A stretch of 41,334 bases of DNA, from IMG/VR virus record IMGVR_UViG_3300045988_110748; one strand, 5' to 3'. This document shows, piece by piece, positions 1 to 41,334 of the stretch. The number at the start of each line of letters is the position of its first letter. Within the stretch, counting starts at the first letter, position 1. The notes under the pieces are model-generated. The model did not search any database and was not told the DNA's origin. It saw only the letters and a list, made by a program, of their open reading frames with translations. This DNA comes from a virus. The position numbers were made by a program, and so were the translations under genes.

Positions 1-59
1 CTTTTTTTTGTTGACGCTTACGCGGTGACGGACTGGGAGAAAGGGCTAAAGGCGGCAGC
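1..59. repeat. Terminal overlap copy 1 (identical to 41276-41334)
   Basis: cttttttttgttgacgcttacgcggtgacggactgggagaaagggctaaaggcggcagc is read at both window ends. Confidence 0.95.
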
Positions 60-420
60 GGAGTTTATAGCGTGTGGGCGGGACGAGGGCAACACAAAAC
101 GCCCGCGCGTTATTGACTGGGACAAGGATTTCCCCTATATGGTATCGGCTATAAACAAAGTTGCAGGGCGGGAAATACGCGCCGATGAATATTGCCACTG
201 GTGGACATTTATCGGCTATTTTGACGCCATAGACGGCGAAAGCACCTTTGCCAACATCGTCAATATACGCAATAAAAAAGCCAAAGGCAAGAAGCTTGAG
301 AAATGGGAACAAGAGTTTTATAACGCGAACCGTGACTTGTGCGACATAAAGAGTAAACAGCACGGGACGAGCAAGGAAAGCCTTGCAGCATTATGTGAAG
401 CCTTTGCAGCAGAGGAGTAA
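1..420 (+). CDS. Phage Gp15-like tail assembly protein, C-terminal part (5' part lies at 41132-41275 across the junction)
   Basis: Frame 1 is open from base 1 (LFFVDAYAVTDWEKG...) and continues the ORF that starts at 41132. The gene sits immediately upstream of the tape measure. The sequence pattern (DWDKDFPYMVSAINKVAG, HWWTFIGYF) resembles the Phage_Gp15 family as I remember it. Confidence 0.75.
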   Translation, partial: LFFVDAYAVTDWEKGLKAAAEFIACGRDEGNTKRPRVIDWDKDFPYMVSAINKVAGREIRADEYCHWWTFIGYFDAIDGESTFANIVNIRNKKAKGKKLEKWEQEFYNANRDLCDIKSKQHGTSKESLAALCEAFAAEE

Positions 421-426
421 AACAAA

Positions 427-2694
427 ATGGCAGACGGTAGCATAATTTTTGATACCGCATTGGACACAAGCGGCTTTGAAAAAGGAGTGCAGCAACTCGA
501 CAAAACCAATAAAGCTGCTGCAAATAGTGTGAATGAAACGTCGCGGGCGATAGAAGCACAAGTAAAAAAGGTAGAACGGCTAAAACAAGAATTACTGCTT
601 GCGCAAGATGTATATAAAGAGGCGGGGTTCAGGGGATTCAACACCGAACAAGCCGCCGTTGGCGTATACAATGCGCAGCAAGCGTTATCTAAAGCTACGG
701 CAGAACTGCGGGCGATGCAAAAAGCCGCTGATGATGTAGCCGCGGCTACCGACAAGCTCCCTCCCAGCGCGGAGAAGGCAGCAGAAGCCGCGAAGAAAGC
801 AGCCAAAGAAACCGAGGGAATAGGCAAGGCGGCGAAAAAGTCTGAAAAACAGATGGGCGGCCTTGAGAAACGGCTTGTTAGGCTTGCCCAGCGAGTTTTG
901 GTGTTTAATGTTATCTTGAAAGCCTTAAACGCATTCCGCGACTACTTGGGCAAAGCCCTGAAAACGTCAAAGGAGTTTACGGCGGCATGGAATAATTTTC
1001 GCGGGGCATTGCTTACGGCATTCCAGCCGATATGGGAGACCATATTGCCGTGGCTGACAAAATTTATAAATATTCTTGCCAAGGTTATAACGTGGGTTGC
1101 CGCGTTTTTCTCGTGGCTCACGGGCAAGAGCCTTGCCGCAAGCTCAAAAAATGCGAAAAACCTATACAAAGAAGCTAACGCGATAGAAGCCACTGGCAAG
1201 GCGGCAGACAAGGCCAAACTATCCCTTGCGGCGTTTGACGAGATAAATAACCTATCATCCAACAAGGATACTGGCAGCGGGGGCGGGACCAGCGGTGTTA
1301 CAACGCCCACGTTCGAGGTTGATACAAGCTATCTCGAAAAAGTTGAGGGCATAATGAAGAAAATCGGCGGATGGGTGCTTGCCATAGCCGCAGGGCTTGG
1401 CGCGTGGAAGATAGCAAGCGCATTTGGCGCTGACCTAAAGAAGTGCATAGGATGGTTTATGACAATATCCGGCCTTGTGCTTGGCATTACCGGCTTTTTA
1501 GACGCATGGAATGAAGGACTTAATTGGGATAATTTAATCCAGATACTCACGGGGGCGGCCTTGTTTGCTGGCGGCCTTGCTGTGCTGTTTGGCAAGGTTG
1601 GCGGTGCTATCGGGCTTATAATTGACGGCATTGCACTTATTGTAATAGGCATTAAGGAATGGGTTGAACAGGGCGAGCTAACAGACCAAGCATTTGTAGC
1701 AATAGAGGCGGGAATAATCGCAATAGGCGCGGCACTTGCATTGCTGATTAGCCCGTGGGCGTTGGTTGTCGCTGCGATCGCCGGTGTTGCGCTTGCCGTA
1801 TACAAATACTGGGACGAAATATCCGCATTTTTTAAGGGCGTTTGGGAGAAAATAAGCGCCTTTTTTGTCGGCATATGGGAGAAAGTCAAAGATATTTTCG
1901 CACCCGTAATACAATGGTTTAGCGACAACATAATAACGCCACTTGTCACATTTTTTGAGGGAATGGGCGAACGCATAGCGGCGGTATTTGAAGGCTGCTG
2001 GATAATAATTCAAGCTGTGTGGAAAATCGTTTCGGAGTGGTTTGACCAAAACGTTATCCAGCCCGTTGTGGCTTTTTTCAAGAAGCTTGGCGAGGACATT
2101 TCCCGCATATTCAAAGAGGCGTGGGAGGTAATAAAGCCGATATGGAACGCCGTGGCGGGGTGGTTTAACCAACACGTAATACAGCCAATAGTTAAGTTTT
2201 TTACCTCCGCATGGGACAAAATCAAAAATGCGTTTGTTACTGCTTTTGAAGCTATTTCGGCATTTGCAAAGAGCATTTTTAACAGCGTTATATCCATGGT
2301 AGAGGGTATTGTGAACCGCGTCATTAAAGCTATAAACGGCATAATCGGCGGGTTTAATAAGGTGGTAACGTGGGCGGCTGGGGTTATCGGCAAGGATTGG
2401 GGCGGAGTTGCGCTCCTGCCGGAAGTGCATTTGCCGAGATTGGCAGAGGGCACGGTTGTACCCGCAAATCGCGAGTTTTTAGCCATGCTGGGCGATAACA
2501 AACGCGAAACCGAAATTGTATCGCCGTTATCAACCATGAAGCAAGCGCTGAAAGAGGCGTTAAAGGAAAGCGGCATGGGCGGCAACATGAACGTTCAAGT
2601 TTTCCTTGACGGTCAAAAAGTATATGACAGCGTGGTTGACTACTCAAAGCGCGACATACGCCGCACGGGGCGATATCCGATTTTAGGAGAGTGA
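427..2694 (+). CDS. Tail tape measure protein
   Basis: 755 aa, directly after the chaperone pair. It has an N-terminal coiled coil (AEKAAEAAKKAAKE), a central Gly/Ala-rich multi-TM block, and repeated aromatic helices (FFKGVWEKISAFF, WFDQNVIQPVVAFF, WFNQHVIQPIVKFF). Confidence 0.9.
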   Translation: MADGSIIFDTALDTSGFEKGVQQLDKTNKAAANSVNETSRAIEAQVKKVERLKQELLLAQDVYKEAGFRGFNTEQAAVGVYNAQQALSKATAELRAMQKAADDVAAATDKLPPSAEKAAEAAKKAAKETEGIGKAAKKSEKQMGGLEKRLVRLAQRVLVFNVILKALNAFRDYLGKALKTSKEFTAAWNNFRGALLTAFQPIWETILPWLTKFINILAKVITWVAAFFSWLTGKSLAASSKNAKNLYKEANAIEATGKAADKAKLSLAAFDEINNLSSNKDTGSGGGTSGVTTPTFEVDTSYLEKVEGIMKKIGGWVLAIAAGLGAWKIASAFGADLKKCIGWFMTISGLVLGITGFLDAWNEGLNWDNLIQILTGAALFAGGLAVLFGKVGGAIGLIIDGIALIVIGIKEWVEQGELTDQAFVAIEAGIIAIGAALALLISPWALVVAAIAGVALAVYKYWDEISAFFKGVWEKISAFFVGIWEKVKDIFAPVIQWFSDNIITPLVTFFEGMGERIAAVFEGCWIIIQAVWKIVSEWFDQNVIQPVVAFFKKLGEDISRIFKEAWEVIKPIWNAVAGWFNQHVIQPIVKFFTSAWDKIKNAFVTAFEAISAFAKSIFNSVISMVEGIVNRVIKAINGIIGGFNKVVTWAAGVIGKDWGGVALLPEVHLPRLAEGTVVPANREFLAMLGDNKRETEIVSPLSTMKQALKEALKESGMGGNMNVQVFLDGQKVYDSVVDYSKRDIRRTGRYPILGE

Positions 2695-2698
2695 AGCA

Positions 2699-3106
2699 AT
2701 GGCATTTGAAGGATTCTTGATGAAAGCGTTTGAGACAACGTTCCCGCATAAGTATATACAGATATCGACATATCAGACCACGCCGAGCCAACGGCAAGAC
2801 CTCGACAGCTATCAGGACAGCAAAGGCAATTTGCACCGAACCGTCGTTCCGCATGACCGCTCAAAGATAGTCTTTAAGACGATTGACGACCTAAAGCTTG
2901 CTGAAAAGCAGGAAATACAGGCGTTCTTTAATGGGGCAATGACCAACGCGCGGGAACGCAAGGTAACCCTGACGTACTGGAATGACGAGGATAACATATA
3001 TAAGACGGGATCCTTTTATATTCCCGATGTTACCTACCCCATAAAGCGGATTATGGGGAACGATATCGTATATGATTCGGTTGAGTATCACCTAATCGAA
3101 TACTAA
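2699..3106 (+). CDS. Putative distal tail protein (Dit-like), small
   Basis: The call rests on position alone: it lies between the tape measure and the large tail-tip/fibre protein. The RBS GGAGAG precedes the ATG. No motif was recognised. Confidence 0.4.
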   Translation: MAFEGFLMKAFETTFPHKYIQISTYQTTPSQRQDLDSYQDSKGNLHRTVVPHDRSKIVFKTIDDLKLAEKQEIQAFFNGAMTNARERKVTLTYWNDEDNIYKTGSFYIPDVTYPIKRIMGNDIVYDSVEYHLIEY

Positions 3107-3115
3107 GGAGGGCGC

Positions 3116-5578
3116 ATGAAAAGCTGGACTGATACAGCAAAAGCGAAATGGCGGGATAGCGACTCACGCCAAATTAAGGCAGAAATTGAACTTGGGCATT
3201 ATACATGGGTGCCGCCCCCGCCCGAACCTGACGAACCGGACGTACCCGAACCCGAACCGGGGGAAGTTAAAATAGCTTACAGAATAGAGCCTGGCGAGAT
3301 TGTAGGGAACTCCGCCAAGATAGACGAGGCCATATCCGATGCGGAAACCATCAAATATGGCACGGTACAGCCCGCAGCACTTGAAATACAGATTGTCGAA
3401 GATAGCGAGGAAGTAAGTGAGGTAGAGCGGTATAGCCAACATCTGGACGGATACGTTAAAGGGCGTATCTGGGATTATGCGATAGGCCACAAGATAACGG
3501 TATATCTATGGGATACAAGTAATGTGTTTGAAATGGGGTCTCCTTATGTCGCTGAATTTTACATTGCTGGGGTTAAAGGCGAGGGCACGACAAAATTTAA
3601 GACTATTACGGCATATGACGCGCTGAGCCTTTTTGACAAAGACGTTTCCGATTGGTACAACGGCCTTGACTTCAACGGGCTTACCCTTAAAGTGTTCCGC
3701 GAGAGCCTATGTACATATTGCGGCGTGGAATTTGAGAGCGTAACGCTGCCCAACGACAGCATGACCATAAGCCGCACAATGTCCGCAACGTCCATATCGG
3801 GGCGCGATATCCTTTCTGCGTGCTGCGAACTCAACGGCTGCTGGCCTAAGATAGAGCTATGGGCAGACGTACCTCCGGACTGGGATATCTCATTCATGGG
3901 AACAATAAACAAACTCCGCTGGGTGACGCTTGGCGGCACATCGTGCGAAACGTTTGATTACAGTCAATACGACTATACTTTCCGTCCCGACAGCACCCGC
4001 GAAGAATATGACTGCAAGGGCATTAACGCCGTTGTGGTACGGGCAACCGAAGACGATGTAGGCGGGCATTACCCCGCAACCGTGCAGGATAACCCGTACA
4101 TCATACAGGGCAATTTCCTATGCTTTGGCAAGACCACGGCGGAGCTTACCACCATAGCGCAAAACATATATAACCAGATAGCGAACAAGCCATACAGGCC
4201 GCACAAAACGGTTATAACGGGGCGGCCTTACCTTGAACCGGGCGACAAGGTAACGGTGAAATTCGCCGAGGGCAACGGCGGGACATTTGACACCTATATA
4301 CTCAAGCGCATAATGACGGGCGAGGCCGCCCTGCTGGATACCTATGAAGCCAAGGGGCAAAAGGAGCATAGGGAGCAGTATGGCATATCCCAACAGATAC
4401 AGCAGATACAGGGCAGGACAAACGAACTGTCCCGCACGGTTGACGAAACCGTAAACACCATTACCCGCATCGAGTACCTCACCCCCGTTTTGTCGAAAAC
4501 CGACCCGTCAGCGGAATGGACGGACGATGAAAAGGCGGCGAAAGAGGGCTACCAATGGTTTGACGGTACTGACTTGCGCATATGGGACGGGGCGGCATGG
4601 AAGCTGACCATATACCCCGACTATAACCAAAGCACACAGCCCACAAACGCCAAGGAGGGGGAATACTGGTATAACCCGACAACGGGCGAGATAAAGAAGC
4701 TTGTCGGCGACACATGGATGGCTGATAGCACGGTATGTATCCCCACAACGTGGACGCAGACCATGCAGACACAGTTAAAGATTACCGCCGAGGGCGTACA
4801 AAGCACCGTCACAAAGGATAATATCATATCCACCATCAACCAGAGCGCGGAGAGCGTAAGCATAGACGCAAGCAAAATTGACTTGACGGGCTATGTCACA
4901 ATAAACTCCCTGAAAGCAGGGGGAACCACGCAGATTGACGGCGGGCGCATAACCACGGGTACGGTAGCGGCAGCGCGTATCGATGTTGATAATCTCTACG
5001 TTAAGCACCTGAGCGCGGCTGATGGGACATTTTCGGGAACGCTTAACGCGGTGAACGGTACTTTTACCGGAACGCTGCAAGCCGCGAGCGGCACCTTTTC
5101 ATCCCTTGACGCTGCGGGTGGGTATGTCCATTTTGGGTATGATTATATATCCGTTTACGGGGTCGAAATAGGGTGGATCCCAAGAATAGCATCGCAAATA
5201 TGTATAGTGCCATCTGGCGCAGGCATTGGCAACGTTGGTATAGGCGATTATTATTGGGACCAGGTTAAAGCTAACCGACACCCAACTGCATCATCGATAC
5301 GATACAAAAAGAACATACTCGCTGCAACTGAAACAGACTTTAGCGATATAAGCAATGTCCGCATTGTGACATTTAACAATAAAAACGGCAGCGACGCAGG
5401 GCGGCAGATGGGCGTTATTGCAGAGGAACTGTACAAAGTATTTCCGTATGCTGTGTGCCTAAATGATGCTGGTGAGCCCGACGGCGTGGAATATGGCAAG
5501 TTATCACTGCTTGCCATTGAAGCAATACAAAAACTCGAAAAGCGCGTGAAAAAACTTGAAGAAAGGAGACTTATATGA
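3116..5578 (+). CDS. Tail-associated/tail fibre protein with C-terminal intramolecular chaperone (Peptidase_S74-like) domain
   Basis: 820 aa. The C-terminal ~98 aa from nt 5282 (PTASSIRYKKNI...GVIAEELYKVFPYAV...YGKLSLLAIEAIQKLEKRVKKLE) matches the S/D-x-R-x-K autoproteolytic chaperone domain pattern of tail spikes. Confidence 0.8.
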   Translation: MKSWTDTAKAKWRDSDSRQIKAEIELGHYTWVPPPPEPDEPDVPEPEPGEVKIAYRIEPGEIVGNSAKIDEAISDAETIKYGTVQPAALEIQIVEDSEEVSEVERYSQHLDGYVKGRIWDYAIGHKITVYLWDTSNVFEMGSPYVAEFYIAGVKGEGTTKFKTITAYDALSLFDKDVSDWYNGLDFNGLTLKVFRESLCTYCGVEFESVTLPNDSMTISRTMSATSISGRDILSACCELNGCWPKIELWADVPPDWDISFMGTINKLRWVTLGGTSCETFDYSQYDYTFRPDSTREEYDCKGINAVVVRATEDDVGGHYPATVQDNPYIIQGNFLCFGKTTAELTTIAQNIYNQIANKPYRPHKTVITGRPYLEPGDKVTVKFAEGNGGTFDTYILKRIMTGEAALLDTYEAKGQKEHREQYGISQQIQQIQGRTNELSRTVDETVNTITRIEYLTPVLSKTDPSAEWTDDEKAAKEGYQWFDGTDLRIWDGAAWKLTIYPDYNQSTQPTNAKEGEYWYNPTTGEIKKLVGDTWMADSTVCIPTTWTQTMQTQLKITAEGVQSTVTKDNIISTINQSAESVSIDASKIDLTGYVTINSLKAGGTTQIDGGRITTGTVAAARIDVDNLYVKHLSAADGTFSGTLNAVNGTFTGTLQAASGTFSSLDAAGGYVHFGYDYISVYGVEIGWIPRIASQICIVPSGAGIGNVGIGDYYWDQVKANRHPTASSIRYKKNILAATETDFSDISNVRIVTFNNKNGSDAGRQMGVIAEELYKVFPYAVCLNDAGEPDGVEYGKLSLLAIEAIQKLEKRVKKLEERRLI

Positions 5579-5745
5579 ACAAAGCTGAAAAACAGGTCAT
5601 AGAGAGCATATACGCTACTTTGGAGCAGACCATGCCCGTAATATCATATCGGGACGTTGAAGCTAAGTGCGGTGTGTTGCAATCGCTCAAACGGCTATAT
5701 AACGGCGAGTTTGAGGACAAAGTGGAAAAGGAGAACGAAGCATGA
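5575..5745 (+). CDS. Hypothetical small protein (56 aa)
   Basis: ATGA overlap with the upstream stop and the downstream start. The hand-translated frame is open: MNKAEKQVIESIYATLEQT...EKENEA. It falls below the ORF-track length cutoff. Confidence 0.5.
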   Translation: MNKAEKQVIESIYATLEQTMPVISYRDVEAKCGVLQSLKRLYNGEFEDKVEKENEA

Positions 5746-6923
5746 CCTACAACATCACCCTAACCGCCAACCACCAATCTTTGACCGCCGAATATCTCCC
5801 CCTTGCCGCTGAATCCGTACAGTATCTTACCGCGCAAATAATCTGCGAAACGGAGGACTGGACAGGGCGCGAGATTAAGGCCATGTTTGGACAGGGCTGC
5901 ACGGTACACGAAGTGCCCGTGACAGGCGGGGAAATAACCGCCAAGCAGCAGCTTAACCTTACAGCGGGCGACTGGCGCGTGTGGCTTGTGGGCAACTCCG
6001 CGCGGGACGGTGAAGTAATCCCGCGCATTACCACAAACGTGGCGCACATCAGCGTAGCCCCGACAGGCGGCACGGAGGGCAATCCCTTCCCCACAATCCC
6101 GCCCGCTGTCGAGGAACAGCTGCGGGCAGACATGGGCAATCTTGCCGACTTGACCACGGAGGACAAGAGCAGCCTTGTGGCGGCGATAAACGAGGCGGCA
6201 GCGAGCGGCGGTAGCAAGGATGCCGTGACATACACCCCGCAAACCCTGACGGAAGAGCAGCAGGCGCAGGCGCGGGAGAATATCGGGGCGTACACCAAAC
6301 CCGCATCTGGCATACCCAAATCCGACCTTGCGCAGAGCGTGCAGACAAGCCTTGCAAAGGCCGATGCCGCTATATCCCTCGGCCTGACCGCCGCTACCCC
6401 CGGGCAGATAATCAAGGTCAAGGCCGTGCAGGACGGCAAGCCGACCGAATGGGAGGCGGTGGATATGCCAAGTGGAGGCGTAGAGTGGTATGAAGTTATT
6501 GACATGGAAACTGCGGAGAATGTGAACGATTTGATTATATCTACCGACAAAAACGGCAGGCCGATATCCGGGTATCACGCACTTGCGATGGTGCTGTGTT
6601 TTGAGATTCCGGCAGATAGCACGCAAACGTCAGCTGGCGGAAACATCTGGGTGTACCCGATGTCCGACAATTACCTGCCCAGTGGAATTCGTACTATAAT
6701 AACCGTCGCTGGCTGGAAAACTATTACCAGAACTTTCAATTTTTTGTTTGCTGGTTCCAATCGTGTGATATTTATTTCGAGCGCAAGTAACGCGGTAACA
6801 TTTAATGAAGATTATAATAATATTTTTAATGGTATTAGATTATATGTAAACGGTGCTAATGACCACTTGCCCACAGGAACGAAGATACGCTGTTTGGTTT
6901 TATCGAAAGGATGGATGGCATGA
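5742..6923 (+). CDS. Tail fibre / receptor-binding-like protein
   Basis: 393 aa in the tail-fibre region. The motif NLADLTTEDKSSLVAAINEAA resembles the conserved fibre-shaft motif seen in many Gram-positive phage fibres. The C-terminal part is beta-rich. Confidence 0.55.
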   Translation: MTYNITLTANHQSLTAEYLPLAAESVQYLTAQIICETEDWTGREIKAMFGQGCTVHEVPVTGGEITAKQQLNLTAGDWRVWLVGNSARDGEVIPRITTNVAHISVAPTGGTEGNPFPTIPPAVEEQLRADMGNLADLTTEDKSSLVAAINEAAASGGSKDAVTYTPQTLTEEQQAQARENIGAYTKPASGIPKSDLAQSVQTSLAKADAAISLGLTAATPGQIIKVKAVQDGKPTEWEAVDMPSGGVEWYEVIDMETAENVNDLIISTDKNGRPISGYHALAMVLCFEIPADSTQTSAGGNIWVYPMSDNYLPSGIRTIITVAGWKTITRTFNFLFAGSNRVIFISSASNAVTFNEDYNNIFNGIRLYVNGANDHLPTGTKIRCLVLSKGWMA

Positions 6924-7084
6924 AAATTTGCGAAAACGGTATCTATCGCGACATGACCGCGGAAGAAATAGCAGAGCTTGAGCAACTTGCGGCAGAACAG
7001 CCCGCGCCCGAACCCACGGCAGAAGAAAGAATAGCGGTGCTTGAAGAAGCGTTAAATATGCTATTGTCGGGGGTGACGGAATGA
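6920..7084 (+). CDS. Hypothetical small protein (54 aa)
   Basis: ATGA overlaps on both sides. Hand translation gives MKICENGIYRDMTAEEIAELEQLAAEQPAPEPTAEERIAVLEEALNMLLSGVTE. Confidence 0.45.
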   Translation: MKICENGIYRDMTAEEIAELEQLAAEQPAPEPTAEERIAVLEEALNMLLSGVTE

Positions 7085-7278
7085 CAGACGAGCTGCGCAA
7101 AAAAATCCTTGCGTACAACCGCAGGATAAAGGCTGACCGCGCGGAGCGGGACGAGCTGCAAGCCAAGCTTGACCGTATCCGTGAGGCGGTAGATGGCATG
7201 ACGGGGCTGCCGAGCATATCAAAGCTGGCGGCATTTTTGGAGACCATCAGAGAGATTATAAAGCCAAAGGAGGGCTAA
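7081..7278 (+). CDS. Hypothetical coiled-coil protein (65 aa)
   Basis: ORF in operon context with translational coupling to the neighbouring genes. Confidence 0.5.
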   Translation: MTDELRKKILAYNRRIKADRAERDELQAKLDRIREAVDGMTGLPSISKLAAFLETIREIIKPKEG

Positions 7279-7282
7279 AATA

Positions 7283-8026
7283 ATGAAAAGATACTTTGCA
7301 ATGGTGCTTGCCGTTGTGCTGCTGTGCATATGCACGGGCGCAATGGCTATGGGCTGGGTGCGCACGGATAATCCGCCCCCGACTTATACCGTGACCGTCA
7401 CTAAGCTGGACAAGGTGGCGACCACCAGCGGCGCGGCCTATACCCCTGCACCGGGCAAGGCTGCTACAGTCGGCACGGTGGTGTACTTTACGGCAAAATT
7501 TTTGGATGCCGAAGGCAATCCCGTGCAGGGCACTATCAATCTTACGGATATGGACGTGCTGTATCTTGACGGCGATGTAGTCGCCGCGATAGTCACAGGC
7601 GCATACCCCGCCGTGCGGGCGGTATACAAGTATACTACCCCATTGGCGGAGCTGACCTATGACGGCAAGCCCGTGACCATAAGCGGGGATACCGTGACCA
7701 TAGGCAGCTTGACATTCATCCGCCGCAATGGCGTGGCGGTAGATGTGTCCATAGCGGGCGGCCTTGCCGACCTGACCCGCGAGCTGAACGCGCTGAATAT
7801 GACGCTTGACAACATCTACGCGGGCAAGATATACATGGACGATGCTGCGCTTGTGGCAAATCTCGGGCAGCACATCAAAGCCGAGGCTACGGCAGTATGG
7901 GGTGCTGATGGCGTGGTAGTGCGCACACCCGACTTGCCGCAGACTGGATCCGCGCCCGTGTATATAGGCTATATAATGATTCTTGCCGCGCTGGCCCTGG
8001 GAGTAAGAGTATGGGCGAAAAGGTAA
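7283..8026 (+). CDS. Secreted LPXTG cell-wall-anchored surface protein
   Basis: N-terminal signal peptide MKRYFAMVLAVVLLCICTGAMA. C-terminal sorting signal LPQTGS (7934-7948), followed by the hydrophobic stretch APVYIGYIMILAALALGV and the basic tail RVWAKR. Confidence 0.8.
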   Translation: MKRYFAMVLAVVLLCICTGAMAMGWVRTDNPPPTYTVTVTKLDKVATTSGAAYTPAPGKAATVGTVVYFTAKFLDAEGNPVQGTINLTDMDVLYLDGDVVAAIVTGAYPAVRAVYKYTTPLAELTYDGKPVTISGDTVTIGSLTFIRRNGVAVDVSIAGGLADLTRELNALNMTLDNIYAGKIYMDDAALVANLGQHIKAEATAVWGADGVVVRTPDLPQTGSAPVYIGYIMILAALALGVRVWAKR

Positions 8027-8688
8027 AGGAATTTTTGGCTTACCTTGAAAGCCACATCGGCGACGCTTACGTCTGGGGCGCGCAGGGCGAAAGGGTAGAC
8101 AACCGCGCCGACCTTGAAAAATGGGTGCGGCGCAAGGAAACTTCGCGGGCAAATGCCGAACGCGCCCTTGCATACATCAAAAAAGCCACCAAAACGCCGC
8201 TGTACGCCTTTGATTGCAGCGGCCTTATCATTCATTGGCTGCGTGACATAAAAGGGCTGATTGACGGTGATACAAGTGCCGCAGGACTGTACAGACAATG
8301 TACCAAAAAGGGCAAGCTTGCCGCGTGGCAGATGCAGCCTGGCGACCTTGTATTTAGGTACAGCTTCGCCAAAGGCAAAATGGGACACGTTGGCGTATAT
8401 GTCGACAACGGCATGGTGATAGAGGCGCAAGGCCGTGATGCTGGTGTAGTGATGCGCCATCTGTCTTGCGGCGGCTGGACGCATCAGGGCAGACACCCCG
8501 CGCTGGCCGAGGATACCGCTCCAACTGTCTTTAGGCTGACATCGCCCATGATGCGCGGCGAAGCTGTCAAGGCTATGCAGACCGCGCTGAATGCTTGCGG
8601 CTACGATTGCGGCAACGCCGATGGAATATGCGGCAAAGCCACAATGGCGGCTGTAAAGGCCTTTGCAACAGCCCACGCGGAGGTGTAG
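8011..8688 (+). CDS. Endolysin: NlpC/P60 peptidase + peptidoglycan-binding domain
   Basis: YVWGAQGE, FDCSGLIIHWL (catalytic Cys) and GHVGVYVDNGMVIEAQG (His) form the NlpC/P60 pattern. The C-terminal GEAVKAMQTALNACGYDCGNADGICGKATMAAVKAF is PG_binding_1-like. Confidence 0.9.
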   Translation: MGEKVKEFLAYLESHIGDAYVWGAQGERVDNRADLEKWVRRKETSRANAERALAYIKKATKTPLYAFDCSGLIIHWLRDIKGLIDGDTSAAGLYRQCTKKGKLAAWQMQPGDLVFRYSFAKGKMGHVGVYVDNGMVIEAQGRDAGVVMRHLSCGGWTHQGRHPALAEDTAPTVFRLTSPMMRGEAVKAMQTALNACGYDCGNADGICGKATMAAVKAFATAHAEV

Positions 8689-8691
8689 CCC

Positions 8692-9006
8692 GTGGAATGG
8701 TGGGGATGGTGTGCATCAATACTGGGGGCTATCGTCCTTATCGCGCAGGGCATAAAGGCGATAAGGGAAATAATAGCCCCTGCATTATCTATGCGGGAGA
8801 AGCTTGACAAGGTGATTGAGCATGATTCAAACGATTTGAAAAGATTTGATGAAATCAACACAAAATTTGCACGGCAGGAAGCCACAAATCAGGCTATTAT
8901 AACCGGCTTTGTGGCATTGATAAACCATGAGATTGACGGTAATGGAATTGACGGGCTGAAAAACGCCCGTGCGGAGCTTTTGCAACACATAATCGAAAGG
9001 AGATAA
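8692..9006 (+). CDS. Membrane protein of the lysis cassette (holin-like, N-terminal TM + coiled coil)
   Basis: GTG start after GGAGGTG. It has one TM segment (WWGWCASILGAIVLIAQGI) followed by a helical tail. It lies between the endolysin and the holin. Confidence 0.55.
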   Translation: MEWWGWCASILGAIVLIAQGIKAIREIIAPALSMREKLDKVIEHDSNDLKRFDEINTKFARQEATNQAIITGFVALINHEIDGNGIDGLKNARAELLQHIIERR

Positions 9007-9008
9007 AA

Positions 9009-9287
9009 ATGACGAACGAATTTTTTACTTGGGCGGTGCTTTTGACTTACGCGGGGGCTACCCTCGCTACCAGCCTTGTAACCCAGCTTATCAAGGGTGT
9101 GGGCTTTATCGACAAGATACCTACGCGCCTGACCAGCTATGTAATCGCGCTTGTGGTGCTTATAGCCGCGACCTTTTTCACCGGCGGCTTGACCCTTGAG
9201 GCGGGGGCGCTGTGCGTGATAAATGCCGTGGTAGTGTCCCTTGCTGCCAATGGCGCATATGATGCGATAGCCCGCGACAAGAAATAA
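9009..9287 (+). CDS. Holin
   Basis: 92 aa with RBS AAAGGAG. It has three hydrophobic segments and a charged C-terminus (ARDKK). It is adjacent to the endolysin. Confidence 0.75.
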   Translation: MTNEFFTWAVLLTYAGATLATSLVTQLIKGVGFIDKIPTRLTSYVIALVVLIAATFFTGGLTLEAGALCVINAVVVSLAANGAYDAIARDKK

Positions 9288-9354
9288 AATTGCCGCCGCC
9301 CCTCTGCGACACAAAAAAGGCCGGAGGTGATAGGCCGATGAGAAGCCGGCCTGT

Positions 9355-9594
9355 GTGGTGGACAAAAACATTTTGCAGACCCTATCCCGCGCGGAGTGGG
9401 AAGGGATAATCTATCAGCGGATTTTTAGTGAGCGCGACCGCTGGCTTGTGGCGCGGCACCTGCTGGATGGCGTGCCGTATGACCGCTTGACGGCGGAGTA
9501 TCAGGCGCGGTACACCGATGCGCCGTTAGAGTATGACCAAATTCGCCGCCGATACAAGGCGGCAGAGAGAACCCTTATAAAATATGCCCCCTGA
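9355..9594 (+). CDS. Hypothetical sigma-70 region-4/HTH-like small protein
   Basis: SERDRWLVARHLLDGVPYDRLTAEY...IRRRYKAAERTL resembles region-4-like phage regulators. The start is GTG and the RBS is weak, so the start is uncertain. Confidence 0.45.
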   Translation: MVDKNILQTLSRAEWEGIIYQRIFSERDRWLVARHLLDGVPYDRLTAEYQARYTDAPLEYDQIRRRYKAAERTLIKYAP

Positions 9595-9614
9595 TGGGGG
9601 CTTTTTATTTTTTT
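9586..9614 (+). terminator. Rho-independent terminator
   Basis: GCCCCC-tgat-GGGGGC hairpin followed by a TTTTTATTTTTTT run. The stop codon of the upstream gene lies in the loop. Confidence 0.7.
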
Positions 9615-9622
9615 GGGGGGGC

Positions 9623-9651
9623 TTGACATATGCCTGATGCTGTGGTATTTT
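9623..9651 (+). promoter_or_regulatory. SigA-type promoter with extended -10
   Basis: TTGACA (9623-9628), a 17-nt spacer, then TGgTATTTT (9643-9651). It points into the non-coding repeat unit. Confidence 0.55.
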
Positions 9652-9654
9652 AAT

Positions 9655-9748
9655 AGTGCCATCCGGCAACGGATGAGGATTGAAATATTTGATTTTTCGT
9701 TTTTGCGTCTGGGACGCATGCCACCCGCTTACGGGTGTGGATTGAAAC
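9655..9748 (+). CRISPR. Mini CRISPR-like unit: two type I-C-like repeats flanking one 30-32 nt spacer
   Basis: R1 is TGCCATCCGGCAACGGATGAGGATTGAAAT (9657-9686). R2 is TGCCACCCGCTTACGGGTGTGGATTGAAAC (9719-9748). The period is 62 nt. The stem differences are compensatory. The 3' ends match the GGATTGAAAC/T handle. Confidence 0.6.
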
Positions 9749-9771
9749 ATCTACTTTTAGGTTTTCAAGCC

Positions 9772-9809
9772 GAAAGAAAAAGATGCACCGCCGTGCATCT
9801 TTTTTCTTT
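9772..9809. terminator. Bidirectional rho-independent terminator
   Basis: AGATGCAC-cgcc-GTGCATCT stem (9781-9800), flanked by GAAAGAAAA upstream and TTTTTCTTTC downstream. It closes the + strand repeat unit and the - strand gene that ends at 9816. Confidence 0.75.
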
Positions 9810-9815
9810 CCCCTG

Positions 9816-10109
9816 CTATTCCACCCATCCCCAAAGATTTATCCAGTTTTTGGGGCAAATTATCCGGTACATATAGGGCGGATTCCTCCAGTTGAGCCAG
9901 TCGAATATCCAGGCATCACCCCATTCATTATCAGCCGCCAGTGCATCCAGCTCTGGTATCCGCTCATCTGATACGCAGTACACCCCGTAGCCCTCATCCG
10001 TGATGTAGTGACGCAAAAACTCCATGTGATACTTTTCGGCTAAGGCCATCAGCGTGGCCTTGGTTCTCGGCATTCTCGCTTCCATTTTTTCTCTCATTTG
10101 GGGCGGCAT
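9816..10109 (-). CDS. Hypothetical Trp-rich protein (start may be an internal Met)
   Basis: Second gene of the leftward operon driven by the promoter at 10466-10494. No family was recognised. Confidence 0.55.
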   Translation of the reverse strand: MPPQMREKMEARMPRTKATLMALAEKYHMEFLRHYITDEGYGVYCVSDERIPELDALAADNEWGDAWIFDWLNWRNPPYMYRIICPKNWINLWGWVE

Positions 10110-10132
10110 TGCCGCCCCTTGTCCTCTGCGTC

Positions 10133-10417
10133 TTAGCGGTTCAGCGTTTCGGCGGCGTGCTTGGCTACTGCCGCGTCATAAGCGGATTCGCAGTCCTCAA
10201 AGCTATCAAAGTCTATATCCAGCTCAAAGCACAGCGCCTCGACAAGATTCGGTTCCCACTCGGCATCGTCGTCTATGGCCGCTATAAGCTCATCTGCCGT
10301 AGCCGCGCGGACTTCGCTGCGGGGGAAGTCTTTTTCCGCTACCCGCCACATGGGGATAAAATCTTCGCCATATTGCTCATAAGTCTCGGTGCCTTCAATC
10401 GCTTTGTAAACCTTCAT
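10133..10417 (-). CDS. Hypothetical strongly acidic small protein (94 aa)
   Basis: RBS GAGGGAG before the ATG. It lies directly downstream of a consensus promoter. The sequence is D/E-rich (AAIDDDAEWEPN, ELDIDFDSFEDCE). Confidence 0.65.
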   Translation of the reverse strand: MKVYKAIEGTETYEQYGEDFIPMWRVAEKDFPRSEVRAATADELIAAIDDDAEWEPNLVEALCFELDIDFDSFEDCESAYDAAVAKHAAETLNR

Positions 10418-10465
10418 TTTTAACTCCCTCTGGGGCTTTTGCCCCTTGCTTTATCTTATGGCTAT

Positions 10466-10511
10466 ATTATACAGCAGATTTTATACTTTGTCAAGCGTTT
10501 TGCCTGACAAA
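10466..10511 (-). promoter_or_regulatory. Consensus promoter (copy A) with palindromic operator over the -35
   Basis: On the - strand: TTGACA (10489-10494), 17 nt, TATAAT (10466-10471). The palindrome TTTGTCA-N11-TGACAAA spans 10487-10511. Confidence 0.7.
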
Positions 10512-10529
10512 GTTAAAAATATTTTTGCC

Positions 10530-11009
10530 CTACATATATATGCCGAAAACCTCTGCCAATGTGGCTTTGTGCTTTTCGGGGATTGGCCGCTTCCCGCCTG
10601 TCCAGTCGGATACGGACTGGCGGGTCATGCCGCAAGCAGCGCCGACTTTTTCCAGCGTCAGCCCCTTTTCGCGCATTTTTGCCGCAAGGTATTCGGGGTC
10701 GCTAAGGATGGGCGCGGCCTTACCGCGATAAAAAGCCAAGTCCCACATACATTGCTGCTGCGCGCTTATGACCTTATCACCATCGTCAAAATCTTCGGGC
10801 GCAAGCGGCTGGATCGCGTCGCTTATGGCGCGATCAAGGGGGCGCGTCATCTTGCGGGCGGCCATAAGCCACCGCATGGACAGCGCGAAACCGTGTGCCG
10901 GACGGCGTTGCGCCTCCGCGAATAACGCTGGCTCGCTAAACTTATCGGGGCTGATGTGCCACATCAGCCCGTAGATGTACCCAAGTGTTTTTACTGCTTC
11001 ATCTCGCAT
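10530..11009 (-). CDS. HTH (XRE-like) DNA-binding protein, C-terminal HTH
   Basis: The C-terminal KGLTLEKVGAACGMTRQSVSDWTGGKRPIPEKH is a helix-turn-helix pattern. It is the second gene of the operon from promoter copy B. Confidence 0.7.
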   Translation of the reverse strand: MRDEAVKTLGYIYGLMWHISPDKFSEPALFAEAQRRPAHGFALSMRWLMAARKMTRPLDRAISDAIQPLAPEDFDDGDKVISAQQQCMWDLAFYRGKAAPILSDPEYLAAKMREKGLTLEKVGAACGMTRQSVSDWTGGKRPIPEKHKATLAEVFGIYM

Positions 11010-11025
11010 TTTTTCTCTCCTTTTT

Positions 11026-11634
11026 TTATTTTAATAACATGGGCAGCAGCGCGTCGCGATTTTCCATTATGTACTCCCAGCACTGCCGTATCATAGCGGG
11101 CTGTATGGCTTCCCTGCTGCCGAATACCTCTATTTGCCGCCCGCTGAGTAGCTCTATGCCGACAAGGCATCTCTTGGCGCGGCGCTCCTCCGGCGGCGTT
11201 GTGCCGTAGTCTCGCGCATATATGCCGTAGGCATCCACAAATTCAATTGGGGTTATGTTGGCCAAGCCGGACTCTATGTTATTGATTTCGTATTCGGCGG
11301 GTTCCTTGGCTTCTTCGTTTGGGGTTTCTTCCGTTTTCTCAGTTTCGGGTTCTTCGGTTTCGGTGCGGGGGACGTAGACCACGATGGTCTTTGTTTCTTT
11401 GTTGTAGCTGCCGCGCTCGGTCTTGCATTCGCCATAGTTTTCTTTGTATTCGCGGTAGGACATTTCTACGGCTTCGCAACCTTCGGCGTTCTCGGCGTTT
11501 ATGTGGGCTTCGTAGCAATCGGGGCAGTCGCCGTAAGTCTCATACCACTTGATTTTGCGTTCGCGTTGTTCGGTCGTACCAAACAGCTCTATCGTAGCAG
11601 TGTGGCCGCAGGAAAATGTTACATCGTACTTCAT
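11026..11634 (-). CDS. Hypothetical protein with N-terminal Cys/His cluster and acidic linker
   Basis: 202 aa with RBS GAAGGGAG. It contains SCGH...CPDCYEAH and a Glu/Thr/Pro-rich linker. No family was recognised. Confidence 0.7.
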   Translation of the reverse strand: MKYDVTFSCGHTATIELFGTTEQRERKIKWYETYGDCPDCYEAHINAENAEGCEAVEMSYREYKENYGECKTERGSYNKETKTIVVYVPRTETEEPETEKTEETPNEEAKEPAEYEINNIESGLANITPIEFVDAYGIYARDYGTTPPEERRAKRCLVGIELLSGRQIEVFGSREAIQPAMIRQCWEYIMENRDALLPMLLK

Positions 11635-11684
11635 AATTTCTAACTCCCTTCGGGCTTGTCGCCCTTGCTTTATCTTATGATCAT

Positions 11685-11730
11685 ATTATACATCGGCCTG
11701 CTCTATTTGTCAAGCGTTTTGCTTGACAAA
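11685..11730 (-). promoter_or_regulatory. Consensus promoter (copy B) with palindromic operator over the -35
   Basis: On the - strand: TTGACA (11708-11713), 17 nt, TATAAT (11685-11690). The palindrome TTTGTCA-N11-TGACAAA spans 11706-11730. It is a near-duplicate of 10418-10530. Confidence 0.7.
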
Positions 11731-11772
11731 ATTAAAAATATTTTTGCCCGCTAAATGCCCTATAAAATCCCT

Positions 11773-11803
11773 CCCCGCGCCCTGAGCGCGGGGCATATTT
11801 TTT
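11773..11803 (+). terminator. GC hairpin + T-run (terminator/insulator or leader structure) upstream of cargo operon
   Basis: CCCCGCGC-cctga-GCGCGGGG followed by CATATTTTTT. Confidence 0.5.
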
Positions 11804-11833
11804 GCGAAAATAAGGCATAAGGAGGCGATAAAA

Positions 11834-12271
11834 ATGTGGAATCCCAATCCCTTTTTTGGCGGCTATCAGCAGCCCCAACAGTATCAGCAGCCCGTGCGCG
11901 CCCAAGTCCCCCAAGTCAATGGCGAGGGCGGAGCCAAGGCGTACAGCCTTGCGCCTAATAGCAGCATCCTGCTGCTGGACACCACCGCGCCCATAGTCTG
12001 GCACAAGTGTACCGACAGCGCGGGGTATCCTACACTGACCCCGTACACCATCACACCGTATCAGCCCGCACCGCCGGTGGACATAAATGACCTTGCGGCG
12101 AGAATATCAAAATTGGAGGACAAATTAAATGCCGAATCCCATACTGCAAGCAATGAAAGCTGGAAGCCAGCAGACCCCGCAAATATCCCCGCAGCTAATC
12201 GCCCAGGCCAAAAGCATGATGGGGATGCCCGCGCAAATGCAGCAGGTAATGCGGATGCTCGGCGGGCGTGA
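11834..12271 (+). CDS. Hypothetical Gln/Pro-rich protein
   Basis: RBS AAGGAGG. The N-terminus is MWNPNPFFGGYQQPQQYQQP, followed by a folded-looking core and a coiled-coil segment (LAARISKLEDKL). The last ~47 codons overlap the next gene and look out-of-frame-like. Confidence 0.5.
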   Translation: MWNPNPFFGGYQQPQQYQQPVRAQVPQVNGEGGAKAYSLAPNSSILLLDTTAPIVWHKCTDSAGYPTLTPYTITPYQPAPPVDINDLAARISKLEDKLNAESHTASNESWKPADPANIPAANRPGQKHDGDARANAAGNADARRA

Positions 12272-12347
12272 CCCCCAGCAGATGTTTTACAGCCTGTGCC
12301 AGCAAAAAGGCATAGACCCTGAAAGCATCTTATCACAGATACGATAA
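12129..12347 (+). CDS. Hypothetical Gln/Met-rich helical protein (72 aa)
   Basis: RBS GGAGGA lies 8 nt upstream of the ATG. An in-frame TAA sits immediately before the start. The sequence has protein-like composition. Confidence 0.6.
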   Translation: MPNPILQAMKAGSQQTPQISPQLIAQAKSMMGMPAQMQQVMRMLGGRDPQQMFYSLCQQKGIDPESILSQIR

Positions 12348-12399
12348 ATCACGCGCGATTTATATACCAAAAAATTAAATTTGTGAAGGAGAAAAGACA

Positions 12400-13026
12400 A
12401 TGGATAATGTACCCTCTTTGGCGGATATCGCCGCCGTGACAGACAAAAATGACGGCCTTGGCGGCAGCATGGGCGGAGGATTCTGGATCTTCGCGTTAAT
12501 CGTTCTCCTCGCCATGATGGGCGGAGGCTTTGGCGGCTGGGGCAATCGCGGCAACGGTGACTACGGCCAGTACGCGACCGCAGCGGCGCAACAGGAAATC
12601 CTTTTCGGCCAGCATTTTGGCCAGCTTAATGACCGCTTGACCAACATTGGCAACGGCGTATGCAGCCTTGGCTACGACATGCAGGGCAATATCGGCCAGT
12701 TGGGCAAAGAGATGGCCTTGGCGCAGAACGGCACGAATATGACCATAATGCAATCCGCGAACGGCATACAGTCCCAGATGGCGGAGTGCTGCTGCGCCGT
12801 GCAGCGCGGCATGGATGCCATCAACGCCAATATCGACGCAAAATTCGCGGCTCTTGAAAAGGCACAGCTTGAGCAGCGCATAGCACAGCTTGAGCAGGCC
12901 AATAACCAGCTCTTTGTGCGCGAGCAGCTGACGGGCGTGGTACGCTACCCCAACGGCTACACTTACAACGCCGGGAATAGCCCGTTTTGCGGCTCCGGCT
13001 GCGGCTGCGGCAATAGCTGCTGCTAA
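12400..13026 (+). CDS. Hypothetical membrane protein: Gly-rich N-terminus + TM, coiled coil, Cys-rich C-terminus
   Basis: RBS AAGGAGA. Features are GGSMGGGFWIFALIVLLAMMGGGFGGWGNRGNG, an internal CCC, QLEQRIAQLEQANNQL, and the terminal CGSGCGCGNSCC. Confidence 0.75.
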   Translation: MDNVPSLADIAAVTDKNDGLGGSMGGGFWIFALIVLLAMMGGGFGGWGNRGNGDYGQYATAAAQQEILFGQHFGQLNDRLTNIGNGVCSLGYDMQGNIGQLGKEMALAQNGTNMTIMQSANGIQSQMAECCCAVQRGMDAINANIDAKFAALEKAQLEQRIAQLEQANNQLFVREQLTGVVRYPNGYTYNAGNSPFCGSGCGCGNSCC

Positions 13027-13061
13027 GACATGACACACTATCCGGCATTGCCGTGACTATC

Positions 13062-13089
13062 GGGGCGGCTTAGACCGCCCCTTGATTAT
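13062..13089 (+). terminator. Intra-operon hairpin (weak terminator/attenuator)
   Basis: GGGGCGG-cttaga-CCGCCCC followed by TTGATTAT. Confidence 0.4.
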
Positions 13090-13103
13090 GAAAGGAGAAA
13101 ATT

Positions 13104-13514
13104 ATGGCTTGTAAAAATATTTGCCAACTTTGCCCACGTCTTATCATATCCCAGTCCGTGACATTTGTGGCGGGTACTGGGCTTATTATCAATCTGCCCG
13201 CAGGAGTGTACGCCAACGGCGAGAAGTATTGCATCGTTGTGGCGCAGAGCATACCCGATACCACCACCATATCCGCGCCCGTATATATCACCATCGGCAC
13301 AGGCACGGCACAGTATCCCCTTACCAACCGCTGCTGCGCACAGGTTACCGCGTGCAGCATGCGCAAGCGCACCAAATACAGCACCGTGGTATCCACCACC
13401 CCCACGGGCGGGACGTTTAAGCTGCTCGGCAACCCACCTTGCGCACCGAATAACGACTTGACGGGGCTGACTGGCGGCACGGTCGCCACCGTAGCGGAGG
13501 CGGCTAAAAAATGA
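13104..13514 (+). CDS. Hypothetical Cys-rich beta-type protein (136 aa)
   Basis: RBS AAAGGAGA. The N-terminus is MACKNICQLCP. There is an internal RCCAQVTAC and a C-terminal PPCAP. The segments between are Thr/Val/Ile-rich. Confidence 0.7.
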   Translation: MACKNICQLCPRLIISQSVTFVAGTGLIINLPAGVYANGEKYCIVVAQSIPDTTTISAPVYITIGTGTAQYPLTNRCCAQVTACSMRKRTKYSTVVSTTPTGGTFKLLGNPPCAPNNDLTGLTGGTVATVAEAAKK

Positions 13515-13819
13515 AGCTGATTAACGATTTATCCGACCAGATTTGCGAAGAAATCGCGGACGCTGAAAAGTATGCTAAGTGGGCGCTTACGGTCAAGGAC
13601 GATATGCCAACCGTAGCGCAGACCCTGTACACCATATCGGGGCAGGAGCTTACCCACGCATCCATGCTGCACGACCTTGTAGTCCGCGCCATATCGGACT
13701 ACAAGGCCAAGCATGGCGACCCGCCCGCCGATATGCTGACGCTGTACAAATATTTGCACGGCAAGCAAATTGAAAAGACCGAGTGTGTAAAAAGGTATCA
13801 GGAGATGTATAAGGCGTAA
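13511..13819 (+). CDS. Hypothetical ferritin-like/four-helix-bundle protein
   Basis: ATGA coupling to the upstream gene. It is helical, with EEIADAEKY and QELTH (E...ExxH half-site pattern). Confidence 0.7.
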   Translation: MKLINDLSDQICEEIADAEKYAKWALTVKDDMPTVAQTLYTISGQELTHASMLHDLVVRAISDYKAKHGDPPADMLTLYKYLHGKQIEKTECVKRYQEMYKA

Positions 13820-13836
13820 TCTATTTACATTATCCT

Positions 13837-13860
13837 CTGGCAACTTTCTGGCAACTTTTT
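13837..13860 (+). repeat. Tandem CTGGCAACTTT x2 (attP arm-type site candidate), copy 1
   Basis: CTGGCAACTTTCTGGCAACTTTTT. A near-identical 24-25-mer recurs at 14056-14080. Confidence 0.6.
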
Positions 13861-13978
13861 ATTGCCCGCTTGCGTCAATGCTTGCGTACAAAAATGCCCA
13901 ATTATAGGCACTTTACGCGACAATTGCGTACTTTGGTGGACGAAAAATCCAAGTAGCTGCCGGATACCAAAGAAGAAA

Positions 13979-14007
13979 AGCACTCATAAAAATGGGTGCT
14001 TTTTCTT
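13979..14007. terminator. Bidirectional terminator between cargo operon and integrase
   Basis: AGCACTCA-taaaaa-TGGGTGCT stem with one G-T wobble. It is flanked by an A-rich stretch upstream and TTTTCTT downstream. Confidence 0.65.
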
Positions 14008-14024
14008 AGCAAATTAGGCATTTT

Positions 14025-15167
14025 TTAATCGCCGCCGTTGCCGTGCGCTTTGGGGCTGGCAACTTTGCGGCAACTTTTTTCAAATGCGCCCTGTAACTGT
14101 TCTGCACTGTATTTTTCCTTCTGCGCCGAAAGGTGTGAATATATTTCAAGCGTGATTTTCGCGTTGGCGTGGCCTAAATATCGCTGCGCCGAAAGCACGT
14201 CCACACCCGCGTTATACAGCACGCTGGCGTAATTGTGTCGAAGGTAATGCGGGGTTATAACCGATATCATCCGCCCGCCTTTTTCAATCGCGTCAATCTC
14301 CAGCGCGATATCGTACAGCCGCGCCATCAAATCGTCCCATAGGCGGTATCGCGTCGCATTGCGGTGATATGACCCTGTGGACGACGGTACTACATACGAC
14401 TGCGGCAGACCGCGCACGGGGCGCAGCTTGTCAGCCAGTTCGCGCGGCATGGGTATCGTCCGCACGGACTTATCCGTTTTGGGTGCATCTATTTCCCCCG
14501 TCTTGCCCGCCGCCTGCTGTTCAACGCGAATTGTCCCCGCCTTGAAGTCAACGTGCCGCCATTGCAGGCCGCAAGCCTCACCGTAGCGCATGCCCGTGTA
14601 ATATAGCAGCGCAAGCATTAGCGTGCCGTCCTCGTCCATCAGGCGCAGAACCGCATCCGTCTCCGCGTCCGTCAATGCCCTGCGCGTCTCCTTTGGCTTG
14701 GACGGAATTGTAAGCCCGACAGTGATGTCACGCGGGATAAGCCCCTGACTATACGCCCGCTGAAATACCCCGCGCAGGATTGTAGATATGTTGCCTATTA
14801 TGGCCGCGCACGTGTCGGCCTTGGCGTTCAGCAGCCGCTGTAAATCCTCCGTGGTAATTGCCGTCAGCCGCCGCCCCGCCAACGCGGGGAAGATGTGCTT
14901 ATATAGTGCCGTGCGGTATGACATTTGCGCGGATACGCCTATATGCGGCTGCTTATACACCTCATACCATGTCAGCGCGTATCGGTCAAAAAGTATTCCC
15001 TCCGGCACTGCGTTTGCTCCCGTGACGTACTTTTCCCGCGCCGCCGCCTTAGCCGCTTCCAATTCTTTTTTGGTGCGCCCTGATACATACTTGACTATGC
15101 TTTTCCCGCTTGCGTCCGTGCCTACAGTTATTTTTGCACGGTAGCGCCCATCTTTTTGCTTCGCCAT
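14025..15167 (-). CDS. int: Tyrosine recombinase / phage integrase
   Basis: 380 aa. An N-terminal SAM-like domain is followed by the catalytic pattern TGMRYGEACGL...HYLRHNYASVL...LGHANAKITLEIYSHL (R, H-x-x-R, Y). Confidence 0.95.
   Translation of the reverse strand: MAKQKDGRYRAKITVGTDASGKSIVKYVSGRTKKELEAAKAAAREKYVTGANAVPEGILFDRYALTWYEVYKQPHIGVSAQMSYRTALYKHIFPALAGRRLTAITTEDLQRLLNAKADTCAAIIGNISTILRGVFQRAYSQGLIPRDITVGLTIPSKPKETRRALTDAETDAVLRLMDEDGTLMLALLYYTGMRYGEACGLQWRHVDFKAGTIRVEQQAAGKTGEIDAPKTDKSVRTIPMPRELADKLRPVRGLPQSYVVPSSTGSYHRNATRYRLWDDLMARLYDIALEIDAIEKGGRMISVITPHYLRHNYASVLYNAGVDVLSAQRYLGHANAKITLEIYSHLSAQKEKYSAEQLQGAFEKSCRKVASPKAHGNGGD
14056..14080 (+). repeat. Tandem (C/G)(T/C)GGCAACTTT x2, copy 2 (inside the integrase 3' end)
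   Basis: CTGGCAACTTTGCGGCAACTTTTTT is a direct repeat of 13837-13860, about 219 bp away. Confidence 0.6.
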
Positions 15168-15273
15168 TTCATTGCCCCCTTTGTGATTTTATGATATAAT
15201 AGGGGCGAGCGTAGTTCGGCTATATCTCGCTCCCTTTCCTTTGTACCGTGCGGATTGCAGCCGCACGGAATTT

Positions 15274-15759
15274 TTATGGCCGCCTGAGCCATCCCACGGC
15301 GGGGTTAAGCACATCGTATAAAAAACCCCCTATCAATATCCCGGTTACGCTTACGCTGTACACCACCGCCCACCGAAGCCATTTGCCAAGCTGCTGTATA
15401 CGCCTGTCCTTTTCCGCAAGCAGCAGCCTGACTGCGTTGGTGTACCTCTGTGTAGGCGCTTCGGCCTCCTGCGGCACGGCCCCGTAAATCTCGTCCGCAA
15501 ATTCATGCATTGTCGCGCCTAAGCCTTGGGTAACAAGTATTTCATACGTCGCCATCGGCGTACCTGTTTCGCCCTGCAAAGTGCGTTTGAGCGTGGATAG
15601 CGGGATTTTACTTCTTCGCGCTACGTCCTGAATCGTCACGCCGTGTTTTTCCCGCAGCCTTGCAAAAGCATCGGCATACTTTTGGTTACATTCGGTGATT
15701 GTGTCCACATTTTCGCCCTCTTTCTTCTGTTTTCTATTTCTGATACCCAAAAGGCTCAT
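15274..15759 (-). CDS. XRE-type HTH protein with C-terminal transmembrane segment (immunity/repressor-like)
   Basis: The HTH is HGVTIQDVARRSKIPLSTLKRTLQGE. The C-terminal TM is WAVVYSVSVTGILIGGFLY. The ATG at 15759 lacks an RBS. The GTG at 15708 (after AGAGGG) is an alternative start. Confidence 0.7.
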   Translation of the reverse strand: MSLLGIRNRKQKKEGENVDTITECNQKYADAFARLREKHGVTIQDVARRSKIPLSTLKRTLQGETGTPMATYEILVTQGLGATMHEFADEIYGAVPQEAEAPTQRYTNAVRLLLAEKDRRIQQLGKWLRWAVVYSVSVTGILIGGFLYDVLNPAVGWLRRP

Positions 15760-15815
15760 TTTTGATACCCAAAAGGCTCATTTTTTTACCAATATTTTGT
15801 CGAAAGGCTCATTTT
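15741..15815. repeat. Perfect 22-bp tandem duplication plus a third partial copy (operator candidates)
   Basis: TGATACCCAAAAGGCTCATTTT occurs at 15741-15762 and 15763-15784. AAAGGCTCATTTT occurs again at 15803-15815. Confidence 0.8.
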
Positions 15816-16047
15816 TAGCCCTATAAATTGCTCCCGATATGCGGTACGCTTGATATGCGCATAGGGGCGCACCCGGGGGCGGCGCGACCTTACCTTGCTT
15901 CTCCACCGCCCCCTCCACCCACCATAGATTATATGATGTATGGTGTCTGTGATATGGTATCATATCTTAACAATTTTTTCACGGAGGATAAGACAATGAC
16001 GCGCACAGAATTTTCCCACACCGTTGACCGCTTGGGCGAAGAAGGCG

Positions 16048-16377
16048 TTAGCCTTCTCCGTTGTTACGCTGAGCTGCTAAAAATTTCGCATATGACGCAA
16101 GCGCAGCCCGCCCCTGTTCATCAAGACAATCGTAAAGATTAAGTATCTCGGCTTTTTCGGCTTCCATTTGCGAGGGCGCTGCATCTGTTAAATCGTCCAG
16201 CGTACATCCCAGCGCCCGCGCAATCGCTTTCATTGTCTCAAGGTTCGGGTTTGTGGTAGCGCCGCTGCTGATTTTGCGCAGCGTGCTAAGCGGCACACCC
16301 GACGCAGCGGCAAGCTGCTCTAAGTCCATCCCAAGTGCTTTGCGCAGCTCGGCAAACCGCCCAAATTTTGTCGGCAT
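16048..16377 (-). CDS. CI-like XRE-family repressor (109 aa from Met-26 of the tracked ORF)
   Basis: ATG at 16377 after AAGGGGAG. The HTH is LEQLAAASGVPLSTLRKISSGATTNPNLETMKAIARAL. It is divergent from the cro-like gene. Confidence 0.8.
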   Translation of the reverse strand: MPTKFGRFAELRKALGMDLEQLAAASGVPLSTLRKISSGATTNPNLETMKAIARALGCTLDDLTDAAPSQMEAEKAEILNLYDCLDEQGRAALASYAKFLAAQRNNGEG

Positions 16378-16408
16378 TTCATCACTCCCCTTTGCTTTAT
16401 CTACTGAT

Positions 16409-16437
16409 ATTATACACCACATCTTATACCAAATCAA
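16409..16437 (-). promoter_or_regulatory. Leftward switch promoter (copy C of the shared promoter/leader)
   Basis: On the - strand: TTGATT (16432-16437), 17 nt, TATAAT (16409-16414). The leader AGATAAAGCAAAGGGGAG resembles copies A and B. Confidence 0.65.
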
Positions 16438-16480
16438 GAATAAAAGTTCCACGAACGGAACAAAAAAATTAAAAAAGTTA

Positions 16481-16509
16481 TTGACAAGTGCCTATGATGG
16501 TATTATAAT
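16481..16509 (+). promoter_or_regulatory. Rightward early promoter (PR-like)
   Basis: TTGACA (16481-16486), 17 nt, TATAAT (16504-16509). ATGATGGTATT is repeated at 16493-16503 and 16526-16536. Confidence 0.75.
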
Positions 16510-16561
16510 GGCAGCATAAAGACCAATGATGGTATTTGACAAGACCAAAGGAGGTACATAG

Positions 16562-16777
16562 ATGTACAGCTATCTTAAGGGCAAAATCGTCGAAAGGGGT
16601 ATGAGACAAACTATCATCGCTGATGCGCTGGGCATATCCCCCAAATCCCTGGGCTTGAAGCTTGCGGGTAAGCGCGATTTCAAATGGGACGAAGTATGCC
16701 TGATACAGAGCCGCTTTTTCCCGGACATTGACAAGGACACGCTTTTTATGGCTGCCGAAGAAAAGAAAGGGGCATGA
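16562..16777 (+). CDS. Cro-like HTH regulator
   Basis: 71 aa with RBS AAAGGAGG. The HTH is MRQTIIADALGISPKSLGLKLAGKRDF. It is the first gene of the rightward operon. Confidence 0.75.
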   Translation: MYSYLKGKIVERGMRQTIIADALGISPKSLGLKLAGKRDFKWDEVCLIQSRFFPDIDKDTLFMAAEEKKGA

Positions 16778-16823
16778 GCTGACCTTACTAATAGTAAGGT
16801 CACATCCGGAAGGAGGCGGATTT

Positions 16824-17021
16824 ATGCTGAACGTTGGAGATAAACTGATCTGCAAAGCAGAAGGACAGCCTGAAACGGAGTTCTGCATTCGCGGCGAGGT
16901 CAAAAAGGTCGAAGGAGACATTGTGACCATCAGCCGGGCGCTTAAATTCGGAACGCTGCCCATGCACAAGGATCTGACGCTGCCGGAGAGCGAACTGCTG
17001 AAATACTACACGTTAGCGTAA
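16824..17021 (+). CDS. Hypothetical small protein (65 aa)
   Basis: ATG at 16824 after GGAAGGAGG. The longer tracked ORF (from 16728) overlaps the cro-like gene. Confidence 0.55.
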   Translation: MLNVGDKLICKAEGQPETEFCIRGEVKKVEGDIVTISRALKFGTLPMHKDLTLPESELLKYYTLA

Positions 17022-17048
17022 TAATCTACAAGGAGGAGGAAAGAGGAA

Positions 17049-17306
17049 ATGAGCCAATTGGGAAATATGGATGTGCGGGATATACCGGGGCAAATGGGTG
17101 AAATTATGACGAACGTGATAGGCTCGGCATTTAATTACAAAGCGGCTCCATCGCCGACTGCGAGGGCGGCGGCATATGCATGGATAAGCGCCGCCGAGGC
17201 TATATGCGGCATTAAAGTTGAGGATTATATAGACATGCTGATAGCAGAGGCGAAAGCGGCAATAAAGGACGTAAAAGAAAAAACAGTCAAGGAAATGGAG
17301 GCATAA
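17049..17306 (+). CDS. Hypothetical protein (85 aa)
   Basis: RBS AGGAGGAGG. ORF in the early operon. Confidence 0.6.
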   Translation: MSQLGNMDVRDIPGQMGEIMTNVIGSAFNYKAAPSPTARAAAYAWISAAEAICGIKVEDYIDMLIAEAKAAIKDVKEKTVKEMEA

Positions 17307-17309
17307 AAA

Positions 17310-17693
17310 ATGAGGACATGTCCAGACTGCGGGGCGAACCTTGACAGCGGAGAGCGCTGCGACTGTGAGCGCGAGAGCGACAGAGAGAAGCTTGACAGGG
17401 CGTGTGAACTGATAAAAACGGCCATATGTACCATGCAAGCGGCTGATGGTCTGCTGAGGGAGTGCGGGATTGTACCCTGCGCGACCCTCGACTATGACTA
17501 CGATATCACGAACACAGTGTACGGGCAGCACATTCAGCTCCTATCGGGCAGGAAAGCCTTTGAGCGCATCACCGGAGAGAAGTGGAAGGAAGAGCAAGAG
17601 CCGGTGGGCGAGAAGTGGAAGCGGGTAGCGACCATATACCGTGGAATAAAGACCATGGAGCTACAATGGGAGGGCGAGAGCAGTGGATTTTGA
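17310..17693 (+). CDS. Hypothetical protein with N-terminal zinc-ribbon-like motif
   Basis: CPDCGANLDSGERCDC at the N-terminus. ORF in the early operon. Confidence 0.6.
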   Translation: MRTCPDCGANLDSGERCDCERESDREKLDRACELIKTAICTMQAADGLLRECGIVPCATLDYDYDITNTVYGQHIQLLSGRKAFERITGEKWKEEQEPVGEKWKRVATIYRGIKTMELQWEGESSGF

Positions 17694-17982
17694 AAAGATG
17701 CTGCGGGAGATGATACAGCAAGCCGTGGACGAGCGTATAAACGATGCCGCGGCGGTGGAAGATCGCATGGTACACGCGCACGGAGAATACGTCCCCACCA
17801 CGCGGGCCGCTGAACTGCTTAATGTCAGCCCCGTTACCGTGCGGCGGATGCTGGCCGACGGGCGGCTGACAGGCACAGGCGGGGAAAAGCCGCTGGTGAT
17901 GGTGCGTAGCATGGCGCACATGGCAGAGACGGGCAAGACGCGCAAGCAGAAATACCCTGATTTTGCCATTATAGGGAGGTAA
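17683..17982 (+). CDS. Excisionase-family/MerR-like HTH DNA-binding protein
   Basis: TTRAAELLNVSPVTVRRMLADGRL matches the HTH_17/Xis-type motif. Confidence 0.65.
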   Translation: MDFEKMLREMIQQAVDERINDAAAVEDRMVHAHGEYVPTTRAAELLNVSPVTVRRMLADGRLTGTGGEKPLVMVRSMAHMAETGKTRKQKYPDFAIIGR

Positions 17983-17985
17983 GCT

Positions 17986-18120
17986 ATGGCGAAGCTGACA
18001 AGAGCCGAATTTATCGCCCGCGCCGTGGCGGACAGAAGGAAGGACAAACTGCGCGGGCAGAAGGAAGCGTATTGGGTGCGGTCAGCACACATAGACGCAG
18101 AAAGGCGTAAGAAAAGATGA
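17986..18120 (+). CDS. Hypothetical basic small protein (44 aa)
   Basis: Hand-translated as MAKLTRAEFIARAVADRRKDKLRGQKEAYWVRSAHIDAERRKKR. RBS GGGAGG. Confidence 0.4.
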   Translation: MAKLTRAEFIARAVADRRKDKLRGQKEAYWVRSAHIDAERRKKR

Positions 18121-18254
18121 ACGTATGGTATATCGCATTATGGGTGTACATGCTGGCGGGCGAGGCCGTACTGCTGGCGATTGCTTTTAACATCTGCCGC
18201 AAGCAAGTTAAAAAAGCCCCGCAATCGGGGGAAAAGCGCACCCACAAGGCGTAA
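18117..18254 (+). CDS. Hypothetical small membrane protein (45 aa)
   Basis: ATGA overlap with the upstream gene. It has one TM segment (VWYIALWVYMLAGEAVLLAIAF). Confidence 0.4.
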   Translation: MNVWYIALWVYMLAGEAVLLAIAFNICRKQVKKAPQSGEKRTHKA

Positions 18255-18297
18255 AAGCAAGTTAGTCGCAAGTTAGTCGCAAAGCAAGGAGGACAAA

Positions 18298-18843
18298 ATG
18301 GAAGCAAAGAAAAGGCCCACCGAGGGAGTTAACATCAGCGAGCCAGATAAAGCAGCAGCCGAAGCTGCTACACAGAGTATATCATACCGACTGCCCTACG
18401 GTCAAGCCGTGCCATTTGTGGCCTATGAAAAAGTTGCGGGCGGAGCGAAGGGCCTGGTTAGAATCGGGCAGGAGGTTTGCCCGAAGTTTGACAAGAGCAA
18501 TTACTCAAAGGCCAAGAAGCCGGACGAGACGGGCGTGACGCTGTATAAACCCGTCATCAAGGCATGGCAAGGCGCATACCCCGAAATAGCCGCCAAACAG
18601 CCCCGTAGACACGAGGCAGCGGACAGGCCGCACAAAATCACGCTAAGGGTATCAAAAGACCTGTACAGGCAGTTGCAACAAGCCCAGCAGGGGCGCACGA
18701 TGCAGAACACAATCGTGGAAATGATTATGGATTGCGTGATGAACCCCGGCAAAACGCGGACAGAGCTTTGGGCGGAGAATGCGGTATTAAAAGCGGAAAT
18801 AATTTCGTTGAAGGTGAGATTGCATGATGATGAAGAAGATTAA
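18298..18843 (+). CDS. Hypothetical protein with C-terminal ribbon-helix-helix-like segment
   Basis: RBS AAGGAGGA. KITLRVSKDLYRQLQQAQQGRTMQNTIVEMI looks RHH-like. Confidence 0.6.
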   Translation: MEAKKRPTEGVNISEPDKAAAEAATQSISYRLPYGQAVPFVAYEKVAGGAKGLVRIGQEVCPKFDKSNYSKAKKPDETGVTLYKPVIKAWQGAYPEIAAKQPRRHEAADRPHKITLRVSKDLYRQLQQAQQGRTMQNTIVEMIMDCVMNPGKTRTELWAENAVLKAEIISLKVRLHDDEED

Positions 18844-19747
18844 AACTGCCAATATGTCCCGCGAGGACTGGCTCAATCTGCGTCGGCACAGCATAGGCGG
18901 CTCCGATGCGGCCGCAATAGTGGGGCTTAACGAATACGCCTCCCCCTTCTCCGTGTGGGCGGATAAGCGCGGGCTGACGGAGGACAAGCCCGACAATGAG
19001 GCCATGCGGCAGGGGCGCGACCTTGAGGATTATGTGGCGCAGCGGTTTTGCGCTGAGACTGGCAAGCGCGTTAAGAGGTGCAACTACACGCTGTATAACA
19101 CGCTGTATCCGTTTGCCCATGCCAACATTGACCGCAGCATTGTGGGCGAAAACGCAGGGCTTGAGTGCAAAACAACATCCGCCCTTAACACTCGCAAGTT
19201 CAAAAACGGCGATTTCCCCGCGAACTACTATGTGCAATGTATGCACTACATGGCGGTAACAGGTTGCGATAAATGGTATTTAGCCGTACTTGTCCTTAAC
19301 AAGGCGTTCATGGTCTTCGAAATAGCGCGGGACGAAGGCGAAATAGCCGCCCTGATGGAAGCCGAAAGGGACTTCTGGGCGCACGTTGAAGCCGGAGTGC
19401 CGCCCACGCCGGACGGTAGCAAGGCCACGACCGACACCCTGACCGCGCTATATGACGCGCCGCAGCCCGATGAAATAAGCCTGAGCGACTGTATGCAGAA
19501 CTTTTATGAGCTGAACGCGATACAAGACCAGCTCAAAACGCTGGAGGGCCGTAAGGCCGAGCTGCAAAACATCATCAAGGCGCGTATGGGCAACGCCGAG
19601 CGCGGGGTTTGCGGAGATTTTACCGTGTCGTGGCGACCGCAGCAGCGCACCAGCTACGATATGCGGCGTTTAACCGCTGATTATCCCAATATTGACTGGG
19701 CAGCATATGCCCGTGTCACACAGTCACGAGTTTTCAAAGTCAACTAA
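18824..19747 (+). CDS. YqaJ-like viral recombinase exonuclease
   Basis: REDWLNLRRHSIGGSDAAAIVGL...SPFSVWADKRG...DRSIVGENAGLECKTTS is the lambda-exo/YqaJ PD-(D/E)xK pattern. It is paired with RecT. Confidence 0.85.
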   Translation: MMMKKIKTANMSREDWLNLRRHSIGGSDAAAIVGLNEYASPFSVWADKRGLTEDKPDNEAMRQGRDLEDYVAQRFCAETGKRVKRCNYTLYNTLYPFAHANIDRSIVGENAGLECKTTSALNTRKFKNGDFPANYYVQCMHYMAVTGCDKWYLAVLVLNKAFMVFEIARDEGEIAALMEAERDFWAHVEAGVPPTPDGSKATTDTLTALYDAPQPDEISLSDCMQNFYELNAIQDQLKTLEGRKAELQNIIKARMGNAERGVCGDFTVSWRPQQRTSYDMRRLTADYPNIDWAAYARVTQSRVFKVN

Positions 19748-19771
19748 CAAGGCAAAGGAGATACAAACAAG

Positions 19772-20632
19772 ATGGAAGCAAACAAGATTCAGAAGGCCAC
19801 AGCCACAGCAGCCCCCGCCGCCAAGGCATCACAGACGGTAAACCAGCTGATGAACAGCATACTCGATGGCGAAGGCATGCGCAAGCGTTTCAACGACCTG
19901 CTGGGCAAACGCGCCCCGCAGTTTGTCAGCAGCGTTGTGTCTATGGTCAACGCGGATAAGACAATGCAGATGGCATTTTATGAGGCCCCTATGACCGTGA
20001 TACAGGCCGCGCTGAAGGCCGCAAGCTTCGATTTGCCCATAGACCAAAACCTCGGTTACGCCTACATAGTCCCGTTTAAGAACTACAAAAAGGACATAGG
20101 CAAATCCGTATATGAAGCCACGTTTATACTTGGCTGGAAGGGTATGCACCAGCTTGCGTTACGCACGGGCGCATATAAGACCATCAACGTCATAGACGTG
20201 CGCGAGGGCGAACTCGAAAGTTACAACCGCCTTACAGAGGAAGTGAAGATAAACTTCATCGAGGACGAGGAAGAACGCGAGAGCAAGCCCGTCATAGGCT
20301 ATCTGGGCTATTATCGTCTGGTCAACGGCGCAGAAAAGACAATCTATATGTCCATAAAGCAGATAGAAGCCCACGAGCAGAAGTTCCGCAAGGGCCAGAA
20401 CATGGGTAAAGGTTGGCGCGAGGACTTTGACGCTATGGCGCGTAAGACCGTGTACCGCAAGCTAATCGGCAAATGGGGCGTTATGTCCATAGATTACCGC
20501 ACCGTAGGCGAAGGGCAGCAGATAGCGGACGCGCTTGCAGCTGACGCGGAGCAGGAAAAGGCATTAGACAACGCCATAGATATAACGCCGCCCGAAAGCA
20601 TAGACGCAGAGACGGGCGAAATCAAGGAATAA
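19772..20632 (+). CDS. recT: RecT-family single-strand annealing protein
   Basis: RFNDLLGKRAPQFVSSVVSMV, LPIDQNLGYAYIVPF and GWKGMHQLALRTGAYK are RecT-family motifs. It lies downstream of the exonuclease. Confidence 0.9.
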   Translation: MEANKIQKATATAAPAAKASQTVNQLMNSILDGEGMRKRFNDLLGKRAPQFVSSVVSMVNADKTMQMAFYEAPMTVIQAALKAASFDLPIDQNLGYAYIVPFKNYKKDIGKSVYEATFILGWKGMHQLALRTGAYKTINVIDVREGELESYNRLTEEVKINFIEDEEERESKPVIGYLGYYRLVNGAEKTIYMSIKQIEAHEQKFRKGQNMGKGWREDFDAMARKTVYRKLIGKWGVMSIDYRTVGEGQQIADALAADAEQEKALDNAIDITPPESIDAETGEIKE

Positions 20633-20690
20633 TCGGCAGAGTACAACAAGCTGGGGCGGTGCAAACGCCGCCCCGCAGAAAGGATGAAGC

Positions 20691-21071
20691 ATGAACCGAG
20701 TAGAGTTTATTGGGAACTTGTCAAAGGCTCCCGATGTCAAGCAGACCACCAGCGGCAAGACCGTATGCAGCCTTACGATAGCCGTCAATCGCCGCTACAA
20801 GGACGCAGACGGTAAGACCACGGCAGACTTTTTCAGCGTGCAGGTGTGGGGCAAATTAGCGGAAGTATGCGCCCGTTATCTGGACAAGGGCAGCAAGGTA
20901 TTTATATCGGGCGAGTTGCGCAACCGGAGCTACGAGGCAAAGGACGGCAGCAAGCGGACTGTTACCGAGATAATCGCAAACGAGGTGGAGTTCCTTTCAC
21001 CCAAGACCGAACCCGCAACGCCACCCGTGGAGGAATGGCAGCAGGTCGAGGACAGCGATTTGCCGTTTTAA
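20691..21071 (+). CDS. ssb: Single-stranded DNA-binding protein
   Basis: MNRVEFIGNLSKAPDVKQTTSGKTVCSLTIAVNRRY...FFSVQVWGKLAE is an OB fold. The acidic C-terminal tip is DSDLPF. Confidence 0.95.
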   Translation: MNRVEFIGNLSKAPDVKQTTSGKTVCSLTIAVNRRYKDADGKTTADFFSVQVWGKLAEVCARYLDKGSKVFISGELRNRSYEAKDGSKRTVTEIIANEVEFLSPKTEPATPPVEEWQQVEDSDLPF

Positions 21072-21080
21072 GGTGCGACT

Positions 21081-21800
21081 ATGCCGAACAGAATCATAAA
21101 GGAGAGCATAACGACAAGCGAAAAGTTAGCATCCCTTTCAGATTTTGAGTTTCGGCTTTGGATAGGATTGATTACACAGGCTGACGATGCAGGGCGCGGG
21201 GATGCCCGCCCTGCCGTAATACGAGGCCGCATCTTCCCGTTTCGGGAAAGGTTGACAGTTAAAGACGTTGGATGTTCCCTCCGCGCGTTGGCGGATAAAG
21301 GCTGCATCGCCCTCTACGAGATAGACGGGAGACCCTACTTTTATTTCCCAAATTGGAGCAAGCATCAGCGAGTACGAGACTGCAAACCCAAGTACCCCGA
21401 ACCCACGGAGGACAGTCTGCGGCAAGTTGCGGCGGGTTGCGGCGAAGCGCAGCAAAGCGCGGCTATAATCCAATCCAATCCAATACAATCCGAATCCGAA
21501 TCCAAATCCAAGAGGGATAACGCGCCCGCGAAGCACGCCTACGGCGAATTTGACAATGTGCTTTTAACGGACACAGAGTTAGACAAACTCAAAACCCGCC
21601 TCACAGACTGGGCGGAACGCATAGAGCGGCTATCACAGTACCTCAAAAATAAGCCTAAAAAGCACTATGAGAGCCACTATGCCACAATCCTAACGTGGGC
21701 GGCAAAAGACGCAAAGGAGGACGAGCGCAATGGAGCAAAGCAAACAAGCAGCCCGCAGCGAAATGCGGAAGAAACTCCTCGATACGGTACTTGGCTGTAA
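21081..21800 (+). CDS. Phage replisome organiser / DnaD-like replication initiation protein
   Basis: The N-terminal NRIIKESITTSEKLASLSDFEFRLWIGLITQADDAGRGDARPAVIRGRIFP pattern matches the replisome-organiser N-domain as I remember it. It lies upstream of the helicase loader. Confidence 0.75.
   Translation: MPNRIIKESITTSEKLASLSDFEFRLWIGLITQADDAGRGDARPAVIRGRIFPFRERLTVKDVGCSLRALADKGCIALYEIDGRPYFYFPNWSKHQRVRDCKPKYPEPTEDSLRQVAAGCGEAQQSAAIIQSNPIQSESESKSKRDNAPAKHAYGEFDNVLLTDTELDKLKTRLTDWAERIERLSQYLKNKPKKHYESHYATILTWAAKDAKEDERNGAKQTSSPQRNAEETPRYGTWL
21425..21510 (+). repeat. Short direct-repeat cluster inside the replisome organiser gene (ori/iteron candidate)
   Basis: GTTGCGGCG occurs twice (21425-21443). 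It is followed by about eight AATCC-type 5-6-mers (AATCCAATCCAATCCAATACAATCCGAATCCGAATCCAAATCC, 21467-21510). Confidence 0.5.
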
Positions 21801-22614
21801 AGCACAGCACAAGCCCCTATCAGAAATGACGGCGGAAGAAAAGCTCGCACGGGCGCAGAAAATGGCCGACAGGGTAAATGCGCAGGAGGGCAGACTTACG
21901 GGCTATGACTGTCCAGCCTGTCGCAACAAGGGCTTTGTCGAGTATGTCATAGACACCACCGAGCAGCTGGGGTATCCAAGCTACACCACGGGGTCACGCG
22001 AATGCGTATGCATGGCGATTAGGCGGTCGAAGTGGCTGCTTAAAGCCTCGGGGCTGGCAGACTTGGCAGAGCGTTGCACCTTTGACAGCTACCAAGCCAA
22101 GGAGGCGTGGCAAATGTACATCAAAGACCGCGCCGTAACATTCGCCGAATCCAGCGGCAAAGTGTTTTTTATCGGCGGGCAGAGCGGCGCAGGGAAAACG
22201 CACATATGCACGGCGTTGGCAACAAGCCTTATCAATCGCGGTAAAAGCACCCGCTATATGCTGTGGACAAGCGAGGCCGCAAAACTTAAAGCCTGTGTCA
22301 ATGACATAGACTATGAAAACCTAATATGGCCGCTGAAATCGGTCGATGTGCTATACATAGACGACCTTTTCAAGCCCACAGGAGCGAATAGTCAGCCTAC
22401 ATCGGCAGACATACGTCTGGCGTATGAAATCATCAACTGCCGCTACAACACGGGCGACAAGGTGACAATCATATCCAGCGAGCGGACGGTCAGCGAAATA
22501 TGCGACATTGACGAGGCCACGGGCGGCAGAATCATGGAGCAAGCGGGCGAATATTGCCTTAACGTCAGCCGCGACAAGGCCAAAAATTGGAGGGCAAACC
22601 ATGCCGACACTTGA
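21730..22614 (+). CDS. DnaC/IstB-like AAA+ helicase loader
   Basis: Walker A GGQSGAGKTH and Walker B VLYIDDLF. There is an N-terminal Cys motif CPACRNKG. RBS AAGGAGGA. Confidence 0.85.
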   Translation: MEQSKQAARSEMRKKLLDTVLGCKAQHKPLSEMTAEEKLARAQKMADRVNAQEGRLTGYDCPACRNKGFVEYVIDTTEQLGYPSYTTGSRECVCMAIRRSKWLLKASGLADLAERCTFDSYQAKEAWQMYIKDRAVTFAESSGKVFFIGGQSGAGKTHICTALATSLINRGKSTRYMLWTSEAAKLKACVNDIDYENLIWPLKSVDVLYIDDLFKPTGANSQPTSADIRLAYEIINCRYNTGDKVTIISSERTVSEICDIDEATGGRIMEQAGEYCLNVSRDKAKNWRANHADT

Positions 22615-22813
22615 AATTATCCAGATAACCAACGGCGCAACGAAGGTTTTGCGCACGGCGAAAAGCTACCCCGAGCTTTACAAGGCGTATCGGCGCATGC
22701 AAGCCGAAGGCGCATTTGTCCGGATGCGGATAGACGGCGAGGTGTTGCCGATTTATCAGGCGGACAGCCGCGCGTCGAATGTCGACCGGTCTGCGGCATG
22801 GAGGAATTTATGA
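22601..22813 (+). CDS. Hypothetical small protein (70 aa)
   Basis: ATG at 22601 after GGAGGG. The tracked ORF from 22508 lies inside the loader gene. Confidence 0.5.
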   Translation: MPTLEIIQITNGATKVLRTAKSYPELYKAYRRMQAEGAFVRMRIDGEVLPIYQADSRASNVDRSAAWRNL

Positions 22814-23193
22814 AGCGCACATACACCCCGCCAACCGTACCGCTTGAGGACGCGGAGCAGCGGATAATCTTTCAATGGGCGGCAATGGAGACCGCCGCCC
22901 GCCCCGAGCTGGGGCTTCTGTATGCCATACCCAACGGCGGCAAGCGGGCAATCAAGACCGCAATCGCGTTAAAGGCGCAGGGCGTTAAGTCAGGCGTGCC
23001 GGATATGTGCTTGCCCGTGAGCCGTGGCGGGTATCACGGCCTGTACATCGAACTTAAACGGCAAAAGGGCGGCACGGTGAGCGAGACGCAAAAAAGCTGG
23101 ATAACCGCGCTTGCGGAGCAAGGCTATAAGGCCGTTGTTTGCAGGGGCGCGGACGAAGCGATAGGAACGATAAAAAACTATTTGGAGGAATGA
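22798..23193 (+). CDS. VRR-NUC domain nuclease
   Basis: EQRIIFQWAA...YAIPNGG...GVKSGVPDMCL...GLYIELKRQKG.VSETQKSW is the VRR-NUC PD-(D/E)xK pattern. Confidence 0.8.
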   Translation: MEEFMKRTYTPPTVPLEDAEQRIIFQWAAMETAARPELGLLYAIPNGGKRAIKTAIALKAQGVKSGVPDMCLPVSRGGYHGLYIELKRQKGGTVSETQKSWITALAEQGYKAVVCRGADEAIGTIKNYLEE

Positions 23194-23279
23194 AAGGCAT
23201 GAAATTATATTTTTGCTACGATGAAAATTGTGAAGCTTTGAAAGCTGCCGGAGTGCAGTATCGTGAGGATGATTAAAGA

Positions 23280-23597
23280 ATGGATTGGATAAGCGTTAAA
23301 GAGCGGTTGCCGGAGTGTGAAAAAGAAGTGCTGATATGGTGTAACCGCAATGACTATCGTTTTGTTTGTCCAGCGATTTATGAAGATGGGACGATGCTGA
23401 CGCAAGATAGTACGTGGAATTGGTATGAGATAGACTGTTACGGCACTTATAGCGAAGATAATGATGATTATTTCGTCCCGCAAGGTTGGTGGGAGAATCG
23501 ACAGTTTACACCTGATGACGTATACAACAATCCGGTAGATTGCGAGGTTACTCACTGGATGCCAATGCCAGAGCCGCCGAAGGAGGAAAAGCAATGA
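23280..23597 (+). CDS. DUF551-like phage protein
   Basis: MDWISVKERLPE...VTHWMPMPEPPKE is the characteristic DUF551 start and end pattern. Confidence 0.7.
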   Translation: MDWISVKERLPECEKEVLIWCNRNDYRFVCPAIYEDGTMLTQDSTWNWYEIDCYGTYSEDNDDYFVPQGWWENRQFTPDDVYNNPVDCEVTHWMPMPEPPKEEKQ

Positions 23598-23899
23598 GTA
23601 AGTATATAGACGTTGACGCATTCGTTGAGAAATTTCGCATGACGCAGCTTTTGCTGAAAGTGTGGGCTGGTCCCGATTTAACACCGGAGCAGGAAATAGT
23701 TATTCAGAGCGGTGAAGCAATAATTAAAGATTAAATTAAGTTCCCCGCCGCCGATGTTGCCCCGGTGCGGAGCGGACGGTGGATTGAAGAGGATGGCATA
23801 CAGATTTGCTCAGAATGCGGCGAAGAACATGACTGGGAAAATTACAGAGCGCCGTACTGCGATACCTGCGGAGCAAAGATGAACAAGGAGGAAAGCTAA
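23594..23899 (+). pseudogene. Phage protein interrupted by an in-frame TAA (N-part 23594-23734; C-part Zn-ribbon 23735-23899)
   Basis: The same frame continues through the TAA at 23732-23734 into IKFPAADVAPVRSGRWIEEDGIQICSECGEEHDWENYRAPYCDTCGAKM. That segment has no start codon or RBS of its own. Confidence 0.5.
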
Positions 23900-24084
23900 T
23901 GGCAAAGTGGGAAGAAATGCGCTTTAATATCCTGCGCGATTATTACATAGCAGCACAAAGGCGGCTTAAATGGGCGGCGAAGAATAACCGCCCGTGGAAA
24001 GAAATCGAGGACAAAAGTTACGTGGTCGCTGCCCTTAAATGGGCGGAGGAACGGGCCGCAAAGGCGGTAAAGGAGGACGCATGA
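23899..24084 (+). CDS. Hypothetical protein (61 aa)
   Basis: TAATG coupling to the upstream gene and RBS AAGGAGGA. Confidence 0.55.
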   Translation: MAKWEEMRFNILRDYYIAAQRRLKWAAKNNRPWKEIEDKSYVVAALKWAEERAAKAVKEDA

Positions 24085-24302
24085 AAATCAACATCAACAT
24101 AGGGAAAACGTGGACGCCCTTTGCCAAGGTTGAAAAAGGAGAGGTTTTTGGCATTGGCGACGCTGTATATATGCGACTGACAGATGTGAGGCAAGAGGTA
24201 TACTATAACGCTTGGAGCTTTGCAGCTAACGGATTGGCACACATCGACGGAAACGAAAAAGTTAAAATACCCCAAAGGGCAACGCTGGAGGTAACGCTAT
24301 GA
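24081..24302 (+). CDS. Hypothetical protein (73 aa)
   Basis: ATGA coupling at 24081 and RBS AAGGAGGA. Confidence 0.55.
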   Translation: MKININIGKTWTPFAKVEKGEVFGIGDAVYMRLTDVRQEVYYNAWSFAANGLAHIDGNEKVKIPQRATLEVTL

Positions 24303-24646
24303 CACAGTACGCGGATGCAGACGAACTGCTTGCAATGTACACATTTGATGAAAATGATAATGAACTGAAAGACCTAAACGAGCGCGGACATGTGCCGCTG
24401 CCCGTGATACGCGAAAATATCAAGGATTGCATAGTACCGGACGTGGAAAAGAAGCTGCGCGACTGCGACATACTTGCGGGATTGCTGTATATGATGGGCA
24501 AGGCTACAAACGTTGTAACCGAGCCAGAACTAAAAAAACTTGTTACGGGGCTAACGGGGAAAGGTGAAGAATTCTACACGGCGGTTGACGACTTTGTCGC
24601 AAATGAATGCGAAAAGAGACGCTTGGAGATGGAGGCAGAAAAATGA
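24299..24646 (+). CDS. Hypothetical protein (115 aa)
   Basis: ATGA coupling. ORF in operon context. Confidence 0.6.
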   Translation: MTQYADADELLAMYTFDENDNELKDLNERGHVPLPVIRENIKDCIVPDVEKKLRDCDILAGLLYMMGKATNVVTEPELKKLVTGLTGKGEEFYTAVDDFVANECEKRRLEMEAEK

Positions 24647-24870
24647 AACGAGCAATAGCGATGGCAATGTTAGCCCTGCTAATCATATCTGCGTGCGGAT
24701 GCGTAGACGGAGAAACCACGGAGATTAGTAATAACGGGCGAGTGCAAGTAATCGAGACTGGCGCGATGCATGTAATATATGTTGACACACTAACGGGCGT
24801 GCAGTATTTGCGCGTATATAGAGGCGGCATATGCGTGATGGTGGATGCAGACGGCAAGCCGCTGACATGA
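24643..24870 (+). CDS. Small lipoprotein (75 aa)
   Basis: ATG at 24643 with ATGA coupling. The signal peptide plus lipobox is MKRAIAMAMLALLIISAC. The mature part resembles a small family of clostridial proteins (VDTLTGVQYL...DADGKP). Confidence 0.65.
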   Translation: MKRAIAMAMLALLIISACGCVDGETTEISNNGRVQVIETGAMHVIYVDTLTGVQYLRVYRGGICVMVDADGKPLT

Positions 24871-25169
24871 GCACATATATACGCGCTGTTGTCGCAGCCA
24901 AGGCGATAAAGGCAATGAACGAAGAATATATAACCAAAGGCGATGCGATAGAAGCTGCTTGTAATGCAGTGGAGTTATTTCCCTCGGAATATCAAGAGAT
25001 AGAAAATGCTATTAACGGTATTGTTACTGATGTGGAGCCGGTAGTACACTGCAAAGATTGCCGCCTGCGCGGAAGGGAAGAATGCGCCATGTTTTACCGC
25101 TGTGAATGCGGGGAGCAGCACACGTGGGAAACGGATAACGACTTTTGTAGCTATGGAGAAAGGTTATGA
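24867..25169 (+). CDS. Hypothetical Cys-rich phage protein (100 aa)
   Basis: ATGA coupling at 24867. The motif EPVVHCKDCRLRGREECAMFYRCECGEQH is common in Firmicutes phage early proteins. Confidence 0.6.
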   Translation: MSTYIRAVVAAKAIKAMNEEYITKGDAIEAACNAVELFPSEYQEIENAINGIVTDVEPVVHCKDCRLRGREECAMFYRCECGEQHTWETDNDFCSYGERL

Positions 25170-26041
25170 AAAAGATACGGACTATAGATGACATCATCGA
25201 GGCGGATTGGGAGGATATCAAGCGGCGGCGCGAGCAAGGCGCGAATCTTGACCAAGTGGGCGAGCTGTACGGCATAACGGGCGCCACACTGGCGAGATAT
25301 GCAAGGCTGGCGGGCGTGGATATACCAAGGCGCACAGACTATAACCCGCTGCCATCCGCAGAGGATATACAGCGCCTACGCGACGAGGGCGTGAAATGGG
25401 CTGACATAGCCGCGAAGTATCATGTATCGCGCGACCGACTACACAGCTACGCGCAAGAGCATGGCATAGATACGCGCTTAGTGCGCAAGCCCACCCTGAC
25501 ACCAGTGGACTGGGATGACGTGTGCAAGCAGCGTGAGGCGGGCAAGACATGGGGCGATATTGCGGAGCCGTATGGCGTAAGTGGCCCGACGCTGCAAAAG
25601 CGTGCGGGCAGGCGTGGCATTGCCATCGGCCCCAGCAGATACGACAGATTGAATGCCATGCTTGACCCTGACTGGCCAGGCTGGAACGATGTGAAGCAAT
25701 TACGAGAATGCGGAAAGAAATGGACGGAGATTGCCAAGCATATCGGCGTGACTACCGCGACCTTGCGCAGGATGATGGCACACTTGGCGCTCCGCGCGCC
25801 GACAGGCGATGCGCATAAGTATTATGACGGCGCAAGCCCCTGCGAGAAAACCCTATACTCCCAGACACTGTGCTGGTCTTGCGCCAATGCCGTGCCGGAT
25901 AAGTCGGGCAAGCGCGGGTGCGCATGGAGCAGACACTTTAAGCCCGTCAAGGGCTGGGACGCAGACGAGACGCGGCTATACAGCGACAAGCCGACGCAAT
26001 CGTACCATGTGCGGCAGTGCCCAGAATTTGTGCGGGGTTAG
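25166..26041 (+). CDS. Four-fold tandem HTH-repeat protein with C-terminal Cys cluster
   Basis: There are four repeats of about 50 aa: DW.DI..RREQG..LDQVGELYGITGATLARYA, IQRLRDEGVKWADIAAKYHVSRDRLHSYA, VCKQREAGKTWGDIAEPYGVSGPTLQKRA and VKQLRECGKKWTEIAKHIGVTTATLRRMM. They are followed by C..CWSC...C...C. Confidence 0.7.
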   Translation: MKKIRTIDDIIEADWEDIKRRREQGANLDQVGELYGITGATLARYARLAGVDIPRRTDYNPLPSAEDIQRLRDEGVKWADIAAKYHVSRDRLHSYAQEHGIDTRLVRKPTLTPVDWDDVCKQREAGKTWGDIAEPYGVSGPTLQKRAGRRGIAIGPSRYDRLNAMLDPDWPGWNDVKQLRECGKKWTEIAKHIGVTTATLRRMMAHLALRAPTGDAHKYYDGASPCEKTLYSQTLCWSCANAVPDKSGKRGCAWSRHFKPVKGWDADETRLYSDKPTQSYHVRQCPEFVRG

Positions 26042-26050
26042 GAGGTAAAA

Positions 26051-26731
26051 ATGAAAACACTCAGATACGAAACACGGGATGCAGACGGAAATGACATTGT
26101 AAAGGATGTCGCAGTGAAGGAATTTGCGAGTGCCAAGGCGGAGTTTAGATGCCACGTCTGCGGACGGGAATGCAGCCAGGGCGTTAGAACAACGGATATT
26201 ATCTCGGGCTCATTTACGGACTACGCGCTCATAGGGGATTATGTATGCAATGACTGCGCAGACCTTTTTAGCCTGTACTTTTACAGCTACATTAAAGACG
26301 CTGACGGGATAAGGCTGCTAAATGTACGGAGCATTCGGGACGAGATCACGCAGGAGCAAAAGCCGCCGTTTATGTTTGTGATAACTACATCGCAAAAAAA
26401 GCATCTATTTTATCGAGCGAGAATGAATCATGCGCCGACACCGTTCGCGGTGCAGCTTGAGACCGAGACGATATACACCACAACGAGCAGGATGCGGACG
26501 CTGTTTGATTTTGTTGAATCGCTTATGACACTCGGACAATCAAAAAAAGCGTTGGCGGATGGGGAGATGCGCTATGAAGTGATGCAAAAGGTCGGCGCGG
26601 GTGCATTTAGCTACCTTCGGCGCGAGCTGAGAGCATCACGGGAGATACAAATACCAATCTACTGCGGACAAAAAAGAGATATAACAGACGAGGAGGCAAT
26701 ATGTTGTATAAATTCAATACTGACAGCGTAA
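26051..26731 (+). CDS. csf1: Csf1-like (Cas8-like large subunit) zinc-finger protein, putative
   Basis: 226 aa with two CxxC pairs (CHVCGREC, CNDCADLF). It is the first gene of the block that contains Cas7- and Cas5-like genes. The call rests on size, the zinc finger and position. Confidence 0.5.
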   Translation: MKTLRYETRDADGNDIVKDVAVKEFASAKAEFRCHVCGRECSQGVRTTDIISGSFTDYALIGDYVCNDCADLFSLYFYSYIKDADGIRLLNVRSIRDEITQEQKPPFMFVITTSQKKHLFYRARMNHAPTPFAVQLETETIYTTTSRMRTLFDFVESLMTLGQSKKALADGEMRYEVMQKVGAGAFSYLRRELRASREIQIPIYCGQKRDITDEEAICCINSILTA

Positions 26732-27135
26732 AACACGCGAGTGCGGCGCTACTGCTCTACGCAATGTACCGCAGCCGCAACAAAAACAGCCCGCTGAATG
26801 GGTTGGAGACATGGGACAGGTTTAACAGCTACATCCGCGGAGCTTGCCTAAAAAGTAGCACAACGGCAGAGTTTATGCAAAAATTCTGCCGCGCGGCGAA
26901 GATAGACAGCGTTAAGCCACGCTATTTGTCAACCGACGATCCTGTGCTAATGCCTGGAACTGGCGAGCTGATAATGAGCGATGCTATAAAGGACTACAGA
27001 ATACCGATTATCGAGGATAACAGTCTGCTGCGCATAATGTCGGATGAATCAATTTATCTGTGTATGCTTGTACGCGACCGCATTCAACGCGAAAAGATGG
27101 AGTATAAAGAGGAGGGGGCCGAATATGAATACTAA
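26701..27135 (+). CDS. cas11: Cas11-like small subunit, putative
   Basis: 144 aa and helical-looking. It lies between the Csf1-like and Cas7-like genes and overlaps both. The call rests on position and size only. Confidence 0.4.
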   Translation: MLYKFNTDSVKHASAALLLYAMYRSRNKNSPLNGLETWDRFNSYIRGACLKSSTTAEFMQKFCRAAKIDSVKPRYLSTDDPVLMPGTGELIMSDAIKDYRIPIIEDNSLLRIMSDESIYLCMLVRDRIQREKMEYKEEGAEYEY

Positions 27136-28012
27136 TATAAAATACAGACTGCTTTCGCCTGTTTCGCACATTGGCGAGACCGCCAGCACCGGTAGCTATT
27201 TTCAAACCGTTCTCACGACGCAAGGGAGATTGCCTGTGATAACCGGCAACAGTACGCGCGGTCAGATCAGGGATAGCGCAGCGCTTCACCTCCTAAACAC
27301 GCTCAACATAAAAGTGGACAAAGAAATATTCAACGTGCTTTTTTCGGGCGGCAACCTCTCCGGCACGATGCGGGACGATGTAGAGCGGGCGAAACAAATT
27401 CGTAATTACTATCCGGCGGTATCACTCCTTGGCGGCGGTATGGGGACGATGATCATGGCGGGTAAGCTGCTGGTATCGTTTGGATACCCTGTATGCGCGG
27501 AGAGCGAGCAGTTTACGGGCATAGACAGCGCCCAATCTTGGCATGAGATGATTGAAGAGATTGAGTTTACACGCACCGATGACACCAAGAACGATGTAAA
27601 AGCCGGCCGAATAGTTAATATAAACGATGACTCAGGGGCGGGGACAGCATCAACGCAGATGCGCTACTCCGTACAGTATATTGCAGCGGGAACGGAGATT
27701 GTACAAAACCTTATTACACTTGATGGCACAACGCCTCTAGAAATCGGCGCACTGTATGCAGCTATATGCGAGTGGTTTAAGGTGCCGAGGCTTGGCGGCA
27801 TGGCGGCAAAAGGGTTTGGCTTGTTCGATGCTGTTGTCGGTGACCGCGATATAGTCCTTAGCGGCGGCAGGATAACGCTGAAACCGCAAATTGCAGATCT
27901 TATCGATGCATATGAGACTTTTGTCCGCGAGGAGGGCGGCGAGCATTTATCGCTCCTTGCCGCACCGAAAGGAGGGAAGAAGGGTGGCAAAAAAGCCAAC
28001 AACGCCGATTAA
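27125..28012 (+). CDS. csf2: Cas7-family RAMP protein (Csf2-like)
   Basis: ATG at 27125 after GAGGAGGGGG. RAMP hallmarks are SPVSHIGE, LPVITGNSTRGQIRD, LFSGG, SLLGGGMG and the G-rich loop PRLGGMAAKGFGLF. Confidence 0.75.
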   Translation: MNTNIKYRLLSPVSHIGETASTGSYFQTVLTTQGRLPVITGNSTRGQIRDSAALHLLNTLNIKVDKEIFNVLFSGGNLSGTMRDDVERAKQIRNYYPAVSLLGGGMGTMIMAGKLLVSFGYPVCAESEQFTGIDSAQSWHEMIEEIEFTRTDDTKNDVKAGRIVNINDDSGAGTASTQMRYSVQYIAAGTEIVQNLITLDGTTPLEIGALYAAICEWFKVPRLGGMAAKGFGLFDAVVGDRDIVLSGGRITLKPQIADLIDAYETFVREEGGEHLSLLAAPKGGKKGGKKANNAD

Positions 28013-28691
28013 AGTCACGGCGCACCTGCTTGACGGCAGAGTAAATACGGCAGACGGGATCATTATGTTGGACGCGATATTGTATCATGCGTGGTTTAGC
28101 AGACACAAGCCGGAGGTCTTAGAGGGCTGCGGCAGCACGCAATATGACGGATATACGGGGCTGCCGTTGCGGCAGCTCCCCGATAATAGATGGGCGGCAA
28201 GCAGAGGCATATTTAAGACCGAGGGCAAAAACATCGAATACATAAATAGGAGACCTAACTTTTTCGATGCGGACAAGATCGGACATCTTGACATGGAGAC
28301 GGGTATAATATCGGACAGCGTAGGCGTATACCGGGCGTACCGCATACCGCGAGTTGTCAGCACTGTCAGCGATATAGAGTTTTATGCCATGGGCGACAAG
28401 GCTAAAGTGCAAGACCTATTGACGGCGATCCCGGCCGTAGGCAAAAAGCCCGCGGTGGGATATGGTTTTGTAGCCGAATGGAATGTGGAGGACTGCGACG
28501 AGGATTACAGTCTGTGGCACCCTGAGTACGGACTTATGCGCCCGGTGGTGGTCGGCAGTGACGAGGCAAAGGGGCTTGAGCTTAGTACATATCCCGTTAT
28601 GCAATACGGAATAAAGCCACCTTACTGGAAACCCTGCAATATGCGTTTGTGCCATGTGCCGATTGCTACGGCGGAGAATGCGACAACATGA
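27984..28691 (+). CDS. csf3: Cas5-family protein (Csf3-like)
   Basis: Probable GTG start at 27984 after GGAGGGAAGAAGG. The N-terminal IKVTAHLLDG...GIIMLDAILYHAW resembles the Csf3 N-terminus as I remember it. It follows the Cas7-like gene. Confidence 0.6.
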   Translation: MAKKPTTPIKVTAHLLDGRVNTADGIIMLDAILYHAWFSRHKPEVLEGCGSTQYDGYTGLPLRQLPDNRWAASRGIFKTEGKNIEYINRRPNFFDADKIGHLDMETGIISDSVGVYRAYRIPRVVSTVSDIEFYAMGDKAKVQDLLTAIPAVGKKPAVGYGFVAEWNVEDCDEDYSLWHPEYGLMRPVVVGSDEAKGLELSTYPVMQYGIKPPYWKPCNMRLCHVPIATAENATT

Positions 28692-29461
28692 CTATTGACG
28701 ATTTTGTTAAGATAGGCGCGCTCAGGTCGGGCATGCGACAATACGCCGAAAAGCGGGACAAAGCAATAAGGCTTTGCGAAGAGCAATTCCGCACGCACAA
28801 AAGACCATATGTTGCAATAAGCGGCGGCAAAGACAGCGTTGCTATGGCGTACATTGTGGACGCTGCGGCGAGACGCGTCGGGGCGGATTATAGATTGTGG
28901 CTGCATTGCTCGGATGCATCGTTCCCCGGCACGGTAGAGACATGCCGCAAGGTGGCCGCGGCGGTTGGCAGAGAGCTTGATGTATTTGAAAGTAAGGATT
29001 CTGCGTTTGACGCGATAGCACGCCCGCAAAAGGCTGCATTTGGGAAAAGCGGCGTATTCTTCAGCTCGGTGCGCGAGTACGCAAAGGACAAAGATTTATG
29101 CTTTGTGGGCGTTCGAGCTGCGGAGAGCCGGAGACGGATGCGTGCCGCTAAAGCACACGGGCAAGTGTTTGACAGCGCATCAATGGGCGATGTGACGGTT
29201 TGCCATCCGCTCCTATGGTTTACCCTGTATGATGTCGCGGCGGCGCTGCACGAGTACGATGCACCAATACACCCGATATACAAAAAAATAACAATAGAGC
29301 GCGGGGAAAACCGGTGCGGTGAGGAATCGTTTATCCGGCTCGGTTATATAACGTCACGCGACCTGCTCAACAAAGGCACAGCGGTGTTTCTGCGGATAAA
29401 CTACCCGGACGAGTTTAACAGGCTTGCAGCCGCGTATCCGGAGATACGGCTATGGGTGTAG
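28688..29461 (+). CDS. cysH: PAPS reductase/CysH-like (DndC-like) PP-loop enzyme
   Basis: ATGA-coupled ATG at 28688. The PP-loop is YVAISGGKDSVAMAY, with the downstream motif FVGVRAAESRRR. Confidence 0.85.
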   Translation: MTIDDFVKIGALRSGMRQYAEKRDKAIRLCEEQFRTHKRPYVAISGGKDSVAMAYIVDAAARRVGADYRLWLHCSDASFPGTVETCRKVAAAVGRELDVFESKDSAFDAIARPQKAAFGKSGVFFSSVREYAKDKDLCFVGVRAAESRRRMRAAKAHGQVFDSASMGDVTVCHPLLWFTLYDVAAALHEYDAPIHPIYKKITIERGENRCGEESFIRLGYITSRDLLNKGTAVFLRINYPDEFNRLAAAYPEIRLWV

Positions 29462-29576
29462 CCAAGGCGGAGGGGAGGGGGTATCAAAATCCCTGCGCCG
29501 TGGCGGCTCGTACCGCGGGCCCCTCAACGGAACAAAAAATTTTCGATTTTTGTGAAAAATCAGGCGAGGCAGTAGG

Positions 29577-30071
29577 ATGGATAAAAGCGATAAGGAAAAG
29601 AGACAAAACGAACGCGCGGCAGTAAGGCGGCTGCTGATGTACTGGGGCAATGCGGAGCGCACGCGCACGGACAAGGAACGGAAGCTTGTGACGGTAGATG
29701 AAGAGATTGAAAGCCAGTATGACCTTCATCCGCAAAGGCTGACGGGCTTGCCGCACGGGAGCGGGATATCTGATGCCACATACAATGCGGCGCTAAAGGC
29801 CACGCGCGAGATAAAACGGCTCAAGCGCAAGAAGCAGCGCCTTGAAGCTGAGCTGGAAGAGCTGAATTATCACGCGGGCATGATAGAATTTGAGGTGATG
29901 TGTCTGCCGCCGCTGGAGTGCGAGGTGATAAAGCTTAGGTATGTGGAGTACGGCGTGGCGAAGAGTGGCTACTGGGAAAAGGTGGCGCAGCGGATGCACG
30001 TATCGCAGGATTGGGCTAAGGCTTTGGAGCGGCACGGCGTGGAACGGCTTATAAATCGCATTGCCCCATAA
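29577..30071 (+). CDS. Putative late-gene transcriptional activator (sigma region-4/ArpU-RinA-like)
   Basis: It lies upstream of the packaging module. The C-terminal LECEVIKLRYVEYGVAKSGYWEKVAQRMHVSQDWAKALERHGVERL is region-4-like. Confidence 0.55.
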   Translation: MDKSDKEKRQNERAAVRRLLMYWGNAERTRTDKERKLVTVDEEIESQYDLHPQRLTGLPHGSGISDATYNAALKATREIKRLKRKKQRLEAELEELNYHAGMIEFEVMCLPPLECEVIKLRYVEYGVAKSGYWEKVAQRMHVSQDWAKALERHGVERLINRIAP

Positions 30072-30125
30072 AAGTCAACACGATAAAACACGATTTACGT
30101 GATATAATACTACCATCAAAAAGAG

Positions 30126-30148
30126 GGCTTCCGCAGGGGAGCCTTTTT
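30126..30148 (+). terminator. Rho-independent terminator
   Basis: GGCTTCC-gcag-GGGAGCC stem with one G-T wobble, followed by TTTTT. Confidence 0.6.
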
Positions 30149-30163
30149 GCATAGGGGGAAAGA

Positions 30164-30964
30164 ATGGACAGCTTTAAGGAGAAGATGGCGCTTGGCGACC
30201 AGATGGAAATGACGGGCGAATATGCCGCATTCGTTGAAAAATTCAAGCCGAAGAAAACAACGGATGATTGCTACACGCCTGATAATGTATATGCCGCCGT
30301 CCTTGATTGGGCGGTTAAAGAATACGGCTTAGAGGGGGCGCGGATTATACGCCCGTTTTACCCCGGCGGGGATTACAAGAAAGAGGATTACAGCGGGAAT
30401 TGTGCGGTGATAGACAACCCGCCTTTTTCGATTTTGGCCGAGATTTGCCGCTGGTATAATCAGCGCGGAACACGCTTTTTTCTTTTCGGGCCCGCAAAAA
30501 CGATTTTTACAGGCAGCGGCTCTGACGGTATAAATTATGTCATATGCGGGCTATCGATAATGTACGATAACGGCGCGAGCGTAGACACGAGCTTTGTCAC
30601 AAACATGGGGCAATATAAAATTATGGTTGCGCCCGACTTGTATGAAGCAATAAAAGCGGCCGATGATGAAAACCGCAAGGAGGTTACAAAGTCGTTGCCG
30701 AAATACGATTACCCCGACCACGTTCTGACGGCGGCGAGGATCCAGCGCATTGCAAAATACGGGCAGTCATTAAGGATACGCGCCGAGGATTGCGCCTTTA
30801 TCCGCGCTTTGGATAGTCAAAGGGGCGCGGGGAAGGCGGTTTTCGGCGGCGGTTTTCTTTTGTCGGAGAAAGCAGCAGCGGAGAAAGCGGCAGCAGAGAA
30901 AGCAGGGGCAAAAACATGGGAGCTATCGGAGAGGGAGAAGGAAATAATAAGGCGGCTTGGGTGA
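30164..30964 (+). CDS. Orphan DNA N6-adenine methyltransferase (putative)
   Basis: Motif IV-like VIDNPPFS. There is a conserved CYTP near the N-terminus. The C-terminus has an EKAAA repeat. No cognate nuclease is present. Confidence 0.7.
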   Translation: MDSFKEKMALGDQMEMTGEYAAFVEKFKPKKTTDDCYTPDNVYAAVLDWAVKEYGLEGARIIRPFYPGGDYKKEDYSGNCAVIDNPPFSILAEICRWYNQRGTRFFLFGPAKTIFTGSGSDGINYVICGLSIMYDNGASVDTSFVTNMGQYKIMVAPDLYEAIKAADDENRKEVTKSLPKYDYPDHVLTAARIQRIAKYGQSLRIRAEDCAFIRALDSQRGAGKAVFGGGFLLSEKAAAEKAAAEKAGAKTWELSEREKEIIRRLG

Positions 30965-31092
30965 CGTGGATACACACACCCGCCACCTGCAAGGAGTGCA
31001 AGCACTATGACAAAAACAAACGGCGGTGCGGCGTAAAGGAATGCCCGTATCCGGCACGGAGGGGGCGGGCATGTATAAGGGCGGAAAGATAA
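30961..31092 (+). CDS. Possible small Cys-rich protein (43 aa, GTG start)
   Basis: GTGA coupling to the methyltransferase stop. The sequence is TCKECKHYDKNKRRCGVKECPYP. Support is weak. Confidence 0.3.
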   Translation: MTWIHTPATCKECKHYDKNKRRCGVKECPYPARRGRACIRAER

Positions 31093-31177
31093 CACGGGCC
31101 GAAAGGCACGCCATTAAGTGAGTAAAAAACGGACACCCCAAAAACGCCGGATAGGATTTGAGGAAGGAGGGGCGACG

Positions 31178-31528
31178 ATGGCGAAGTTTGAAAAATGGAC
31201 TACTCCGCGCGGGCTCATTCTTCTGCAAGGCTGGGCGCGTGATGGATTGACCGATGTGGAAATATCCGACAAAGTTGGCATAAGCCGCAGTACCTTAGCG
31301 GAATGGAAGAAAAAATACCCCGAGATTGGAAAAGCGTTATCCCAAGGCAAAGAGGTTGCGGACTATGCCGTGGAAAGTTCTCTTTATAAACGGGCACTTG
31401 CGGGAGATGTTACGGCCTGTATATTCTGGCTTAAAAATCGCAAGCCCCACAAGTGGCGCGACAAGCCCGAATCGGGCGAGGGGGCAGACATAGAAGACCT
31501 TACGCCGCTGGCGAATATGCTGAAATAG
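31178..31528 (+). CDS. terS: Terminase small subunit
   Basis: ATG at 31178 after GAAGGAGGGG. The HTH is LTDVEISDKVGISRSTLAEWKKKYPE. The conserved YKRALAGDVTACIFWLKNRKPHKWRDK tail is present. It lies directly upstream of terL. Confidence 0.75.
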   Translation: MAKFEKWTTPRGLILLQGWARDGLTDVEISDKVGISRSTLAEWKKKYPEIGKALSQGKEVADYAVESSLYKRALAGDVTACIFWLKNRKPHKWRDKPESGEGADIEDLTPLANMLK

Positions 31529-31540
31529 GGGGCGGGACGC

Positions 31541-32863
31541 ATGAAAAAGACCGCCACAATACCGTGGCAGCCGTTAAGCGAGAAGCATAAGGCATACATT
31601 CTGCGCGGCATGAACGCCCGAATGTGCGTAGCTGAGGGCGCAATCAGAAGCGGAAAGACAATCGACCATTGCATAATGGCGGCGGCATATTTAGAAACGT
31701 GTCCCGACAAGATTCATTTAGCGTCAGGCAGCACCATAGCCAACGCGAAGCTTAATATTGGGGTGTGCAACGGGATTGGCCTTGAAAACCTGTTCCGTGG
31801 GCGTTGCCGCTGGGGGAAGTACAAGGAGAATCAAGCGCTTTTCCTTGCCACTCAGACGGGGGAGAAGATTGTCGTTTTCACGGGTGGGAAGAACTCAGAC
31901 AGTTACAAGCGGATACTGGGTAACTCTTACGGCCTGTGGATAGCCACGGAAATAAACGAGCATTATGACAGTGACGATAGCCGCGAAAGCTTTGTCAAGG
32001 TCGCCAATGGCCGCCAACTTGCAGCCGTGCGGCCTTACACGCTGTGGGACATGAACCCTTGCAGCCCGCGCCACCCGATATACACGGAGTACATAGACAA
32101 GTACCGCGACAACGGCATGAAAGGCTATGTATACGAGCATTTCACAATACGGGATAACCTATCGATAAGCGAGGAACGGCAAGCGGAAATAACCGCGCAA
32201 TATGACCCTAAAACCGTATGGTACAGGCGCGACATACTGGGCGAGAGATGCACGGCGGAGGGGCTTGTGTATCCGAGCTTTGCGGACACGCCCGAAAGGT
32301 ATATCATCGATGCGCCGCCCGCTATCCAGTATGCCAATATCGGCGTGGACTTTGGCGGGACTAAATCCGGCCACGCCTTCACGCTAACGGGCTTCACGCA
32401 CGGATATAAAGAAATTGTGGTACTGGATGAATATTACCATGATAACGCCAAGGACGGCCGCTTCAACCCCGACCAGTTGAACGCGGCCTTTATAGACTTT
32501 GTGCGCAGGGCACAGCAGAAATACAGGGTTGCAATCGCCCGATGCGATAGCGCGGAGCAAACGCTCATTGAGGGCTTACGCTCAGCCGCAAGCAGGGCGG
32601 GCGTGCCGATAGGCATTGAAAATGCGATAAAGGGCGCAATAAACGACCGCATAGCCTTTTACAACTCATTGATGGCGCAGGAGCGGTTTAAGATTATGAG
32701 CCATTGTAAAGCGACAATAGAGGCGTTGCAAACGGCCATATATGACGCGGATAAGATAGACGATGAACGCCTCGACAACGGCACAACGAACATAGACAGC
32801 CTTGACAGTATGGAGTATTCGACAGAGGTTGAGCAGTCGTCGATTATGTACATAAGGAGATAG
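31541..32863 (+). CDS. terL: Terminase large subunit
   Basis: 440 aa. Walker A-like GAIRSGKT. It has a PBSX/Terminase_3-type layout with a C-terminal nuclease region (DSAEQTLIEGL...D). Confidence 0.9.
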   Translation: MKKTATIPWQPLSEKHKAYILRGMNARMCVAEGAIRSGKTIDHCIMAAAYLETCPDKIHLASGSTIANAKLNIGVCNGIGLENLFRGRCRWGKYKENQALFLATQTGEKIVVFTGGKNSDSYKRILGNSYGLWIATEINEHYDSDDSRESFVKVANGRQLAAVRPYTLWDMNPCSPRHPIYTEYIDKYRDNGMKGYVYEHFTIRDNLSISEERQAEITAQYDPKTVWYRRDILGERCTAEGLVYPSFADTPERYIIDAPPAIQYANIGVDFGGTKSGHAFTLTGFTHGYKEIVVLDEYYHDNAKDGRFNPDQLNAAFIDFVRRAQQKYRVAIARCDSAEQTLIEGLRSAASRAGVPIGIENAIKGAINDRIAFYNSLMAQERFKIMSHCKATIEALQTAIYDADKIDDERLDNGTTNIDSLDSMEYSTEVEQSSIMYIRR

Positions 32864-32864
32864 C

Positions 32865-34217
32865 ATGCAAGCAATAACCAAATATTTGACGCGCAACGGG
32901 TACACGGCGGTTGACGATGCCTATTATGCGCAAATCGCCCTGTGGCAATCATGGTATCAGGGCAAGGTGAACAGCTTCCACACTTACACGCAGTACAACG
33001 GACAGCGCAAGGTAAAGCGGCAGCGCAAGACAATGGGAATGGCTAAACGTTTCTGCGAGGACTGGGCGGCGTTGCTGCTGAACGAAAAGGTGCGCATAAA
33101 TGTAGGCAACCAGACGGCGCAAACAGCGATTGACGAGATACTAAAAAACAACCGCTTTAGCGTGCGCGGAAATCAGCTCATTGAACTGGCCTTTGCTCTT
33201 GGCACGGGCGCGTTTGTCGAATACCTTGATAACGGCGAGGTGGTAATTGATTATGTGCGCGGCAGCATGGTGTATCCGCTGGCGTGGGACAATGGTGTTA
33301 TAACCGAGTGCGCCTTTGCGTCTGAGCGCAAGCTGGGTGCGGAGAAGTATATATACCTGAATATCCACCGCAAGGACGGGCAAGGGCGGTACGTTGTCGA
33401 AAACAAAATGTTCCGCCGTAACGGTGACACCATAAGCCCCGCCGACCTTCCCGAGGGCGTAGCGGACGAGGTGGTGACGGGTTCAGAGATACCGTTCTAC
33501 CAGATAATCACGCCGAATATCGTCAACAACGCGGACTTATCGTCCCCTATGGGCATATCGGTATACGCCAACGCAATAGACAACCTCCAAAACATAGACC
33601 TTGTTTTTGATGCGTATGATAACGAGTTCCGGCTCGGGAAAAAGCGTGTGCTTGTCCCGCTTACACTGACACAGACCACAATGGCCGACAGCGGGGTAAC
33701 AAAGCCCGTTTTCGATGATAATGACGTTGAATTTTATGTGATTGATACCGGAGAGCAGAACACGCAGAAAATTGAGGAAATGAACGGCGCATTGCGGTAT
33801 GACGCTTTTGAGGCGGGCATAAAGACCGCTATAAACCTTGCGGCCTATAAATGCGGCTTTGGTGAAAATCGATACCGCTTTGAGGGCGGCACGGCTATGA
33901 CCGCAACGCAAGTAATATCACAGGACAGCGACCTTTTCCGCAATCTGAAAAAGCACGAGCTTATACTCGATGCGGCCTTGCAGGGGCTTATAAAGGCTAT
34001 CGCGCAGATGGCGGGCATAGGCATAGGCGAAATAACGATTGAATTTGACGATAGTATCATCGAGGACGAGGACAAAGAGCGGCAACGGTTTATGCAAGAG
34101 ATACGCGAAGGGCTGAGACAGCCGTGGGAATACCGCGTCAAGTACTTTGGCGAAGATGAAGAGACGGCGAAAGCTATGACAGCAGTAAGCACTATAAATG
34201 AAGGGTATAGCGAATAA
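32865..34217 (+). CDS. Portal protein (SPP1 gp6-like)
   Basis: 450 aa, immediately after terL and before the MuF-like gene. It has an acidic C-terminus. Confidence 0.85.
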   Translation: MQAITKYLTRNGYTAVDDAYYAQIALWQSWYQGKVNSFHTYTQYNGQRKVKRQRKTMGMAKRFCEDWAALLLNEKVRINVGNQTAQTAIDEILKNNRFSVRGNQLIELAFALGTGAFVEYLDNGEVVIDYVRGSMVYPLAWDNGVITECAFASERKLGAEKYIYLNIHRKDGQGRYVVENKMFRRNGDTISPADLPEGVADEVVTGSEIPFYQIITPNIVNNADLSSPMGISVYANAIDNLQNIDLVFDAYDNEFRLGKKRVLVPLTLTQTTMADSGVTKPVFDDNDVEFYVIDTGEQNTQKIEEMNGALRYDAFEAGIKTAINLAAYKCGFGENRYRFEGGTAMTATQVISQDSDLFRNLKKHELILDAALQGLIKAIAQMAGIGIGEITIEFDDSIIEDEDKERQRFMQEIREGLRQPWEYRVKYFGEDEETAKAMTAVSTINEGYSE

Positions 34218-35329
34218 TGCTTACGCCTGAATATATAGACCATGCGCCCGATGAACTTGTCGAACTGTATAGACAGGCCGAAGACGATATATTACGGGAT
34301 ATGGCAAAACGCATTAACAACGCAGACCTATATATCCCGTCCACGCAATGGCAAGAACGGAAGTTACAGGCGATGGGTTTAACCCATCAAGAAATAGTGC
34401 GGCGGCTGGCGGCATTAACCCGCAAGAGCAACGCGGAAATAGAGAGCATCATAAGCGATGCAGGAGCGCGGGCGTTAAGCCTTGACGCGGACGTTATGCA
34501 GACCTATAAGGGCATATCATCCGCACCATGGGTAAAAACGCTGATTGCAACAGGTGTAACGCGCACACAAGGTACGTTTAAGAATCTTACCCTTACCACG
34601 GCAAAAACCGCTACAGCGCAATTTGAGCGGGTTTTAGACCGTGCATACATGCAAGTCAGTACGGGCGCATTTGCGCAGGACAAGGCCGTATTGATGGCAG
34701 TCAAAGACCTATGTGCGAGGGGCGTTGAGGCTATTACATACCCCACAGGCCGCAAGGAATATGTTGATGTTGCTGTGCGGCGGTCGATAATTACGGGGCT
34801 AAACCAAACGGCGGGCGAGGTGTCCGACAGGTTTGCCCGCGAATATGATTACGACCTTGTGGAGGTGTCAGCCCACGCGGGCGCAAGGCCGTCACATGCC
34901 GAATGGCAGGGCAAGGTATACAGCCGGAAGGGCAAGACGGAGAAGTATGAGGACTTCTATACCGCCACGGGATACGGCACGGGAGCGGGGCTGTGCGGAT
35001 GGAATTGCCGCCACTCCTTCAGCGCATATCAGGAGGGACAGGCGCGGGCGTACACCCCCGAAATGCTGGCCAAGTTTGAAGCGAAGGATTACAGCTATAA
35101 CGGCAAGGCCATGACGGAGTATGAGGCCACGCAGAAGCAGCGATACATTGAGCGGCAGATAAGGCGCTATAAGCGTGAAGCAATGGCCACAAGGGACATA
35201 GGGCAGGACGCGGAAGCAGCCGAAGCGAAGGTGCATGAATGGCAAAAACGCTTGACCGACTTTTGCCGACAGACAGGACTTAAAAAGAGTTTCCCCCGCG
35301 CGGTTGTGCCGGGGTATGGGCGCGATTAA
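34217..35329 (+). CDS. Head morphogenesis / minor capsid protein (Phage_Mu_F, SPP1 gp7-like)
   Basis: PSHAEWQGKVYS...GLCGWNCRHSF is the MuF-family signature. It lies after the portal gene. Confidence 0.85.
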   Translation: MLTPEYIDHAPDELVELYRQAEDDILRDMAKRINNADLYIPSTQWQERKLQAMGLTHQEIVRRLAALTRKSNAEIESIISDAGARALSLDADVMQTYKGISSAPWVKTLIATGVTRTQGTFKNLTLTTAKTATAQFERVLDRAYMQVSTGAFAQDKAVLMAVKDLCARGVEAITYPTGRKEYVDVAVRRSIITGLNQTAGEVSDRFAREYDYDLVEVSAHAGARPSHAEWQGKVYSRKGKTEKYEDFYTATGYGTGAGLCGWNCRHSFSAYQEGQARAYTPEMLAKFEAKDYSYNGKAMTEYEATQKQRYIERQIRRYKREAMATRDIGQDAEAAEAKVHEWQKRLTDFCRQTGLKKSFPRAVVPGYGRD

Positions 35330-35449
35330 CACCGCGCTTTTTCTATGCACAAAATCCCGCAAGGGTTTTGGATATATCACGCGCAAGCGGGCTGACGAGC
35401 ATTATACGGATTATAGAGCCGACGGGCTGAAAACGGAAAAAGGAGAAAA

Positions 35450-35986
35450 ATGGCAGAAGAAAACAACCAGAACCAGCAGCAGAACCAGCCGAACGCGGAA
35501 CAGATAGCTAACAGCATTGTGGCCGCGATAGAGGCAAGGAGCAAGCGGACGGAAAACGGCATAGTGAAAAGCTATGCGGAGCAGTACGGTATGACGGAAG
35601 CCGAAATCACGCAGATTCTTGATAGCGCGAAGAAGCAGAAGGCGGCACAGCCTACACCGGAGCAGCAAGCCGCAATGGACAAGCGGCTTGAAATGGCGAA
35701 TGGGCGTTTGATATCTGCCGAGATAAAGGCCGTCGGCGGCAACCTTGGGCTTTTGGACGCGGACGCGGCAAGCGCACTGATGGACAAATCCAAAGTAAAA
35801 GTTAAAGACGATGGCACAGTAGAGGGCGTGAAAGAAGCCCTTGAAGCACTGAAGAAAAGCAAGCCTTACCTTTTCAACGCCGCGCCCCAAAGGACGGGAA
35901 TGCGGCAGAACGGAACGGAGGGCAAAGAACCCCCGCACGCGGCGGCTAACGCGGCCTTGCGTGCTTTGTTTATGAAAGGAGAATAA
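35450..35986 (+). CDS. Scaffolding protein
   Basis: 178 aa, helical and charged, with a Gln-rich N-terminus. It lies directly upstream of the major capsid gene. Confidence 0.7.
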   Translation: MAEENNQNQQQNQPNAEQIANSIVAAIEARSKRTENGIVKSYAEQYGMTEAEITQILDSAKKQKAAQPTPEQQAAMDKRLEMANGRLISAEIKAVGGNLGLLDADAASALMDKSKVKVKDDGTVEGVKEALEALKKSKPYLFNAAPQRTGMRQNGTEGKEPPHAAANAALRALFMKGE

Positions 35987-35992
35987 AAACAC

Positions 35993-37168
35993 ATGGCAAT
36001 AATTGACAGAAGCGCGGCAGAAGCCCTTATACAGGAGCAGATTGTAGCGGAGATTTTCCAGAAGCCTGTAGAGGATTCGACCTTCCTGCGGCTTGCCCGC
36101 CGTATGCCCGACATGACGTCCAACCAGACCCGCATAAGGGTACTTGATACCCTGCCCATGGCCTACTGGGTATCGGGCGACACGGGCTTTAAGCAGACCG
36201 CCGAACAGGCGTGGGACAACGTATACATCAATGCTGAGGAGCTGGCGGTTATAGTCCCCATCCCCGAAGCCGTACTGGCCGATGCGTCCATAGACATAAT
36301 GGCGCAGGTAACGCCGCGTGTGCGTGAGCAGTTTGGCCGCATGGTTGACCTTGCGACCATTTTCGGTATAAATAAGCCCGCGTCTTGGCGTGCCGACATA
36401 ATTACGACCGCACGACAGGCGGGCAACAACGTGACTGGCGGCACTCTGACTTATGATAACCTTCTGGGCGAGGGCGGCCTCTTTGAGAAGGTTGAAGTCG
36501 GCGGCAACGCCATTAACGGCGTAGTTGCTGCCCTTGCCGCTCGTGCCAAACTGCGCGGCATAAAGACCACGGACGGCCTCCCCATCTTCAAGGCGGATTC
36601 CATGCAGGGCGTGACCAATTATGCCCTTGACGGTGCGCCCGTATACTTCCCCACCAACGGCGGCTTTGACCCCTCCGTTGCGCTTATGATAGCGGGTGAC
36701 TGGAATCAGGCGGTATACGCTATCCGTCAGGACGTGACCGTTAAGATACTCGACCAGGCGATTATACAAGACCCGTCCAGCAAGGCTATTGTCTATAACC
36801 TTGCACAGCAGGACATGATTGCCTTGCGCGTGGTTTTCCGTATGGGCTGGGCGCTGCCTAATCCCGTATCCGCGATAGACGCTGGCCGCACCATGTGCCC
36901 GTTTGCCTATATCGAGCCTACCACCGCCGTTACCACGCAGAAAGTAACCTTTACCGTTACCGATGGCGCGACCTCACCCGCCGCGATAGCTGGCGCGAAG
37001 GTTGAGGTTGACGGGGTGCGCAAGATTACCGGAGCAGACGGCAAGGCCGAATTTAATCTGCGCAAGGGAACCTACGCCTACAAGGTGAGCAAGAAGGACG
37101 CGACCACCGTGACCGGATCCGTGACCGTTGCGGCGGCTGCCGTCAATGAAGCCGTTACCCTGAAATAA
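35993..37168 (+). CDS. Major capsid protein with C-terminal Ig/CarboxypepD_reg-like beta domain
   Basis: 391 aa after the scaffold gene. The C-terminal ~85 aa (KVTFTVTDGATSPAAIAGAKVEVDGVRKITGADGKAEFNLRKGTYAYKVSKKDATTVTGSVTV) form a decoration-type beta-sandwich pattern. Confidence 0.85.
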   Translation: MAIIDRSAAEALIQEQIVAEIFQKPVEDSTFLRLARRMPDMTSNQTRIRVLDTLPMAYWVSGDTGFKQTAEQAWDNVYINAEELAVIVPIPEAVLADASIDIMAQVTPRVREQFGRMVDLATIFGINKPASWRADIITTARQAGNNVTGGTLTYDNLLGEGGLFEKVEVGGNAINGVVAALAARAKLRGIKTTDGLPIFKADSMQGVTNYALDGAPVYFPTNGGFDPSVALMIAGDWNQAVYAIRQDVTVKILDQAIIQDPSSKAIVYNLAQQDMIALRVVFRMGWALPNPVSAIDAGRTMCPFAYIEPTTAVTTQKVTFTVTDGATSPAAIAGAKVEVDGVRKITGADGKAEFNLRKGTYAYKVSKKDATTVTGSVTVAAAAVNEAVTLK

Positions 37169-37217
37169 TCTTTGAATGCGGCGGGGCTAAAAACCCCGCC
37201 GAGTTAAGGAGGTAAAG

Positions 37218-37616
37218 ATGTGCCCGAATATGTATTTGAGCCTACAGGACTATATCCGCTTTGGGGGTAATGTATCCATACACGCGGAAGAATACAGCCG
37301 CATTGAATACGCTGCCCGCAGAAGGATTGACCTATACACCTTTGGGCGCGTAAAGCATATGCGGGAAGTGCCCGAAGCCGTAAAGCGGCTAATGTTCGAG
37401 CTGATACACCCGCAAGCCACGAGCGCGGCAACCACGAACGGCACCGCGCCTGTTGCGTCTTTCAGCACGGACGGATATAGCGAAACCTATGTAAACACGC
37501 ATACCTCCGAATATCTCAGGTATAGCGGTCAGAAAGAAAAAGCGCTCATATACGAGTATTTGGCGGGTGTGACCGATGATAACGGCGTTGCCCTGCTATA
37601 TAGCGGAGGTGCGTGA
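37218..37616 (+). CDS. Head-tail connector/adaptor protein (putative)
   Basis: RBS AAGGAGG. It is the first gene after the capsid gene. The call is positional. Confidence 0.55.
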   Translation: MCPNMYLSLQDYIRFGGNVSIHAEEYSRIEYAARRRIDLYTFGRVKHMREVPEAVKRLMFELIHPQATSAATTNGTAPVASFSTDGYSETYVNTHTSEYLRYSGQKEKALIYEYLAGVTDDNGVALLYSGGA

Positions 37617-37617
37617 A

Positions 37618-37968
37618 ATGCAGTTGTGCAATGATACCGCAAGCCTTTTCAATAAGCTGCCCGATGGTCAGCGCGGATACACATGGCGAAAGACCCTGCT
37701 ACGGGGCGTATCATGGTACGCCAAGGACATATCCAGCGTGACCAATGACGGCTTACAGACCGCGCGGCAATTTATAGTCCGCATACCCGACACAACGGGA
37801 TACGGGGACAAATGGACGCTGCACACTGGTGACTATATGGTAAAGGGGGACGTGGAATACACCCCCGCAATGGCCGAGGCATACGCGCCCGATGTTATGA
37901 CCGTGACCGCCGTTATTGACAACCGCCGCGCCCCGAACGCCCCGCATATAAAGGTGCTTGGCGCATGA
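37618..37968 (+). CDS. Head closure / head-tail joining protein (putative)
   Basis: ATG at 37618 after GGAGGTG. The call is positional. Confidence 0.5.
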   Translation: MQLCNDTASLFNKLPDGQRGYTWRKTLLRGVSWYAKDISSVTNDGLQTARQFIVRIPDTTGYGDKWTLHTGDYMVKGDVEYTPAMAEAYAPDVMTVTAVIDNRRAPNAPHIKVLGA

Positions 37969-38405
37969 TTATAAAGGCTGAATTTAGGTGGAACAAAAGC
38001 GTTGAGCAGCTTTTACGCGACCGCAACCTTGAAAGCGGCGGCAAGGTGCAAGCGGCGATTGATAATGCCGTTTTGCGGTACATAGACCCATATGTGCCTA
38101 TGGAGACGGGCGTTTTCAAGAGCAAGGCGCGGCAGGATTCAAGCCCCGGCAAAATCGTGTACAATGACCCACGGGCGCGGTATTTGTACTACGGCGAGGT
38201 ATACGGGCCCAATATCCCGCGTTTTGAGGGCGGGGAGCTTGTGGGCTTTTTCTCGCCAAAGGGACAGCCGAAGCACCCGACAGGGCGCGAACTGCACTAC
38301 CGCGGGGAGCCGATGCGTGGGGCGTTTTGGTTTGAGCGCATGAAAGCCGACCACGGCAAGGACATTTTGAAGGAGGCGCAGGATGCCGCAAATAAACAAT
38401 ATTAG
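37965..38405 (+). CDS. Tail-completion/neck protein (putative, HK97 gp10-like position)
   Basis: ATGA coupling. The call is positional. Confidence 0.5.
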   Translation: MIIKAEFRWNKSVEQLLRDRNLESGGKVQAAIDNAVLRYIDPYVPMETGVFKSKARQDSSPGKIVYNDPRARYLYYGEVYGPNIPRFEGGELVGFFSPKGQPKHPTGRELHYRGEPMRGAFWFERMKADHGKDILKEAQDAANKQY

Positions 38406-38820
38406 CCAGTTACGGAGCTGGCTTTTCGGTTGCCCCGCCATACCCCAAAATGCGGCCATATCCATTGATTACATGGACGGAAGCGCGGCTGAATATGCCA
38501 TATACTCTGTGCCCTCAAGCATAAGATACCACGAGAACGTGCTCGGGGAATACGTGCCTGATGATATACAATCCGTGGACTATATCTTGTGCTCAAGCGA
38601 GAATTACGGCGCGGACATAGAGAGGAACGCAGACAATCTCGGCATATACCAAAAAATTGTAAGCTGGATTATAGCGCAGAATGCGGCGCGGAAATTCCCC
38701 AAATGGGCGGATGGGACTATACAAAGCCTTGTCCCGACACTCACGGCAAACCCGACACAGGCGGGCGCGAACGTAGCCCGCTATCAGATAAACATCAAAG
38801 TGACTTACAGGAGGCTATAA
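38383..38820 (+). CDS. Tail terminator-like protein (putative)
   Basis: It lies immediately upstream of the major tail gene. The call is positional. Confidence 0.5.
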   Translation: MPQINNISQLRSWLFGCPAIPQNAAISIDYMDGSAAEYAIYSVPSSIRYHENVLGEYVPDDIQSVDYILCSSENYGADIERNADNLGIYQKIVSWIIAQNAARKFPKWADGTIQSLVPTLTANPTQAGANVARYQINIKVTYRRL

Positions 38821-39348
38821 ATGGCAAAGAAACCAAGAAAAGCATTTTTACAGGCCGTGGCATACAGCACGGACGCAACCGTTTCCGTTGAGAAACTTTC
38901 GGCGGCGCAGTGGAGCGTGCTCGGCCACGATACGGACGATTTGTCCCATGAGATGAACCCCGACACAAGCACCAGCAAGAATGTCCTCGGCGAATCGCGC
39001 TTTGTGCATAACGGCTATGAACCGGAAGTATCCGTTGACACCTTCTACGCCGATGCGGACGAGGCTATCTATGAAACTCTGGTCAAGAACGCCATGACCG
39101 AGGATTTCAGCGAGGCAAACAACACGGGCTATTACGCCAAGTGCGAACTCGACACCTTCACCGAAGGAACCACCACGGCCACGGGCACGGCATATGTACA
39201 GCGTTGCTGGATAATCCCGCAGTCCATGGGCGGCGATACTTCCGGTTTCCAAATTCCCTTCAACGTCAACCCGTTCGGCGCGGTGCAGAAGTTTAACGTG
39301 TCCTATAACTGGACTACCTACGCCGTGACCTTTACAGCGGCTTCCTAA
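38821..39348 (+). CDS. Major tail protein (putative)
   Basis: 175 aa, beta-rich and acidic. It occupies the canonical position before the chaperone genes. Confidence 0.65.
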   Translation: MAKKPRKAFLQAVAYSTDATVSVEKLSAAQWSVLGHDTDDLSHEMNPDTSTSKNVLGESRFVHNGYEPEVSVDTFYADADEAIYETLVKNAMTEDFSEANNTGYYAKCELDTFTEGTTTATGTAYVQRCWIIPQSMGGDTSGFQIPFNVNPFGAVQKFNVSYNWTTYAVTFTAAS

Positions 39349-39404
39349 GGCGTTGCAACGGGGCTGTACGGCGTTTATCCTCCCGCCGTGGTATAAATCC
39401 CCGC

Positions 39405-39434
39405 TTGACAACATACCCCCGCAGGGTCGATAAT
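39405..39434 (+). promoter_or_regulatory. Moron promoter
   Basis: TTGACA (39405-39410), 18 nt, GATAAT (39429-39434). It lies in the 116-bp gap after the major tail gene. Confidence 0.55.
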
Positions 39435-39464
39435 AAGGCATCAATTCTGTGGGGGTAAAGTTTT

Positions 39465-40067
39465 GTGAAGTGTAAGAAGTGCGGCGCGGAGGTCAAGGGC
39501 AACTATTGCCCGAATTGCGGGGCGAAGGTTGAAAAGTCGAATGCCAAGACGGTGATTATAATTGTTGCGGCGGTATGCGCAATAATATTGATACGGGCTT
39601 GCATGTCGGGTATTGTAATTGCAGACCTTAACGAGCCTGATAAAACACCGTTGCCGTTGACCACGGCTGAACCGACTGCCGAGCCCCATATATATGTATT
39701 GGAGACAAGCGCAATCAAGGTGCAATATGTGTCGCATGAGCTTGTAACTAATTACGATAACGAGACGCTCCTATTGGTCAAATTTGAATATACAAACAAG
39801 GCCAAAGACCCGAAATCGTTTGGCTGGGCAACAACTATTAAGGCATACCAAGACGGCGTTGAAATTGAGAGTAGCCCCGTGTCGTGGCTTAAAAGCGAAA
39901 CACCGGTAGAATGTCAAAACCGATGGTTGGAGGTGCAACAGGGTACAACAATAACAGCCGCAGAGACATTTAAGCTGAGAGACATGGAATCCCCTGTGGA
40001 TATAACGGTAATGGAATGGCCGGGCATAGGGAGCGAAAAAACGGAACTGACGCTGGATATTAAGTGA
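39465..40067 (+). CDS. Zinc-ribbon + TM + extracellular beta-domain (DUF4352-like) membrane protein
   Basis: GTG start after GGGGGTAAAG. The zinc ribbon is CKKCGAEVKGNYCPNCGAKV. The TM is TVIIIVAAVCAIILIRACMSGIVI. A beta-rich ectodomain follows. Confidence 0.7.
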   Translation: MKCKKCGAEVKGNYCPNCGAKVEKSNAKTVIIIVAAVCAIILIRACMSGIVIADLNEPDKTPLPLTTAEPTAEPHIYVLETSAIKVQYVSHELVTNYDNETLLLVKFEYTNKAKDPKSFGWATTIKAYQDGVEIESSPVSWLKSETPVECQNRWLEVQQGTTITAAETFKLRDMESPVDITVMEWPGIGSEKTELTLDIK

Positions 40068-40082
40068 TTGGGGAATTAAACT

Positions 40083-40697
40083 GTGAGAATAGTTGAATTG
40101 AAGTGCCCGAATTGCAATGGCGATATTACGTTAAACACGGATAGAAACTTTGCTTTCTGCCCATACTGTGGGACGCGGTTAAAGGTTGAGGAGGCGCAGC
40201 AAATCCCCGACACAATTAAGGTTAATCGTGAATGGGAAGCTAATAACTACGTTCTTCGGGCGCAGGAATATGAGCGTGTCGGGGATATAGATAACGCGGA
40301 AATTTACTATAACCGTGCGCTTGACGCTGACGTTAATAATGCGAGGGCACGCGACGGCTATAATCGTATGCAACGAATTATAACCGAACACAATGTATCA
40401 ATACAGTATATCCAATCGAGTTCCGACCCGCTTGTAAGGCTGATTGTCAAAGAGGCGGGGCAGACCTTATGCAAGATAAGACGCGGTGAAGGGATGAACC
40501 TTTTGCTGCCTATCGGCGAACACCCGCTTTTGTTTTATCAGGGCGGCAGCCCTAAAGCATATGTACGAGTAACAATTAAGACCCGCCACGACAGAGCCAA
40601 GATATACACTCAGGCGGGTATGTTTTGGAATAAGACTTCTGCGGAAGGTGTGGCCGAGGTAATGACTAAAAAAGCAATGTATAAGATAAGAAACTAA
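40083..40697 (+). CDS. Zinc-ribbon protein with TPR-like helix pair
   Basis: GTG start. The zinc ribbon is CPNCNGDITLNTDRNFAFCPYCGTRL, followed by AQEYERVGDIDNAEIYYNRALDADVNNARA. Confidence 0.65.
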   Translation: MRIVELKCPNCNGDITLNTDRNFAFCPYCGTRLKVEEAQQIPDTIKVNREWEANNYVLRAQEYERVGDIDNAEIYYNRALDADVNNARARDGYNRMQRIITEHNVSIQYIQSSSDPLVRLIVKEAGQTLCKIRRGEGMNLLLPIGEHPLLFYQGGSPKAYVRVTIKTRHDRAKIYTQAGMFWNKTSAEGVAEVMTKKAMYKIRN

Positions 40698-40706
40698 GGA
40701 GATAAC

Positions 40707-41135
40707 ATGGCAACACTATCTTTTGAAACTGGCATAAAAACATTTGATATAAACGGCGACCCGAACAGGGTCGTTTCTTTTAACCCTTCTGACCTTAATT
40801 TTATCCATCGTCTGTACGATGGATACATGAAACTTGATGCTTTGCAGCGCAAGTATAGCCTGCAAGCGGATAAGGCGCAAGAAGCAACCAAGATGATGGC
40901 AATAGCACATGAAGCCGACATCGAAATACGGAAGGTTATAGACGGCATATTCGGCACGCCCGTATCGGGTATAGTGTTCGATGGGCAAGCAACAAACGCC
41001 ATTACTGGGGACGGTTGCCCGCTGTGGCTTGGCTTTTTGGTAGCAATAATGGCTAACTGCGACGAGACAGTAACCGAGCGCGAAAACGCGAAAAACCCCA
41101 AACTTGAAGCCCTCATTGCCAAGTATAATAAATGA
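40707..41135 (+). CDS. Tail assembly chaperone (putative)
   Basis: RBS AAGGAGA. 142 aa and acidic. It lies two genes upstream of the tape measure. Confidence 0.6.
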   Translation: MATLSFETGIKTFDINGDPNRVVSFNPSDLNFIHRLYDGYMKLDALQRKYSLQADKAQEATKMMAIAHEADIEIRKVIDGIFGTPVSGIVFDGQATNAITGDGCPLWLGFLVAIMANCDETVTERENAKNPKLEALIAKYNK

Positions 41136-41334
41136 ACTACACGCTCCCGACGAGCGTAAATATTGACGGAATTGAACATCCCATCAGGTCAGATTATCGC
41201 GTCATATTGGATATAATATCCGCCTTGAACGATGATGATTTTACCGACAGAGAAAAGGCCATCGCCATGATGCGCCTTTTTTTTGTTGACGCTTACGCGG
41301 TGACGGACTGGGAGAAAGGGCTAAAGGCGGCAGC
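41132..41334 (+). CDS. Phage Gp15-like tail assembly protein, N-terminal part (continues at base 60 of the window via the circular junction)
   Basis: ATGA-coupled ATG at 41132. MNYTLPTSVNIDGIEHPIRSDYRVILDIISALND reads on through the terminal overlap into 1-420. The joined length is 187 aa. Confidence 0.75.
   Translation, partial: MNYTLPTSVNIDGIEHPIRSDYRVILDIISALNDDDFTDREKAIAMMRLFFVDAYAVTDWEKGLKAA
41276..41334. repeat. Terminal overlap copy 2 (identical to 1-59)
   Basis: Same 59-mer as at the window start. This is a circular-contig signature. Confidence 0.95.

Follow-up and report, generated by a model that had tools for sequence, protein, structure and literature searches.

Tandem look-alikes of type I-C CRISPR repeats in a gut prophage: a candidate RNA anti-CRISPR

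Solitary repeat units (SRUs) lying directly downstream of promoters in viruses have been described as RNA anti-CRISPRs (Racrs), and one of them, RacrIC1 from a Bifidobacterium prophage of the gut, was shown to inhibit type I-C (PMC10651486). In another study viral Cracr arrays were found to imitate the CreA/CreR mini-CRISPRs of the host and were proposed to hijack host Cas proteins (bioRxiv 10.1101/2024.10.29.618823). Here we describe a related locus in IMG/VR record IMGVR_UViG_3300045988_110748, whose 41,334 nt (the window) are those of a temperate phage, a gut prophage; a prophage flank, the one clue to the host, points to an uncultured "Clostridium sp. CAG:226"/Christensenellaceae lineage. 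We put at roughly one half the probability that the locus is a non-coding RNA gene of about 150 nt which imitates type I-C repeats and serves, like solitary repeats or Racrs, as an RNA anti-CRISPR. Such an RNA decoy against the CRISPR defence of the host, the most likely nature of the locus, is a recently described kind of element and not a new kind. A Racr-like action on the Cas5c and Cascade of a host I-C system is the best reading, and a regulatory role as a crRNA-like (Cracr) RNA is its main rival. The RNA unit spans 9623-9806 on the + strand and consists of a sigma-70 promoter, two 30-nt hairpin-plus-handle units and a bidirectional terminator; its parts and the neighbouring features are the following.

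9586..9601, + strand: upstream terminator hairpin GCCCCC-TGAT-GGGGGC, then a T-run (terminator scan; kept in all alleles)
9623..9651, + strand: sigma-70-type promoter, TTGACA, 17 nt and the extended -10 TGgTATTTT (promoter scan)
9657..9686, + strand: R1, I-C-like repeat mimic (coordinates, direct-repeat, motif and Rfam checks)
9687..9718, + strand: S1, spacer-like segment of 32 nt (allele comparison)
9719..9748, + strand: R2, I-C-like repeat mimic (coordinates, direct-repeat, motif and Rfam checks)
9749..9776, + strand: S2, trailing segment (direct-repeat search, folding, allele comparison)
9777..9806, both strands: bidirectional intrinsic terminator AAAAAGATGCAC-CGCC-GTGCATCTTTTT (inverted-repeat search)
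9816..10109, - strand: orf97, small protein, pI 5.1, convergent with the RNA unit
10133..11760, - strand: candidate anti-defence operons with orf94, an HTH_3 protein and an acidic protein (context)
26051..29461, + strand: array-less type IV-B cassette of csf1, cas11, csf2 (cas7), csf3 (cas5) and a cysH-like PAPS reductase (PADLOC, NCBIfam, Pfam)

The positions that the initial annotation had given for the promoter, both repeats, both spacer-like segments, the hairpin and the terminator all check out, as do the period of 62 nt and the identity of R1 and R2 at 23 of 30 positions (77%). The -35 element TTGACA occupies 9623-9628 and the -10 element TGgTATTTT ends at 9651, 6 nt before R1, so that a predicted promoter stands well within the 250 bp upstream that are one criterion for Racrs in PMC10651486, and the predicted transcription start (~9657-9659) coincides with the first bases of R1. 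The promoter scored 10/12 matches with the TG extension present; by itself such a match is at chance level (1 found vs 1.1 expected in a 900-nt region), and it was kept in every allele (n=19), also in the copy with a different flank. The upstream terminator at 9586..9601 is predicted to end the preceding 79-aa gene and to shield the RNA unit from transcription of the lysis cassette, while that at 9777..9806, a perfect 12-bp inverted repeat (9777-9788/9793-9804, 100% complementary) followed by a T-run, is predicted to close both the RNA unit and the convergent orf97. An 87-aa ORF at 9613-9876 was considered as a coding reading and rejected, being disrupted by indels between alleles; the gap is non-coding, as had been proposed, and its hairpins are maintained in homologous phages.

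In R1 a 6-bp stem, CATCCG/CGGATG (9660-9665, 9670-9675), is closed by the loop GCAA and followed by the 11-nt handle AGGATTGAAAT (9676-9686), and in R2 the corresponding elements are the 6-bp stem CACCCG/CGGGTG (9722-9727, 9732-9737), the loop CTTA and the 11-nt handle TGGATTGAAAC (9738-9748). The 3' part of S1, TTTTTGCGTCTGGGACGCA, includes a 6-bp hairpin, TGCGTC-TGG-GACGCA (9704-9718), which occupies half of the segment. Within S2, nucleotides 9763-9771 (TTTCAAGCC) are an anti-handle, the complement of 9739-9747 in the R2 handle. The first 17 nt of S2 are similar to the start of S1; the similarity of R1 and R2 thus continues for 17 nt beyond them into each "spacer" (74% over 47 nt), which makes the unit look like a tandem duplication and not like a repeat with an acquired spacer. 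The 158-nt RNA folded with z = -5.3. It is the sole CRISPR-like direct repeat within the window, and the motif GGATTGAAAY occurs twice in the whole 41 kb, both times in the RNA unit, against 0.22 expected in shuffles (2 were reached in 3/100 of these).

The type I-C class of the repeats, which the initial annotation had proposed, is supported by comparison with natural arrays. R2 was identical at 28/32 positions to the repeat GTCACCCGCTTCACGCGGGTGTGGATTGAAAC, and R1 at 27/37 to GTAGCATCCGGTCTTCGGATCGGATGAGGATTGAAAC (a class A variant), with the stem apex deleted, each being the closest among the matches listed in a scan of metagenome arrays in which the 3' 17 nt agree by construction of the search pattern. 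The GTCACCCGCTTCACGCGGGTGTGGATTGAAAC array (class B, L194) adjoins a complete cas3c-cas5c-cas8c-cas7c-cas4-cas1 operon, and the array of R1's nearest natural repeat likewise lies beside a complete type I-C operon. Both handles fit the 11-nt I-C form (A/U)GGAUUGAAA(U/C), which is the crRNA 5' tag, or (A/T)GGATTGAAA(C/T) in DNA letters, and the same handles were found in arrays beside I-C operons. In both units the stem-loop (6-bp stem, 4-nt loop) directly abuts the handle, which is the expected Cas5c cleavage site, and a natural array (L164) has a hairpin of identical size. The typing does not extend to Rfam, where the RNA unit had no match at gathering thresholds; CRISPR-DR9 gave the best matches, which at 20.2 and 18.4 bits fell far short of its gathering score (45). 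Racrs are selected, among other criteria, by a likeness in sequence and structure to the CRISPR repeat of their own host. Environmental metagenomes, and not the host, are the source of the nearest natural repeats among the matches listed. None of the spacers of the metagenome arrays listed (at least 2854) matched the phage, and these arrays are not those of its host. There was no prophage among the at least 120 loci listed in a genome scan, whose matches were dominated by an unrelated dispersed element of Betaproteobacteria, and the exact R1 and R2 repeats were absent among the entries listed in the Racr supplementary table (PMC10651486). Since the RNA unit is too degenerate to be caught by SRU searches that rely on identity, these may undercount such elements. 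The earlier remark that the genome has no type I-C cas gene holds for what was scanned: the cas genes detected in the window are the type IV-B set only, 16 kb from the RNA unit, which is thus a repeat-like unit outside a cas locus of its type, as viral SRUs are.

Nineteen distinct alleles of the RNA unit were found in related human-gut phages, differing by indels of 1, 2 and 62 nt. Four of the 19 are one-repeat alleles, one of them an R1/R2 hybrid, and since these keep promoter and terminator intact without S1 and one repeat, S1 is dispensable. S2 is present in three of the four, having been lost along with R2 in the remaining one (L014). One allele stands in a different flank (contigs 106976 and 076466) as a whole module without orf97; the promoter-repeats-terminator unit is self-contained and modularly mobile. 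All two-repeat alleles share one S1, which was never swapped for another spacer and whose 5' 13 nt vary. The S1 hairpin noticed at the outset is confirmed, its stem being paired in all two-repeat alleles, with a variable loop and a G-U wobble at one stem position. Across 14 orthologous alleles the helices were 96% paired: helix 2 (the S1 hairpin) 100%, helix 4 (S2) in its outer 8 pairs in 14/14 alleles, and helix 5 (the terminator) 100% with one compensatory change. Covariation across these 14 alleles was not above shuffles because variation was too little. It was claimed at first that the stem differences are compensatory and that the hairpin is under selection; the former stands, as R1 and R2 differ in one compensated pair, T-A vs C-G, and the latter is left on that single pair. 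At the site of the RNA unit two relatives have a different promoter-driven structured RNA, and the site is a cargo hot spot.

Downstream, orf97 showed no Pfam or PHROG family and no PDB sequence match; its AF2 model had a pLDDT of 53, and the protein is present in 251 blocks of a public assembly collection. In MT835524.1 orf97 and the RNA unit were lost together, and elsewhere each occurs without the other. Two near-identical promoter/operator regions, at 10418-10529 and 11635-11760, drive the genes at 10133..11760, which encode orf94 (pI 4.05), an HTH_3 protein (159 aa) and an acidic protein of 202 aa; the resemblance of these genes to acr-aca loci suggests a putative role in anti-defence. 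Racrs often, though not always, lie close to acr genes. The neighbours of the RNA unit are thus small acidic ORFs and an HTH gene with shared operators, among which Pfam, PHROG and PDB sequence searches recognised no known Acr family.

Of three readings put forward in the initial annotation, that of a repeat-mimic RNA anti-CRISPR fits best, in that the promoter abuts R1, single-repeat alleles exist, and the "spacer" is constant, self-structured and had no target in the collections searched. According to this proposal the strong promoter would start transcription from the first base of R1, and each unit would offer Cas5c its recognition form, a short stem-loop abutting the 11-nt (A/U)GGAUUGAAA(U/C) handle. 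Cas5c and then Cas7c of a type I-C system, which the host presumably has, may bind and would probably cleave each stem at its base (after G9675 and after G9737). The products would have no useful guide: the middle piece would carry a hairpin in its guide region, and in the last piece the handle would be paired with the anti-handle and continue into the terminator. Because such products are guide-less, Cas proteins would be held in unproductive complexes in competition with genuine crRNAs, which may shield the phage, or else the prophage together with related ones, from I-C interference. The R1-S1-R2 piece has the size of a loadable I-C crRNA (11-nt handle, ~33-nt guide, 3' hairpin), and these dimensions suit a guide or a regulatory role equally well as a decoy. 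S1 is itself unlike a guide, with its constancy, the paired stem of its 3' hairpin and the lack of a protospacer in GenBank phages, PLSDB and IMG/VR.

The target searches weigh against the proposal of a true viral mini-CRISPR array, in which S1 would guide the I-C system of the host to a rival phage or plasmid. S1 and S2 gave chance matches only against GenBank phages and PLSDB (E of at least 0.7), the 3' 21-mer of S1 was found in IMG/VR at homologous loci only, and there was no self-target within the window. A 17-nt match in MT837064.1 was rejected as a T-rich stretch after a terminator with no TTC PAM, and the 116 IMG/VR matches to TTC plus the S1 seed were T-rich, none went past 22/32, and they were judged to be chance; 50 of the 116 are one intragenic site in a phage family of 36% GC. 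Two repeats around a segment of 32-33 nt, with the promoter as leader, do resemble such an array, and virus-borne mini-arrays are known from work cited in PMC10848311 and PMC10651486. Neither a full or near-full protospacer nor a TTC-flanked match above chance was found in GenBank phages, PLSDB or IMG/VR, however, and the varying spacer content and mobile-element matches of an adaptive array were not seen, as S1 is constant in all two-repeat alleles and half of it is hairpin. Near-identical repeats are the mark of a functional CRISPR array, whereas R1 and R2 are only 77% identical, their similarity runs into the "spacers" and one-repeat alleles persist. This proposal, made in the initial annotation, we now consider the least probable of all. 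Slightly better placed, and still very unlikely, is the proposal from the same source that the RNA is a guide for the array-less type IV-B module, cut by host Cas5c or Csf3 and loaded into Csf1-Cas11-Csf2-Csf3 in order to steer the complex to a target. The cassette in the window is complete (PADLOC E-values 8e-34 to 7.5e-51, NCBIfam support, Pfam PAPS_reduct) and no other repeat is present there; the RNA unit occurs in all 4 relatives with an intact cassette and in 1 with a remnant, IV-B is found in 0/3 unit-negative relatives, MT835524.1 is without both, and a similar role was hypothesised for Fuxivirus, which has IV-B and a two-repeat mini-array (PMC10848311). Among relatives IV-B is cleanly present or absent. 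Against the proposal, its site is empty in 7/12 unit-positive relatives, and co-occurrence is not significant (one-sided Fisher p ~0.26). Two IV-B-positive phages have the single-repeat allele only, the two loci are 16 kb apart, the cassette is better conserved than its own flanks and is combined with different unit alleles, and no I-C-like unit or mini-array was found within 10 kb at 10 distant IV-B viral loci. The consistent co-occurrence with, or adjacency to, the csf genes that marks a crRNA source was not seen, and published surveys report a negative correlation of IV-B with I-C and no SRUs near IV-B (PMC7038947). A IV-B guide is thus neither required nor supported, and it keeps a small probability because 0/3 array-negative relatives carry IV-B; the independence of the RNA unit from IV-B supports the decoy reading.

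The main rival, additional to the three initial readings, is that of a regulatory crRNA-like RNA (a viral Cracr or crlRNA). R1-S1-R2 would be cut by host Cas5c into crRNA-like species, and partial pairing of their PAM-proximal bases to the promoter of a CRISPR-guarded toxin, or to that of the cas operon in the host, would let Cascade repress its own expression without cleavage. The PsiR-PsiS-PsiR architecture is there, with degenerate repeats and a guide of ~33 nt that fits the I-C Cascade; S1 and S2 share related 17-nt starts whose 5' parts vary among alleles, as would seeds that track variant host promoters, and the viral Cracr arrays described include nine two-spacer I-C arrays (bioRxiv 10.1101/2024.10.29.618823). 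In the same work Cracrs are defined by a PsiS with 9 or more PAM-proximal matches, either to CreA/CreR of the host or to the promoter of a cas or toxin gene. In the present locus, single-repeat alleles are intact despite the total loss of S1, what is conserved in S1 is not the seed but the PAM-distal hairpin, and TTC-plus-seed scans of IMG/VR gave chance-level T-rich matches only; we consider a Cracr role unlikely, albeit the strongest of the alternatives. Less probable, if ahead of the guide and mini-array proposals, is that the locus encodes a structured small RNA of the phage with no relation to CRISPR, for instance a regulator of lysis/lysogeny or of host mRNA, whose I-C resemblance would be coincidental or vestigial. 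The strong conserved fold of five helices (z = -5.3), the base-paired handle of the last unit, the different structured RNA at the same site in relatives and the sub-threshold Rfam CRISPR matches all agree with it. A hairpin followed by an 11-nt I-C handle occurs twice, however, and at 28/32 identity to a natural I-C repeat this is very unlikely by chance, and the architecture agrees with that of described SRUs (PMC10651486).

If the decoy reading is true, RNA anti-CRISPRs would be shown to occur also in an abundant human-gut prophage family with an uncultured, Christensenellaceae-like host, as a tandem of two different I-C mimics that collapses and re-forms through recombination. Two features would then be new for Racrs, namely the hairpin inside the pseudo-spacer and the anti-handle. 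We regard it as very doubtful that a processed 62-nt species, or one of handle plus S2, is the missing guide or scaffold RNA of the phage-borne array-less IV-B; if it were, and the IV-B guide reading were true, this would be the first defined RNA partner for type IV-B. Some genomes of this phage family have both the unit and IV-B, some have just the unit and some have neither, while none was seen with IV-B but no unit; the family thus permits a direct test of whether any CRISPR-like RNA serves type IV-B, a long-standing question.

The RNA unit recalls the virus-borne mini-CRISPR arrays used in conflicts between viruses (Medvedeva et al. 2019, as cited in PMC10848311), which have one or two spacers, lie apart from cas genes and depend on the Cas machinery of the host. 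As cited there, the spacers of such arrays match related viruses and their repeats are those of the host, unlike the RNA unit, which has no target in the searched collections and whose repeats differ from each other. Like the Bathyarchaeia virus Fuxivirus, our phage combines an otherwise array-less IV-B (csf1, cas11, csf2, csf3, cysH-like) with a two-repeat unit (PMC10848311). In Fuxivirus, however, the mini-array lies inside the IV-B locus, whereas the RNA unit lies at a distance of 16 kb from the cassette, its repeats are of the I-C type, and most relatives have it without IV-B. Viral Cracr arrays (Liu et al., bioRxiv 10.1101/2024.10.29.618823) show the same order of degenerate repeat, pseudo-spacer and degenerate repeat in phages, and some of them, type I-C ones among these, are stacks with two spacers. 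Membership among Cracrs depends on pseudo-spacer matches to a host cas or toxin promoter or to a host CreA/R, while the RNA unit is likened to them by architecture, and it is the PAM-distal hairpin that is conserved in its S1. The likeness is closest to RacrIC1 of the Bifidobacterium pseudocatenulatum prophage (Camara-Wilpert et al. 2023, PMC10651486), which is also a repeat look-alike in a (pro)phage without the cognate cas genes, with a promoter directly upstream, a hairpin-plus-handle imitating the Cas5-processed I-C repeat, a gut prophage setting and small ORFs adjacent. Unlike RacrIC1, which lies 11 nt downstream of an acr gene, the RNA unit has its own promoter and terminator and in most alleles consists of two unlike mimics in tandem (77% identity) with a structured 32 nt between them; it also differs by a conserved anti-handle and by a greater degeneracy of its repeats, which have lost the stem apex.

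The stops of a 79-aa gene (9594) and of a convergent 97-aa gene, orf97 (9816), are separated by a 221-bp gap, in which the RNA unit lies. The layout proposed for it in the initial annotation, in which a promoter is followed by a repeat (R1), 32 nt, a second repeat (R2) and a hairpin terminator, was borne out at 9623-9806, with its parts located on the + strand.

Parts of the RNA unit and the preceding terminator
9586-9601, +, terminator of the upstream 79-aa gene
9623-9651, +, promoter TTGACA-17-TGgTATTTT
9657-9686, +, R1: 6-bp stem, 4-nt loop, 11-nt handle AGGATTGAAAT
9687-9718, +, S1: 32-nt spacer-like segment with its own 6-bp hairpin
9719-9748, +, R2: 6-bp stem, 4-nt loop, 11-nt handle TGGATTGAAAC
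after R2, +, S2: trailing segment
9777-9806, 12-bp perfect hairpin with A-run and T-run

In both repeats the handle directly abuts the stem-loop. R1 and R2 are identical at 23 of 30 positions, as had been claimed, with one compensated stem pair, and their similarity runs on 17 nt into S1 and S2. GGATTGAAAY occurs only within R1 and R2 in the whole window (0.22 expected by chance), and no further CRISPR-like repeats were found in its 41 kb. S2 holds TTTCAAGCC, an anti-handle complementary to the R2 handle, and the transcript folds far more strongly than shuffled sequences (z = -5.3).

Typing by curated models gave no assignment, as the Rfam search returned only sub-threshold matches to CRISPR-DR9. 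A metagenome scan for arrays with repeats ending like R1 and R2 yielded at least 120 genuine arrays, which among the matches listed fall into two classes: class A, of 37 nt (GTTGCACCCGTCCTTCGGGACGGGTG followed by AGGATTGAAAC), one variant of which has an R1-like CATCCG...CGGATG stem, and class B, of 32 nt (GTCACCCGCTTCACGCGGGTG followed by TGGATTGAAAC). Type I-C cas operons adjoin representatives of both (PADLOC E-values 1e-50 to 1e-222); the operon at locus L194 reads cas3c-cas5c-cas8c-cas7c-cas4-cas1 and that at L193 cas5c-cas8c-cas7c-cas4-cas1c. R2 and class B share 28 of 32 positions, apart from 3 nt deleted at the apex of the hairpin; R1 and the variant of class A share 27 of 37, the apex of R1 being deleted. 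In both comparisons, agreement over the last 17 nt at the 3' side was built into the search pattern, and that in the 5' arm and loop is independent of it. A natural array (L164) also has a 6-bp/4-nt hairpin. Since the 5' arm and loop matches were not dictated by the pattern, the type I-C signature noted earlier is supported, and on sequence grounds R1 and R2 correspond to genuine I-C repeats that have been shortened and have diverged from each other.

Solitary repeats were also seen elsewhere. Among the matches listed, Rhodocyclales-type Betaproteobacteria MAGs (Accumulibacter, Azoarcus, Zoogloeaceae, Azonexus; L072-L191, e.g. L081, L098, L105) contain a ~125-nt element that is scattered through each genome in tens of copies. 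It ends in a solitary I-C-type repeat (GTCGCCCGGTYACGGGCG followed by TGGATTGAAAC), after which usually come AT and unique DNA; read on the other strand, it ends in an SD and a neighbouring gene's ATG. The element might be a MITE or REP, or a solitary-repeat RNA with flanking DNA as "guide". In MAG 'binchicken_co21_484' (L089, 3635-3726) a two-repeat unit of period 67 (CCGCCCGCGCGCGGGCG followed by CGGATTGAAAY), with no further repeats in the 8-kb locus, may be another mini-array or CreR-like element.

The window belongs to a temperate siphovirus-like human-gut phage (integrase, NlpC/P60 endolysin and RecT/YqaJ genes) and is 92-98% identical to GenBank MT835524.1 and many IMG/VR contigs. Nineteen distinct alleles of the RNA unit were recovered, all retaining promoter and terminator. 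Two repeats, always with the same S1, are present in 15 of them, and the remaining four have one: in two, R1 is fused to S2; another is an R1/R2 hybrid recombined within the hairpin; and in the last, R1 and part of S1 are fused to the terminator. In contigs 106976 and 076466 the complete promoter-to-terminator module lies in a different flank without orf97; it is therefore self-contained. The unit is cleanly missing from MT835524.1 and two other relatives. The 5' 13 nt of S1 vary, and its 3' part, TTTTTGCGTCTGGGACGCA, is nearly constant, only the loop and one stem position, which gives a G-U wobble, being variable, so that the S1 hairpin is paired in every allele. The five helices are 96% paired across 14 alleles, which vary too little for covariation to rise above the controls; the selection on the hairpin claimed previously draws on the one compensated stem pair between R1 and R2. 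Two related phages (L049, 11614-11860; L061, 11613-11860) have a different cassette at the site equivalent to 9613-9815: a TTGACA...TATAAT promoter precedes a ~110-nt multi-hairpin RNA, which has a terminator of its own and no match in Rfam, and one more ORF lies on the minus strand. This RNA may be a further anti-defence RNA, in what would be a hot spot for cargo.

The array-less Csf module noted earlier at 26051-29461 is real, and its genes were identified.

Genes of the type IV-B cassette (+ strand)
26051-26731, csf1
26701-27135, cas11
27044-28012, csf2
27891-28691, csf3
28649-29461, cysH-like PAPS reductase

As database Csf2 proteins are 295 aa, csf2 probably starts at the ATG at ~27125 rather than at 27044. 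The cassette is a clean insertion; in relatives without it the flanking HTH and sigma-like genes lie ~120 nt apart (sites compared: window 26042-29472; L019 1849-1866; L030 10886-12066). It is 96-99% conserved vs 91-94% for its flanks, which suggests recent spread by recombination. Csf2 homologues (420 at E <= 1e-5) are mostly ~60% identical and on phage-sized contigs of 30-45 kb from gut assemblies, so type IV-B with cysH appears to be common in gut Caudoviricetes. At one distant IV-B locus (L324, IMGVR_UViG_3300029394_000330, 3623-3770) a 28-nt palindromic motif, TCTGAATTTGTAGAAAACGTGCAAATTC, occurs four times at spacings of 32, 55 and 33 nt, ~6 kb upstream of csf2; it is operator-like, not CRISPR-like.

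It had been suggested that the RNA unit supplies guides to this module. Among genomes with both sites readable, the unit accompanies an intact cassette in four, a csf1-cysH remnant in one (contig 104938, with cas11, csf2 and csf3 deleted) and an empty site in seven; both are absent from three, and none has IV-B alone. This co-occurrence does not reach significance (one-sided Fisher p ~0.26), a one-repeat allele is the sole form in two IV-B-positive phages, and no I-C-like unit or mini-array was found within 10 kb of 10 more distant IV-B viral loci. Given the empty sites in 7 of 12 unit-positive genomes and the distant loci, the RNA unit is independent of IV-B; a facultative link is conceivable, and a guide role for IV-B is very unlikely. 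Least credible is a mini-array targeting competing elements, as had also been proposed: neither GenBank phages nor PLSDB plasmids matched S1 or S2 significantly, the window has no self-target, an exact IMG/VR scan with the 3' 21 nt of S1 returned homologous loci only, and the S1 seed preceded by a TTC PAM was met there in T-rich matches judged to be chance, none beyond 22/32.

The most likely function, one of the three readings offered in the initial annotation, is that of a candidate RNA anti-CRISPR directed at Cas5c and Cascade of a host type I-C system, to which we give a probability of about 0.5. A decoy is favored over a guide because alleles with one repeat survive intact, S1 stays the same and has internal structure, the target searches were empty and the handle of the last unit pairs with the anti-handle. 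The R1-S1-R2 product would have the size of a loadable I-C crRNA, and S1 and S2 resemble each other over their 5' portions, which vary, as expected of a viral Cracr, a regulatory crRNA-like RNA (bioRxiv 10.1101/2024.10.29.618823); such a role is possible, if rather unlikely. The earlier caveat of a structured sRNA holds as to structure, given the S1 hairpin paired in every allele and the z of -5.3, but the repeats match I-C arrays, and a small RNA unrelated to CRISPR is improbable.

In 124-129-kb metagenome contigs the prophage adjoins a CitMHS-family permease that is 99-100% identical to proteins assigned to "Clostridium sp. CAG:226" and Christensenellaceae/Eubacteriales MAGs, which points to a host of that lineage. 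In one assembly (L063, 1-5707; ENA contig NODE_320, 65 kb) the flank of the phage region has, where the integrase side would be, a Band_7 gene and two large genes with TIR domains; the phage may there be integrated in another context or next to a defence island. The minus-strand neighbours of the RNA unit (orf97, the very acidic orf94, an HTH protein and an acidic 202-aa protein) matched no known family. Two near-identical regions, at 10418-10529 (upstream of orf94-orf97) and 11635-11760 (upstream of p202-HTH159), each have on the minus strand a TTGACA/TATAAT promoter overlapping the palindrome TTTGTCAAGCGTTTTGCYTGACAAA, as if an Aca-like repressor controlled both operons of small acidic proteins through a common operator; the paired regions resemble acr-aca loci.

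In published RNA anti-CRISPRs and solitary repeat units of viruses the promoter is directly followed by a repeat mimic, and the virus has no cognate cas genes; for RacrIC1, from a gut Bifidobacterium prophage, inhibition of type I-C was shown (PMC10651486). The RNA unit is like these in its promoter-adjacent repeat mimic and in the lack of cognate cas genes. It is notable for being tandem and degenerate in form and for occurring together with a phage-borne type IV-B system.

Follow-up and report, generated by a model that had tools for sequence, protein, structure and literature searches.

What is a pair of near-identical promoter segments doing in front of small acidic genes of a temperate phage? 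The window analysed here is a 41,334-nt stretch of viral DNA (IMG/VR record IMGVR_UViG_3300045988_110748), in which the initial annotation described two such segments and likened the locus to an anti-CRISPR (acr) operon with its associated regulator (aca). We consider it likely that the locus is an anti-defence island, most probably of the anti-CRISPR type I-C kind, in which repeated promoter-operator-leader cassettes answer to one local autorepressor. The evidence begins with the cassettes, two ~115-bp elements in the window, whose parts are listed together with a related promoter elsewhere in the genome.

11635-11752, minus strand: cassette B, with an A/T tract (11732-11749), operator palindrome, promoter, leader and RBS; precedes the 202-aa gene
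11706-11730, no strand assigned: candidate operator B, a perfect 10-5-10 repeat, TTTGTCAAGC-AAAAC-GCTTGACAAA, with the -35 inside its right arm
11685-11713, minus strand: promoter B, TTGACA-17-TATAAT, 12/12 matches
11652-11664, minus strand: leader hairpin B, GGGC-GACAA-GCCC, immediately 5' of the RBS AGGGAG
10418-10530, minus strand: cassette A, starting where the HTH gene ends, at its stop codon, and driving the 94-aa and 89-aa genes
10487-10511, no strand assigned: candidate operator A, TTTGTCAGGC-AAAAC-GCTTGACAAA, with one arm mismatch
10466-10494, minus strand: promoter A, TTGACA-17-TATAAT, 12/12 matches
10432-10445, minus strand: leader hairpin A, GGGGC-AAAA-GCCCC, -10.7 kcal/mol
16385-16437, minus strand: promoter of the cI-like repressor gene, outside the island, TTGATT-17-TATAAT, with the -10 and the leader core GATAAAGCAA(A)GGGG in common with the cassettes

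Aligned with each other, cassettes A and B were 83% identical across ~165 columns, with long invariant blocks, and a repeat finder also picked up the pair, bearing out their description as near-duplicates. The perfect minus-strand promoters that had been reported were confirmed in both cassettes. Only three perfect TTGACA-17-TATAAT sites are present in the 41-kb genome (~0.23 expected by chance with one mismatch allowed), the third being the early rightward promoter at 16481-16509. The string TTTGTCA-N11-TGACAAA likewise occurs exactly twice in the window, at the two candidate operators, against 0.09 occurrences expected by chance. A 25-bp palindrome does lie over the -35 in both cassettes, as claimed, but the true inverted repeat is 10-5-10 rather than 7-11-7; its consensus in the window is TTTGTCA(A/G)GC-AAAAC-GCTTGACAAA, and it includes the -35 of both promoters. 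Both cassettes also carry the conserved leader with its small GC hairpin and strong RBS, again as first described. No terminator separates the HTH gene from cassette A. The genes served by the cassettes, and the hairpins around them, are as follows.

11773-11793, no strand assigned: GC hairpin or terminator-like site, the island border on the cassette B side
11026-11634, minus strand: gene X, an acidic 202-aa protein, directly upstream of the regulator gene, the typical acr position
10530-11009, minus strand: candidate Aca-like autorepressor of 159 aa, ~100 N-terminal residues followed by a C-terminal XRE-type HTH (residues 109-157)
10133-10417, minus strand: 94-aa protein, pI 4.05, net charge -17, with a confident model (pLDDT 89)
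10100-10118, minus strand: GC hairpin 3' of the 94-aa stop codon, kept in L001 although the next gene is absent there
9816-10085, minus strand: 89-aa Trp-rich protein; the mechanical ORF extends to 10109 (97 aa)

The gene for the candidate regulator closes the cassette B operon. The protein's HTH_3 domain was recognised by Pfam (E 2e-5, 24.8 bits against a cut-off of 23). Across relatives this gene is the conserved anchor while its neighbours vary, which upholds the part assigned to it in an acr/aca-like locus. The exact protein is indexed in 299 blocks of a public collection and was seen on 177 contigs. A profile of 17 HTH homologues had no match at E<=10 to the Aca families with solved structures in the PDB sequence set, and the protein itself had no detectable relation to any solved structure among PDB sequences.

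About 40 related gut-phage contigs carry one to three cassettes per genome, and these always flank small acidic genes, variable and shuffled in their domains, that surround a single conserved gene for the 159-aa HTH protein. The initial set of loci, where all contigs but L027 (RHH-type) encode a close HTH homologue, supplied 40 cassette copies for alignment (25 distinct); TATAAT, AAGCAAGGG and the GG core of the RBS were invariant. Every contig that encodes the 159-aa HTH protein carries the palindrome TTTGTCARGC-N5-GCTTGACAAA (operator type 1), and an HTH clade with the altered recognition helix GISRQAVHDWVCGTSQIREKHK carries a symmetrically altered palindrome (type 1b), a covariation that represents a single evolutionary event. 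Elsewhere the HTH gene is replaced outright by one of two unrelated small proteins, and every cassette of those contigs then bears a different palindrome. With a 64-aa basic protein, TAGGTATATACCTA is found in the promoter spacer of both cassettes of L182 and of L186; with a 61-aa RHH-like protein, ACTATNCCGGNATAGT is found in all three cassettes of contig 123769 and also in L027. The -10, leader and RBS are unchanged where regulator and palindrome are swapped. In the loci examined, palindrome type follows regulator type with no exception, through two full swaps and one helix/operator co-change.

Dyad symmetry itself appears to be under selection, as symmetric double changes were found in L015, where the palindrome reads TCTGTCA..TGACAGA, and in L019-23, with AAGT-AAAC-ACTT. 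From this pairing, the palindrome is the predicted target of the locus-encoded regulator, and in the window it would be the HTH protein that binds and represses. More distant HTH homologues (54-56% identity; L002, L003 and L024-26) sit behind a different promoter flanked by TACATCA direct repeats, and a search of this group for a matching inverted repeat found none. A short degenerate version of the operator pattern was also tried against IMG/VR; it matched unrelated phages that have a palindromic -35 and neither cassette nor HTH gene, so the short pattern alone is not diagnostic.

The leader behaves differently from the operator. A third copy of the -10 and leader (TGTATAATAT..GATAAAGCAAAGGGGAG) lies at 16385-16416, upstream of the cI-like repressor gene, and this operator-less promoter has neither palindrome nor hairpin. 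Among copies the leader stem varies by loop and indel changes only, with no compensatory pairs. We considered the hairpin as an RNA site for the regulator, as with Aca2, and judged this unlikely, since the same leader accompanies three regulators and its core is found ahead of the cI-like gene as well. We propose instead that the shared ~45 nt, with a 5' hairpin and strong RBS, form a generic high-expression 5'UTR.

The four ORFs of the island were found as described, except that the 97-aa start is most likely wrong. An 89-aa product beginning at the ATG at 10085 is preferred, because homologues in relatives are 89 aa long and the upstream ATG falls within the GC hairpin at 10100-10118; the gene is missing from L001. 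The cargo proteins are small, soluble and very acidic, with no membrane or exclusion-type features, and across relatives they are mosaics of a few small acidic domains. The 202-aa protein (pI 4.6) was modelled as an N-terminal ~90-aa Zn-ribbon and beta domain (pLDDT 96), a disordered acidic linker and a variable C-terminus; the family of its N-domain comprises 2654 cluster representatives. Searches of the four island proteins against Pfam, PHROGs and PDB sequences returned only HTH_3 and one unannotated PHROG, with no Acr family among the Pfam matches, and PADLOC defence-system models returned no match. The structure comparison proposed with the initial annotation spoke against it, in that the 94-aa and 202-aa models resemble no Acr fold: neither the 94-aa model nor the 202-aa N-domain had a significant match among PDB folds, and the 94-aa model retrieved only uncharacterised phage proteins from BFVD. 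Since the three cargo proteins match no Acr by sequence, nor the two modelled ones by fold, it is by association only that the window's 202-, 94- and 89-aa proteins are proposed to act against CRISPR or other defences.

That association is with AcrIC5. In the sister phage L187 the gene behind a cassette encodes a free-standing AcrIC5 homologue (PF22147; score 82 bits, Pfam cut-off 27), and the array continues with an RHH-like gene and then a cassette and a 94-aa gene whose product is 97% identical to that of the window. In L027 a cassette drives P0020, a fusion of the 94-aa homologue with AcrIC5 (77 bits), and the 94-aa domain is fused to other cargo domains in L004 and L015. On an unrelated contig, L188, another AcrIC5 homologue has a homologue of the 64-aa regulator ~1 kb away. 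Within the window, the PF22147 profile matched no ORF above its gathering score, a tblastn search with the AcrIC5 domain returned only a 10-residue YGEDF motif, and the Acr family search found no validated Acr or homologue co-operonic with the HTH gene. Because a known anti-CRISPR gene stands under the same promoter unit in sister phages, the island is very probably a self-regulated one of the anti-defence type. The comparison with acr/aca loci is therefore supported by AcrIC5 on the same cassette in sisters and by the regulator/operator pairing, and also by I-C-like repeat units that adjoin the island.

9623-9748, plus strand: small-RNA unit made up of promoter, unit 1, 31-nt segment and unit 2
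9623-9651, plus strand: promoter, TTGACA-17-TATTTT with a TG extension
9656-9686, plus strand: I-C-like repeat unit 1
9687-9717, plus strand: conserved 31-nt intervening segment
9718-9748, plus strand: I-C-like repeat unit 2
9772-9805, no strand assigned: bidirectional terminator hairpin, ending both the operon transcript and the repeat-unit transcript

The repeat units are adjacent to the locus, as had been noted, but they are sense on the plus strand, have their own promoter, converge on the operon with a terminator between, and are not co-transcribed with it. Each has a 6-bp stem and ends in GGATTGAAAC/T, and stem variants in relatives are compensatory (CACCCG/CGGGTG, CGCCCG/CGGGCG and CATCCG/CGGATG). 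They have the structure of an RNA anti-CRISPR (Racr) or solitary repeat unit, being repeat-like, with a stem-loop and handle, viral, outside any ordinary array and without neighbouring cas genes. I-C-like units are present beside the island in most relatives, and I-E-like units were also found among them. Rfam gave nothing at gathering thresholds and sub-threshold matches only in the island; its CRISPR-DR9 family matched the repeat units at 20 bits against a threshold of 45. We also considered a mini-array whose spacer targets other phages. The 31-nt segment is conserved in relatives and its IMG/VR matches are the same locus only, making an adaptive spacer unlikely; the segment may instead form part of a fixed-guide crRNA. 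Single repeat units resemble hybrids of the two units.

The phage is temperate and common in human-gut metagenomes, and its host can be placed only loosely, from MAG labels on flanking genes (Christensenellaceae, Clostridia, Clostridium sp.). The HTH profile had no match in species-representative genomes. A scan of genomes for a host CRISPR array with matching repeats found none and was dominated by unrelated single-copy betaproteobacterial elements, and the corresponding metagenome scan gave phage copies only, with no array among them.

How far does the locus follow known systems? Aca proteins repress acr promoters via inverted repeats and often control neighbouring operons too, and RHH regulators can replace HTH ones in acr-aca loci (PMC13551039). 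Repression of its own and adjacent anti-defence operons by a single Aca is described for Aca1, Aca2, Aca11/13 and Aca14 (Feussner et al., NAR 2026, PMC13551039; Birkholz et al. 2019, PMC6765145). The island resembles these loci in its strong promoter with an inverted repeat lying across it, the regulator gene closing the first operon at its 3' end, the repetition of the motif before the adjacent operon, the variable, small and acidic upstream cargo, the RHH-type substitute for the HTH regulator in its relatives, and the hairpin in the 5'UTR. It differs in that its HTH protein has no detectable similarity to a solved Aca and, at 159 aa with an N-terminal domain of ~100 aa, is larger than typical Aca proteins; in that the entire ~115-bp promoter-leader unit, rather than the binding site alone, is duplicated; and in that its leader, unlike the leader motifs of Aca2 and Aca1, stays constant across regulator types and is probably not an RNA target. 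Very probably the locus fits the known acr-aca kind, with one regulator over several operons and new components.

The repeat units have a parallel in a Bifidobacterium pseudocatenulatum prophage, where acrIC5 and RacrIC1 are co-located (Camara-Wilpert et al., Nature 2023, PMC10651486). In both cases type I-C repeat-like small-RNA units directly adjoin acr or candidate acr genes of a gut prophage, and AcrIC5 homologues occur in sister arrays of the window's phage family. In contrast to that bicistronic arrangement, the window's units lie on the opposite strand under their own, convergent promoter; there are two different units split by the conserved 31-nt segment, and an AcrIC5 gene is absent.

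These features suggest a mechanism in which, on DNA entry, the repressor would be absent and both cassette promoters would fire fully, at the strength of the early rightward promoter. Cassette B would yield the 202-aa and 159-aa HTH proteins, while cassette A, together with read-through from B, would yield the 94-aa and 89-aa proteins. Accumulated HTH protein, as a dimer, would then bind the 10-5-10 palindrome including the -35 and turn both promoters down, a repression expected to persist late in infection and in the lysogen. Expression of the island is thereby predicted to be early. The island lies between lysis and integration genes, near the prophage end, the classical 'moron' position, and has the orientation of the repressor and integrase genes. 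This setting, with the leader in common with the cI-like promoter, equally fits expression in the lysogen.

Phage morons are promoter-gene-terminator insertions, as defined for the HK97/HK022 lambdoid phages. A first alternative is accordingly a lysogenic-conversion ('moron') array, in which prophage-expressed genes serve the lysogen, through superinfection exclusion or defence against other phages for instance, and the HTH protein is merely their local regulator. Such an array would account for the position near the integrase, the orientation shared with the cI-like gene, the -10 and leader core found at its promoter, and the promoter-gene-terminator anatomy of each unit; like morons, these are autonomous transcription units whose presence varies among close relatives. 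Nevertheless, we regard it as unlikely. The proteins lack PADLOC matches and exclusion-type features, same-cassette arrays in sisters hold AcrIC5 homologues and adjoin CRISPR-repeat mimics, and consensus promoters under tight autorepression better fit a burst followed by shut-off than steady lysogen expression. The window's units also differ from morons in that a single standardised promoter cassette, gated by a repressor, is common to them all and a dedicated regulator goes with it.

Slightly less probable still are immediate-early host-takeover genes acting outside immunity (inhibitors of host transcription, replication or division, for instance) under a dedicated early repressor. Promoters equal in strength to the early rightward one, orphan cargo matching no known fold and the very large Zn-ribbon family would suit this reading, but cargo that varies highly in presence between near-identical phages is typical of accessory arms-race genes rather than core takeover functions, and the direct linkage to AcrIC5 and repeat mimics also counts against it. 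A recent tandem duplication with no regulatory meaning, its palindrome an accident of a -35 whose TTGACA falls within the right arm, gains something from the TTGTCAAGT-N5-ACTTGACAA palindromes seen at promoters of unrelated phages, yet is refuted by the symmetric arm changes and by the co-switching of operator and regulator, and one to three copies are kept across dozens of contigs before different genes.

Because the regulatory logic of the anti-defence reading has already been described, the gain lies in new components and candidates rather than in a new principle. Among these components are an apparently new Aca-type repressor and two alternative regulators on the same scaffold. The cargo adds no fewer than five uncharacterised families, namely the 94-aa domain, the Zn-ribbon family, the 89-aa protein and two domains designated 'MLNEK' and 'MKHTIK'. 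All of them show physical linkage to AcrIC5 and to repeat mimics of the I-C and I-E types. To our knowledge, CRISPR inhibitors described for gut Clostridia are few. Sharing a single promoter backbone, the three operator/regulator pairs may also constitute a natural orthogonal set of repressible strong promoters.

We tentatively raise the possibility, which we consider less likely than not, that the ~115-bp cassette is a portable recombination joint as well as a regulatory element, forming an integron-like gene-cassette system that operates with no integrase. With near-identical cassettes in front of every cargo gene, anti-defence genes would be gained, lost and reshuffled by homologous recombination, whether inside a single genome or between co-infecting phages, and only the short operator segment would need exchanging to match the array's regulator (HTH, 64-aa or RHH). 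Such a joint is consistent with the copy number of one to three, the cargo mosaics, the hybrid repeat units, the mixing by which the same cargo is found behind cassettes with different spacer segments, and the island of L004, which is inverted as a whole and relocated. Also in keeping with it is the centre of the operator, whose bases are shared by the cassettes of a given genome, pointing to concerted evolution. If the joint is real, new families with an anti-CRISPR or anti-defence role would be represented by the 94-aa domain, the Zn-ribbon family and the 89-aa protein.

All of the sequence features named in the initial annotation were found in the island. Elements relevant to its regulation, inside and outside the island, are as follows:

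10418-10530, - strand: cassette A, driving the 94-aa and 89-aa genes
10530-11009, - strand: gene for the 159-aa HTH protein
11635-11752, - strand: cassette B, driving the 202-aa and HTH genes
16048-16377, - strand: cI-like XRE repressor gene
16385-16437, - strand: cI-like promoter, with a third, palindrome-free copy of the -10 and leader core preceding the cI-like gene
16481-16509, + strand: early rightward promoter, divergent from the cI-like promoter

Alignment of cassettes A and B revealed long invariant blocks, and both contain a perfect TTGACA-17-TATAAT promoter (12/12). Since only three such perfect sites exist genome-wide, the third being the early rightward promoter, the island promoters rank in the phage's top strength class. 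The palindrome reported over the -35 occurs exactly twice, versus 0.09 occurrences expected by chance, but in full it is a 10-5-10 inverted repeat, with the -35 inside its right arm. The leader carries the described GC hairpin (4-5 bp) directly 5' of the RBS, and the third copy of the -10 and leader core, before the cI-like gene, reads TGTATAATAT..GATAAAGCAAAGGGG. The ORF annotated as 97 aa probably starts at 10085, giving 89 aa. Cassette A follows the stop codon of the HTH gene with no terminator in between, making read-through from promoter B likely.

The 159-aa HTH protein belongs to a narrow family: its homologues fall into 17 clusters, all of them metagenomic. In the contexts of these homologues and in the IMG/VR relatives, the HTH gene was constant while the surrounding genes varied:

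Upstream of the HTH gene: 202, 194 or 140 aa (with a common Zn-ribbon N-domain); 187 aa; 250 + 140 aa; 174 aa
Downstream of the HTH gene: 94 or 97 aa; 61 aa; with or without the 89-aa gene; or nothing

A search with a profile built from the window's two cassettes recovered 40 cassette copies (25 distinct) in these loci, 1-3 per genome, and every copy stood directly before a cargo gene. TATAAT, AAGCAAGGG and the GG core of the RBS were invariant, while the promoter spacer and hairpin loop varied. In MT835524, an unannotated phage from human faeces (94% identity by large terminase), a third cassette accompanies a 227-aa gene, and the 89-aa gene and repeat units are absent. Five related loci (L004-L008) carry the complete island, namely cassette, cargo, HTH gene and repeat units, in inverted orientation relative to a conserved four-gene block that adjoins the integrase (L004 4559-6700 compared with window 9623-11752); there the island borders the small terminase gene of a phage whose packaging module differs, indicating that the island moves as a unit.

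Comparison of regulators with operators supports the view that the palindrome would serve as operator of the co-encoded regulator. Symmetric arm changes were found in locus L015 (TCTGTCA..TGACAGA) and in loci L019-23 (AAGT-AAAC-ACTT, with a spacer shorter by one base). The latter encode GISRQAVHDWVCGTSQIREKHK in the HTH recognition-helix region, in place of GM(S/T)RQ(A/S)VSDWT.G(K/R)RPIP, a co-change that counts as one event because these loci form a single clade. In L182 and L186 a 64-aa basic ORF takes the place of the HTH gene, and both cassettes lack the TTTGTCA repeat, carrying TAGGTATATACCTA between a TTGACG -35 and the -10. Contig 123769 (L187 plus L190) and L027 encode a 61-aa regulator that gave several weak matches to RHH families, and there the spacer of every cassette contains ACTAT(A/T)CCGG(A/T)ATAGT. 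The -10, leader, hairpin and RBS were unchanged in both of these complete swaps, and regulator type never disagreed with operator type across all loci examined. On this sequence evidence, the HTH protein is very probably an operator-binding autorepressor of both promoters. Since the same leader occurs under three regulators and its core at the cI-like promoter, we infer that it would act as a general 5'UTR for high expression rather than as the regulator's RNA target. Neither the cassette nor a TTTGTCA-type operator was found in a distant HTH group (54-56% identity). Separately, a group of phages on unrelated IMG/VR contigs (L156-L180) carries TTGTCAAGT-N5-ACTTGACAA over a TTGACA-N17-TAGAAT promoter, with neither cassette nor HTH gene; -35-centred palindromes may be a recurrent solution.

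The acr/aca-like interpretation of the locus was supported overall. Type I-C inhibition by AcrIC5 has been validated, and its homologues occur in Firmicutes and Actinobacteria (PMC7913775). A homologue of the 94-aa protein (P0020, 88% identity), driven by an RHH-associated (type 3) cassette, carries a full-length AcrIC5 domain as an in-frame fusion (PF22147, E 1e-21). The array on contig 123769 runs cassette, 243-aa gene, cassette, stand-alone AcrIC5 homologue (60 aa, 82 bits; cut-off 27), RHH-like gene, cassette and 94-aa gene (97% identity to that of the window). On an unrelated contig, L188, genes for a 64-aa regulator homologue and a further AcrIC5 homologue lie ~1 kb apart. Taken as a whole, the island is probably an anti-defence locus, chiefly anti-CRISPR I-C.

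One or two I-C-like repeat units, each a stem-loop followed by (T)GGATTGAAAC/T, mark the island end in the window and most relatives, and such units also lie beside the HTH locus of the distant group. In a B. pseudocatenulatum prophage, acrIC5 is directly followed by the RNA anti-CRISPR RacrIC1 (PMC10651486). The units do adjoin the operon as initially annotated, but a bidirectional terminator separates them from it, and they are sense on the + strand with a promoter of their own:

9623-9805, + strand: repeat-unit transcription unit, with a TG-extended promoter and a bidirectional terminator shared with the operon

The window's two units differ at about 9/31 positions while both keep the 6-bp stem. 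Relatives display compensatory stem variants and single-unit hybrids, the latter resembling recombinants of the window's two units. The 31-nt segment between the units is conserved in relatives and has its own small hairpin; because the repeat-unit spacing is close to I-C spacer length, units and segment could represent a fixed-guide crRNA (mini-array). None was found in the window's own island of the I-E-like units, CACCCCCGCT(T/G)ACGCGGGGAAC, that several relatives have within theirs:

L001 ~5020-5060, - strand: I-E-like unit
L002 7213-7300: I-E-like unit
L004 5477-5500: I-E-like unit
L015 4189-4212: I-E-like unit
L024 4274-4297: I-E-like unit

They read antisense to the I-E repeat on the island's coding strand and follow cargo genes of the 250-aa type or of the 'MLNEK' family, a cargo-domain family of sister islands; in L002 they lie within the 5'UTR.

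A few small acidic domains recur in different combinations across the mosaic cargo proteins. The 94-aa fold recurs at the N-terminus of the 250-aa protein and the C-terminus of the 243-aa protein, and its C-terminal half as stand-alone 61-aa proteins. The model of the 94-aa protein is confident (pLDDT 89), with no significant match in the PDB and only uncharacterised phage proteins matched in BFVD. The 202-aa protein starts with an N-domain of ~90 residues (a very confident model, CxH...CxxC Zn-ribbon plus beta sheet), continues with a disordered, acidic linker and ends in a variable tail. This N-domain belongs to a large uncharacterised family (2654 cluster representatives, E below 1e-3), whose members mostly occur alone or with a variable tail attached; single fusions were seen with pentapeptide repeats (P0092, 298 aa), the fold of DNA mimics including Qnr and MfpA, and with DUF7666 (P0152, 433 aa). 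Sequence searches with the 89-aa protein gave no informative match. Position, composition, variability and association suggest an anti-defence role for the window's cargo, and the chance that any particular cargo protein is an Acr falls slightly short of even; individual cargo genes could instead serve generic early host takeover. A lysogenic-conversion or exclusion 'moron' array would fit the island's position and orientation and the leader held in common with cI, but it is an improbable reading, as it does not fit the linkage to AcrIC5 and repeat mimics or cargo devoid of defence or membrane features. Meaningless tandem duplication was excluded, as the cassette is conserved before cargo genes and operator type follows regulator type.

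The regulatory design of this probable anti-defence island matches that of Aca-controlled anti-CRISPR operons, in which an inverted repeat bound by the operon's own HTH protein overlaps a strong promoter (PMC6765145, PMC9410906). Control of adjacent operons by a single Aca through repeated motifs has been described recently, as have RNA motifs in the 5'UTR and the replacement of HTH by RHH regulators (Aca14; PMC13551039). Thus, the design is already known, and the window adds new components. In contrast to Aca operons, the HTH family is apparently new, with an unexplained N-terminal domain, and a whole standardised promoter-leader cassette is duplicated rather than the binding site alone. The phage family further differs in having three interchangeable regulator/operator pairs on one backbone and domain-shuffled cargo.

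The window is the complete, circularly permuted genome (~41.3 kb) of a temperate siphovirus; an exact 59-bp terminal repeat (bases 1-59 = 41276-41334) indicates a circularly closed assembly and a complete genome of about 41,275 bp. Tape measure, tail and holin-like genes are on the + strand. Other landmarks are:

8011-8688, + strand: endolysin
14025-15167, - strand: integrase

By large terminase comparison, the nearest cultured relatives are Clostridioides difficile phages (44-47% identity). Hundreds of gut-metagenome contigs carry the exact island proteins, integrated copies among them (contigs of 65 and 124 kb), whose flanking genes bear MAG labels such as Christensenellaceae bacterium, Clostridia bacterium and Clostridium sp., placing the host only loosely. 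In one integrated copy (L152 1-6600), two TIR-domain genes and a Band_7 gene flank the prophage end and may represent a host defence island adjoining the attachment site. The four-gene block between island and integrase (11834-13819, + strand; 145, 208, 136 and 102 aa) is kept in all close relatives and forms the end of the integrated prophage; its 208-aa protein has a Cys/Gly-rich C-terminal tail, GSGCGCGNSCC. Finally, four tandem AAAATGAGCCTTT(T/C)G copies (15740-15835, - strand), which look like operators or iterons, lie upstream of a 161-aa HTH_31 gene (15274-15759) situated between the integrase and cI-like genes.

Follow-up and report, generated by a model that had tools for sequence, protein, structure and literature searches.

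Does the five-gene block beside the integrase gene of this virus encode a spore or surface structure delivered by lysogenic conversion, or something else? The block lies in IMG/VR record IMGVR_UViG_3300045988_110748. The window is the whole stretch of 41,334 nucleotides that was analyzed. A sequence-only reading had described five Gln/Gly/Cys-rich proteins in a moron position next to attP. It proposed, as a hypothesis, that they form a disulfide-cross-linked envelope, spore-coat, or surface assembly. We found that the five genes are this phage's copy of an uncharacterized, mobile gene module. The module was found in thousands of gut viruses of Clostridia, Bacteroides, and methanogenic archaea. 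A spore-coat role is very unlikely.

The first step was to ask whether the block is there as described. It is: the five ORFs, their sequence motifs, and the three hairpins are all present. The features are as follows.

11773 to 11803 (+): GC-rich hairpin (CCCCGCGC/GCGCGGGG) plus T-run, immediately upstream of p1. It is terminator-like and would insulate the module. The hairpin at 11773 to 11793 has -17.6 kcal/mol and z = -2.4.
11803 to 11811 (+): candidate extended -10 promoter element, TGcGAAAAT, directly after the T-run, inferred from the sequence.
11834 to 12271 (+): p1, 145 aa, starting MWNPNPFFGGYQQPQQYQQP. It has a Gln/Pro-rich N-terminus, a small conserved domain (roughly residues 30 to 75), a short coiled-coil-like stretch, and a low-complexity tail.
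12129 to 12347 (+): p2, 72 aa, a Met/Gln-rich helical protein.
12400 to 13026 (+): p3, 208 aa, with GGSMGGGFWIFALIVLLAMMGGGFGGWGNRGNG and the C-terminus CGSGCGCGNSCC. It has a short acidic N-tail, a Gly/Trp-flanked TM segment (about residues 27 to 47), an Asn/Gln-rich helical domain with an invariant CCC (130 to 132), a conserved VVRYPNGYTYNAG-SPFCG motif, and a Cys/Gly tail.
13062 to 13081 (+): internal hairpin between p3 and p4 with a weak T-tract (-16.1 kcal/mol, z = -2.4). It may act as a partial terminator or attenuator.
13104 to 13514 (+): p4, 136 aa, a predicted all-beta knob-like domain (residues 12 to 108) with an N-terminal Cys motif (C3, C7, C10) and a disordered C-tail.
13511 to 13819 (+): p5, 102 aa, a half-ferritin-like helical protein. 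Its start overlaps the p4 stop (ATGA).
About 13979 to 14007 (both strands): predicted bidirectional terminator between p5 and the convergent tyrosine integrase gene (z = -4.4 on the + strand and -3.3 on the - strand).
14025 to 15167 (-): tyrosine integrase gene, identified by Pfam and PHROG profiles.

The ORFs are genes and not chance ORFs. At 90% identity, p3 has 3,309 homologous clusters and p4 has 3,007. The window's exact proteins occur on about 165 to 186 contigs each. Key p5 residues are invariant in its family. Three points of the earlier description need correction. The p1 and p2 genes overlap by 143 nt in different frames, and related loci also overlap or abut here. It is not true that no product resembles a phage structural protein, because the p4 model resembles the C-terminal tips of phage fiber proteins. 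The integrase gene lies next door, but attP itself was not located.

The second step was to ask whether the genes belong together. Conservation of the cluster as a unit had been set beforehand as a test of the proposal. The genes p1, p2, and p3 occur together in all 87 surveyed loci that span the region. The same order is seen with different tails, endolysins, and integrases. These three genes are the core of the module. p1 matches phrog_21718 (unknown function; E = 1.2e-11, residues 11 to 73). It has 76 homologous clusters, all unnamed, with no Pfam domain and no fusions. The C-terminal motif of p2, LCQQKGIDPESIL, is found fused N-terminal to the TM segment of p3 homologues in Bacteroides, crAss-like, and archaeal viruses (BLASTP E = 3e-5). 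p3 matches phrog_16490 (unknown function; E = 1.4e-14, residues 11 to 152). The depositors of the archaeal-virus records gave the same PHROG to their homologues. Ten divergent p3 members contain one hydrophobic core, with 7 to 14 Cys all on its C-terminal side and 3.5- to 3.6-residue periodicity. In the window's p3, residues 56 to 115 show 3.5-residue periodicity. The AF2 model of the p3 monomer failed, with a pLDDT of 44.5.

The fourth slot contains a small knob-like beta protein. The window's p4 is a new family, and its AF2 model is confident (pLDDT 85.3). Its BFVD matches are to the C-terminal domains of tail-fiber and collagen-repeat proteins (TM about 0.5, E from 1e-5 to 1e-3). p4 has 258 representatives at 50% identity. 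In 63 of 84 loci the slot is occupied instead by an unrelated BclA_C-like family. These sister proteins match BclA_C (PF18573) over almost the full profile (E about 6e-5 to 1e-4), with 22 to 23.5 bits against a 38-bit cutoff. They also match solved BclA, C1q, and TNF structures (BclA E from 6e-4 to 1.4e-3). They are likely distant members of that family, but they are not in this window. The window's p4 has no Pfam hit, an hhalign probability of 0.3% against the BclA_C-like slot-4 family, and no BclA among its fold matches.

The fifth slot contains a small helical protein. The p5 family retains invariant E14, D17, Y21, E46, and H49, and the E and ExxH ligands (E14, E46, H49) are invariant in seven divergent members. 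The family profile hits BfrB and other ferritins at E = 1.7e-4 over helices A and B. The Pfam Rubrerythrin (PF02915) match has E = 0.002 and 19.0 bits, below the 22.8-bit cutoff. No second ExxH is present in residues 60 to 102, so p5 is not a complete four-helix di-iron protein of the Rubrerythrin or Ferritin (PF00210) type. In other modules the slot contains DUF7841, an Arg/Ser/Tyr-rich protein, or other helical proteins. DUF7841 partners p3 in three unrelated phage groups.

The third step was to ask where the module occurs. Complete modules occur in the cultured Clostridium phage XP41-N3 and Butyrivibrio phage Ceridwen. The p3 family occurs in many crAss-like phages, in Bacteroides phage C3_41T2LP, and in viruses assigned to Methanomassiliicoccales archaea. 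The genomic position differs among them. The module lies among head genes in PQ006093 and in an Enterocloster prophage. It lies in early or recombination regions in XP41-N3 and C3_41T2LP. It lies next to the holin in a crAss-like phage. In Clostridia siphophages it is adjacent to the lysis cassette. In most Clostridia phages it is preceded by a small sigma70-region-4/GerE-type HTH gene that is colinear with the lysis genes and abuts holin or endolysin genes. A hairpin plus T-run sits 30 to 45 nt before p1 in 13 of 30 upstream-sequence lineages. The stem sequences are not conserved between lineages. The pattern TGnNAnnnT follows the T-run in 7 of these 13, against about 6% per window by chance. 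A scan for a consensus -35/-10 promoter found none on the + strand.

These results bear on the sequence-only interpretation, which is partly supported. The block behaves as an accessory, moron-like unit bounded by terminator-like hairpins, although its autonomous transcription is inferred from sequence alone. Searches of Pfam, PHROGs, NCBIfam, and PADLOC gave no virion, lysis, or replication family and only marginal, partial defense hits. A Cys-rich, envelope-associated assembly remains compatible with the data. The resemblance to spore-surface proteins has a real basis in the BclA_C/C1q-like proteins of sister modules. The upstream GerE-type gene, the rubrerythrin/ferritin-like partner, the YjcZ-like composition of the Gly-rich TM segment, and the integrase next door also fit that view, in which synthesis in the mother cell would require no signal peptides.

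The spore and lysogenic-conversion part is not supported, and we consider it very unlikely; it is already largely refuted by host range. Position near the integrase or attP is not a property of the module. The p2-p3 core and DUF7841 occur in phages of nonsporulating Bacteroidales and in archaeal viruses. The module is not restricted to temperate phages. It is present in PQ006093, which has no annotated integrase, in Ceridwen, which was observed only in lytic growth (PMC7372960), and in crAss-like phages. The colinearity with lysis genes points to expression late in the lytic cycle rather than lysogenic conversion. No YjcZ, Ena, Cot, or exosporium family is matched by the window's proteins. p3 gives no YjcZ hit in Pfam or NCBIfam at E <= 1. 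YjcZ peptides are small (~50 aa), and p3 has 208 aa with a large C-terminal domain, so the resemblance is only compositional. p4 contains an N-terminal Cys motif, as expected of endospore appendage subunits (Ena1/Ena3 DUF3992, F-ENA, A-ENA). However, it has no Pfam hit, and neither p4 nor its family profile has a PDB sequence hit. No ENA structure appears among the 50 listed Foldseek PDB matches, none of which is significant. No consistent sigmaE- or sigmaK-type -10 element is visible upstream by eye.

What may the module do instead? The analysis itself establishes the invariant p1-p2-p3 core and p3 as a single-pass membrane protein. It also establishes the all-C-terminal cysteines with the invariant CCC and the usual Cys/Gly tail, and the association of p2 with the N-terminal side of p3. 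The exchangeable fourth and fifth slots, the frequent hairpin and -10-like element, and the upstream HTH gene are likewise observed. The rest is inferred. p3 would insert into the cytoplasmic membrane of the infected (or lysogenic) cell with its N-terminus inside and its C-terminus outside. It would oligomerize into a Cys-knotted coiled-coil stalk on the outer face. p2, and probably p1, would engage its cytoplasmic tail. p4 and p5 would be exchangeable accessory or specificity parts. In this view the complex acts on an event at the cytoplasmic membrane that bacteria and archaea share. Most likely it would block entry of superinfecting phage DNA, or it would tune lysis or egress.

This is our best guess, but it is tentative. 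The fused versions have long (45 to 80 aa) N-terminal extensions without signal peptides, which favors the N-in topology, but flanking charges do not settle it. No experiment supports the proposed activity, and no homology to any characterized exclusion, holin, antiholin, or spanin protein was found. p1, p2, p4, and p5 have no signal peptides. If the large domain of p3 is outside the cell, p4 cannot reach it before lysis, and its role in this model is unexplained. The site next to lysis genes in temperate siphophages is also the usual site of moron insertion, so it is weak evidence of function.

The knob slot favors the main rival, a split virion fiber, which we consider unlikely but not excluded. 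In this view p3 forms the stalk and p4 (or the BclA_C-like protein) forms the distal knob of an accessory head or tail fiber, joined through their Cys-rich ends. p1, p2, and p5/DUF7841 would be assembly chaperones or adaptors, with p2 shielding the hydrophobic segment of p3. The fiber would help virions adhere or persist in the animal gut. Fiber-tip-like and BclA_C-like knobs are typical of virion fibers, and the absence of signal peptides is expected for virion or assembly proteins. Depositors of crAss-like genomes annotated p3 homologues as "outer capsid protein/viral fiber" or "spike protein," but these are predictions and not proteomics. The module lies between portal or minor-head genes and scaffold/capsid genes in PQ006093 and in locus L118. 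All sources found are gut, rumen, fecal, or sewage viruses across three host phyla, which fits an environment-linked virion trait. Against this, a conserved Gly-flanked TM-like segment is unusual in a fiber protein. The module sits in early or recombination regions in two cultured phages. In locus L118 it has its own hairpin and promoter-like element even inside a head-gene block. No PHROG structural category was assigned.

A defense or counterdefense module is doubtful. It would be a membrane-anchored effector with sensor or adaptor subunits that aborts competing infections or neutralizes a host system. The moron-like organization, the mobility, and the two modular slots fit this reading. p3 gives weak coiled-coil-level hits to the ZorA tail (NCBIfam E = 0.003; PADLOC E = 9e-4, 15.6 bits), and p4 gives a marginal, partial PADLOC hit to AbiEi (E = 0.009). 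The ZorA hits are far below the curated cutoffs and cover only the helical region. No other PADLOC or NCBIfam model is matched. The core contains no enzymatic domain (nuclease, NTPase, protease, or similar). Strong conservation across virulent and temperate viruses of three phyla is atypical of defense cargo.

A lysis-released extracellular factor is very unlikely. This would be a bacteriocin-like or host-directed adhesin or toxin made late and possibly processed by the small papain-like protein that precedes p1 in some lineages. Most components have no signal peptide, and in most lineages the module lies downstream of lysis genes. A 125- to 126-aa protein ending in YYWDTWDSG precedes p1 in six loci. 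In PQ006096 the depositors annotated a longer protein as "C39-like." The p3 N-terminus loosely resembles a double-glycine leader, but the resemblance is not canonical in the window's p3. At 200 to 330 aa with a TM segment, p3 is unlike known class II bacteriocins. No transporter or immunity gene is present. The papain-like gene is absent from the window and has no Pfam hit.

It is possible, though unlikely on present evidence, that the module is a previously unrecognized kind of viral apparatus shared by gut viruses of Firmicutes, Bacteroidota, and methanogenic archaea. It would be either a new class of membrane-level gatekeeper, for exclusion or egress control, that works on any cytoplasmic membrane or a two-piece, Cys-knotted fiber exchanged across host domains as an adaptation to the animal gut. 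Every component is currently listed only as hypothetical, as a PHROG of unknown function, or as a DUF. A gene set exchanged across host domains within one habitat could act on a process common to all cells, namely, passage of viral DNA or particles across the cytoplasmic membrane. It could instead be an adaptation to the gut itself. Either answer would assign a function to a sizeable piece of gut-virome dark matter, and three cultured phage-host pairs make the question directly testable. The block in this window should not be annotated as spore related or as private lysogenic-conversion cargo.

No characterized system matches the module, but several resemble parts of it. The BclA exosporium nap protein has a C-terminal C1q/TNF-like knob (PDB 1WCK, 2R6Q, and others). 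The sister slot-4 proteins are likewise small, beta-rich, and Cys-bearing, but they contain no collagen-like stalk and no exosporium-targeting N-terminal domain. The p4 model superposes on the C-terminal domains of long phage fiber proteins (TM about 0.47 to 0.54, E from 2e-5 to 8e-4). p4 is free-standing with no shaft, and sequence identity is only 10 to 23%. Its best PDB TM-score, 0.45, is to a chain of the Pa193 baseplate and tail-fiber complex and is not significant. p5 aligns to ferritin helices A and B, as in bacterioferritin and rubrerythrin, and two-helix encapsulated ferritins are a possible analogue without a sequence match. Unrelated helical proteins fill the slot in other modules, so iron chemistry is not core to the module.

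The superinfection-exclusion proteins of temperate Gram-positive phages, such as lactococcal Sie2009 and Streptococcus thermophilus Ltp, are N-terminally anchored membrane proteins with an extracytoplasmic domain. The module, with the inferred topology of p3, is similar in that layout and in its place near int in the window, and it could act at the cytoplasmic membrane, a step common to all hosts. Known exclusion proteins are usually single genes, and there is no homology. The module is also carried by phages seen only in lytic growth, and it has cytoplasmic-type partners.

The T4 class III holin T, with antiholins RI and RIII, is also similar in layout. The protein is about 200 to 220 aa with a short N-terminal tail, one TM segment, and a large Cys-containing C-terminal domain, and it has a small soluble partner on the N-terminal side, as RIII is for T. 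The inferred coiled-coil ectodomain and the overlapping partner genes recall the Rz/Rz1 spanins, and the module is frequently adjacent to the lysis cassette. No holin, antiholin, or spanin family in Pfam or PHROGs is matched by p1 to p5. Canonical holins (Phage_holin_1, Phage_holin_Dp1) are already present as separate genes next to the module in related loci. Monoderm and archaeal hosts have no outer membrane for a spanin to act on.

Morons of tailed phages are autonomous promoter-gene-terminator units inserted between phage genes (Hendrix and colleagues). Like them, the module has terminator-like hairpins before and after it, a candidate promoter between the upstream hairpin and the ribosome-binding site, and a variable genomic position. 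In the window it occupies the classic site between the lysis region and the integrase. It differs in containing five or six coevolving genes rather than one. It is conserved across virulent and temperate viruses of three host phyla, and in most lineages it is preceded by a dedicated small HTH gene.

We found five rightward ORFs at the positions given in the sequence-only reading, so that observation held. All of the sequence motifs described for them are present. The ORFs, hairpins, and neighboring integrase gene are as follows.
11773-11793: hairpin followed by a T-run, upstream of p1
11834-12271 (+): p1, 145 aa
12129-12347 (+): p2, 72 aa
12400-13026 (+): p3, 208 aa
13062-13081: hairpin between p3 and p4
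13104-13514 (+): p4, 136 aa
13511-13819 (+): p5, 102 aa
About 13979-14007: hairpin, a bidirectional terminator shared with the convergent integrase gene
14025-15167: tyrosine integrase gene, convergent with the five genes

p1 and p2 overlap by 143 nt in different frames, and the p5 start overlaps the p4 stop. The three hairpins are real. The window is a siphophage genome of about 41 kb. It encodes a tape measure, tail proteins, and an endolysin-like protein at 427-8688. It is 92% identical to a human-fecal phage contig over most of the 2.5 kb that was queried. The five ORFs are genes and not chance ORFs. p3 and p4 each have more than 3,000 homologous clusters, and the exact proteins of the window were seen on about 165-186 contigs each.

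The block is a conserved module and not private cargo of this phage. We surveyed 87 loci drawn from viral contigs, annotated phages, and assemblies. p1, p2, and p3 occur together and in that order in every locus that spans the region, and p1 and p2 overlap or abut. The same order recurs in phages with different tail genes, different endolysins, and either serine or tyrosine recombinases. The fourth position is a variable slot. The p4 family of the window was present in 21 of 84 loci, and an unrelated family of similar size was present in 63 of 84. The fifth position also varies. It holds the p5 type of the window, a DUF7841 protein, a protein with helical ends and an Arg/Ser/Tyr-rich middle, or a longer low-complexity protein.

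p3 matches phrog_16490 (E = 1.4e-14). Ten members from bacterial and archaeal viruses share one Gly/Trp-flanked hydrophobic core, and all of the 7-14 cysteines lie on its C-terminal side. The domain that follows has a strong 3.5-3.6-residue periodicity. The CCC triplet, C88, Y92, and P184/Y189/N190 are invariant. The members from bacterial viruses end in a Cys/Gly tail. An AlphaFold2 model of the monomer built with 55 homologues reached a pLDDT of only 44.5 and was unusable. p3 is the only one of the five proteins with a hydrophobic segment, and none of the others has a signal peptide. The p3 N-terminus may be read as a double-glycine leader, which would suggest a bacteriocin-like product, but we retain this reading only as a low-probability alternative.

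p2 is a Met/Gln-rich protein. Its C-terminal motif, LCQQKGIDPESIL, reappears as LLQQKGIDPNLLV and LLSKQGVDPGIVAML. In those cases it lies inside the same polypeptide as p3, just N-terminal to the TM segment. This holds in the Bacteroides, crAss-like, and archaeal-virus versions. The fusion is supported only by pairwise BLASTP (E = 3e-5) and the shared motif, and a search with a small HMM gave no hit. This Rosetta-stone fusion ties p2 to the N-terminal side of p3.

p4 gave a confident all-beta model (pLDDT 85.3). A Foldseek search of the PDB with this model returned nothing significant, and no ENA, BclA, or spore-coat structure appeared. In the viral structure library the model matches its own family first. 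It then matches the C-terminal domains of long proteins annotated as tail fiber, collagen repeat, or trimeric-adhesin stalk (TM about 0.5). C3, C10, C43, and C113 are conserved. The alternative family in the fourth slot matches Pfam BclA_C over nearly the whole profile, below the cut-off. It also matches solved BclA structures, then C1q and TNF structures.

p5 is a half-ferritin-like protein. The Rubrerythrin hit is below threshold in three divergent members. The family profile hits ferritin helices A-B (BfrB, E = 1.7e-4), and E14, D17, Y21, E46, and H49 are invariant.

p1 matches phrog_21718. It has a Gln/Pro-rich head, a small conserved domain, and a short coiled-coil-like stretch. A large search with p1 returned no informative relatives, with no names, domains, or fusions.

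Sequence and profile searches of the PDB with p3, p4, and their families gave nothing meaningful. Searches of NCBIfam and PADLOC gave nothing beyond marginal coiled-coil hits. The architectures of the endospore appendages described in the literature (F-ENA, PMC12357932; A-ENA, PMC13111695) do not match. Literature searches for phrog_16490 and DUF7841 returned nothing in the library searched, and the crAss taxonomy paper does not mention the annotation terms.

In most Clostridia-phage lineages the gene immediately before p1 encodes a 72-102-aa sigma70-region-4/GerE-type HTH protein (Pfam E from 1.5e-7 to 5e-5). It was seen in our surveyed loci L003, L026, L036, L059, L063, L067, L001, L002, and L121. 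The gene lies between the lysis genes and the module and abuts the holin or endolysin genes. It may encode the dedicated activator of the module. We looked for an equivalent in the window and found none. Instead, about 2.5 kb of leftward genes separate the module from the lysis region. One of these, at 11026-11634 (- strand), lies directly upstream of the module and is transcribed divergently from it. It encodes a 202-aa protein with an N-terminal Cys/His zinc-ribbon-like motif (CGH...CPDC) and an acidic, low-complexity middle, and it matches phrog_16123 of unknown function (E = 3.5e-11).

A different protein, of 125-126 aa and ending in YYWDTWDSG...YYW, precedes p1 in several lineages (L118 4206-4586, L121 4531-4908, and loci L104, L109, L111, and L120). 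The depositors of PQ006096 annotated a longer protein as "C39-like peptidase." The short form has no Pfam hit. The 104-aa ORF at 8692-9006 of the window, right after the endolysin-like gene, is homologous to a protein with an N-terminal hydrophobic segment that sits just upstream of the module in L118 (s148, 4447-4893). It also has homologues in the close relatives of the window. It may be a holin or a lysis accessory protein, and no PHROG was assigned to it.

A GC-rich hairpin with a T-run lies 30-45 nt before p1 in 13 of 30 upstream-sequence lineages. The stem sequences are not conserved. In 7 of those 13 lineages a TGnNAnnnT extended -10 pattern follows at once, against about 6% per window by chance. 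The window has this pattern at 11803-11811, as a candidate promoter element. This is the anatomy of an insulated transcription unit, as inferred from sequence. The same anatomy is present in L118, where the module sits inside a head-gene block. We looked by eye for sigmaK- or sigmaE-type -10 elements upstream of p1, and none was consistent. The recurring pattern is an extended -10 of the housekeeping type.

The window also contains three copies of a unit of about 100 nt, at 10433-10530, 11652-11749, and 16386-16483. Each holds a perfect leftward sigma70 promoter (TTGACA-17-TATAAT). The first two copies also carry the palindrome TTTGTCAAGC-N5-GCTTGACAAA. The third is more diverged, and only its promoter part was aligned. 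The units sit in front of the leftward genes ending at 10417 and 11634 and of the CI-like HTH gene ending at 16452. This looks like a shared operator regulon of lysogeny-type genes. A direct repeat, CTGGCAACTTT(C/G)(T/C)GGCAACTTTTT (92% identical), lies at 13837-13860 and 14056-14079, on either side of the 3' end of the integrase gene. The two copies could be integrase arm-type or att-related sites.

The position of the module is not fixed. It is found after lysis genes, between portal or minor-head genes and scaffold/capsid genes, and in early or recombination regions.

The host range decides against a spore role. Genomic copies lie almost entirely in Clostridia, mostly on phage-sized contigs. 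Complete modules occur in two cultured phages. One is Clostridium phage XP41-N3 (p4 profile E = 4e-23, p3 E = 2.5e-7, p2 E = 3.6e-4). The other is Butyrivibrio phage Ceridwen, for which its authors saw only lytic growth (PMC7372960). The p3 family, with its G/W-flanked TM segment, CCC motif, and usually the Cys/Gly tail, is also found in many crAss-like phages, in Bacteroides phage C3_41T2LP, and in two viruses assigned to Methanomassiliicoccales. In one of these archaeal viruses (vir215, our locus L126, 1933-2967) a reverse transcriptase, probably part of a diversity-generating retroelement, and a tail protein lie just upstream of the p3 homologue.

DUF7841 accompanies p3 in three unrelated phage groups, namely, in a Clostridia siphophage, a crAss-like phage, and the Bacteroides phage (C3_41T2LP, locus L124, 6093-6494). 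In the crAss-like phage (cr109_1, locus L122, 2006-2611) the gene is annotated "RNA polymerase sigma factor/ubiquitin-like protein" but is in fact a DUF7841 protein (E = 1.7e-43) with an Arg/Tyr/Asp-rich tail. Profiles of the p4 and p1 families did not detect the neighbor genes in the Bacteroides and crAss-like phages, so only p2-p3 and DUF7841 can be claimed outside Clostridia phages. A function tied to endospores, to Gram-positive walls, or to lysogeny cannot explain this distribution. The interpretation in the sequence-only reading is therefore only partly supported. The accessory nature of the block, moron-like as inferred from sequence, holds, whereas the spore and lysogenic-conversion reading does not. 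The finding is more interesting than first proposed, because the module is abundant, spans host domains, and is present in three cultured phages (complete in two of them).

The analysis itself establishes the modular composition, the p3 architecture, the p2-p3 linkage, the knob-like nature of the fourth slot as seen in models and profile matches, the half-ferritin-like nature of p5, and the mobility and frequent insulation of the module. The rest is inference, including any activity and transcription from the candidate promoter. We infer that p3 is a type II (N-in, C-out) membrane protein, because the fused versions carry 45-80-residue N-terminal extensions without signal peptides. Its helical, Cys-rich ectodomain would oligomerize into a stalk stabilized by interchain cysteine knots. 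p2, and probably p1, would act on its cytoplasmic tail.

The cytoplasmic membrane is the one structure common to Clostridia, Bacteroidales, and Methanomassiliicoccales, and the module is often next to lysis genes, including in a crAss-like phage. We therefore tentatively favor a role at that membrane during infection, either exclusion of superinfecting genomes or control of lysis or egress. We hold the specific activity with less confidence than the statement as a whole. The weak point is p4. It has no export signal, so it cannot meet an external stalk before lysis. The main alternative, which we consider unlikely, is that p3 and p4 are the stalk and knob of a virion fiber, with the other proteins as chaperones. 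It explains the fiber-like folds and the missing signal peptides. It struggles with the TM-like segment and with the early-region locations. The defense, bacteriocin-like, and spore hypotheses rank lower.

No characterized system in Pfam, NCBIfam, PADLOC, PHROGs, or the PDB contains the core. We therefore regard the system as categorically new, on the understanding that its function is unknown. The p4 of the window is not a BclA_C, Ena, or C1q member by any test run here. p5 carries the ligand motif of the ferritin-like superfamily, but it lacks a complete site and falls below the curated score. In outline, p3 resembles single-TM lysis or exclusion proteins such as the T4 holin T with RIII, Rz-type spanins, and Sie proteins, although no defining feature of those families was found in it. 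In its organization, as inferred from sequence, the module most resembles a moron.

Follow-up and report, generated by a model that had tools for sequence, protein, structure and literature searches.

What is a compact block of five genes resembling an array-less CRISPR-Cas effector module doing in a temperate phage, and what might the phage gain from it? The block was first noticed in a preliminary description of a 41,334-nt viral stretch (IMG/VR record IMGVR_UViG_3300045988_110748; hereafter the window), made from the sequence by itself, which proposed a type IV-B-like Csf module joined to a CysH-like enzyme. All five ORFs (csf1, cas11, csf2, csf3 and cysH-like) were recovered on the + strand at 26051-29461, where that description had placed them (Table 1), and the overlaps of 31, 11, 29 and 4 nt between neighbouring ORFs were reproduced. 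The motifs it had quoted are present in the translations, namely SPVSHIGE, LPVITGNSTRGQIRD, LFSGG, SLLGGGMG and PRLGGMAAKGFGLF, together with the two CxxC pairs of the first gene and SGGKDS and VGVRAAESRRR in the fifth.

Table 1. Genes of the cassette and limits of the insertion, in positions of the window.
Feature	Coordinates	Strand	Description
csf1 (g1)	26051-26731	+	226 aa; small Cas8-like large subunit; two CxxC pairs
cas11 (g2)	26701-27135	+	144 aa; type IV small subunit (putative, from profile matches); all-helical
csf2 (g3)	27125-28012	+	295 aa; Cas7 backbone subunit
csf3 (g4)	27984-28691	+	235 aa; Cas5; GTG start
cysH-like PP-loop ATP pyrophosphatase (g5)	28688-29461	+	257 aa
Mobile cassette limits	26042-29470	+	insertion relative to sibling phages (junction alignment)

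The window is a temperate siphovirus, as had been supposed, with genes for a tape measure protein, tyrosine integrase, RecE/RecT, a DnaC-like loader, TerL, portal and major capsid protein. Its hosts belong to the gut Clostridia (Oscillospiraceae/Ruminococcaceae). The window and four IMG/VR siblings have the block flanked by a 4xHTH gene (hth4) upstream and a late regulator downstream, the position originally reported. The hth4 stop codon lies at 26041, leaving a gap of 9 nt before the cassette, and csf1 has a strong RBS (GGAGGT) 9 nt past this stop. The cassette lies within the rightward lytic operon that runs from early to late genes, 9 nt behind the preceding gene. Promoter-like and terminator-like sites occur no more often than shuffled sequence would give, and the integrase/repressor module is not close by, at about 10.5-15.2 kb.

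The profile searches that the preliminary description had proposed returned type IV csf profiles for the first four proteins, at about E 1e-34 to 1e-50, and PAPS_reduct for the fifth. The first protein matches Csf1_0_IV of the PADLOC profiles at E 8e-34 and TIGR03114 at E 7.8e-14, the latter below the trusted cut-off. Its C34, C37, C66 and C69 are invariant among 18 homologues, and hhalign aligns it with csf1 of plasmid IV-B loci (Prob 95.5%), all of which bears out its reading as Csf1. Csf2 is identified by Csf2_0_IV (PADLOC, E 9.7e-51); it passes the Pfam RAMPs gathering score and matches TIGR03115 at E 2.2e-15, below the trusted cut-off. Its family profile matches the 7jhy Csf2 at 2.5e-8, and its best PDB sequence match is full length, to 11fs at 7e-21, an entry likened here by label only ('Cas7c', 'Cas5c'). 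The AF2 model of Csf2 resembles the IV-A Csf2 8rc3_D (E 8e-13, TM 0.62), the IV-B Csf2 of 7JHY (E 2.8e-6) and also Csm3, so that both profiles and structure uphold the Cas7/RAMP assignment. The csf2 ATG at 27125 sits within a longer ORF opening at 27044. Csf3, previously recognised as Csf3/Cas5-like, matches Csf3_0_IV at E 5.8e-42 (PADLOC) and TIGR03116 over its full length at E 4e-15, below the trusted cut-off, whilst its family profile matches the IV-A Csf3 7xfz_B at 3.5e-5. Its homologues match the newer Pfam family PF27782 Csf3, and they start at the same residue as the GTG-initiated phage protein (MAKxPT).

The second protein had been described as a helical protein in the Cas11 position. 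It matches Cas11_2_IV at E 1e-34 and a 'putative small subunit of type IV' profile at E 1.3e-34 (both PADLOC), and its AF2 model is helical (pLDDT 81). Neither Pfam and NCBIfam, nor PDB sequences searched with the family profile, nor PDB folds searched with Foldseek (best E = 2) gave a significant match. Hhalign relates it to the counterpart on a Rhodovastum plasmid (Prob 98.8%), and similarity to the actinobacterial Cas11 family, which includes the solved one, is undetectable (Prob < 1%). Its putative identity as Cas11 comes from the PADLOC/CCTyper Cas11 profiles only.

The fifth protein belongs to the PP-loop PAPS-reductase/CysH family, as its motifs had suggested. It scores 31.3 bits against Pfam PAPS_reduct (gathering cut-off 22.5) and matches phrog_2302 at E 1e-33, and its family profile finds CysD 1zun at 1.8e-12 and PAPS reductase 6vpu at 2.5e-10. 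SGGKDS, G141, R143, E146, S147 and R150 are invariant in the family, and no C-terminal Cys is conserved among 16 homologues. The enzyme thus lacks the catalytic cysteine that true PAPS reductases have at the C-terminus, as does the CasCysH of IV-B (PMC8175902). DndC, SspD, the BREX type 4 PAPS reductase and QueC share its ATP pyrophosphatase fold and SGGKDS loop. However, their partner proteins are missing here, there is no conservation of the cysteines used for catalysis or cluster binding, and the phage enzyme is associated with Cas proteins instead.

Taken together, the five genes are almost certainly an effector cassette of subtype IV-B, in which csf1-cas11-csf2-csf3 is joined by a PP-loop enzyme of the CasCysH type. 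The locus combines Csf1, Cas11 between csf1 and csf2, Csf2, Csf3 and an adjacent cysH-like gene with the absence of an array, Cas6, Csf5, DinG, RecD, Cas10-HD, Cas1 and Cas2. Likewise, the report that the module is array-less and without Cas6, Cas1/Cas2 or DinG stands: none lies by the cassette, and no Cas1, Cas2, Cas6, DinG or Cas10 was found among the 61 other ORFs of the window. Type IV-A has homologous Csf1, Csf2 and Csf3, and supplies the best structural match of the Csf2 model and the best PDB sequence matches of Csf3 and Csf1. However, it has an array, the Cas6-like Csf5 and DinG, and is without Cas11 and CysH, whereas the phage cassette is the reverse; we therefore rejected IV-A for want of the DinG helicase, Csf5 and an associated array. 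Type IV-C has Cas11 in common with the cassette, but there a large Cas10-like HD protein replaces Csf1. It was rejected because the first protein (226 aa) matches a Csf1 profile and no HD or Cas10 match occurs anywhere in the window.

The plasmid IV-B loci of Mycobacterium sp. JS623 (PDB 7JHY), Rhodococcus pREL1 and the Rhodovastum plasmid RHOApd have the same csf1, cas11, csf2, csf3 order and proteins of similar size (216/137/292/241 aa in pREL1 against 226/144/295/235 aa in the phage). They too have an adjacent PAPS-reductase-family gene and are without array, Cas6, helicase or adaptation genes. They differ in their carriers, which are large plasmids rather than a 41-kb temperate siphovirus of Clostridia, and in sequence: the phage Csf2 is only 25-34% identical to plasmid IV-B Csf2, and for the phage Cas11 similarity is detected to the Rhodovastum protein and not to actinobacterial Cas11. 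Moreover, the phage cysH runs in the same direction as csf3, with a 4-nt overlap, whereas that of Rhodococcus is divergent and upstream. Closer in setting are the archaeal viruses 'Fuxiviridae' (PMC10848311) and Skermania phage SPI1, in which a virus-borne IV-B has its CysH-like gene adjoining csf3. In SPI1 (KR011061, orf40-44, unannotated) the tblastn matches to csf2, csf3 and cysH keep the gene order of the window. The hosts of these viruses are archaea and actinobacteria as opposed to Clostridia, and the Fuxivirus has a mini-array by its cas genes, which the window phage does not. The preliminary description had implied that IV-B in a Gram-positive phage was novel, which was an overstatement: earlier work had described type IV-B from prophages and from Firmicutes (PMC7038947), and a 58%-identical homologue in nr carries the label 'CRISPR type IV/AFERR-associated protein [Caudoviricetes sp.]'. 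The cassette is one more instance of a system already described, not a new kind of system.

Comparison with sibling phages showed the cassette to be a clean 3.4-kb insertion whose sole content is the five ORFs. Five genomes carry the block, the window and the four IMG/VR siblings, whilst in about 16 siblings with a regulator 90-98% identical a stretch of 123 nt separates the two flanking genes, and neither the cassette nor anything else lies there. Identity to these 'empty' siblings stops directly behind the hth4 stop codon and returns about 10 nt past the cysH stop. The cassette is mobile, and because the whole block is either present or missing, the siblings establish the five genes as one unit, independently of the overlaps from which this had been argued. 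The same comparison removed the 4xHTH gene, earlier noted as preceding the block, as a cassette member, since cassette-less siblings have it. A methyltransferase-like gene (p266) was likewise rejected as linked, its presence or absence among the siblings being independent of the cassette.

All five cassette genes are under purifying selection (pN/pS 0.07-0.19). Pseudogenisation was rejected on these values, well under 1, and decay is excluded by this selection together with conservation over > 400 clusters. Csf2 homologues fall into > 400 protein clusters, mostly from phage-sized gut contigs and MAGs of Oscillospiraceae/Ruminococcaceae, and the four csf genes were syntenic in 24/24 distinct relatives retrieved. 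In one unrelated phage lineage, too, the cassette directly precedes the structural genes. A blastn search of 50,697 phage records with the 3.4-kb block gave no match, and tblastn of the same records with Csf2 matched SPI1 only. The IV-B cassette is a functional, optional insertion in this temperate siphovirus.

What, then, might it do? In the Mycobacterium IV-B complex, Csf2 and Cas11 polymerise on ~55-60-nt RNA with no requirement for crRNA, and Csf3 and Csf1 cap the filament (PMC7937560). By analogy, the phage Csf2 and Cas11 may form an RNA-bound filament capped by Csf3 and Csf1, and the gene layout suggests that the complex would be produced in lytic growth rather than in the lysogen. The RNA-bound complex could then serve as a scaffold delivering the PP-loop enzyme to nucleic acid, which this putative modifying enzyme would adenylate or otherwise alter. 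The gain to the phage might be counter-defence or an advantage in rivalry with other mobile elements; an objection is that five genes would make for a much more elaborate counter-defence than the anti-CRISPRs known so far (PMC7038947). We put this mechanism, a lytic RNA-bound scaffold with PP-loop modification, forward tentatively. As a whole, the IV-B cassette with the lytic enzyme-scaffold reading is the best explanation, and a rather probable one.

The slot behind csf3 bears on this proposal. In relatives it is filled by CysH-like enzymes of two clades with a mutual identity of only about 20%, and in two loci by a B12-type radical SAM enzyme whose gene overlaps the csf3 stop. Distant homologues of this radical SAM enzyme adjoin a Csf3 gene in 4/4 sampled cases. 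A QueC-like enzyme occupies the csf3-adjacent slot in one locus (L008), although it could be part of a separate phage modification pathway. These swaps of radical SAM and QueC-like enzymes for CysH point to a Csf scaffold, bound to RNA, on which nucleic acid is modified. That the CysH partner can be replaced by a radical SAM enzyme argues that what matters in the system is the partner's chemistry on nucleic acid, rather than only binding directed by guides. A more general form, in which the filament would be an RNA-bound platform for interchangeable modifying enzymes in lytic growth (PP-loop ATPases from the two deep CysH-like clades, radical SAM enzymes of a dedicated B12-type family and perhaps QueC-like ones) and not a guide-directed silencer, seems to us doubtful.

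Alternatively, the filament might be a sponge for crRNAs or other small RNAs that non-specifically absorbs host guide RNAs and blunts RNA-guided defences, the CysH-like enzyme being accessory or regulatory. Heterogeneous RNA binding in the sole solved complex (PMC7937560) is consistent with this, as are the lytic expression suggested by the gene layout and the anti-I-C measures that the phage appears to carry via a repeat-mimic element. However, a sponge leaves the near-invariant enzyme partner and its radical SAM and QueC-like substitutions unexplained, and its stoichiometric cost would be high for a 41-kb phage, making it unlikely. It is also improbable that the cassette is a prophage-encoded defence shielding the lysogen from other phages or plasmids. 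Although its accessory pattern, with some siblings having it and most not, would suit such a role, and IV-A acts in mobile-element conflicts (PMC7038947), the cassette is not near the integrase/repressor module, shows no own promoter beyond chance expectation, follows a gene of the lytic operon so closely (9 nt) that the two are coupled, and is without a guide source.

Guide-directed silencing, in which Csf would load crRNAs from a host I-C system or from the phage's own repeat transcript (9655-9748) and bind matching competitor or host DNA or RNA, as in IV-A, depends on such a source. The preliminary description had reported an I-C-like repeat unit at 9657-9748, which is present (one or two units with their own promoter and terminator, at about 9655-9748); its link to the cassette fell away. 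The element is 16 kb off, and its 'spacer' is conserved, not variable. It is carried by sibling contigs 119252, 120314, 120669 and 122265 (34-41 kb), which are not among the Csf2-scan matches in the viral collection. Read directly, the cassette site is empty in 119252, 120669 and 122265, whilst in 120314 only the last hth4 residues were matched, immediately upstream of the regulator. Since the element is fixed and occurs in cassette-less siblings, it is no evidence for guide supply and looks unrelated to the cassette. Moreover, no I-C-like repeat lies within 10 kb of the cassette in any of 24 relatives, there is no meaningful repeat at 25.0-31.5 kb and no repeat family inside or beside the cassette, no CRISPR or other RNA family of Rfam came up to gathering score, and tRNAs are absent. 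In 1.5 Mb of related phage DNA the spacer-like segments had no protospacer, blastn-short finding only the elements themselves, and an exact search of the viral collection with the spacer turned up nothing beyond the copy of this repeat element in a sibling. The archaeal virus locus does have an adjacent mini-array (PMC10848311), and Csf1 and Csf3, handle-binding subunits of other class 1 complexes, are kept and conserved. However, the Mycobacterium complex did not take up co-expressed I-E crRNAs (PMC7937560) and IV-B shows negative co-occurrence with other CRISPR systems (PMC7038947), and we regard silencing as quite improbable.

Lastly, a Dnd/Ssp/Dpd-type DNA modification system or a decaying remnant in place of a Cas module is scarcely credible: the fifth protein has marginal matches to SspD (E 0.0066) and QueC models (E ~0.007-0.009 for the two), but for the other four the matches to type IV Cas profiles are strong and specific, DndA/B/D/E, SspA/B/C and DpdA were not found in the window, and the profile matches with the pN/pS values and conservation over > 400 clusters refute both.

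In summary, the cassette is unremarkable as a catalogue entry; its four Csf proteins are all recognised by profile libraries already in use. IV-B belongs to the CRISPR-Cas subtypes without a demonstrated function and is still listed as uncharacterised in a November 2025 classification paper (PMC12669027). Besides the clue from the enzyme swaps, the window contributes the following: beyond megaplasmids, a large conserved IV-B clade exists in ordinary 35-45 kb temperate gut phages, and near-identical siblings with and without a clean 3.4-kb insertion form a natural comparison set suited to a phenotype test. If the Csf complex is indeed a platform for enzymes, phage IV-B would amount to machinery for modifying RNA or DNA that descends from CRISPR, and its chemistry would show in the enzyme swaps.

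Overall, the window represents a temperate siphovirus, which encodes, besides the features in the table, an endolysin region, RecE-/RecT-like proteins, a DnaC-like loader, a portal and a major capsid protein. Successive ORFs of the cassette overlap by 31, 11, 29 and 4 nt. The five plus-strand ORFs were recovered with the coordinates and overlaps claimed in the preliminary description, and every motif quoted there is present in the translations. The shorter reading of csf3 is right, since homologues on other contigs begin at the same residue (consensus MAKxPT...).

Features of the phage window and of the compared loci
Feature	Locus	Position	Strand	Description or match
Tape measure protein	window	427-2694
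Promoter of repeat element	window	~9624-9652		TTGACA/extended -10
Repeat units	window	9655-9686 and 9717-9748		hairpin + GGATTGAAA(T/C)
Terminator of repeat element	window	~9780-9806		strong
Tyrosine integrase	window	14025-15167	minus
4xHTH gene	window	25166-26041		291 aa; about four HTH repeats, C-terminal cysteine-rich segment; left edge of insertion site
csf1	window	26051-26731	plus	PADLOC Csf1_0_IV, E 8e-34
cas11	window	26701-27135	plus	PADLOC Cas11_2_IV, E 1e-34
csf2	window	27125-28012	plus	PADLOC Csf2_0_IV, E 9.7e-51
csf3	window	27984-28691	plus	GTG start; PADLOC Csf3_0_IV, E 5.8e-42
cysH-like gene	window	28688-29461	plus	PP-loop enzyme; Pfam PAPS_reduct
266-aa protein gene	window	30164-30964		N6-adenine-methyltransferase-like NPPF motif (VIDNPPFS); phrog_21498 (labelled unknown function)
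Large terminase	window	31541-32863
Empty insertion site	L062	6877-7001
Radical SAM gene	L027	11793-13052		B12-binding type; overlaps csf3 stop
Radical SAM gene	L029	3642-4898		B12-binding type; overlaps csf3 stop
Genes after csf3	L008	11483-12868		246-aa protein of no assigned family, and QueC-like PP-loop enzyme (Pfam QueC E 1e-15; weak QatC match) in place of CysH-like gene

The profile searches bore out the identities first proposed by eye. The first four proteins match type IV Cas profiles of PADLOC-DB, a library that includes such profiles, and the fifth matches PAPS_reduct. The older TIGRFAM equivalog models gave specific matches that all lie under the trusted cut-offs (csf1 7.8e-14, csf2 2.2e-15, csf3 4e-15). 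The four Csf1 cysteines are invariant in 18 homologues, and a Csf3 family profile matched IV-A Csf3 in the PDB at 3.5e-5. Csf2 scores above the Pfam RAMPs gathering score, and the Cas7 likeness read from its translation holds at the level of fold, as its AlphaFold2 model (pLDDT 76) matched IV-A Csf2 (E 8e-13, TM 0.62), Csm3 (~2e-6) and the IV-B Csf2 of 7JHY (2.8e-6). A profile of 32 Csf2 homologues, searched against PDB sequences, recovered 7JHY Csf2 at 2.5e-8 together with IV-A Csf2 chains; its top match, over the full length, was the 'Cas7c' chain of 11fs (E 7e-21). Entries 11fs, 11hc and 11hd are recent deposits with chains named 'Cas7c' and 'Cas5c', and 11fs is far closer to the phage Csf2 profile than is 7JHY. 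Cas11 is the weakest of the gene assignments. Its predicted model is a helical bundle for which Foldseek returned no match, and profile-profile comparison linked the family only to its counterpart on a Rhodovastum plasmid (Prob 98.8%), with no link to actinobacterial Cas11 genes.

A PADLOC and Pfam scan of the 61 other ORFs in the window found no Cas1, Cas2, Cas6, DinG, Cas3 or Cas10. Moreover, no Rfam family reached its gathering score in the window, no tRNAs were detected and no repeat family lies within or next to the cassette. All testable features that define subtype IV-B are therefore seen in the gene content: the Csf and cysH-like genes are present, with no other cas gene and no adjacent repeats. 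The 61-ORF scan and the repeat search thus uphold the earlier classification as IV-B lacking Cas6, Cas1/2, DinG and an adjacent array. In contrast to IV-A, there is no DinG, Csf5 or array, and the Cas10-HD of IV-C is likewise absent.

The downstream late regulator was used to scan the viral collection, which yielded 64 loci. Five genomes, the window and four siblings, hold the five genes flanked by the 4xHTH gene and the regulator. About 16 siblings with a regulator of 90-98% identity have 123 nt from the end of the 4xHTH gene to the regulator, with nothing between. In the junction alignment, identity with empty sites ends directly after the 4xHTH stop (26041) and returns ~10 nt past the cysH stop. 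Therefore, the cassette consists of exactly five ORFs and has no room for a non-coding RNA gene, and the 4xHTH gene lies outside it. We had considered the latter as a cassette member; this is ruled out, as it is beyond the insertion boundary and is conserved in siblings with or without the cassette. In all five carrier genomes the insertion point of the cassette is here, a few bases at most past the 4xHTH stop, and no flanking direct repeats or recombinase were evident there. The cassette is mobile and forms a discrete unit. Among the carrier siblings pN/pS is 0.07-0.19 in all five genes, synonymous changes far exceeding non-synonymous ones. The intergenic region that separates the regulator from the 4xHTH gene is a hot spot, with further empty sites in L064 and L061. 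The 266-aa protein encoded downstream had no Pfam, NCBIfam or PADLOC match; whether a sibling has its gene does not depend on whether it has the cassette, and L012 has a homologue (52% identical) directly after csf3.

The fifth gene encodes an enzyme of the PAPS-reductase family with a PP-loop (Pfam 31.3 bits, cut-off 22.5; family profile matches to CysD at 1.8e-12 and PAPS reductase at 2.5e-10). The SGGKDS loop and the GxRxxESxxR motif are invariant among its homologues. Their alignment shows no conserved C-terminal cysteine, an absence that Taylor et al. describe for the IV-B 'CasCysH' (PMC8175902). In most relatives the slot after csf3 holds a CysH-like gene from one of two clades, ~20% identical to each other; the PP-loop and GxRxxESxxR motif are common to both (window gene aligned with L006, L018, L022, L023, L026, L028 and L130). 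In other relatives the slot is taken by a radical SAM enzyme (in L027 and L029, whose copies share 42% identity) or a QueC-like enzyme. The radical SAM family comprises 88 clusters, and all four distant members sampled (L134, L135, L136, L137) adjoin a Csf3 gene in prophage-like contexts; in L137 a PAPS_reduct gene accompanies the radical SAM enzyme. A literature search found no published description of this association with Csf3. Among the new evidence, the variable slot speaks most strongly for an enzyme-centred reading of the IV-B cassette.

Csf2 homologues form at least 417 clusters at 90% identity; the best 120 of these are 55-99% identical, many on contigs of 30-60 kb. Among species-representative genomes, the relatives belong to MAGs of Subdoligranulum, Ruminococcus, Oscillibacter, Ruminococcaceae and unclassified Clostridia. 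The order csf1-cas11-csf2-csf3 is retained in 24/24 distinct relatives, and in an unrelated phage lineage (Phage_cap_E capsid, P22-type antirepressor) the cassette lies just upstream of the structural genes. PHROGs holds Csf2 and Csf3 families labelled 'unknown function', and one homologue is labelled in nr 'MAG TPA: CRISPR type IV/AFERR-associated protein [Caudoviricetes sp.]'. A search of 50,697 deposited phage genomes detected a homologue only in Skermania phage SPI1 (L001, KR011061, 32609-36242, orf40-44), where the unannotated orf42, orf43 and orf44 match csf2, csf3 and cysH at 25-31% identity and the two genes upstream are sized like csf1 and cas11. SPI1, an isolated actinophage, could allow phage-borne IV-B to be studied in culture. 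The plasmid homologues are the classical IV-B carriers, from Rhodococcus, Gordonia, Mycolicibacterium, haloarchaea and Rhodovastum. An earlier study had already recorded IV-B in prophages and in Firmicutes, and reports cysH as nearly invariant, with no arrays, mini-arrays or solitary repeat units alongside (PMC7038947). The system is also known in an archaeal virus family (PMC10848311), and the 2025 classification update lists it as nuclease-free and still uncharacterised (PMC12669027). Given these reports, the phage cassette is a further example of a described system, and its novelty is modest.

A separate I-C-like repeat unit had been claimed at 9657-9748. Two units are in fact present, each a hairpin followed by GGATTGAAAT/C, with one promoter upstream and one terminator downstream of both (9624-9806). 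Their similarity to Rfam CRISPR-DR9 is weak (E 0.04 and 0.14), and we take them to be of type I-C by likeness to the I-C repeat consensus. Across 28 sibling contigs the 'spacer' that separates the units is conserved, differing by point changes alone, and is not replaced; several siblings have one unit and some none. No protospacer for it was found in the viral collection or in related phage loci. The element also occurs in sibling contigs 119252, 120314, 120669 and 122265, none of which was among the contigs recovered when the viral collection was scanned for Csf2. Direct reading of the cassette site showed it to be empty in 119252, 120669 and 122265; in 120314 the match is limited to the last 4xHTH residues directly upstream of the regulator. 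The element appears independent of the IV-B cassette. By comparison with published cases (PMC10651486; bioRxiv 10.1101/2024.10.29.618823), it is probably an RNA anti-CRISPR of the solitary-repeat type or else a viral CRISPR-like regulatory RNA directed against a host I-C system.

Taken together, these data confirm what was first observed and support its interpretation, with the corrections described. The phage carries a complete, selected, array-less IV-B effector set with a PP-loop enzyme within its rightward lytic operon. The cassette begins 9 nt after the 4xHTH gene and shows no excess of promoter-like or terminator-like sites; it would be expressed during lytic growth. In the sole IV-B structure Csf2 and Cas11 form a filament on heterogeneous RNA, and co-expressed crRNAs were not loaded (PMC7937560). 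By analogy with 7JHY, the phage Csf2 and Cas11 would assemble such a filament on RNA, which may position the enzyme on a nucleic acid and could serve in counter-defence or in competition between mobile elements. The value of the cassette lies in its bearing on IV-B function, for which it offers natural siblings with and without the genes and the clue of the enzyme swap.
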